Source: a virus. From it: DNA of 23,900 nucleotides. The notes below the pieces were generated by a model, which did no database searches, had not been told where the DNA came from, and saw nothing but the letters and a program-made list of their open reading frames with translations. The stretch is from the IMG/VR virus record IMGVR_UViG_3300048502_000040, positions 1 through 23,900 of that record; one strand, 5' to 3'. Position numbers and translations under genes: made by a program. How positions within the stretch are numbered: position 1 is the stretch's first letter; every line of letters begins with the position of its first letter. Shown here piece by piece: positions 1 through 23,900 of this stretch.

Positions 1-25
1 AAGCAGTGGTATCAACGCAGAGTAC
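1..25 (+). other. SMART/SMARTer template-switch adapter (library artefact)
   Basis: Exact AAGCAGTGGTATCAACGCAGAGTAC at the contig start. Confidence 0.97.
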
Positions 26-499
26 TTCAAGGACAAGGCAGACCGCCTCGAACTGGATGATGATGAAGCGACCGACAACGTGGTAAAGTGGAATGAAGAG
101 CACCCCGGTGAGAAGCCGGACGAGGACACACTGTTCTGGCTGACGCACCGCAAGCCCACGAACAAAGAGGTCATAAGCTCTCTCATGGGACTTGGAGAGG
201 GTATCGGTCGTCAAGGCAAGAACCACCCGATTCAGTCGGCCAACGCGACCATTGCAAAACTGGCGATGGGTTGGGGATTCGACAAGGACGGTATTCCGTT
301 CCTCTGGCACACACTGCCGAAGCTCCGGGCGAAGCTGGTGAAGTTCGTTCACGACGAACTTGTCATCCAAGCGCCGAAGCAGTTGGCGCAGAAGGTTGCT
401 GATGAGATTCAGAGCGCCTTCAAGCGGGCCGCCGCGATGCGGATGGTCAAGGTCTTCATGGAGTCGGAGTTCCACATCGCAACCTACTGGCAGAAGTAG
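26..499 (+). CDS. polA: DNA polymerase family A, C-terminal fragment (5' truncated)
   Basis: Frame is open from base 26. RQGKNHPIQSANA matches the RxAxNxPIQGxAA motif and LVKFVHDELV is motif C. Confidence 0.9.
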   Translation, partial: FKDKADRLELDDDEATDNVVKWNEEHPGEKPDEDTLFWLTHRKPTNKEVISSLMGLGEGIGRQGKNHPIQSANATIAKLAMGWGFDKDGIPFLWHTLPKLRAKLVKFVHDELVIQAPKQLAQKVADEIQSAFKRAAAMRMVKVFMESEFHIATYWQK

Positions 500-528
500 T
501 TGACAGATTCACGAAGTTGTCGTAAGAT
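500..528 (+). promoter_or_regulatory. sigma70-type promoter
   Basis: TTGACA-N17-TAAGAT, just before the ATG at 538 (short or no leader). Confidence 0.7.
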
Positions 529-537
529 GGGTGAATC

Positions 538-729
538 ATGAACACGGTAGCGTACAACATGGATGACTTGAGGGAGAGGTTGCGCAGTCGCTTCCATGCT
601 GTTATCATCAGCCGTGGGTATTCGGAGGCAGCGGCTCAAGGCATTCTGGAGGAGTGGCTGCCAAAGTACATGCAGGATGTCGAGGGGTTCAAGAAGATGT
701 TGGAAGAATACGAAACGGGGAAACGATGA
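538..729 (+). CDS. hypothetical protein
   Basis: 63 aa ORF after a promoter; its stop overlaps the next start (ATGA). Confidence 0.7.
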   Translation: MNTVAYNMDDLRERLRSRFHAVIISRGYSEAAAQGILEEWLPKYMQDVEGFKKMLEEYETGKR

Positions 730-1139
730 ATCATGATGTCGTCAAGATCAAATTCGGCTCTCACCTGTACGGCACCACAACGCCGTCGAGCGACATGGAC
801 TTCAAGTCCGTGTTCATCCCCACCCGCGAAGAGATACACGAGGCTCTGGAGCTTCTCTACACGGGCAACGTCACGCTGCCGTTGAAGGCGGAGATCAGAA
901 ACCTGTGCCTGAAGGTGAAGCTGGGCCAACTTCCCTACCAAGAAGTTGCAGATGTGATCGAGGAGCTTCTTGAGCGCGTCGAGCAGGCTGCGGTCGATTC
1001 AGACCTCCGCGAGGTTCCTGACTACGAGTTCGCAGACGAGCTTGATTCTGCAACGTCCACGATGCATGTCGTGACAGGAGTCACGTCCTTGGCTGATAAC
1101 CTACCAAAGCTGCAGGAGAGACTTTACAGAGCATTCTGA
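726..1139 (+). pseudogene. Pol-beta-superfamily nucleotidyltransferase (T4 NrdC.11-like), apparently internally deleted
   Basis: N-terminal FGSHLYGTTTPSSDMDFKSVFIP (GSxxYG...DxD) is joined almost directly to the C-terminal ALELLYTG...SDLREVPD block. Only 137 aa. Confidence 0.6.
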
Positions 1140-1162
1140 ACTTCAAGCCATTTCCGTACCAC

Positions 1163-1456
1163 ATGCAGCTTGTGTTCACCAACGACATGAAGGCGTCGAT
1201 CCACAAGCGGTATCCGAAGTACAAATACGATGACAAGACAGGGGCCATCACTCTGCACAGGGACAGCGCCTCAATGGTTATACTTCCTGAGCAGACCAAC
1301 ATCAACCACATCGCCCACGAGGTCACCCACGTAATCCAGAACTTCATCAAGTACATCGAGGCGAAGAACTGCAACGAACTTGAGGCATACTACATTGGCT
1401 GGCTCGTGTACGAAGTGGCAAAGCGGGCCGCGCTTGACAAACCAGCCGGGGAGTGA
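1163..1456 (+). CDS. small HExxH (zincin-like) phage protein
   Basis: IAHEVTH...NELEAYYIGWL. The true start may be TTG at 1089 (AGGAG RBS), with a frameshift near 1130. Confidence 0.65.
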   Translation: MQLVFTNDMKASIHKRYPKYKYDDKTGAITLHRDSASMVILPEQTNINHIAHEVTHVIQNFIKYIEAKNCNELEAYYIGWLVYEVAKRAALDKPAGE

Positions 1457-1462
1457 GATACT
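1434..1462 (+). promoter_or_regulatory. sigma70-type promoter driving the 1472-1576 RNA
   Basis: TTGACA-N17-GATACT with an upstream TG. Confidence 0.55.
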
Positions 1463-1471
1463 TCTTTTAGA

Positions 1472-1576
1472 TCAAGCCCACTGACGGGCGCGTTCGGGAC
1501 TGGCGTCGTAGGAGAGATACGGACGGGTTTCCTTTCACCTGATTGCAACACCCGCCGCGCCGTTCAGTGGGTTTGA
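1472..1576 (+). ncRNA. putative ~105 nt rod-like structured RNA
   Basis: TCAAGCCCACTGA..GGCGCG pairs with CGCGCC..TCAGTGGGTTTGA; it starts ~10 nt after the -10 box. Confidence 0.5.
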
Positions 1577-1601
1577 CAGAGGAAGCAAGGAGTGGTACCA
1601 T
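1573..1601 (+). promoter_or_regulatory. sigma70-type promoter
   Basis: TTGACA-N17-TACCAT with an extended TG. Confidence 0.5.
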
Positions 1602-1911
1602 GCAGACAGTAAGTGGAGAGTTCTATTTGGCGGTGAAGAAGAATCGGCAGCACTGGAAAGGTCTAGCCGCTCGACTCACCAACAAAGCACCATCCTTGGA
1701 ATCTGGCGAAGTCGCCATCAAGGTCGTGGTGAACGTGCCGGATGCGTTGTTCACGAGCCCGATACTGCAAGCAAGCATCAACGTGCCCGAGGGCGCTGTG
1801 TCGAAGCCTGTTATCGACGCAGTTGTCCTTGACAACATCAAGGAATCTCTCAACCAGCAGTTCGGACTCTATGTTCGGGTAGCGTTGGTAGAAAATGACC
1901 GTGAATCCTAA
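1600..1911 (+). CDS. hypothetical protein
   Basis: AAGGAG RBS, then MQTVSGEFYLAV... Confidence 0.7.
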   Translation: MQTVSGEFYLAVKKNRQHWKGLAARLTNKAPSLESGEVAIKVVVNVPDALFTSPILQASINVPEGAVSKPVIDAVVLDNIKESLNQQFGLYVRVALVENDRES

Positions 1912-2038
1912 GCTGCTGCCTGCTGTGATGATCGTTATTGACGTGCTTGCCGCCGTGGTGTATGCTACGAACAAGGACGTGCGACACACGATCTACTGGT
2001 TAGCCGCTGCGGTGCTCACCGCCTCGGTCACTTTCTAG
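1901..2038 (+). CDS. small two-TM membrane protein (45 aa; not in the ORF track)
   Basis: GTG start; MNPKLLPAVMIVIDVLAAVVYATNKDVRHTIYWLAAAVLTASVTF*. Confidence 0.7.
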   Translation: MNPKLLPAVMIVIDVLAAVVYATNKDVRHTIYWLAAAVLTASVTF

Positions 2039-2042
2039 GGGC

Positions 2043-2072
2043 TTGACAAGAAAGTCGCCCCTGTGGTACAAT
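2043..2072 (+). promoter_or_regulatory. sigma70-type promoter upstream of the tmRNA/RNA island
   Basis: TTGACA-N18-TACAAT with an extended TG. It is followed by a leader of three hairpins (2082-2156). Confidence 0.75.
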
Positions 2073-2174
2073 GTTCTTACGGTCGAGGTAATGCCTCGAA
2101 AGTTGCCGAACTTACAATCGGCTGGTGGAGGGTGTTCAGGTGAAAGCCTGACGCCCCCGTTTCAAAGGAGCAAC

Positions 2175-2348
2175 ATGATCGTTGAAGTCGCAGTTGTATC
2201 GGCTCTTGCAGGTGCGGGAATTTATGCCGCCCTCAAGGGTGTTTTCGGAACCTCGGTGGAAGCTACGGCAAAGGCTGATGAAGCCGCTGTCAAGGCTGCT
2301 GTCGCCAAGGAAGAGTCCGCTGTGAAGTCGGACATCTCGAAACTCTAA
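2175..2348 (+). CDS. small membrane-anchored Ala/Lys-rich protein
   Basis: AAAGGAG RBS; MIVEVAVVSALAGAGIYAALKG... Confidence 0.7.
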   Translation: MIVEVAVVSALAGAGIYAALKGVFGTSVEATAKADEAAVKAAVAKEESAVKSDISKL

Positions 2349-2349
2349 C

Positions 2350-2694
2350 TGTATCAAGTACGCACGTCAACACTGCATTCTAGCTTATTCGGACAGCGGT
2401 TCAACTCCGCTCACGTCCACCAAGAAGGGTACTGATAAGTAAGATGTGCTGCACAATGTCAGCCAGTACCTTTCTTTGTGGGCGTGTCACGGCTTCGACG
2501 GGTTTGGGATGATGCAGCTTCGTGCCGGAACTGATGCTCACCGTAACGAGAGTCAAAAACACAACTGCCACCAAGAGTGTCGGTTCACGGATCGCATCTT
2601 TCGTCAAGGGCTTGTTCAGCTTCGACGGATTTGCCATCCCGGTACTAGCTTAGTCTAGTGGGGTCTGGCCCACCTTGCAACAGAACGGGCCAAC
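2350..2694 (+). ncRNA. ssrA: circularly permuted two-piece tmRNA: acceptor piece ~2350-2422, spacer 2423-2479, coding piece 2480-~2694
   Basis: The 3' module GGAC-AGCGG-TTCAACT-CCGCT-CACGTCC-A-CCA lies upstream of the 5' module GGGCGTG-TCACGGCTTCGACGGG. The 7-bp acceptor stem has G3:U70 and A73. P2 pairings ATGCAG/CTGCAT and CGTGC/GCACG, a pk1 and a resume context are present. Confidence 0.88.
2567..2653 (+). other. tmRNA tag reading frame (A)ATKSVGSRIASFVKGLFSFDGFAIPVLA*
   Basis: The AAAAACACAACT-GCC resume context directly follows pk1, and the tag ends in hydrophobic -VLA. Confidence 0.75.
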
Positions 2695-2710
2695 TTTATG
2701 AACGGAGATC

Positions 2711-3109
2711 ATGGTAGATAAGGAGAAGCAAAAGGCTTACTATAAAAAGTGGCGCTTGGCTAACAGAAAAGGAAAGCCAAAGTACCGACTGTATGAGATG
2801 GAATACCGGAGCACTCTGAAAGTTGAGGTTCTTACTCATTACGGACTAGGCGGGACTCTGGGTTGCTGCTGGCCCGGTTGCACTGAGTGCGACATCGACG
2901 TTTTGACTCTGGATCACATCGACAATAGCGGAAAAATCGAACGTAAGAATGGAACCGGAAAGACTGGACAACGCATGTACAGGCACCTGAAGTTGTCTGA
3001 CTAACCTGAAGGCTTTCAAACCTTGTGTTGGAATCACCAATGGAAGAAGGAGATTCTTCGCAGAAAAGAGCAAGTGAAGCAAAGGTACCTAAACGCTAAT
3101 TTAGTTTGA
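2711..3109 (+). pseudogene. HNH endonuclease interrupted by an in-frame TAA (3002-3004)
   Basis: CCWPGC..DVLTLDHIDNSG...LSD*PEGFQTLCWNHQW. The stop sits where Tyr of the usual YPxGFQxLCxN motif is expected. Confidence 0.75.
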
Positions 3110-3116
3110 AATCTTT

Positions 3117-3299
3117 TCGCCACTTCAAAAGTGCAAAACACGAAAGTGACAATGGCGACGTAAGACGGACTCGTAGTGCCTGACTCCTCTCAGGACGAGC
3201 AACCGCAGTGGCGGCGGAGAGACAAATCATCGGGAACGTCCGGCGCTGTTATGTAGTGGGGCCGGGCAACGTCAGGCGGGTTGAAATGGGTTTCCGTCT
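3117..3299 (+). ncRNA. two structured modules (3117-3158 and 3163-3299)
   Basis: TCGCCA/TGGCGA encloses two hairpins. AGACGGA/TCCGTCT encloses CTCGT/ACGAG, CCTGA/TCAGG, CCGC/GCGG and CCGGC/GCCGG. Confidence 0.5.
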
Positions 3300-3303
3300 G
3301 GTA

Positions 3304-3378
3304 GCGGGGTTGTAGCTCAGTTGGATAGAGCATCTGGTGAGACCAGAGGGTCGCAGGTTCGAGTCCTGCCTCCCCGCG
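3304..3378 (+). tRNA. tRNA-like element lacking a 7-nt anticodon loop
   Basis: Canonical D arm (TA-GCTC-AGTTGGATA-GAGC) and T arm (GCAGG-TTCGAGT-CCTGC). The anticodon arm is TCTGG-TGAGA-CCAGA, the acceptor stem is bulged, and no CCA is encoded. Confidence 0.75.
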
Positions 3379-3390
3379 AACGACATTCAG

Positions 3391-3496
3391 TTTCACCAGC
3401 GGGTTACCGAAGTGGGCGGCGATGAGCACACACGAGGCCGGGCAAACCGCGAGGGAGTGCAGTCTGAATACTGCTAAAGACAGCCCGTTGGTGAGA
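3391..3496 (+). ncRNA. structured RNA with a 15-bp terminal stem
   Basis: TTTCACCAGCGGGTT pairs with AGCCCGTTGGTGAGA; internal hairpin GCAGT-CTGAAT-ACTGC. Confidence 0.55.
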
Positions 3497-3504
3497 AATA
3501 ATTG

Positions 3505-3597
3505 TGGGCAACGCGCAGTGTGACTAGACGCTGCATGACTAGGGAGCTATAGTAATCCCTTATCAGGAGGGTAATCAAACCCTGCTTGCCCAGACCA
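3505..3597 (+). ncRNA. aberrant cloverleaf RNA ending in GACCA
   Basis: TGGGCAA/TTGCCCA 7-bp stem with three arms: GCAGTGT/ACGCTGC, AGGGA/TCCCT and AGGGT/ACCCT. Confidence 0.5.
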
Positions 3598-3599
3598 GT

Positions 3600-3772
3600 T
3601 TGCCGCGCACCCTCCCTTGGCGGGGAGGAATCGGCTAGTCTAACAGTCTACGTGTGTCCGCCAAGACCTCGGGGGACTCGAAAATAAAGCTCTGCCATCC
3701 GGCAGCGAAAAGTGGACTAGGCGATCCACCGTTGCGAAAGCATCGTTAGCTTATAGAAGCCAAGCGCGGCGA
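3600..3772 (+). ncRNA. ~170 nt multi-stem, probably pseudoknotted RNA
   Basis: TTGCCGCGC/GCGCGGCGA closing stem; CTTGGCGG is complementary to CCGCCAAG; several internal hairpins. Confidence 0.55.
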
Positions 3773-3816
3773 TTAGTTTGTAACAAAAGTAGTATCATGC
3801 TCTGGGAGGAGCGAAC

Positions 3817-4050
3817 ATGGAAACTCTGTTGAAATTCCTCGGATTCATTTTACTCGCAGCCTTGTTCGTCATTTTGGTTGCGGCACTCATCGCGCTACCT
3901 ATCATGTGGCTCGTCAACTGGCTCATTGTGCCCAAGCTGATCTACGCCATCTTCGGCGTCTACAAGCTGAACTTCTGGAAGGCTCTCGGTATCGGCCTGC
4001 TGTCCGGTTCACTGTTCAAGTCGGTGCAGTCAACCAGCAGCAAGAGCTAA
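3817..4050 (+). CDS. small membrane protein
   Basis: GGAGGAG RBS; highly hydrophobic 77 aa. Confidence 0.8.
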   Translation: METLLKFLGFILLAALFVILVAALIALPIMWLVNWLIVPKLIYAIFGVYKLNFWKALGIGLLSGSLFKSVQSTSSKS

Positions 4051-4056
4051 CGAAAA

Positions 4057-4227
4057 TCGCGTGTCGCCGTGGCGCATCTGGCGCTTGCTCAAAGGACACG
4101 GATCATGCCGGGGAGTGGGTGTAAGGTGCCTCTTGAGGGTACCCCACCCAAGCCCACGAACCGGAACTACATGAATACCAGAGACCCGTAAGGGACTGGC
4201 ACGACGGTAAAAGCCCGCCACACGCGA
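4057..4227 (+). ncRNA. ~170 nt nested structured RNA
   Basis: TCGCGTGT/ACACGCGA encloses GCCGT/ACGGT, TCTGG/CCAGA, TCATG/CATGA, CCGG/CCGG, GTGGG/CCCAC and GGTGCCT/GGGTACC. Confidence 0.55.
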
Positions 4228-4263
4228 GATGCTCCTGTACATCTATACATAGTCAAAGGACAC

Positions 4264-4560
4264 ATGGCTGACAATCTAAAGATAGGCAAAGTGGAGGTAG
4301 TTCAGGTCTTCAAGACCAAGGTGGTACCCCTCCCATCAGTGAGTGATCCTGCCGGGGTGAACCAAGTACCGCGAGAGGTCATTGCCTCAAAACTTCTAAT
4401 CATACCGGACGATCCAAACGACAACTGGTCGTTGCGCGGGGAACTAACCATTCCCGGCGCTTTGACATTTGGTGCTATCTATGATCTAATACTCGTAGAT
4501 CATGTTGAGCCGCCACCCGTGCCGGAAAACTTCCGCAAGTTTCAAGAACCAGAGTTATAG
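4264..4560 (+). CDS. hypothetical protein (C-terminal RKFQE motif)
   Basis: AAAGGA RBS; 98 aa. Confidence 0.75.
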   Translation: MADNLKIGKVEVVQVFKTKVVPLPSVSDPAGVNQVPREVIASKLLIIPDDPNDNWSLRGELTIPGALTFGAIYDLILVDHVEPPPVPENFRKFQEPEL

Positions 4561-4574
4561 ATCGGAGAGCCGTT

Positions 4575-5165
4575 GTGACCAACTTCTTTACAGCAGACGA
4601 ACACTACTTCCACGAGAATGCGAGAATGGGCTGGGGCAACGCAGCTAAGGCTCGTCCCTTCACGTCTGCGCTCGACATGAAGGAAGGTCTAATCGCCCGC
4701 CACAACGAAGTGGTGCGCCCCGGCGACCACACTCACCACGTCGGCGACATGTTCTGGCGCACATGCACCTACGAGGATGCTCTCAACATTATGAGCAGGC
4801 TGAACGGTAGCCACTCGTACGTCATGGGCAACCACGAAGAGGTCATGCTCAGTCACTACCATCTTCGTTCCGTGTTTACGACCGTGGAGGAGCGTTCCTT
4901 CATCAACCTGCCGGGAGGCCCGTCGAAGGGCATCGTCCTCGATCACTACTCAGGAAGAGTTTGGAGACAATCCGGCGCAGGCGCGTGGCAGCTTTACGGA
5001 CACAGCCACAATGAGCTTGAATCGCGTGAGGACTCGAAGAACCTCCTGTCGTGCGATGTCGGAGTTGACAGTTGGAACTGGTATCCTGTATCCTTATCTC
5101 AGATCGCGGAAGTCATGCGCGTGAAGAAGGAGAACAGGGATGGCCGGGCCGTGGACAGAGGATGA
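4575..5165 (+). CDS. calcineurin-like metallophosphoesterase
   Basis: DEH, GD, GNHE, HY, GHSH and DVGVD motifs. Confidence 0.9.
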   Translation: MTNFFTADEHYFHENARMGWGNAAKARPFTSALDMKEGLIARHNEVVRPGDHTHHVGDMFWRTCTYEDALNIMSRLNGSHSYVMGNHEEVMLSHYHLRSVFTTVEERSFINLPGGPSKGIVLDHYSGRVWRQSGAGAWQLYGHSHNELESREDSKNLLSCDVGVDSWNWYPVSLSQIAEVMRVKKENRDGRAVDRG

Positions 5166-6267
5166 GCAACTGGGGTTGAACCTCAAGAAGGAATACATCC
5201 TGAAGCACCACCCCAGCGCCCACGCGGAGTTCATGGCGGAGGCCGGACGCTGGGTGGTCTTCGGTCGTGGAAAGTACAACGAGTCCCTGACCATAGGAAC
5301 TGGGGGCAGTGAGCGGGCCGCGTGGCAAAGCGCGTACAAATACACACAAGAAAGTGTCTCTCCTATTCCGGTGTCCACCCCAAAAATTTCTACAACATCT
5401 TCCAAGGGATCGCTGGAGTACCCTGCGGTGTGCGACCCGTACACAGGCTTGTGGAAGCCACTCTCGACCGATACGATGCCTGTGGGATGGCACCCGGAGC
5501 GCGAGTACACCACTGGTGAAGTCGTCTACATGAAGGACGGAGGCACTAAGGTCTATGCTAATGGCAAGCTGCACGATTTAGTCACTCACAAGCTCATCAC
5601 GGGCGAGACCATGCAGATGAACCCCATCACGAACGAGGTATTTCACTCGAACGTGTTGTCTCAAGGTGCGAAGACGGCGGCTGGGATCGCGGCGCTGAAG
5701 CAGCAGGCCGAGTCCGGCGCACTAGATAAACTGAAGTCCGGCATAGCAAAGAAACTGAACATGCACGTCGGCCAGTACATCCCGGTCGATACTGAAGATG
5801 ACCTTCAGGTGCTAACCAAGTACAAGGTCAAGTTCACACCGACCTTGAAGCCGATGATACTCCCAAAGAAGCCTGCGCTCGAAGAGGACGATGAGGAGTT
5901 CGCCCCAGTGCCGACGAAGAAGGAAAAACCGTTCTCCTCTATCAACACGAAGGCCGACCTGACCAATCAGGCGCTCGTCCAGCACATCGGTGTAGCATCG
6001 AACTGCAACGTGATTATCCAGCAGGCGTTCTCTTCCAAGGGTGCGTTTGGTCGCAAGGTGCGGCTGGTCTGCAAGCAGTGCAACAAGGACAAGGTGTACT
6101 TCGACGAGGCGATGTTCCACATGACTCCCGAAGGCATCGTCAACGAGTTGAAGGAATTTTGCTTCGCTCATCGGCACGACGGCAGCAAGGTCGAGATGCC
6201 GTGGAAGACGGTAGCTATACCTGACCCGAAGAAGTTGGAGAACTACCGACGCTTCAGGGAGGAATAA
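5140..6267 (+). CDS. mosaic hypothetical protein (C-terminal RRFREE)
   Basis: 375 aa. WHPEREYTTGEVV resembles a CBM5/12-type motif, and there is a CxxC...H domain near the C-terminus. Confidence 0.75.
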   Translation: MAGPWTEDEQLGLNLKKEYILKHHPSAHAEFMAEAGRWVVFGRGKYNESLTIGTGGSERAAWQSAYKYTQESVSPIPVSTPKISTTSSKGSLEYPAVCDPYTGLWKPLSTDTMPVGWHPEREYTTGEVVYMKDGGTKVYANGKLHDLVTHKLITGETMQMNPITNEVFHSNVLSQGAKTAAGIAALKQQAESGALDKLKSGIAKKLNMHVGQYIPVDTEDDLQVLTKYKVKFTPTLKPMILPKKPALEEDDEEFAPVPTKKEKPFSSINTKADLTNQALVQHIGVASNCNVIIQQAFSSKGAFGRKVRLVCKQCNKDKVYFDEAMFHMTPEGIVNELKEFCFAHRHDGSKVEMPWKTVAIPDPKKLENYRRFREE

Positions 6268-6539
6268 TGCCTTCAAAGCTGATGAGAGAGGCGATATGGG
6301 ACACACCCAGTCATAGGCGCATAAGCAAGATGCCACCTAAAAGAAAGTACGATCTACACCCGTTTTTCATAACGGACTTTCCGACGCGAATGCCTCACGG
6401 CTACATTGAGGAGCAGAGCACAGCAGGAATACCGGGCCTGAGTGGGATTGTAAGCCCTCCTCCACAGCCCGTCGTCAAAGCTAAGGCAGCGGTGAAGTTC
6501 CCGCTCACAACCGCAGACCGACGTTTCCGGTCAGAGTAG
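6267..6539 (+). CDS. hypothetical protein (C-terminal RRFRSE)
   Basis: TAATG coupling and a GGAGG RBS. Confidence 0.7.
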   Translation: MPSKLMREAIWDTPSHRRISKMPPKRKYDLHPFFITDFPTRMPHGYIEEQSTAGIPGLSGIVSPPPQPVVKAKAAVKFPLTTADRRFRSE

Positions 6540-6546
6540 GGGATGT

Positions 6547-6972
6547 TTGAGAAGTGCTTTACACAGATGTGTCGTCATACTCTCGCTACTACTCGCGCCG
6601 CTGGCGCTGCACGGGAGAGTTGCATCTGAGCACATCGCACTCACCCCGGTAAAGACTGGCCCTCCTCCCGAGGGCTGTCTCGCTCCTCTTGTGCGGGCCA
6701 GCTTCTACTCGACGAACTTCGAGGGCAAAGAGATGGCAAACGGGGGTACGTTCCATGAGGCGGTGCCCACAGCGGCAAGCCGGACGTACCCCCTCGGTGC
6801 GGTGCTGGATGTGACCGCGCAAAGTACGCGTAAAACTGTGCGGCTGCGGGTGACTGACACCGGGCCGTGGAACCACAAGTTCTGCCTCGATCTTTCGACG
6901 GCAGCTTTCAAGGGTCTGGGCCTCGACGAAAAGCGCGGTTGGGACTGGGTGTCGATTACAAGGATCAGGTAA
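6547..6972 (+). CDS. RlpA-like double-psi beta-barrel lytic transglycosylase with a signal peptide
   Basis: ASFY...GKEMANG..F....TAASRTYPLG...VTDTGP...LDLS.AAF, plus a hydrophobic N-terminus. Confidence 0.85.
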   Translation: MRSALHRCVVILSLLLAPLALHGRVASEHIALTPVKTGPPPEGCLAPLVRASFYSTNFEGKEMANGGTFHEAVPTAASRTYPLGAVLDVTAQSTRKTVRLRVTDTGPWNHKFCLDLSTAAFKGLGLDEKRGWDWVSITRIR

Positions 6973-7694
6973 TGGCGTACAGCTTGACGAACCAGCTTGA
7001 TAAAGTCGAGCACGATATGCTGAAGGCTGGCTACCCAGCCTCCGCCGTCTACCTAGCCATGCACAATGAGTGCAAGAAGTTCATGGAGCAGGAACGGGCA
7101 GAGCATTACTTCAAGCTCTACCAGCAGCACTATCAGAACGAGAAGGAAGCCAAGCTGAAGAACGACCAGCAGCAGTTGAGCTACAACGCTGCCTCGGTGG
7201 TGAACCACTTCCCGCCAGAGACGGCCAATCAGAACGCCATCAAGTTTGTGGAGTCGCAGCCAAACTACTACGCCTGCGTCGAGAACCACAAGCAGATGAC
7301 TGACCACATGATCGCCAATGGGATCGCACCGACCGTGGACGGCTTCCGCAAAGCCTACTACACACTGCGGGCACTGGGTGTCTTGAAGAGCCATCCTAAC
7401 CACGAGCCTGAAGCCTATTACGGCAAAGGGCTGGCGGCATCTCTGGGCGGCGCAATGGCGGTGGGCGCACAGCAGGCTATCGGCAAGGTGCCACACATGG
7501 ACACCGCCCTAGCGCAGCAGCAAGCTCAGGCCCACATGCTTGCGCAGATGGCGCAGGAAGAAAAGATCAAGCGCGACATCATCCGGGCCGCGATGGAAAT
7601 TGATACATGGGTGAACAAAGACAGCATGAAGGAAAAGATCAAGAGCGCAGTTGTCACAGAACACGTTGGCAGGAAGTTCAGAGAGGACATCTAG
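6972..7694 (+). CDS. hypothetical protein (C-terminal GRKFREDI)
   Basis: TAATG-coupled start MAYSLTNQ... Confidence 0.75.
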   Translation: MAYSLTNQLDKVEHDMLKAGYPASAVYLAMHNECKKFMEQERAEHYFKLYQQHYQNEKEAKLKNDQQQLSYNAASVVNHFPPETANQNAIKFVESQPNYYACVENHKQMTDHMIANGIAPTVDGFRKAYYTLRALGVLKSHPNHEPEAYYGKGLAASLGGAMAVGAQQAIGKVPHMDTALAQQQAQAHMLAQMAQEEKIKRDIIRAAMEIDTWVNKDSMKEKIKSAVVTEHVGRKFREDI

Positions 7695-7744
7695 TGAAAC
7701 GCATCCGAGCATTCATGCACCGCCACGCGGCGCTGATCCTGTGG

Positions 7745-7773
7745 TTGACAGCCGTGATCCATTGAGGTACAAT
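7745..7773 (+). promoter_or_regulatory. sigma70-type promoter, probably giving a leaderless mRNA
   Basis: TTGACA-N17-TACAAT; the ATG at 7780 is 7 nt downstream. Confidence 0.75.
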
Positions 7774-7779
7774 GATCCT

Positions 7780-7974
7780 ATGAGACACGAATGCGAACTC
7801 GACGAGATGGGACGCTGCCAGCCGTGCATCACCCGGTTCAACGACCTCATGCGCGAGGTTCACACTCACGAGTGTCATCGCGGCGACACGCGGGCGGTGC
7901 GCACCCCGCTGGGGTTCCGGTGTCTTAGGTTACTCCGCAAATTTTTTACAAAGTTCAGGAAGAGATCAAAATGA
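7780..7974 (+). CDS. small Cys/His-containing basic protein
   Basis: MRHECELDEMGRCQPC...; the start coincides with the predicted +1. Confidence 0.6.
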   Translation: MRHECELDEMGRCQPCITRFNDLMREVHTHECHRGDTRAVRTPLGFRCLRLLRKFFTKFRKRSK

Positions 7975-8828
7975 GAGTCATCATGAAGAGCGTCACCGTA
8001 ATTGGTCAGGAAGCCTTGAAGCTCGTCAAGGCGGGATACGACAGCGGTATGTCGTGGTCTGCCGTGGCAAAGCAGATGGGCATCCGCTTCCTCTTGGAGC
8101 AGCAGCGGGCCGAGCTATACGCCAGCGCCAACGCCGCGCTCTACGACAAGCTCACCTCCCTGCAATCTGACCCGTCCGACTCTGCGGCTGCCCGCAGCTT
8201 CCGCCTCACGCAGGATCAGCTTCGCCCCGGCGACCCCCGCCGCGACTTCCTCGGTGGCGTTCCCCACACCATCAACTCCAGCGCCGCCCGTACCGCCGCA
8301 ACCGCCCTCACCACCGCTGGCGAATCCGTCTACCAGAGGACATACAAGCGCCGGGTGGATCACACCAGCCTGACGCCGTGGACGTTCCGCATGTCCGCTG
8401 TCGAGGTAGAGTGGAGTCTGCAAAACTCTTTGGGGATAACTGTCGGGAGAGCCAACGACCCTGAGACAGCCCAATCCATCTGCGACCTCGTGAACGCCGT
8501 CCGCGACGCCGCCTACGACCTAGCGCAGACTGGGCGCACCAGCAGCGAGACGCCATCCGTATCAAATACGCCCAAGGAGGCCAAGAATCGCTTCACCGCG
8601 ACAGCAGAGAACCTCGTGGACCGGACTCCCTTCGCTGACTTCCCAACCCAGTCCCCCAAAGACTCCCTGAGCTTCCTACCCTTCCGCACCGGGCCGACAA
8701 CGACCGCCGTCTTCGACGGGCATCCCGGCCACCGCGCCGCGCTGGATCAAGCTGGCCGCCGCGACGACACCACTGAGCACCGCCTGCGCCAGCTTGACGG
8801 GATCGAGCATTCAAAATTCCAAATTTGA
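7971..8828 (+). CDS. hypothetical protein
   Basis: 285 aa ORF, ATGA-coupled, AGGA RBS. Confidence 0.7.
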   Translation: MRVIMKSVTVIGQEALKLVKAGYDSGMSWSAVAKQMGIRFLLEQQRAELYASANAALYDKLTSLQSDPSDSAAARSFRLTQDQLRPGDPRRDFLGGVPHTINSSAARTAATALTTAGESVYQRTYKRRVDHTSLTPWTFRMSAVEVEWSLQNSLGITVGRANDPETAQSICDLVNAVRDAAYDLAQTGRTSSETPSVSNTPKEAKNRFTATAENLVDRTPFADFPTQSPKDSLSFLPFRTGPTTTAVFDGHPGHRAALDQAGRRDDTTEHRLRQLDGIEHSKFQI

Positions 8829-9128
8829 ATTTACCCCATCCAAGGGTCATTCGCCTCTAATCGGTGCTTTCTTACCGCTTAGGGGCGTTTTTGTGCGTAA
8901 CAGGTGGAATTGTACCGTTTATCTACGAGCGATGACGATCCTGCACCAGCAGGCCAGAATTACCCCCAAAATGTTTGGCAGGTCGCGTGTCAAGTCTCCT
9001 TGTCAGGCTACCCCCTACGCCGCGTAACGCACCCCCACATATGGTACCTATCCTGATCGACCCCCTATTAGCAGGGCTAGGGTAGTGACCCCCTATGGCC
9101 GATGTGTTGGCCGATATGGTACCTTTAG

Positions 9129-9141
9129 CAACTAATTGATT
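9129..9141 (-). promoter_or_regulatory. IHF-consensus site
   Basis: Reverse complement AATCAATTAGTTG matches WATCAANNNNTTR. Confidence 0.5.
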
Positions 9142-9388
9142 AGTGGACGGATCAGGGAGGTCACCACCCTATCTCAACTAGGCGGGGCAGGGCGCTTCGG
9201 CCACACCAGCTTGAGCTTTGCCTGACCAACCGGGGCGGACTCCCGGCACGCGCCTTGGCGGAGGGTTGGTTAGGGACGTTATCTCCTTTGCTATCATACT
9301 CTTACGAGACATCTGACACTAACTCACTCATGCAATCGCACACGTCACGCGCACGGGCACACACGTACAGGCGGTACAGTTTAGCGTG

Positions 9389-9401
9389 TAACTGATTGAT
9401 A
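9389..9401 (-). promoter_or_regulatory. IHF-consensus site
   Basis: Reverse complement TATCAATCAGTTA matches WATCAANNNNTTR. Confidence 0.5.
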
Positions 9402-9559
9402 ATGAAAAAGTTAGCATAAGACGTACACATTATGGCGTATTGTGTACAGACGTGCGCGGCGGGCGTTCGGTTGCGTTCGGCGGCGGGCCGCGTGTGTGCG
9501 GTTGTGAATAGCCTAGCCTAACCGTTCACACTGGCGTGTATACCGTACGCGGTACGCTC

Positions 9560-10270
9560 ACAAGGCGGGCGGGCACAGGGCAAAGGATCACACACAAGGC
9601 GGGCCGCGTGTGAGCGCCACACAGGGCCGCACGGCGGCGGGCACGGTTGCACGTCACAAGGCGGGCCGCGTGTGCATGGCGTGTGCATGGCGTGTGCATG
9701 GCGTTAGACGTGTGAGCGTATGAAATACCGTTCGCGTTTACTGTGTGCCCTGTGTATGTGTCATAGGGTATCGGGCACAGGTAGACGTGTGGACGGTTGC
9801 ACGTTCGGGCGGTTAGTTATGTGCAAACAGTTTGGAGCATACGCGGCACAGGTTAGCGTGTGGCGTTCGGCGGTATGTGTACGACACACAGGCGGGCACA
9901 ATCACGCGTAGACGGGCACAGGCGGGCCGCGTAGACGTTCGGCGGGCGTTCGCACGGTACGCGATACAGGCGGCGGCCCTGTGTGCCATGCGCGGCGGCG
10001 GCCCGCGTTCGCGGTTGTGATCATGTGCGCATACGTGAGACAACCGAACGGGCCGCACACGCGGCGGATTGATACAGGCGGGCGTGTGAGCGTACGCGAT
10101 ACCGTTATACGGGCACAGACGGGCACGGGCGGCCCTGTGTGCGTTCTATCCTGTGTGAACGTGTGCCCTGTGCTGATACGTTCGGGCGGCGGCATGGCGG
10201 CCTGTTTATGTGCGAATAGTTTGGAGCATAAAAAGGCGGCCCGCCTGTGTAAGCTCGGGCCGCGTGTGAT
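9560..10270. repeat. low-complexity region of short dispersed repeats
   Basis: ACAAGGCGGGCCGCGTGTG x2, GCATGGCGT(GT) x3 in tandem, and TTATGTGCRAAYAGTTTGGAGCATA x2 (9817-9841, 10206-10230). Confidence 0.7.
10230..10263 (-). terminator. intrinsic terminator for the 10287-10454 gene
   Basis: The minus strand reads GCGGCCCG-loop-CGGGCCGC-CTTTTT. Confidence 0.65.
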
Positions 10271-10286
10271 CCTGTGCGAACGGGCG

Positions 10287-10454
10287 TTAGATTTTTACGC
10301 CCGCCGCCCGTGCCGCTGCATAGTTCGCGTGTGAGTGTGCATCAAAATAGACTTCAAACTCACCCGTGCCCGCGTCTATCAAAGGTTCGGCGGTTGCGGT
10401 TGTGTGATCCTGTGTGGCGGCGATTGCGGCGGTACGTGTGCGTAAAGTTGCCAT
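10287..10454 (-). CDS. 55 aa hypothetical protein (not in the ORF track)
   Basis: MATLRTRTAAIAATQDHTTATAEPLIDAGTGEFEVYFDAHSHANYAAARAAGVKI*, preceded by CGGGCAAAGGA and followed by a terminator. Confidence 0.65.
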   Translation of the reverse strand: MATLRTRTAAIAATQDHTTATAEPLIDAGTGEFEVYFDAHSHANYAAARAAGVKI

Positions 10455-10508
10455 TGTCTTTTATCCTTTGCCCGTGTTATCCTTTTTCTAGTTCGGAGGT
10501 ATCACACA

Positions 10509-10607
10509 ATGCGTTATGCTTACTTGCTTCTACCAGTCGCCGCCGTTCTATATGCCGCGTTCGCATTGCGTACGGCATTAGACGCGGTACTAACTTCTAT
10601 TCGCTAA
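10509..10607 (+). CDS. 32 aa single-TM peptide (not in the ORF track)
   Basis: GGAGGT RBS; MRYAYLLLPVAAVLYAAFALRTALDAVLTSIR*. Confidence 0.65.
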   Translation: MRYAYLLLPVAAVLYAAFALRTALDAVLTSIR

Positions 10608-10656
10608 CGCCACACAACCGCCGCCCGCCGCGTTAGTGCGGGCAAAGGATCACATC

Positions 10657-11070
10657 ATGAATAAGACAACCGCCGCCGCCCGCATCGCCGCCCGTACCAT
10701 TCACCCGTTAGATTCTCATGTGCCCGCCGAACGTGCGGCCCGCATCGCACAGGATCACATCTTGAGTGTGCCCGCATTGCGTGAGATAACGCCCGCCGAT
10801 ATTCTCGCCGCACACAAGGCGGCGGCCCGTGCGGTTGTGCTAGATTCGCCGATACCATCGCCCGCCGAATGTGACGCACAGATGCGCGAATTACACGCGG
10901 GCGATAGTGCCGCGTGTGCCGCGTGTGCAACCGCCGCCCAAACTATCGCGGCACTCACTGCGATATTGACACAGGCGGGCGGCGGCACATGCGCGGATTG
11001 TGGCAACTTGGCGCATGAGTTAGCGGCGGGCATATGTGTACACTGTGCATTCGCCGCGCATATGGCGTAG
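10657..11070 (+). CDS. Ala-rich hypothetical protein with CxxC pairs
   Basis: AAAGGA RBS in the conserved leader; CAAC, CADC and CVHC. Confidence 0.65.
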   Translation: MNKTTAAARIAARTIHPLDSHVPAERAARIAQDHILSVPALREITPADILAAHKAAARAVVLDSPIPSPAECDAQMRELHAGDSAACAACATAAQTIAALTAILTQAGGGTCADCGNLAHELAAGICVHCAFAAHMA

Positions 11071-11166
11071 ACGCACACACGCCCGCCTGTGCTATACTTT
11101 GCACGTACCACTAACCGCAACCGCAACCGCCGCCCGCCGCGATAGACGGGCAAAGGACAATATAAA

Positions 11167-11799
11167 ATGGCAATCTTAGACGCAACTTTCAATCTTGCGG
11201 TACGTTCGCTAACCGTTCGCGCACTGTTCACGGGCACACAGTTTGCAGATTATGCCGCCATGAAAAAAGACTTTCAATCACGCGGCATTCTTACGGTAAA
11301 TGTGAACTTCTCAGACGGTACGATATTCGGCGGCGCGGTTGATAATTGGCACTTCCGCGCATGGCATGATTCGGCGCATCTGGCGGTAGATTCTGACTTC
11401 ACACAGGCGGGCGAACGGGCGGCGAGTGTCTACCAGATTGCGCAAGTATTCGCCGCGTACGGTATCAACCCGGTAACTGGTAGATGGGCGGCGCTGATTG
11501 ATTGTGAAGTGAATGCGCAAGCTGAACACTTCTACAGGTTCGGCGAGTTTGTTCAGGATCAATCAGCATTCACACTCGCACAGTTGCGGGATGTGTACAA
11601 AGTAGAATTACCGGATGCGTTCGCGGGCACGGATACCGCCGCCGCCTATTGGAATGCGGCACTCGCCGCCATGCCGCCCGCGCAACTTGACGTATACGCC
11701 CGCCCGCTTGTGCCGCCCGCGTACCTGCTAGACTATGCGGGCATCTTTGTTGATTGCATGGCGAACGTGCGGCGAGACATTCGCAACCGCCGCCGCTAG
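11167..11799 (+). CDS. hypothetical phage protein with an FRAWHDxxH motif
   Basis: Conserved leader and RBS; HDSAH...F..AGE may be a metal-binding motif. Confidence 0.75.
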   Translation: MAILDATFNLAVRSLTVRALFTGTQFADYAAMKKDFQSRGILTVNVNFSDGTIFGGAVDNWHFRAWHDSAHLAVDSDFTQAGERAASVYQIAQVFAAYGINPVTGRWAALIDCEVNAQAEHFYRFGEFVQDQSAFTLAQLRDVYKVELPDAFAGTDTAAAYWNAALAAMPPAQLDVYARPLVPPAYLLDYAGIFVDCMANVRRDIRNRRR

Positions 11800-11891
11800 T
11801 CTAACCGCCGCCCGTGCTCACATAGACGGGCGGTTGTCTTTCAGGATCACAACCGCCGCCCGCCGCGTTAGGACGGGCACAGGGTAAAGCA

Positions 11892-12467
11892 ATGGCATAC
11901 GATTACACACAAGACATAAAGGCATGGCGGCGGGCACTGTGCCGCGTATACGCCCGCGCAACCGCCGAACAGATACAAGCGGGCGGCGAGTGGTACGCGA
12001 ACGCGGCGGCGGTACTAGCGGCATTCTTAGACGTGTGGACGGGCACACAGGCGGCGGCGGTATGCGCGGTATTATCGCCGCGTGTGGCGTGGAAGGAAAA
12101 CATCACGGGCGTTCGCAAAATGCACAAGGCGGCCCGCGAACGTCTACGCGTGTGCCCCACGGTTGCGGGCACTCGCCGCAATGTAGAACGCGCGTGGACG
12201 ATTGCACAGGCGGGCGATACTAGCCTAGTGAGCGGGCCGAAAGTGTCTAGCTTTTATGCGAACCTGTGCGGCGATTACAACCGCGTCACAATAGACATAT
12301 GGGCGGCGCGGGCGGCGGGCGTGAGTGATTCCGTTATGTCGCACTTGGATAGGCGGCGGTATACCGCACTGGTAACCGCGTATCGTTTGGCGGCGATGGA
12401 CTGCGGGCACACGCCCGCGCAATTTCAGGCGATTGTGTGGACTGTTACACGGGGGAATCATGAATAA
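11892..12467 (+). CDS. HhH-GPD/EndoIII-like DNA glycosylase-related phage protein
   Basis: WY..A, AVLSPRVAW..N, SGPKV..F..NL, VTIDIW and QAIVW resemble a helix-hairpin-helix with catalytic Lys/Asp. Confidence 0.55.
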   Translation: MAYDYTQDIKAWRRALCRVYARATAEQIQAGGEWYANAAAVLAAFLDVWTGTQAAAVCAVLSPRVAWKENITGVRKMHKAARERLRVCPTVAGTRRNVERAWTIAQAGDTSLVSGPKVSSFYANLCGDYNRVTIDIWAARAAGVSDSVMSHLDRRRYTALVTAYRLAAMDCGHTPAQFQAIVWTVTRGNHE

Positions 12468-12663
12468 CACGGCGGCATTATTGGACGCGGCACAGGCGGG
12501 CATAGACGCGGCCCGCGTAGACGTTCGGCGGGCACGGGCGGGCGTGGACGCGGCGGCGGCATTCTTACGCGGTTGCACATGTAAAGACGGGCGGTTGCCG
12601 TGCTCTAAGTGTATCGCCGCCGCAACTAAACGCTACACACGCGAACGGGGGAACCTGCGATGA
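12460..12663 (+). CDS. small hypothetical protein (CxC..CxxC)
   Basis: Overlapping operon arrangement, GGGGG RBS. Confidence 0.55.
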   Translation: MNNTAALLDAAQAGIDAARVDVRRARAGVDAAAAFLRGCTCKDGRLPCSKCIAAATKRYTRERGNLR

Positions 12664-12947
12664 TGAAAGGGAACATATTCCGCATACTAACCGAACGGCG
12701 AAACGTGCGCGGCATCCGCCGCATTCTCGCCGCGCATGGATTGGATTACACTTTGTTTCATGCGTTCGGATGTTTCGGCGGTACGCCCGAATCGTCTACC
12801 ATCATAGAATTGTGCCTTGTGACTCGGGCACAGGCGGTTGCGGTTGCGGTTGCAATCGGGCGGGCGAATAATCAGCAATGCGTGATGCTGCAAACGGTAT
12901 CAGGTTCGGCGGTATTGCTAGACACAGGCGGCACAGGTAAACACTAG
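12660..12947 (+). CDS. hypothetical protein
   Basis: ATGA-coupled ORF. Confidence 0.65.
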   Translation: MMKGNIFRILTERRNVRGIRRILAAHGLDYTLFHAFGCFGGTPESSTIIELCLVTRAQAVAVAVAIGRANNQQCVMLQTVSGSAVLLDTGGTGKH

Positions 12948-12991
12948 CAGACGCACACAGGGCCGCCAGCGGCGGCAGAATAGGGCACAGG

Positions 12992-13354
12992 ATGAGCGAA
13001 CCAGCGATGAGTCTACCAGCGGTTAGGATCACAGGCGACACGGGCCGCCCGCAACAGTATGCGGGTGAGCATGGATGCCGCACGTACATCAGCGAACAGG
13101 GCCGCGTGTGTATGGCGGCGGAAACCGTGATTCATGATGGGCGGATGTACTGCGATGCACATGCGCCAGCGGCGACAGGGCGGGCGGCGGGCCGCATCCC
13201 CAGCGGTGTACAGGCGGAGTTAGACGCGGCGGCGGTACGCACAGGCGACACGGCGGCGCTGATCCTTGCGCGGCACAGGTTGGGCATCATATTCAGTTTA
13301 TCAGCGGTTGAACTTGAGCGGGTCACAGCAGAGCTTTACCAGCGGACAGTTTGA
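12992..13354 (+). CDS. hypothetical protein
   Basis: 120 aa ORF with C...C...YCxxH; the start may be 13007. Confidence 0.6.
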   Translation: MSEPAMSLPAVRITGDTGRPQQYAGEHGCRTYISEQGRVCMAAETVIHDGRMYCDAHAPAATGRAAGRIPSGVQAELDAAAVRTGDTAALILARHRLGIIFSLSAVELERVTAELYQRTV

Positions 13355-13379
13355 CACACAACTAGGCGGCATGTATACT
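13351..13379 (+). promoter_or_regulatory. sigma70-type promoter
   Basis: TTGACA-N17-TATACT. Confidence 0.8.
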
Positions 13380-13410
13380 GTTACCAGCGAACTACTCGGA
13401 GGATACACAT

Positions 13411-13920
13411 ATGGCAGTCAAGAAAATGCTCGAACCGTGCGGCAACGACTTCACACCCTCAGCGAAAAATAAACAGGTGTGCGACAATTGTGGATTCATC
13501 AAGCGGAAGCATATCTGCAATTGCGGGTGTGGTCTCGGTCTCGGGATTGCACACCTCCCAGCGGTACACGCGGCGGCAACCGCCCCGAGCTTTACGGCAG
13601 AATCAGCGGCGGCATTCGCGGCCCGTATTCACCCGCGCAATTTCAATTTCAGCCCCAAACTCGCCGCCATAGTCGGCGCTATCATCGGGCACGATTACGG
13701 TGTGCGCGACCGCAAGGGCGGCCACCTTACAGGTCTCAGCATCACCAGCGATGGGTTTGTAATCGCGTCGTCTACTGCCAGCGATGGCGGCGGCGCATTG
13801 CTGTGCGATGCCGAAGAGCTAGACGCGAACCTCAGCGCATGGCTGCCCGAACTTGCGGCGAAGGATCAAACCGAGTTCAACCGCCTGCGGGCCGAACGTG
13901 TACGCGATTGGAGGAGCTAA
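13411..13920 (+). CDS. hypothetical protein with a Cys-rich N-terminus
   Basis: GGAGG RBS. Confidence 0.75.
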   Translation: MAVKKMLEPCGNDFTPSAKNKQVCDNCGFIKRKHICNCGCGLGLGIAHLPAVHAAATAPSFTAESAAAFAARIHPRNFNFSPKLAAIVGAIIGHDYGVRDRKGGHLTGLSITSDGFVIASSTASDGGGALLCDAEELDANLSAWLPELAAKDQTEFNRLRAERVRDWRS

Positions 13921-13921
13921 C

Positions 13922-14254
13922 TTGAACCTGACACAGGCACAGAATTACGCGGGACAGGTAGCGAATAAAACCGGGTCGAGTGTGCTGGTATACCGTACAC
14001 TAGATGGGGATCACGGTGTGGCGTTCACACTGCCCGGATCAACTAACGTGCGGGTGGGTGAACGCATCCGCCCGTCTCAGCCCAAACCAGCGGAAGCAGC
14101 GAAGGCACGGCTGGAATATCTGCGCGGAGAGTTGCGGGCGGAGTGCCTGAGCTATGCCGAAGTTGTCGAGCTTCAGACCCTCGTGGACTTTATCGAACCG
14201 GGGGACGTGGAATTGCTCGAAGCAGCGGGCGTACCGGAAGGGGCGGCACACTAA
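13922..14254 (+). CDS. hypothetical protein
   Basis: GGAGGAG RBS and TTG start; ends RLEYLRGELRAECLSY..LLEAAGVPE. Confidence 0.7.
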   Translation: MNLTQAQNYAGQVANKTGSSVLVYRTLDGDHGVAFTLPGSTNVRVGERIRPSQPKPAEAAKARLEYLRGELRAECLSYAEVVELQTLVDFIEPGDVELLEAAGVPEGAAH

Positions 14255-14457
14255 TGGCGCAATCGTTCACCAGTCCCATCGTCGCGGCGGCACACCAGCG
14301 GGAGCAGACGGCAGAATTTGCCCGCCTGCTAACCGCTGCCCGCGAGGTCTTGCAGTTCGAGCACATCCAGCGCATCAGCGATTCCATGGGCATCTCATGC
14401 CCGGCAGTCGAGACCCTGTTCGGTCAGGCGCTACACTATCGGGAAGGAGGGAACTAG
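14254..14457 (+). CDS. hypothetical protein
   Basis: TAATG-coupled start MAQSFTSP... Confidence 0.6.
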   Translation: MAQSFTSPIVAAAHQREQTAEFARLLTAAREVLQFEHIQRISDSMGISCPAVETLFGQALHYREGGN

Positions 14458-14521
14458 GAATGACAGCAGGACAGCCAGCGGGCAGCGCAAGCGTATCGCG
14501 CAGAACATGAGGAGGAATAAA

Positions 14522-14659
14522 GTGCGCAACTTTATCGCCGTTGTATTCGCAGCCGTGCTCATCGGTAGTTTGTTATGGTTGTTTCCTACTGCTTACGGAC
14601 TACAGCAGACTCCCACAGGAGCAGCAATTTGTAAGGCTCTCGGCGGTTGCTCAAATTAG
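14522..14659 (+). CDS. 45 aa membrane or secreted peptide (not in the ORF track)
   Basis: GAGGAGG RBS; MRNFIAVVFAAVLIGSLLWLFPTAYGLQQTPTGAAICKALGGCSN*. Confidence 0.65.
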   Translation: MRNFIAVVFAAVLIGSLLWLFPTAYGLQQTPTGAAICKALGGCSN

Positions 14660-14730
14660 CGCTTGACACCCACCCCTACCCGCGTGGTAGGCTTGCAGTA
14701 ATTCAGCGGTCACCCCGCTAGGAGCGACAC

Positions 14731-16281
14731 ATGCAGTTTGTACAGCAGTTCAAAGCAGCCCGGCGCGTCAGCACTCCTTTGGTCGCAGTGCGCACCTTCG
14801 ACGCCAAGTCCACCCTCGACCAGATTCGCAAACTGTTGGGCGATACCCTGAAGGACACCCCCATGATCCTGTGGGACATCATGAACGGTGTGCGGGCACT
14901 CACTGAGAAGGGCAAGGATGAGCTTGCCAACATCCTGCAAAAAGCAGACCTCATGCAAGAAGCGACCATCGGCGACGACGGTCTCAGCGTCACCCTCAAG
15001 ATGGCAGAGTTCGCCCGCGAGGATGCCATCATTTTCATCAGCAATTCCCATCTCTTCATGGGCAAAGCAGCGAACATCACACAAGGCATATGGAACCTGC
15101 GCGACAGCTTCAAGGCACAGGGTAACATGCTCGTGCTTCTGTGCCACCCCGGTGCGACCCTGCCCGTGGAATTGTGCAACGACGTGCTGATGTTGGATGA
15201 ACCCCTGCCAACCGTCGCAGAGCTTACCGCGACCGTGAAAGACACGTTCAAATTCGCTAAGGCCGATGCCCCCAGCGATGAGGTAATTGAGAAGGCGATG
15301 GACGCCCTTGTCGGTCTCCCAGCTTTCCCAGCGGAGCAGACGACAGCGATGTGCCTGAGCGTGGACGCCAAGTCGCGCAAAGGTGCCCTCGACATGCCCG
15401 AGCTATGGGGGCGGAAGCGTAGCATCATCAGCCAAACCCCCGGCCTGAGTGTGTGGGAGGGTAAGGAGCGGCTGGAAGACATCGGCGGAGTGGAAGTAGT
15501 CAAAGAGTTCTACCGCCGCGTGATCGAAGGCCGGGACGCCCCCAAAGTCATCATCTTCATGGATGAAATTGAGAAGGCATTCGCGGGCACGGGCACGGAT
15601 ATGTCGGGCGTGAAGACCGAGCTAACGGGCAGCATGTTGTCGTGGATGCAGGACACGGGCATCGTCGGCAGCATCAGCATCGGTGTCCCCGGTGTGTCGA
15701 AGTCACAGCTTGCGAAGGCCATCGGCGGGACGTACGGAAAGCCCGTCATCAAGTTCGACCTTGCCGCCATGCAGTCGGGCATCATCGGCAGCAGCGGCGC
15801 GAACCTCCGCGCGGCACAGAAGACCGTGGACGCCATCAAAGGTGACGGCAAGGTCTTTGCCATCGCTACCTGCAACAGTATCAACAGCCTGCCCCCCGAG
15901 CTTCAGGGAAGGTTCAACCTCGGGACGTTTTTCTTCGACGTGCCCACCCCCGAAGAGGCAGCGGTCATATGGAACATCTACCGCAAGCGGTACCAGTTCG
16001 CCGACAGCGACCCGACCCCGGCACATGTAGGCTGGACAGGCCGCGAGATCGAAGAGTGCGCACGTAAGGCGTGGAGCTTGCGGTTGACGCTGGAAGAGGC
16101 GGCACAGTACATCGTACCCGTCATCAAGTCCCGCGCCGACAGCATCGCCCATCTGCGGCAGTCGTGCAGCGGCAAGTACCTCAGCGCATCGCACCCCGGT
16201 GTGTATGAGTGGAGCGGCGAGACGGTACAGGCATCACTCCCCGTCTTCAGCGGTGACAGCGGGCGCAAGGTGCGGGCATAA
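14731..16281 (+). CDS. Ycf46-like AAA+ ATPase with swapped Walker B/Walker A segments
   Basis: Degenerate N-terminal AAA domain (LPVEL..LDEPLP), then DIGG, IIFMDEIEKAF, GVPGVSKS and FAIATCNSINSLPPELQGRF...FFFDVP. Confidence 0.9.
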   Translation: MQFVQQFKAARRVSTPLVAVRTFDAKSTLDQIRKLLGDTLKDTPMILWDIMNGVRALTEKGKDELANILQKADLMQEATIGDDGLSVTLKMAEFAREDAIIFISNSHLFMGKAANITQGIWNLRDSFKAQGNMLVLLCHPGATLPVELCNDVLMLDEPLPTVAELTATVKDTFKFAKADAPSDEVIEKAMDALVGLPAFPAEQTTAMCLSVDAKSRKGALDMPELWGRKRSIISQTPGLSVWEGKERLEDIGGVEVVKEFYRRVIEGRDAPKVIIFMDEIEKAFAGTGTDMSGVKTELTGSMLSWMQDTGIVGSISIGVPGVSKSQLAKAIGGTYGKPVIKFDLAAMQSGIIGSSGANLRAAQKTVDAIKGDGKVFAIATCNSINSLPPELQGRFNLGTFFFDVPTPEEAAVIWNIYRKRYQFADSDPTPAHVGWTGREIEECARKAWSLRLTLEEAAQYIVPVIKSRADSIAHLRQSCSGKYLSASHPGVYEWSGETVQASLPVFSGDSGRKVRA

Positions 16282-16286
16282 GCCTA

Positions 16287-16736
16287 ATGGATAACTTCTT
16301 CTCATTCATCGACCAGCATGGCCCGGTACCAGCACATAAACCGGAGCTAGGGCCGTGCTGGTTATGGATGGGACAGCACCACAAGCAAGGCTACGGCATG
16401 TTCAGCAAGCGCATCGAAGGGAGGAAAAACAGCAAGACATACCTAGCACATCGAGTAGCCTATGAACGGCTAATCGGGCCAATCCCAGAGGGCTTAGTTC
16501 TGGATCACCTTTGCCGCAATACAGGTTGTGCCAACCCGTACCATACAGAACCAGTACCACAGATTGTAAACATTTTGAGGGGTGAGGGCTACGCAGCTAA
16601 GTGTGCTAGAAAAACTCATTGCAAACGTGGGCATTCTCTGATAGTATGTCCTTGGAATAATGTAAAGCGTCGGTATTGTCCAGAGTGTAGGCGGATAAAC
16701 AGGCGCAACAAATACGCAACACGAAAGGTAGGGTAA
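16287..16736 (+). CDS. HNH homing endonuclease
   Basis: CWLW.G...GYG.F...AHRVAYE..IGPIPEGLVLDHLCRNTGCANPYH..KTHCKRGH. Confidence 0.9.
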   Translation: MDNFFSFIDQHGPVPAHKPELGPCWLWMGQHHKQGYGMFSKRIEGRKNSKTYLAHRVAYERLIGPIPEGLVLDHLCRNTGCANPYHTEPVPQIVNILRGEGYAAKCARKTHCKRGHSLIVCPWNNVKRRYCPECRRINRRNKYATRKVG

Positions 16737-16740
16737 CTAT

Positions 16741-17199
16741 ATCAGCGAGTATTCAGAAGCAACCACCGAGTTCAAAGATGCTGACCTCCTCATTGAGGCG
16801 CTGGCAGCGGTCGGTTACAATCAGATCGAGAACTGCATCGGCAAGCCTATGCCCCTCGTCGGGTTCCAAGGCGACTACCGTACGCAGGACGGCGAAGGCC
16901 ACACGAAGGACGCAGACAAGGCGCTGAAGGCGGACATAATCATCCGGCGTAAGTATGTCGGCGGCGCGTCCAACGACATTGGCTTTGTCAAGGGGAGCGA
17001 CGGCAAGTTCAAGGCGGTCATCAGCGATTACGACAGCAGCAGGCACAACGCCGCATGGCTGGCGAAGTTGAAGGGTGAGTACGCGGAGATCAACGTCGTC
17101 AAGACCATGAAGCGCATGGGCGTGAAGATCACCGGGCGCACCACCCGCAAGAACGCACAGGGCCAAGAAGAGGTCGTCTACAATTACGCCAAGGCGTAA
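16741..17199 (+). CDS. DUF1257/Ycf35-like protein, probable ATC start
   Basis: (I)SEYSEATTEFKDADLLIEAL...GFQGD.R...ADIIIRRKYVGGASNDIGF...ISDYD. An upstream in-frame stop lies at 16729. Confidence 0.8.
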   Translation: MSEYSEATTEFKDADLLIEALAAVGYNQIENCIGKPMPLVGFQGDYRTQDGEGHTKDADKALKADIIIRRKYVGGASNDIGFVKGSDGKFKAVISDYDSSRHNAAWLAKLKGEYAEINVVKTMKRMGVKITGRTTRKNAQGQEEVVYNYAKA

Positions 17200-17241
17200 G
17201 AAAACTGTAGCAAAAATCTGACAGGGAAGGAGGACACCAGT

Positions 17242-17436
17242 ATGGCGAAGCAGGGCACAGTGGTAATAAATAAGGTTACCGGGGAATTTAGCATAGACCT
17301 AACAGGCTACAAGGGTAAAGGCTGTAGTGTAGACGCAGCGCAGTTTACCCGTGGTGGTCGGGTTACTAAAGATGTAAAAAAGAAAGAATGGAACTTGACC
17401 CAATCGGCAGCACAGCAGCAGGAGCAAAAACAGTGA
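17242..17436 (+). CDS. DUF2997-like small protein
   Basis: VINKVTGEFSIDLTGYKGKGC...K.EW with a Gln-rich tail; the position after DUF1257 fits. Confidence 0.75.
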   Translation: MAKQGTVVINKVTGEFSIDLTGYKGKGCSVDAAQFTRGGRVTKDVKKKEWNLTQSAAQQQEQKQ

Positions 17437-17918
17437 AGACGATTCAACTAACTAAGGGTAAGGTGGCGCAGGTAGACGACGGTGACTACCTTACCCTTAG
17501 TGCCCACAAGTGGTGCGTACTAAAGACAAAGTATGGCCTTTGGTACGCTAAGCGGCGCAAGGGCAAACTTACAGTTTATATGCACTGTGAAATATTGGGG
17601 AAAAAGGGCGTAGACCATGAGGACGGAAACGGTCTAAACAATCAGCGATACAACCTGAGAGAAGCAAACTCAGAGCAAAATAACAGGAACCGCAACAAGT
17701 TTTTTACTAAGAAGCCTGCCACTAGCCTTTATAAAGGGGTTTGCAAAAAAGGTAGCAAATGGGTAGTTCAAATATCCGTTGACAAGAAACCCTTTCATGT
17801 GGGATACTTCTCCACAGAGATAGAAGCAGCAAAGGCATACGACGCAGCGGCAATCGAGCACTACGGCAAGTTTGCTAAACTGAATTTTCCAGAGGAGAAG
17901 ATATGCGAGAAGGTGTAA
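17433..17918 (+). CDS. HNH-AP2 homing endonuclease
   Basis: IQLTKGK.A.VD..D, VDHEDGNGLNNQRYNLR, S.YKGV...W..QI...GYF..E.EAA.AYD.AA...G.FA.LNF. Confidence 0.9.
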   Translation: MKTIQLTKGKVAQVDDGDYLTLSAHKWCVLKTKYGLWYAKRRKGKLTVYMHCEILGKKGVDHEDGNGLNNQRYNLREANSEQNNRNRNKFFTKKPATSLYKGVCKKGSKWVVQISVDKKPFHVGYFSTEIEAAKAYDAAAIEHYGKFAKLNFPEEKICEKV

Positions 17919-18226
17919 TAAAAATAAAAGCTGACGGAACGGTTCGCTTTATAAATACCCCAGAGTTAGCAACACTAGCACCTAACGCAACCGTGCGTCG
18001 AGCTTCTCAGGTAGAGCCTGATGTTGCAGTCTATCGCTGGGTGTTTCACAGCCTGCGGTGTCTGTTCGGTGAACGAGGACTGGTGGCCGACTGGACACGG
18101 GACTGGCGCATTCTTTGGCGCGTAAACTTGGCCCCTGTAGGCGGCCCTGTACTGCCCCAGAGATGGTGGGTTCGTTGTGATGCTATCATCGCTGAAGTTG
18201 ACTGGTTGAATGAAAACTTCATCTAA
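17903..18226 (+). CDS. hypothetical protein of the AAA/DUF1257 module
   Basis: DGTVRFI..RRASQVEP..W.V.L.PVGGP..AEVDWL; GAGGAG RBS. Confidence 0.7.
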   Translation: MREGVIKIKADGTVRFINTPELATLAPNATVRRASQVEPDVAVYRWVFHSLRCLFGERGLVADWTRDWRILWRVNLAPVGGPVLPQRWWVRCDAIIAEVDWLNENFI

Positions 18227-18236
18227 AAAATAGTTG

Positions 18237-18265
18237 TTGACAGCCTTCCCCGCATTTAGTAAAAT
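18237..18265 (+). promoter_or_regulatory. sigma70-type promoter
   Basis: TTGACA-N17-TAAAAT. Confidence 0.75.
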
Positions 18266-18295
18266 TATCTCAGATCGAAAAAGGAGCAACACATT

Positions 18296-19189
18296 ATGCC
18301 AGTCGAAATCAAAGACGCATCAGAGTTGGTAGACAAAACAGTCTTCCTCAAAGTGAGCTTTGGCATCCTCGGAAACTCGAAGAAGGTGTCCGGCTCTGAA
18401 GTGCTCAACACGGATGCAGACGTGGATCGCGTCAAGGTGTCCAAGACCCTCCTCGAAGCAACTGAGTACGAGGCCATCAAGAAGGCCGACACCAAGATGC
18501 GCACGTACCTCTACAACACTTGCCTGCCGTTCGACATGGGCATCATGCTTCTGCCGTGGGGATTGGTGGAGACGGTCAACGCCCGGCTCGAAGAGTACGC
18601 ACAGGAGCGCGGCGCACTGGTCAACGAGTTCATCAAGGTCTACCCCAAGATGTGCGAGGATGCCCGGCAGCACTTAGGCAGCCTGTACAACGAGGCCGAC
18701 TACCCGTCCGTCGATGTCATCAAGGCCAAATTCAGCTTCCAGTTCCGGCTCCTCAGCCTGAGCGTACCGGGCAAGCTGAAGTCCATCAGCGCCGCGATGT
18801 TCAAGCAGGAGACCGAGAAGGCCGCCGCACAGATTCAGTCGGCCCTCGACGACATTACCCTCCTCATGCGCCAAGAACTTCTGGACATGGTTACCAACCT
18901 CGAAGACCGTCTCACGCCGGGCGACGAAGGCAAGCCCAAGAAGTTCAAGGAGACCACGGTCACCAACCTCCAGTCGTTCCTCGACGGTTTCGACATCCGC
19001 AACGTCGCGGGAGACGAGGAGCTTTCCAAGCTCGTCGCCAAAGCGAAGGAGATCGTCGGCGGCACCAGCGCCCCCACCCTCCGCAGCAGCGATGAGTTCC
19101 GCGAGAAGGTACGCGCGGGCATGGCATCGGTGAAGGAACAACTCGCCGGGCTGGTCGAAGAGAAGGGGCGCAAGTTCCGCGAGGACTAG
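18296..19189 (+). CDS. DUF3150-like protein (C-terminal GRKFRED)
   Basis: SK.LL, LPF..G..LLP, F...YP..ARQHLGSLYNEADYPS, D.EL..LV..A; located in the AAA module. Confidence 0.7.
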   Translation: MPVEIKDASELVDKTVFLKVSFGILGNSKKVSGSEVLNTDADVDRVKVSKTLLEATEYEAIKKADTKMRTYLYNTCLPFDMGIMLLPWGLVETVNARLEEYAQERGALVNEFIKVYPKMCEDARQHLGSLYNEADYPSVDVIKAKFSFQFRLLSLSVPGKLKSISAAMFKQETEKAAAQIQSALDDITLLMRQELLDMVTNLEDRLTPGDEGKPKKFKETTVTNLQSFLDGFDIRNVAGDEELSKLVAKAKEIVGGTSAPTLRSSDEFREKVRAGMASVKEQLAGLVEEKGRKFRED

Positions 19190-19192
19190 GCT

Positions 19193-19212
19193 GGGGGCGG
19201 GCAACCGCCCCC
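19193..19212 (+). terminator. GC hairpin after the DUF3150-like gene
   Basis: GGGGGCGG-GCAA-CCGCCCCC; no U-tract. Confidence 0.45.
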
Positions 19213-19304
19213 GCTGCATTCAAGATTCAAGAATACCGAATACGGGAGACACCCTATGCAATACAATCTCACAAACTTTTGTAGATATAAAAAGGAGAAC
19301 TACA

Positions 19305-20102
19305 ATGACAACTAAGGTTCCGCAGAATGTACTGGACTCGGTTTGGGATTCTACCTCAGCCGATTGGCACCGACATGATAACGGTAAGGGCTGGGTGTAC
19401 AAAACTGCCAACGTTGATCCAACAGTTTACCTTCACCCAACCTCAATTGTCTACGGCAATGCGCAGGTCTACGGCAATGCGCAGGTCTTCGGCACTGCGC
19501 AGGTCTACGGCGATGCGTGGGTCTTCGGCGATGCGCGGGTCTTCGGCGATGCGCGGGTCTACGGCGATGCGCAGGTCTTCGGCGATGCGCGGGTCTTCGG
19601 CGATGCGCAGGTCTACGGCACTGCGCAGGTCTCCGGCGATGCGCGGGTCTTCGGCGATGCGTGGGTCTACGGCACTGCGCAGGTCTCCGGCGATGCGCGG
19701 GTCTACGGCAATGCGCAGGTCTTCGGCGATGCGCGGGTCTACGGCACTGCGCAGGTCTACGGCACTGCGCAGGTCTCCGGCACTGCGCAGGTCTACGGCG
19801 ATGCGTGGGTCTTCGGCGATGCGCGGGTCTTCGGCACTGCGCAGGTCTCCGGCGATGCGTGGGTCTTTTCCCCTCTGTACATACAGGGAACTCGTCACGC
19901 GGTAACGCTTTGCAGCCACAAGCAAATAGCTATTGGGTGCCACGTCCACGACATTACGGAGTGGCAAAAAAAGTACCGTGCCATCGGTAAGATGGAGGGC
20001 TATACTCCAGCGCAGATCAAGGAGTATGGGGCGTACATCGTACTGCTGGCAGCGGCAGCCAAAGTTGCAATCAAGACTGCCAAAACAAAGGGGGCGAAGT
20101 GA
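19305..20102 (+). CDS. hexapeptide-repeat (left-handed beta-helix) phage protein
   Basis: 23 V[YFS]G[NDT]A[QRW] repeats, then an IAIGC..H...W tail; AAGGAG RBS. Confidence 0.85.
   Translation: MTTKVPQNVLDSVWDSTSADWHRHDNGKGWVYKTANVDPTVYLHPTSIVYGNAQVYGNAQVFGTAQVYGDAWVFGDARVFGDARVYGDAQVFGDARVFGDAQVYGTAQVSGDARVFGDAWVYGTAQVSGDARVYGNAQVFGDARVYGTAQVYGTAQVSGTAQVYGDAWVFGDARVFGTAQVSGDAWVFSPLYIQGTRHAVTLCSHKQIAIGCHVHDITEWQKKYRAIGKMEGYTPAQIKEYGAYIVLLAAAAKVAIKTAKTKGAK
19449..19862 (+). repeat. 23 x 18-nt tandem repeat
   Basis: Unit GTC THC GGC RMT GCG YRG. Confidence 0.95.
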
Positions 20103-20776
20103 AACCCAGACTCCTCAAAGCAGGGTTTTTCTGGCGCTCCAATGACCCAGCGGACATCATCGTCGGCGAGAGCAGCATCAACGATGTGGTCTGCATTGCC
20201 CCAACCACCATACCAGCGGTCGATCTAGGCCGGGCCATTCCAACCGAGGTTCTCATCAAGTTGTCAAACCTTGAGTTCATAGTAGCTGGTCTGTTCGGCC
20301 CAGACCGCCCTTCGCCCGCTGGCAGCGGCTACAAGTGGAACGGCAGTACGCACCGCTATGGCGTGTATGTTCTGTCAAACACTTTGGCAGGAACCCAGAG
20401 CATCGTGATCTTGTCAAACACTCCAGACGGAATGCGGGCAGCGATTCTCCCCCGGTACACAACAGAAGCGTGGAAGGCAGTCTTCTACGGGATGCCCTCC
20501 GACAAGGTGTGGGACATCTGCTGGACACTGAAGCTCATTCATGGTTCGGTCTACACCCAACTCACGGCTCGAGAGGAGGCTAAAGATGCGGCCAATCACA
20601 AAGCGGATGCACTGCAACACGGTGCCAACACCAACCCGGCCACTGGCCCACAAAATCTTCAAGGGCTGCACAAAGAAGCGACAGTACACGACCGAGCAGG
20701 GCGCGTGGAAGGCGGTGGATCGCCTTCTGGTGAAGGGCAAGGACACGAACCCCTCGCGCCCGCTACTGCCTTATAA
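20099..20776 (+). CDS. hypothetical protein; its last ~190 nt overlap the next gene
   Basis: GTGA-coupled ORF. Confidence 0.55.
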   Translation: MKPRLLKAGFFWRSNDPADIIVGESSINDVVCIAPTTIPAVDLGRAIPTEVLIKLSNLEFIVAGLFGPDRPSPAGSGYKWNGSTHRYGVYVLSNTLAGTQSIVILSNTPDGMRAAILPRYTTEAWKAVFYGMPSDKVWDICWTLKLIHGSVYTQLTAREEAKDAANHKADALQHGANTNPATGPQNLQGLHKEATVHDRAGRVEGGGSPSGEGQGHEPLAPATAL

Positions 20777-20882
20777 GTGCGAGTTCTGTTTTCAGTGGCA
20801 TGTCGGACACGCTAACCCGGATGCCTTCAACATGCAAGGGAAGTTGACACAGAGACCCTCCCCTGCTACAATTCAGAAGTAG
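20587..20882 (+). CDS. small Zn-binding phage protein
   Basis: GGAGG RBS; CTKKRQY....A...PYKCEFCFQWHVGH. Confidence 0.7.
20844..20872 (+). promoter_or_regulatory. sigma70-type promoter
   Basis: TTGACA-N17-TACAAT with an extended TG. Confidence 0.8.
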
Positions 20883-20919
20883 TCAAAAACCCGTATTAGG
20901 TACTCACAAGGAGAAACAA

Positions 20920-21630
20920 GTGAACATCGACACCAACGACGTACAAGGCAACCTCCAGAAGCTCAACAAACTGCCCACAGGGGCACTCGCCACTCTCGCA
21001 ATGGCGCTCACCTTCAACCGCACGGCCCCGGTCGAAGTCCGCACTCTCGCCGCCGTTCTCACCAAGCGCCTCAACTCGCTGGCTGAGATCGAAGTCCCCG
21101 AGGGCGGTCGTCTCCTGCCACTCAACCCAGTTGCGCCGAAGACCATCGCTCACTGTCTCGGTCTCTACGAGCAGTCCGAGACTGGCTGCGGTCACTTCGA
21201 CGGCGTGGAAGTGCCTGACGACGAGCAGATCAGTTCCCTCATCCGGCTGATCGAAGCCAGCAACATCTACGTCGTTGTCCGCGACTTCGAGGCGTTCGAG
21301 CAGGCCGAGGAGTTGTACGAGCAGACACAGGGCGCGAATCAGGTATCGCCGTCCGACATCCCCGAAGACCCGCAGCAATACGTCGGCACCCCGCTGTCTC
21401 CGACGCCCACCCCCATCAGCGAGGATCGCTTCGCCCGTCTCTTCCCGAACTCTCAGGAAGCGGCAGAGCAGGCGGCCCCCGTCAACTCCCTCAACGTCCG
21501 CGCCAAGGCTGCGCTGGCCGCACTGGAAGACGCGGCAGCACAGTCCGGCCTCTCGCGTGAAGACGCCCTGTCGCAGCTTGACGAGGCCCGCAGCTTCATG
21601 GGTCAGGTGCTCGAACTGGCCCGGCAGTAA
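20920..21630 (+). CDS. acidic hypothetical protein
   Basis: AAGGAG RBS and GTG start; strong C-ending codon bias. Confidence 0.8.
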   Translation: MNIDTNDVQGNLQKLNKLPTGALATLAMALTFNRTAPVEVRTLAAVLTKRLNSLAEIEVPEGGRLLPLNPVAPKTIAHCLGLYEQSETGCGHFDGVEVPDDEQISSLIRLIEASNIYVVVRDFEAFEQAEELYEQTQGANQVSPSDIPEDPQQYVGTPLSPTPTPISEDRFARLFPNSQEAAEQAAPVNSLNVRAKAALAALEDAAAQSGLSREDALSQLDEARSFMGQVLELARQ

Positions 21631-21795
21631 CCAACCCCGCCCGGTAGTCGCAATGGCTACCGGGGCATATGAAACTTTATTTTCAATGGCTCATGTTCAA
21701 GTAAACAAATAGTAAACCAGCGGATTATAGCTGCACTCACTGGTAAAACACTTGACACATGTGTTATACTAAAGATAGAGATAGGAGAAAAAGTC

Positions 21796-22323
21796 ATGCA
21801 GTCCCTTGATAGGCTTGAAATAAAGAAGTTGCTGGCGGAGATTCCGCAGGATCGCCAGAAGCTAATGATCGTCGTCACCTTCAACCACGGGCTGCGCGTC
21901 AGCGAAACAATCGGCCTGACCGGGCGCTCCATCCGCGACGGGTTCGTGACGGTGCAGCGATTGAAGGGTAGCATGAGGACAGTTCAGCCTTATATGACAA
22001 GCTCCGACCCTGACCTTGATGAGGTTCCCGGACTCACAGAGCTTTCTCACAAGCTAGGCCCGAATGATCGCCTTTTCGAGATGACCCGCTTCGGAGTTTA
22101 CAAACTGATCCAGCGGGCGGGGGAGAAGGCGGGGATACCTAAACATAAGCTGCACCCCCACGCCTTGAAGCACGGCGTGGCTTTAGCCACTATCCACACA
22201 GCAGGGATTGAGAACGTGCGGCAGTGGCTAGGACACCGTAACATCAGCAGCACAGGTTCATACCTTAGAGTTACCGACGAAGCAGCAGCGAAAGAAGTAG
22301 CGAAGGCTATGGCCTTCGCGTAG
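21796..22323 (+). CDS. minimal tyrosine recombinase (catalytic domain only)
   Basis: HGLRVSE, RLKGS, HPHALKH, LGHRNISST..Y. Confidence 0.88.
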   Translation: MQSLDRLEIKKLLAEIPQDRQKLMIVVTFNHGLRVSETIGLTGRSIRDGFVTVQRLKGSMRTVQPYMTSSDPDLDEVPGLTELSHKLGPNDRLFEMTRFGVYKLIQRAGEKAGIPKHKLHPHALKHGVALATIHTAGIENVRQWLGHRNISSTGSYLRVTDEAAAKEVAKAMAFA

Positions 22324-22346
22324 TATATCCCACATGAAAGGAAATG

Positions 22347-23111
22347 ATGCCAGCATTCAAAGACTTGACCGGAAAACGGTTTGAACGGTTAGTAGCCGTA
22401 AGCAAGGCAGAAGATAGACGCACAGTAGGGGGCAACAAAGTAAAATACTGGAATTGTAAGTGCGATTGCGGTAACATCAAACAAGTCAGCACAGGTCATT
22501 TGTCATCCGGTCGCACTGTAAGTTGTGGTTGCTTCAAAGCAGAGGGGTACTGGAGTAGGGAGTTCATCGACCTAACAGGTCAGCGAGTAGGTCGCCTGAC
22601 TATTCTAGGACGTGGAGAAAATCAGAAAGACAAGCGTGGCACCAGCCGTACGATGTGGAGAGTGAAATGTGATTGCTCACCAGACAAAGAGTTCCTAGTA
22701 AACCGAGCTAACCTTCGCGGCGGATCAACCCAAAGCTGCGGATGCTATCAGAAAGAGCAAACAGCAAAGTACGGGCGCAAAGAACCATTCAAGACACCGT
22801 ACCGTAATCTAGTCCGGGCAGCGGAGAAGCGAGGCATAACGGTTGCCTTGACGTTGGAACAGTACCAGAGCATAGCGGCAGATCAACCGCCATGTCACTA
22901 TTGTGAACTTCCTATAGTCTGGGCAGCGCACAACTCCTCAAACAGCAGCAGGGGTCACAACCTAGATCGCAAGGACAGCAGTATGGGATACACCTTTGAA
23001 AATGTCGTACCATGCTGTGCAGGCTGTAATGAATCAAAGATGTGCCGCTCATACGAAGAGTGGGTTTTCATAGGTAAAGCAATTAGATTGTATCGAGAAG
23101 GGAAAAGGTAA
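22347..23111 (+). CDS. HNH-type homing endonuclease with two DLTGxRxxRL...CxCxC..SCGC repeats
   Basis: Repeated Zn modules, then CHYC...LDRKDS..GY..ENVVPCCAGCN..K. Confidence 0.85.
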   Translation: MPAFKDLTGKRFERLVAVSKAEDRRTVGGNKVKYWNCKCDCGNIKQVSTGHLSSGRTVSCGCFKAEGYWSREFIDLTGQRVGRLTILGRGENQKDKRGTSRTMWRVKCDCSPDKEFLVNRANLRGGSTQSCGCYQKEQTAKYGRKEPFKTPYRNLVRAAEKRGITVALTLEQYQSIAADQPPCHYCELPIVWAAHNSSNSSRGHNLDRKDSSMGYTFENVVPCCAGCNESKMCRSYEEWVFIGKAIRLYREGKR

Positions 23112-23147
23112 ACCATGAACATGAACAACCAACTGATTTCACTGGGC

Positions 23148-23176
23148 TTGACAAAGCCCAAGTAGTGTGATAGAAT
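23148..23176 (+). promoter_or_regulatory. sigma70-type promoter with the -35 inside a palindrome
   Basis: TTGACA-N17-TAGAAT with an extended TG; TGGGCTT-GACA-AAGCCCA inverted repeat. Confidence 0.75.
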
Positions 23177-23197
23177 GTGTTTAGTGATAGGAGAAGC

Positions 23198-23497
23198 ATG
23201 ACTGAGTTCGAGAAGAAGCAACCCCGCGCCGTCTTCATCAGTGCTGGTGAGAAGGCATTCCGCATGGGCATCCTGCCCGGCAACAACCCATACACCCTGA
23301 CGCCCTACCGGGAGTTCTGGCAGCGCGGCTACAAGCAGGCCGAAGATAAGTTCAACGGCACGACCCAACGCAAGCGCCCGTTCCTGAAAGCAGTTCAGAG
23401 CATCGGTCGCGGCAACCGCACACCCTCGGATCGCCCGGTCATCCCACTCGGGAGAATCACCCACTTCAATCGCAAGCACCAGACACAAGCCGCTTAG
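23198..23497 (+). CDS. basic hypothetical protein
   Basis: AGGAG RBS; G..AF..G....NPY......W..GY motif. Confidence 0.75.
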   Translation: MTEFEKKQPRAVFISAGEKAFRMGILPGNNPYTLTPYREFWQRGYKQAEDKFNGTTQRKRPFLKAVQSIGRGNRTPSDRPVIPLGRITHFNRKHQTQAA

Positions 23498-23510
23498 GAG
23501 GCGGCACCAT

Positions 23511-23819
23511 ATGCTGAAACTGAGACTATCAGAAACGCTCAAGGCGAACCTGAAGAAGGTGCTGCGTAGCAAGCCCAACCTGAAGTGCCCGAAGCATGTC
23601 AGGTACAACCCGGCACAGGGTCGCGGCGCTATCGTTGGCGGGTGCTCTGGGTGCGAACGTGCGATGACGGCCTACAACGCCTACATCAACATGACCAACG
23701 CTGTCGCCTTGTACGTCACCATGACGGTCGATCCCTACGAGACCGCCAAGCCTCGGGCAAAGAATGGGTTCACTAAGAAGGAATTGGAAGAAGCTCGTGG
23801 AGCAGTTCAATCCCTTTAG
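23511..23819 (+). CDS. hypothetical protein (CxxH..CxxC)
   Basis: AGGAGG RBS. Confidence 0.75.
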   Translation: MLKLRLSETLKANLKKVLRSKPNLKCPKHVRYNPAQGRGAIVGGCSGCERAMTAYNAYINMTNAVALYVTMTVDPYETAKPRAKNGFTKKELEEARGAVQSL

Positions 23820-23828
23820 AAAGGTTAC

Positions 23829-23900
23829 ATGCCCCTGAGTGAAGCGTTCATCCGTCGATTCGGCAACATGACGGAGAAGTACACGTTCTTCAATGGCGAA
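23829..23900 (+). CDS. hypothetical protein, 3' truncated
   Basis: AAAGG RBS; MPLSEAFIRRFGNMTEKYTFFNGE... Confidence 0.55.
   Translation, partial: MPLSEAFIRRFGNMTEKYTFFNGE

Follow-up and report, generated by a model that had tools for sequence, protein, structure and literature searches.

Introduction

This locus raises the question of why phage proteins that have nothing else in common should end in nearly the same few residues. The window, i.e., the whole stretch of 23,900 nucleotides analysed, belongs to a soil phage genome of 98.5 kb, a relative of which is the Acidobacteriota phage Tunturi_3. A sequence-only reading had listed five proteins ending in R[KR]F[RQ][ES] and an AAA+ ATPase ending in a variant of it, and had suggested a short linear motif recruiting them to one hub, such as the AAA/DUF1257/DUF2997 machine, a host complex or the capsid. 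Ycf46, DUF1257, DUF2997 and DUF3150 genes occur widely, from phages, islands and plasmids to cyanobacteria and plastids, and no described mechanism was found for them. A common tail is a handle by which likely clients of the machine can be listed from sequence alone, and it places many family-less phage proteins in one pathway. We consider it probable (roughly 0.6), from comparative sequence evidence, that the tail is the docking peptide of a four-gene AAA+/DUF1257/DUF2997/DUF3150 module and has spread to other phage proteins, referred to here as passengers.

Table 1. Tagged passenger genes and module genes of the window.
Feature	Position	Strand	Remarks
98-aa protein, passenger, no known family	4264..4560	+	RKFQE at 4534-4548
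375-aa protein, passenger	5140..6267	+	Variable N-terminal part; C-terminal CxxC...HxH domain; RRFRE at 6247-6261
90-aa Pro-rich protein, passenger	6267..6539	+	RRFRS at 6519-6533
240-aa passenger	6972..7694	+	Most likely start; RKFRE at 7671-7685
Ycf46-like type II AAA+ ATPase	14731..16281	+	Degenerate D1; D2 with Walker B before Walker A; GRKVRA at 16261-16278
DUF1257 (Ycf35-like) protein, untagged	16741..17199	+	152-aa full frame starts ATC; relatives have ATG
DUF2997-like 64-aa protein, untagged	17242..17436	+	Invariant Cys28
107-aa optional module gene, untagged	17903..18226	+	
DUF3150-family helical protein	18296..19189	+	Flexible tail GRKFRED at 19166-19186

The Tail in the Phage Genome

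Six unrelated proteins, probably together with the terminase, end in a common Arg-Lys-Phe-Arg-type peptide. The six C-termini are those listed previously (stops 4560, 6267, 6539, 7694, 16281, and 19189), and with their tails removed the proteins give no mutual match at E<=10, as had been claimed. Genes were called with a purpose-made caller that recovers 143 of the 147 annotated Tunturi_3 genes, and the resulting proteome comprised 138 proteins (28,230 aa). The strict pattern R[KR]F[RQ][ES], which was set post hoc, occurs five times in this proteome, every time 6-8 residues from the stop; a looser pattern including the ATPase gives six tails, vs 0.5 on average, and never more than 5, when the tails were shuffled position-wise 5000 times. 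On a tail profile trained solely on ATPase and DUF3150 tails from other genomes, five of the six tagged proteins occupy ranks 1-5, and three non-module tails score >=8 (0.29 expected, P 0.003). For the 98-aa protein the profile score is low (2.3), and RKFQE is nonetheless present in three orthologues. An N-terminal version of the tag was rejected for the phage genome after a scan, and a tmRNA-appended tag was likewise discarded because the tails are genomically encoded.

The enrichment extends to relatives. Across 16 clade genomes, 43 non-module proteins carry the tail vs 3.5 expected, at a density per 1000 positions of 2.56 within 8 residues of the end and 0.06 internally. The tail is also conserved in orthologues and is selected as a peptide: the codons of the six tails are indeed different, as had been noted (23/54 identical vs 22.4 expected), and across the relatives' tails 109/239 are shared vs 97.9 expected (z 1.6, no excess), i.e., no more than usage predicts, which implies selection on the peptide. 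A by-product at the DNA level, through copied 3' gene ends, overlap with the ribosome-binding site of the next gene, or chance, is therefore very improbable, overall codon identity being that expected from usage. Shine-Dalgarno-like words could arise from the GAG/GAA-rich codons of R-E-E/R-E-D, and a few pairs do have most codons in common (L158, 6/8; L003, 5/5), but the next start lies within 12 nt (<=12) for 31/62 tagged genes vs 56% of others, the DNA downstream of tagged genes is unrelated, and distant orthologues retain the tail. Shine-Dalgarno overlap and DNA copying are largely refuted by these enrichment, codon, orthologue and gene-gap data.

Passenger Proteins

The tag of the 98-aa protein is kept in its L248, L249, and L250 orthologues, and a weak L003 homologue (E 0.012) is likewise tagged. 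Close homologues of the 375-aa protein are all tagged (6/6), as are distant homologues of its CxxC...HxH domain in nine loci, which were found with a search profile devoid of the tail; this domain appears zinc-binding-like, and an Atlas search with it gave no lead. The L250 orthologue of the 90-aa Pro-rich protein is also tagged. The gene ending at 7694 most likely starts at 6972, which corrects the earlier annotation; in L248 it has shrunk to a 52-aa remnant that retains the tail. Residues 74-138 of its product resemble an untagged protein encoded between the portal and major capsid genes (E 2e-11), and this virion-region paralogue is untagged in 16/16 copies. The capsid is an unlikely hub because this paralogue lacks the tag and the tagged genes cluster in the non-structural region.

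Many of the passengers are small proteins that belong to no known family. The Pro/Lys-rich linker said to precede the motif holds for the average of 44 passengers (Pro 2.2x, Glu 2.0x, Val 1.8x, and Lys 1.5x), but does not extend to the ATPase and DUF3150. The tag can also sit short of the very end: the 98-aa orthologues and many DUF3150 homologues run on past it, and some members of the clade have it 21 residues before the end of the terminase. As is characteristic of short linear motifs, the tail is a short conserved stretch within a disordered end region, and it recurs in unrelated proteins. The idea of such a motif leading to one hub stands as regards its peptide-level, C-terminal, conserved and module-tied nature. 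The two outcomes that had been named as refuting it, a lack of C-terminal enrichment and loss from orthologues, were both looked for and not seen. Docking is what these features would suggest.

A Native Feature of the AAA+ Module

The ATPase consists of a degenerate N-terminal AAA domain followed by a single active one, some 500 aa in total, a layout that fits Ycf46-like proteins. Its model opens directly with the D1 alpha/beta domain, which lacks Walker A, and the fold is p97/Cdc48/NVL-like, of the D1-D2 type. Walker B precedes Walker A in 208/220 homologues, the remaining 12 being unscorable, so that by motif order the ATPase is a permuted subfamily, outside the canonical A-then-B arrangement. 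Its tail is predicted to be flexible (residues 499-514, pLDDT<50). The DUF1257 gene (Pfam match, E 1.9e-8) adjoins DUF2997 as in the Ycf46 module; a sequence search for solved relatives of DUF1257 found none (best E 0.08). The 64-aa protein is assigned through a Pfam DUF2997 match on a syntenic homologue, the phage copy itself having no Pfam match. The 107-aa gene is absent from 53/53 bacterial island loci scored. The DUF3150-family protein gives no direct Pfam match, and PF11348 is found on homologues at 30-60% identity; annotated DUF3150 proteins match it over 84-96% of the length. In its tail R292 is invariant and residues 290-297 have pLDDT<50, and a fold search with this protein returned generic helical bundles only (best Z 9.0).

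The sequence-only reading was right in linking the tail to the AAA/DUF1257/DUF2997 module, of which it is also the native tail in two proteins. The consensus is G-R-x-(F/I/L/M/V)-R, and R[KR]F[RQ][ES] is the local spelling of this phage. It is present in 113/120 ATPase homologues and 149/152 module-linked DUF3150 proteins, 5 to >20 residues from the end and with no Tyr rule, vs 1/159 for DUF1257, 3/139 for DUF2997, and 0/49 for the 107-aa family, which are in essence untagged. None of the five DUF3150 homologues from MoxR/VWA operons has the tail (a small control set, with four from Burkholderiales). On a Manganitrophus plasmid, the copy beside AAA/DUF1257/DUF2997 does carry it, alongside a matching passenger of 847 aa. 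The tail is tied to the AAA/DUF1257/DUF2997 module and not to DUF3150 alone, and the association narrows to DUF3150 proteins paired with the Ycf46-like module. The bare DUF3150 proteins of MoxR/VWA loci and the almost never tagged DUF1257 and DUF2997 point to the trio as the reader, and the exchange of VWA for a tail suggests two interchangeable routes delivering DUF3150 to an AAA+ motor.

The ATPase is present in 10/10 near-complete relatives. Contig L122 (47% complete) keeps both tails, DUF1257 and DUF2997 not being detected; G003 is a piece of a module-bearing phage, its proteins identical to those of L001; and G048, from the same sample as L248, is probably a part lacking the module region. 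No tail exceeds the threshold in G057 (86% complete, ATPase not seen), where the CxxC-domain protein ends tag-like. G005, G058, and Tunturi_3 possess the module, but none of their other proteins passes the profile threshold as a passenger. When the ATPase and DUF3150 were each used alone to scan viral contigs, nothing was found.

Genome-Specific Spellings

Within 64 viral loci, 38 passengers match the spelling of their own DUF3150, vs 0.7 for internal positions and 6.6+-3.0 when owners are permuted (none of 5000 permutations reaches 38), the profile and pattern thresholds being our choice and the R-x-hydrophobic core being short. The ATPase and DUF3150 tails from a single viral locus are likewise more alike (11.7) than permuted pairs (6.8). 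The relatives have a common ancestry and probably a common host lineage, and matched dialects could therefore follow a host receptor. Such a receptor, e.g., the N-domain of a chaperone or protease, or a membrane or DNA-bound protein, would bring module and passengers to one cellular site, with spellings tracking host lineage. Acidobacteriota islands and the phage clade mostly share RKF at the DUF3150 tail, and L122 retains its tails with DUF1257/DUF2997 undetectable. We nonetheless regard a host hub as unlikely: MoxR/VWA-partnered DUF3150 has no tail, module neighbours in bacterial genomes are not enriched (1/1258 genes; 9 vs 6.5 expected), and spelling varies among phages of one clade, with passengers following. 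Testing tail positions for covariation with columns of the module proteins (129 loci, effective number 53) gave noise, the matches being distributed roughly according to protein length.

Proposed Mechanism

From these patterns we infer binding, the identity of the receptor and the client or adaptor roles. Most likely, all tagged proteins would have a common candidate docking site, with the peptide G-R-x-hydrophobic-R/K(-acidic) as the plug: ATPase and DUF3150, via their flexible ends, may insert into one type of site on the trio. The first candidate receptor is DUF1257, possibly with DUF2997, as an adaptor in the place that VWA holds in MoxR/VWA/DUF3150 modules; the second is the degenerate D1 ring. 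A complex prediction (ATPase 1-498, DUF1257, DUF2997, and DUF3150 264-297) scored 0.28, below the mark of 0.32, and is given no weight for or against. The phage would evolve this peptide on further proteins and so extend what the machine can act on. The set of passengers changes from one related phage to the next; typically they are small early proteins in which a Pro/Glu/Val/Lys-rich linker joins a variable domain to the tail, and some clade members also have the peptide on the terminase. Passengers may thereby be clients of ATP-driven unfolding or disassembly, or adaptors recruiting targets for it. Among the tagged proteins the terminase has a known function, and it would tie the machine to DNA packaging.

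Alternatively, the tail could be a degron-like substrate tag for the ATPase pore, the ATPase's own tail being self-regulatory and passengers being substrates or decoys against the machine of a rival phage. AAA+ machines typically engage substrates at flexible C-terminal tails (ssrA, MuA); the p97/Cdc48/NVL-like fold is of a class that threads substrates, and the small, family-less character of many passengers is in keeping. Even so, this is a doubtful explanation: a free C-terminus is not needed, and AAA+ pore loops are largely sequence-tolerant, while the invariant Arg, the hydrophobe and the matched dialects suggest a shaped pocket.

Comparison With Known Systems

Literature searches on the tail, its receptor and the module, screened mostly as titles and abstracts, surfaced nothing relevant. 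The Ycf46/Ycf35 (DUF1257)/DUF2997 trio, which occurs in cyanobacteria, in plastids and on mobile elements (Synechocystis slr0374/slr0376 region), places the three families in one operon, as in the phage, which adds DUF3150, the swapped Walker A/B, and a tail common to many passengers. The p97/NVL/Rix7 ATPases have a similar D1-D2 fold at 10-15% identity; unlike p97, in which an N domain binds UBX, SHP, VIM and VBM cofactor motifs, the phage ATPase has no N domain and no Walker A in D1. Proteasome activators dock through HbYX/GQYL tails, and the GQYL-like logic of one short motif common to an ATPase and unrelated partners is comparable; however, the phage motif is another, dispenses with the free carboxylate and a fixed penultimate aromatic, and has no known 20S partner. 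In Vps4/CdvC, whose MIT domain binds ESCRT-III MIM tails, and in ClpX, which recognises SspB and MuA tails, a C-terminal motif on a helical client similarly recruits an AAA+ machine, but the phage ATPase lacks an MIT or zinc-binding N domain, is itself tagged, and uses genome-specific spellings.

MoxR AAA+/VWA pairs (NorQ/NorD, CbbQ/CbbO) and the MoxR-DUF3150-VWA operons found on plasmids and in cyanophage MinM2 show that DUF3150 is encoded beside either machine. The phage module falls outside this class: its ATPase is of the D1-D2 type, its other genes are DUF1257, DUF2997-like, 107-aa and DUF3150, and a linear tail is found where VWA is absent. The VWA protein of the NorQ/NorD pair attaches to the AAA ring and probably binds the target through its MIDAS (PMC9976466).

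Tentatively, and with less assurance than for docking itself, the tail may be a phage-private addressing code, in which the receptor of each phage's own machine drifts in peptide preference from lineage to lineage and the matching peptide repeatedly re-evolves on early proteins that change fast, and even on the terminase, aiming the machine at new host, rival-phage or self targets; the tagged proteins would then resemble the pluggable substrate receptors of a eukaryotic ubiquitin ligase. Function can be tested with short peptides and with the cultured phage Tunturi_3 on Tunturiibacter.

A Conserved Tail on Otherwise Unrelated Proteins

The C-terminal tail, spelled locally R[KR]F[RQ][ES], is a real feature. 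All six C-termini given by the sequence-only reading were confirmed exactly, and its view that the tagged proteins are otherwise dissimilar held, since no relatedness was left among them once the tails had been removed. With a gene caller that recovered 143 of the 147 annotated genes of phage Tunturi_3, the strict motif was found five times in 28,230 residues (138 called proteins), each time 6-8 residues ahead of the stop. As this pattern derives from the same data, a second test used a profile built from ATPase and DUF3150 tails of other genomes: five of the six tagged proteins top the proteome ranking, the 98-aa protein scores low, and three non-module tails are found where 0.29 would be expected (P 0.003). 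In its general form the tail reads G-R-x-(F/M/L/I/V)-R and then acidic residues, and the tails of the ATPase and of DUF3150 are of low confidence and unstructured in predicted models.

Coordinates of the tagged proteins, the module and other features (window positions unless a record is named)
Feature	Position	Strand	Remark
98-aa protein	4264-4560		tagged
375-aa protein	5140-6267		tagged
90-aa protein	6267-6539		tagged
240-aa protein	6972-7694		tagged
Gene-free stretch	8830-10280		~1.4 kb
Ycf46-like AAA+ ATPase	14731-16281	+	tagged
D2 Walker B and A blocks	15541-15870	+	ATPase residues 271-381
HNH endonuclease gene	16287-16743		between ATPase and DUF1257
DUF1257	16741-17199	+	
DUF2997-like	17242-17436	+	
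Second HNH gene	17433-17918		
DUF3150	18296-19189	+	tagged
265-aa protein, phrog_5070	19305-20102		tandem six-residue repeat
Terminase large subunit tag, NGRKFRDD	G000:84375-84398 (L301:8375-8398)	-	outside window; Arg 21 residues from end, variable linker
Tunturi_3 gp96 (L005)	PP885686.1:67395-68354		annotated HNH endonuclease

Retention in orthologues, set beforehand as a test, was observed for all six proteins: the tail is present in 113/120 ATPase homologues, Arg292 with a hydrophobe at 294 in 149/152 DUF3150 homologues, and the tail again in 6/6 close homologues of the 375-aa protein, in every distant homologue of its C-terminal CxxC domain (profile search, tail excluded from the profile), and in close relatives of the 98-, 90- and 240-aa proteins, even in a 52-aa remnant. 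Conservation at the peptide level was borne out, codon sharing among tags being at the level predicted by codon usage. Recent copying of the tag, or its origin from overlap with a ribosome-binding site, is argued against by near-expected codon identity between DUF3150 and passenger (tagged non-module) tags (109/239 identical vs. 97.9 expected) together with distances to the next start that are not unusually short.

Passengers and Genome-Specific Spellings

The 16 complete or nearly complete clade genomes analysed encode 43 non-module proteins that exceed the profile threshold (3.5 expected), and match density is ~40 times higher in the last 8 residues than at internal positions, as the docking proposal predicted. 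Passengers are mostly singletons or small families of 70-375 aa with a Pro/Glu/Val/Lys-rich linker, and the set thus turns over fast. Their numbers are uneven: the related genomes G005 and G058 and Tunturi_3 have none above threshold, yet gp131 of Tunturi_3 and a protein from the G058 region bear tails in their own genome's spelling. Neighbours with a tail spelled like the DUF3150 tail of their own locus number 38 in 64 viral loci, against 0.7 (internal windows) and 6.6 (permuted owners), counts that relatedness of the loci inflates; the matches span RKF, RAI, RVF and RLI types. Bacterial islands gave one such neighbour among 55 loci.

The terminase large subunit is a candidate seventh tagged protein: its tag scores 21.0, a level far above internal positions, where a score of 15 or more is attained at just 1 of 357,572. 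A tag-like word occupies the same site in G003, G064 and Tunturi_3 gp1 and is absent from ten other relatives, a distribution requiring three changes on the tree, at least two forced by well-supported branches.

Among the hubs proposed earlier, the capsid fares poorly. The tagged early 240-aa protein shares a 65-residue domain (38% identity, E 2e-11) with a gene between portal and major capsid, and might imitate a head-assembly protein as a decoy or bait; this virion-region paralogue is untagged in 16/16 copies, so a capsid-loading role is unlikely.

The Module as Putative Receptor

Co-occurrence of ATPase, DUF1257, DUF2997 and DUF3150 is near-constant, and several seeming absences are missed or divergent genes; the incomplete contig L122 has both tails, its small genes being undetected. 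Essentially no DUF1257 or DUF2997 copy is tagged. DUF3150 is common to two different AAA+ systems, MoxR/VWA and Ycf46/DUF1257/DUF2997 (loci L482, L484, L485, L486, L487). The tail is a property of the Ycf46-type module rather than of DUF3150 as such, because it is absent from 5/5 DUF3150 homologues read between a MoxR-type ATPase and a VWA gene, and present, with a matching passenger, in a plasmid copy beside AAA/DUF1257/DUF2997.

We consider it somewhat probable (roughly 0.6) that the tail docks on this module. Docking tails of AAA+ proteins are known (p97 cofactor motifs, HbYX/GQYL, MIM, SspB), and the present tail may work like them, but it has the defining features of none. Our literature search found no paper describing the tail or a mechanism for the module. 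The conserved acidic and aromatic residues of DUF1257 (D79, F82, D98, W106, Y114) could form a candidate pocket for the Arg and the hydrophobe; D1 of the ATPase has conserved acidic residues too. The VWA protein of NorQ/NorD attaches to the AAA ring and probably to the target as well (PMC9976466); by analogy, DUF1257/DUF2997 plus the tail may stand in for VWA.

The ATPase has a predicted D1-D2 fold of p97/Cdc48/NVL type without the N domain, and its D2 Walker B block lies ahead of Walker A, as in all scorable homologues (208/220). The DUF1257 frame starts at ATC (a non-canonical start, a mutation or a sequencing error), its L248 counterpart at ATG. The DUF2997-like protein has an invariant Cys within G-x-G-C, a radical-SAM gene takes the 107-aa gene's place in many modules, and Tunturi_3 gp96 is actually a DUF3150 homologue (39% identity).

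Host and Contig

Tunturi_3, a 97.6-kb podovirus of Acidobacteriota (PMC11924767), is the sole cultured phage matching the ATPase (47% identity), and islands in Acidobacteriota genomes are the top bacterial matches, which together point to Acidobacteriota as the probable host phylum. The record totals 98,567 bp, the window being bases 1-23,900. Its left end is in part a product of faulty assembly, since positions 1-25 are what we take to be SMART library adapter sequence and ~1-900 recurs imperfectly at 96.3-97.8 kb. The gene-free stretch, followed by a region of shifted AT skew, is possibly a genome end or origin region.

Follow-up and report, generated by a model that had tools for sequence, protein, structure and literature searches.

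To our knowledge, all AAA+ proteins other than those described here carry Walker A before Walker B. Among the closest described systems is cyanobacterial Ycf46, whose operon is stress-induced and whose ATPase is reported to interact with KaiC (PMC13683863). Proteins of the classic AAA clade have no sensor-2 arginine (PMC5039278); SRH arginines act on the nucleotide of the neighbouring subunit, and sensor 2 on that of its own subunit (PMC5039278; bioRxiv 10.1101/2022.06.23.497301). Non-circular permutations, in which segments are reordered and catalytic groups keep their 3D positions, have been described in, for example, DNA methyltransferases and are rarer than circular ones (PMC10085705). A literature search that took in few subscription journals found no report of a non-circular permutation in AAA+ or ASCE NTPases.

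A phage Ycf46-like ATPase with Walker B ahead of Walker A

The window analysed here, a stretch of 23,900 nucleotides, belongs to a contig of 98,567 bases that we assign to a tailed phage because it carries terminase, portal, major head protein, helicase and primase-helicase genes. One of its genes is a single open frame of 516 aa without internal stop, and we confirmed that its product is a Ycf46-like double-domain AAA+ ATPase whose second domain (D2) is permuted (Table 1). The first domain (D1) lacks both the P-loop lysine and the Walker B acidic pair, leaving D2 as the sole candidate active site; the N block matches canonical relatives. In D2, the DIGG motif (starting at D250, position 15478) is followed by the Walker B block (VIIFMDE from V273, position 15547; WMQD ending at 15654), then by the Walker A block (I311-I369, 15661-15837) and finally by ATCN and LPPELQGRF. 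The moved Walker B strand-helix, of 40 residues (270-309), thus lies N-terminal of the Walker A unit (310-371). An initial annotation, made from the letters of the DNA, had described this arrangement as an internal segment swap within one open frame, and its coordinates and motif positions proved exact.

Table 1 Positions in the window of the permuted ATPase gene, its domains and motifs, and its conserved neighbours.
Feature	Position	Strand	Evidence or remark
Permuted Ycf46-like AAA+ ATPase gene	14731..16281	+	Inactive-looking D1 and permuted D2; fold match to Cdc48/p97 D1-D2
D1, AAA-like	14731..15435	+	Collinear with normal-order relatives; model residues 1-483 against p97 210-763
DIGG motif and helix alpha0, up to junction 1	15478..15537	+	G267 95% conserved; alpha0-alpha1 couplings
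Relocated Walker B unit (beta3, DEIEK, pore loop 2, alpha3; residues 270-309)	15538..15657	+	PF00004 57-94; coupled to sensor-1 strand and alpha2
Walker B D278-E279	15562..15567	+	Conservation in 477
Walker A unit (beta1, P-loop, alpha1, beta2, pore loop 1, alpha2; residues 310-371)	15658..15843	+	PF00004 4-52
Walker A GVPGVSKS	15682..15705	+	Invariant K324; A, G or S at position 323, a deviation resembling that of MCM
Sensor 1 N382	15874..15876	+	477/477
Toggle position 393 (Arg in 392 relatives, Gly in this protein), followed by the arginine finger R394, itself invariant	15907..15912	+	
Sensor-2 position R438	16042..16044	+	Arg here and in 83 others; mostly Ala when 393 is Arg
DUF1257 (Ycf35-like) partner gene	16849..17199	+	PF06868 E 1.9e-8; at 160/182 permuted loci
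DUF2997-like partner gene, 64 aa	17242..17436	+	No direct Pfam match; one iterated profile with annotated DUF2997 seeds
Conserved accessory ORF of this gene cluster	17903..18226	+	66 homologues at the loci fetched, L161 and L162 among them
DUF3150-like partner gene, 297 aa	18296..19189	+	phmmer E 1e-13 to an annotated DUF3150 protein of a Manganitrophus plasmid; at 159/182 permuted loci

The permuted order is shared by a large family

Two out-of-order partial matches to PF00004 had been predicted, and a piecewise scan returned them: residues 268-308 (the Walker B part) match profile positions 57-94 and residues 317-365 (Walker A to alpha2) match positions 4-52, with residues 373-396 matching positions 100-124. 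When the blocks were swapped back in silico, the BLAST score rose against every one of the 213 normal-order relatives, and its median increased from 125 to 177 bits. The permuted protein matched nothing in a PDB sequence search and no NCBIfam family, as compared to 11 families for one normal-order cousin, so that family scans overlook proteins of this kind.

Walker B precedes Walker A in all 120 best homologues (50-92% identity) and in at least 147 further representatives of 50%-identity clusters, where the matches listed still reach E 1e-148. Altogether, at least 477 distinct permuted relatives were collected by sampling centred on the query, amongst which the spacing at the three junctions is nearly fixed: G253-D278 is 25 aa in 457, W305-G318 is 13 aa in 469 and R360-T380 is 19 aa in 431 of them. 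The order is also found in a complete genome of a cultured Acidobacteriota phage, Tunturi_3 (PP885686.1), whose gp103 is 47% identical to the query. We fetched 240 loci with a family alignment from bacterial genomes (mostly Acidobacteriota MAGs, with Nitrospirota, Armatimonadota, Planctomycetota and others), IMG/VR and metagenomes; some were cut or frameshifted, and none had Walker A before Walker B. An apparent loss of the B block at one locus (L267) was rejected, a divergent B block being present there before Walker A.

The permuted proteins form a single clade

Phylogenetic trees were built with FastTree from 130 sampled permuted proteins, with the blocks reordered for alignment. All 130 grouped together at the end of a long stem (support 1.0 in one run and 0.956 in the other), and the sister of this clade is a normal-order, mostly mobile-element subfamily of the Manganitrophus type. 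Trees of the N, A, B and C blocks separately recovered the permuted clade with at most two intruders. Within this query-centred sample a single rearrangement event is the simplest reading, and further independent origins are possible. As the normal order is common to all other AAA+ proteins that we know of, the change is taken to have run from normal to permuted.

We propose that one internal rearrangement in an ancestral mobile-element Ycf46-like AAA+ gene would have put the Walker B strand-helix before the Walker A unit. Homology and coevolution suggest that the spatial sheet and helix packing were kept and that just three connecting loops were rewired. Most likely, the A-B segment would first have been duplicated in tandem, after which the first A and the second B would have been lost. 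Similar Ala-Pro words stand ahead of both strands in normal-order proteins and may have helped such a duplication. No duplication intermediates (A-B-A-B or B-A-B) were seen among the 477 permuted and 213 normal-order proteins, nor, as weak evidence, among proteins longer than 903 aa.

The rewired domain is predicted to retain the AAA+ sheet

AlphaFold2 modelled the protein with a pLDDT of 92.6 for the whole chain and of 94.6 (pTM 0.90) for D2 alone. The whole-chain model matches Cdc48/p97 D1-D2 (Z 18.4, rmsd 4.4, 405 residues aligned), and the D2 model matches NVL, spastin, Pex1/6 and Vps4 at Z 15-16. In an Atlas shape search, 259 of 262 residues (rmsd 1.1) align to an independent model of a close Acidobacteriota cluster, as compared to 223 of 262 for Ycf46-type clusters, a shortfall of 39 residues that corresponds to the length of the moved block.

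Strand neighbours were examined by pseudo-likelihood coevolution over the 477 sequences (286 effective). The top four pairs were Walker A-sensor 1 (z 6.7), Walker B-sensor 1 (z 6.0), Walker A-beta5 (z 4.2) and Walker B-beta2, the weakest of the canonical pairs (z 2.4), and the remaining six had z values of at most 1.8. Helix couplings were canonical as well, linking alpha0 to alpha1 (254-323, 257-327, 261-331) and alpha3 to both alpha2 (305-367, 309-367, 297-356) and alpha4 (299-388). Because coevolution recovers the canonical neighbours, the predicted strand order across the sheet is beta2, Walker B, sensor 1, Walker A, beta5, which is that of AAA+ proteins in general.

D2 accordingly shows the AAA+ sheet 2-3-4-1-5, with the sensor-1 strand between the two Walker strands, and a helical lid, as judged by coevolution, model and structural matches; it departs from AAA+ proteins in that Walker A does not come before Walker B in the chain. 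Its strands follow one another as beta3, beta1, beta2, beta4 and beta5 instead of beta1 to beta5, and are thus homologous by descent in a different topology. These data support the view that the wiring alone would have changed, the spatial sheet read in chain order being 3-1-4-2-5 rather than the usual 2-3-4-1-5. Helices alpha3, alpha2 and alpha4 would each cross two strands in the same way, so that no crossing loops are needed. The initial annotation had argued that the swap is feasible on account of parallel core strands starting on the same edge, and this reasoning holds: the strand order implies three same-face crossovers, each shifting two strands in the same direction. Its broader claim, a non-circular permutation with the catalytic residues retained, is likewise supported by the Pfam order, family conservation, the confident model and coevolution, as is an unchanged 3D layout.

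Catalytic residues are conserved

K324, E279, N382 and R394 are invariant (477/477); position 278 is Asp in 471 members and Glu in the other 6, and position 325 is Ser or Thr throughout (477/477). The family therefore carries the Walker A lysine with its Ser/Thr, a Walker B of the form hhhhDE, and an SRH with sensor 1 and arginine finger, as expected of AAA+ proteins. Inteins tend to persist at essential motifs, and two long members contain one, each with a homing endonuclease: that of P0268 (HNH type) lies in the P-loop, and that of P0143 (LAGLIDADG type) immediately ahead of the sensor-1 Asn. The Gly preceding the Walker A lysine is often replaced by Ala or Ser in the permuted family, and a comparable deviation, GxxxxGAKS, is known from active MCM helicases (PMC5039278). 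Pore loop 1 mostly has no aromatic residue (L/I-V/I-G), as is also the case in normal Ycf46, which weakens a reading as a threading unfoldase and leaves room for a non-threading mode.

At one normal-order viral locus (L190:3401-4308), the ATPase gene carries an insert of ~900 bases that separates the Asp codon of Walker B from the Glu codon. By eye this insert resembles a group I intron (it follows T and ends in G), and it had no Rfam match at gathering score.

A second arginine alternates between the SRH and sensor 2

The SRH of the phage protein had been described by its GRF word. The arginine finger is indeed present, but the G is not the canonical glycine: it occupies position 393, and the SRH is two residues short. 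This shortening is found in 475 of the 477 permuted proteins (LxxRF, compared to LRxxRF of normal Ycf46). Two proteins, P0240 and P0244, are permuted yet have a long canonical R-A-G-R-F SRH, by either ancestral retention or regain through recombination, and the SRH deletion is thus separable from the permutation.

Exactly one of positions 393 and 438 is Arg in all 476 scorable members: 392 have Arg393 only, 84 have Arg438 only (sensor 2, WTGREI), and none has both or neither. The query phage protein is of the cis form, with Gly393 and Arg438. On a tree built without these two columns, each state switched 33 times, a count that depends on the FastTree topology and could be inflated by recombination. 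On supported branches, 24 of 24 independent pairs change together (sign test p 1.2e-7), and by corrected mutual information the pair ranks 2 of 95,785 column pairs. An SRH with R-x-x-R is the rule in normal-order relatives, and their sensor 2 is Ala or Ser in 212/213 cases, as expected of the classic clade; the only one that lost the first SRH Arg carries a sensor-2 Arg.

Given that SRH arginines act in trans and sensor 2 in cis, the coupling finds its best explanation in a single composite site requiring exactly two arginines. By analogy with standard AAA+ geometry, it points to an active site shared between subunits and may be taken as indirect support for catalysis and oligomerisation.

The ATPase is encoded with DUF1257, DUF2997 and DUF3150 partners

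At 140 of 182 permuted loci, the flanking sequence that was fetched contains all three partner genes, and normal-order relatives with the same operon were found on plasmids and viral contigs. The Tunturi_3 counterpart of the DUF2997-like gene matches PF11211. The phage protein resembles Ycf46-like proteins in having a degenerate N-terminal AAA domain with one active-type AAA domain, and in its linkage to DUF1257/Ycf35 and DUF2997; it lacks their R-x-x-R SRH and, in having a sensor-2 Arg, departs from them again. Judged from sequence, the permuted family is a derived sister lineage of the Ycf46-like family rather than a typical member. Because the normal-order cousins have the same operon and motifs, the permutation as such would seem to be neutral for function. 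Literature searches on DUF2997, DUF3150 and DUF1257, in which few subscription papers were covered, returned no reported function.

Two HNH endonuclease genes (16287-16736 and 17388-17918) are inserted inside the cluster. Elsewhere, Tunturi_3 gp96 (L161:9696-10655) is annotated as 'HNH endonuclease' and is by sequence a DUF3150-like partner of the ATPase cluster, so that this annotation is apparently wrong. A strong sigma-70-like promoter match (11 of 12) lies at 18237-18265, just upstream of the DUF3150-like gene. The ATPase gene itself had no sigma-70 promoter call immediately upstream. Further away, short GC-rich repeats, both direct and inverted, form dense families among small ORFs in the region 9300-13250 (for instance three 36-nt copies at 10613, 11122 and 11848); they are possibly regulatory or origin-related. 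An 18-nt tandem repeat, coding for a hexapeptide, occurs in the gene of a YdcK beta-solenoid protein at 19305-20102 (PF18836 E 9e-31).

Alternative explanations

That the order results from misassembly, or from a one-off mutant of this contig, is refuted by the family and has a vanishingly small probability: hundreds of independent sequences from several assembly sources, as well as the complete cultured phage, have the same order and junction lengths. It could also be posited that the Walker B block was acquired by recombination from a different AAA gene. The short B-block tree (38 columns), in which two normal-order proteins intrude, leaves some room for this; however, the block retains Ycf46-specific words (DEIEK, GxxxDxSG, WMQD) and groups in the same clade as the other blocks, and we regard a foreign source as quite unlikely compared to internal rearrangement.

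Alternatively, the canonical chain topology could have been kept, so that the first strand would fill the beta1 slot while the motifs would have moved between strands, giving a differently built or dead site. Sequential structure aligners do still give Z ~16 to classic AAA domains, but these alignments end ~39 residues short, each block is homologous across its full strand-plus-helix length, and coevolution favours the canonical spatial neighbours over the pairs that such a topology predicts (first strand-beta5 z 0.9, S1-beta2 z 1.0, WA-beta2 z 1.0), all of which makes it highly improbable. Another explanation accepts the rewiring and holds the domain to be an ATP-binding switch or scaffold instead of a processive ring motor, in line with the mostly non-aromatic pore loop 1, the frequent Ala or Ser in place of the Walker A Gly and the degenerate D1. 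Selection for binding only would not, however, demand that E279, N382 and R394 be invariant and that exactly two stimulatory arginines be kept, and the A-K-S deviation also occurs in active MCM helicases (PMC5039278); we therefore consider this role rather unlikely.

A probable rewired Ycf46-like motor

Taken together, a rewired Ycf46-like AAA+ motor with a composite arginine site is very probably the best explanation as a whole. We predict with high confidence that the protein is a working ATPase, and most likely it would assemble into a Cdc48-like ring in which the D1 tier is inert and the D2 tier active. Each site would be completed by the neighbour's R394 and by a second arginine, supplied in trans from 393 or in cis from 438. 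On balance, the ring would probably remodel or disassemble a protein target together with the DUF1257, DUF2997 and DUF3150-like partners.

This family is likely to provide the first case in nature of an AAA+ domain permuted in a non-circular way, active as a ring motor with an undescribed P-loop topology (3-1-4-2-5). It would also amount to a replicated experiment made by nature, the second stimulatory arginine having moved ~33 times between trans SRH and cis sensor-2 positions. Walker A before Walker B has been regarded as fixed in AAA+ proteins, and a large, diverse phage and prophage lineage now suggests that the core tolerates rewiring. This bears on how P-loop folds change topology, and it lets folding and coupling be tested readily in a motor that has been rewired. 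The choice between an SRH and a sensor-2 arginine is otherwise treated as a fixed clade marker that separates classic AAA from other AAA+ proteins; the strict either/or at 393/438 makes the interchangeability of the two testable by two point changes. Tunturi_3 on Tunturiibacter, a cultured phage and host, provides a system for finding the role of the Ycf46-DUF1257-DUF2997-DUF3150 module.

Comparison with known systems

Dual-wield NTPases (PMC10949312), which also have an atypical P-loop topology, were considered and rejected as unrelated, and the permuted DNA methyltransferases have a fold different from that of AAA+ proteins. The meiotic clade (Vps4, spastin, katanin) has an extra Arg directly before the finger (PMC5039278), as do the 392 permuted members with Arg393, and spastin matches at Z 16.2. 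It differs in its MIT domain and canonical order, whereas the phage protein has an AAA-like N-terminal half and Gly393 and falls outside this clade. Since the rest of the protein is of Ycf46 type, the meiotic clade is not the parent and the RR motif would be convergent.

The best structural matches are type II rings of the Cdc48/p97, NVL/Rix7 and Pex1/6 type, at Z 18.4 over 405 residues for the whole chain and Z 16.2 for D2. Such rings have an aromatic pore loop. They differ from the phage protein in their canonical chain order, in their N-domain and in having no sensor-2 Arg (PMC5039278), and are 16-22% identical to it.

Tunturi_3 gp103 (XOB77284.1) is permuted and is followed by DUF1257 and DUF2997 genes, but is annotated merely as 'ATPase' and carries Arg393 instead of a sensor-2 Arg; the main text of the paper on its isolation (PMC11924767) makes no mention of AAA or Walker motifs. 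Normal-order Ycf46-like proteins include those of mobile elements (WDT73634.1 from a Ca. Manganitrophus plasmid and WP_013524972.1 from Thermovibrio) and cyanobacterial and plastid Ycf46 (Synpcc7942_0417; PMC13683863). They share with the phage protein an inactive D1 with an active-type D2, the DIGG, DEIEK and WTGAEI motifs and the DUF1257/DUF2997/DUF3150 operon, and differ from it in having Walker A followed by Walker B, an SRH two residues longer and a Walker A Gly that is kept in 207/213.
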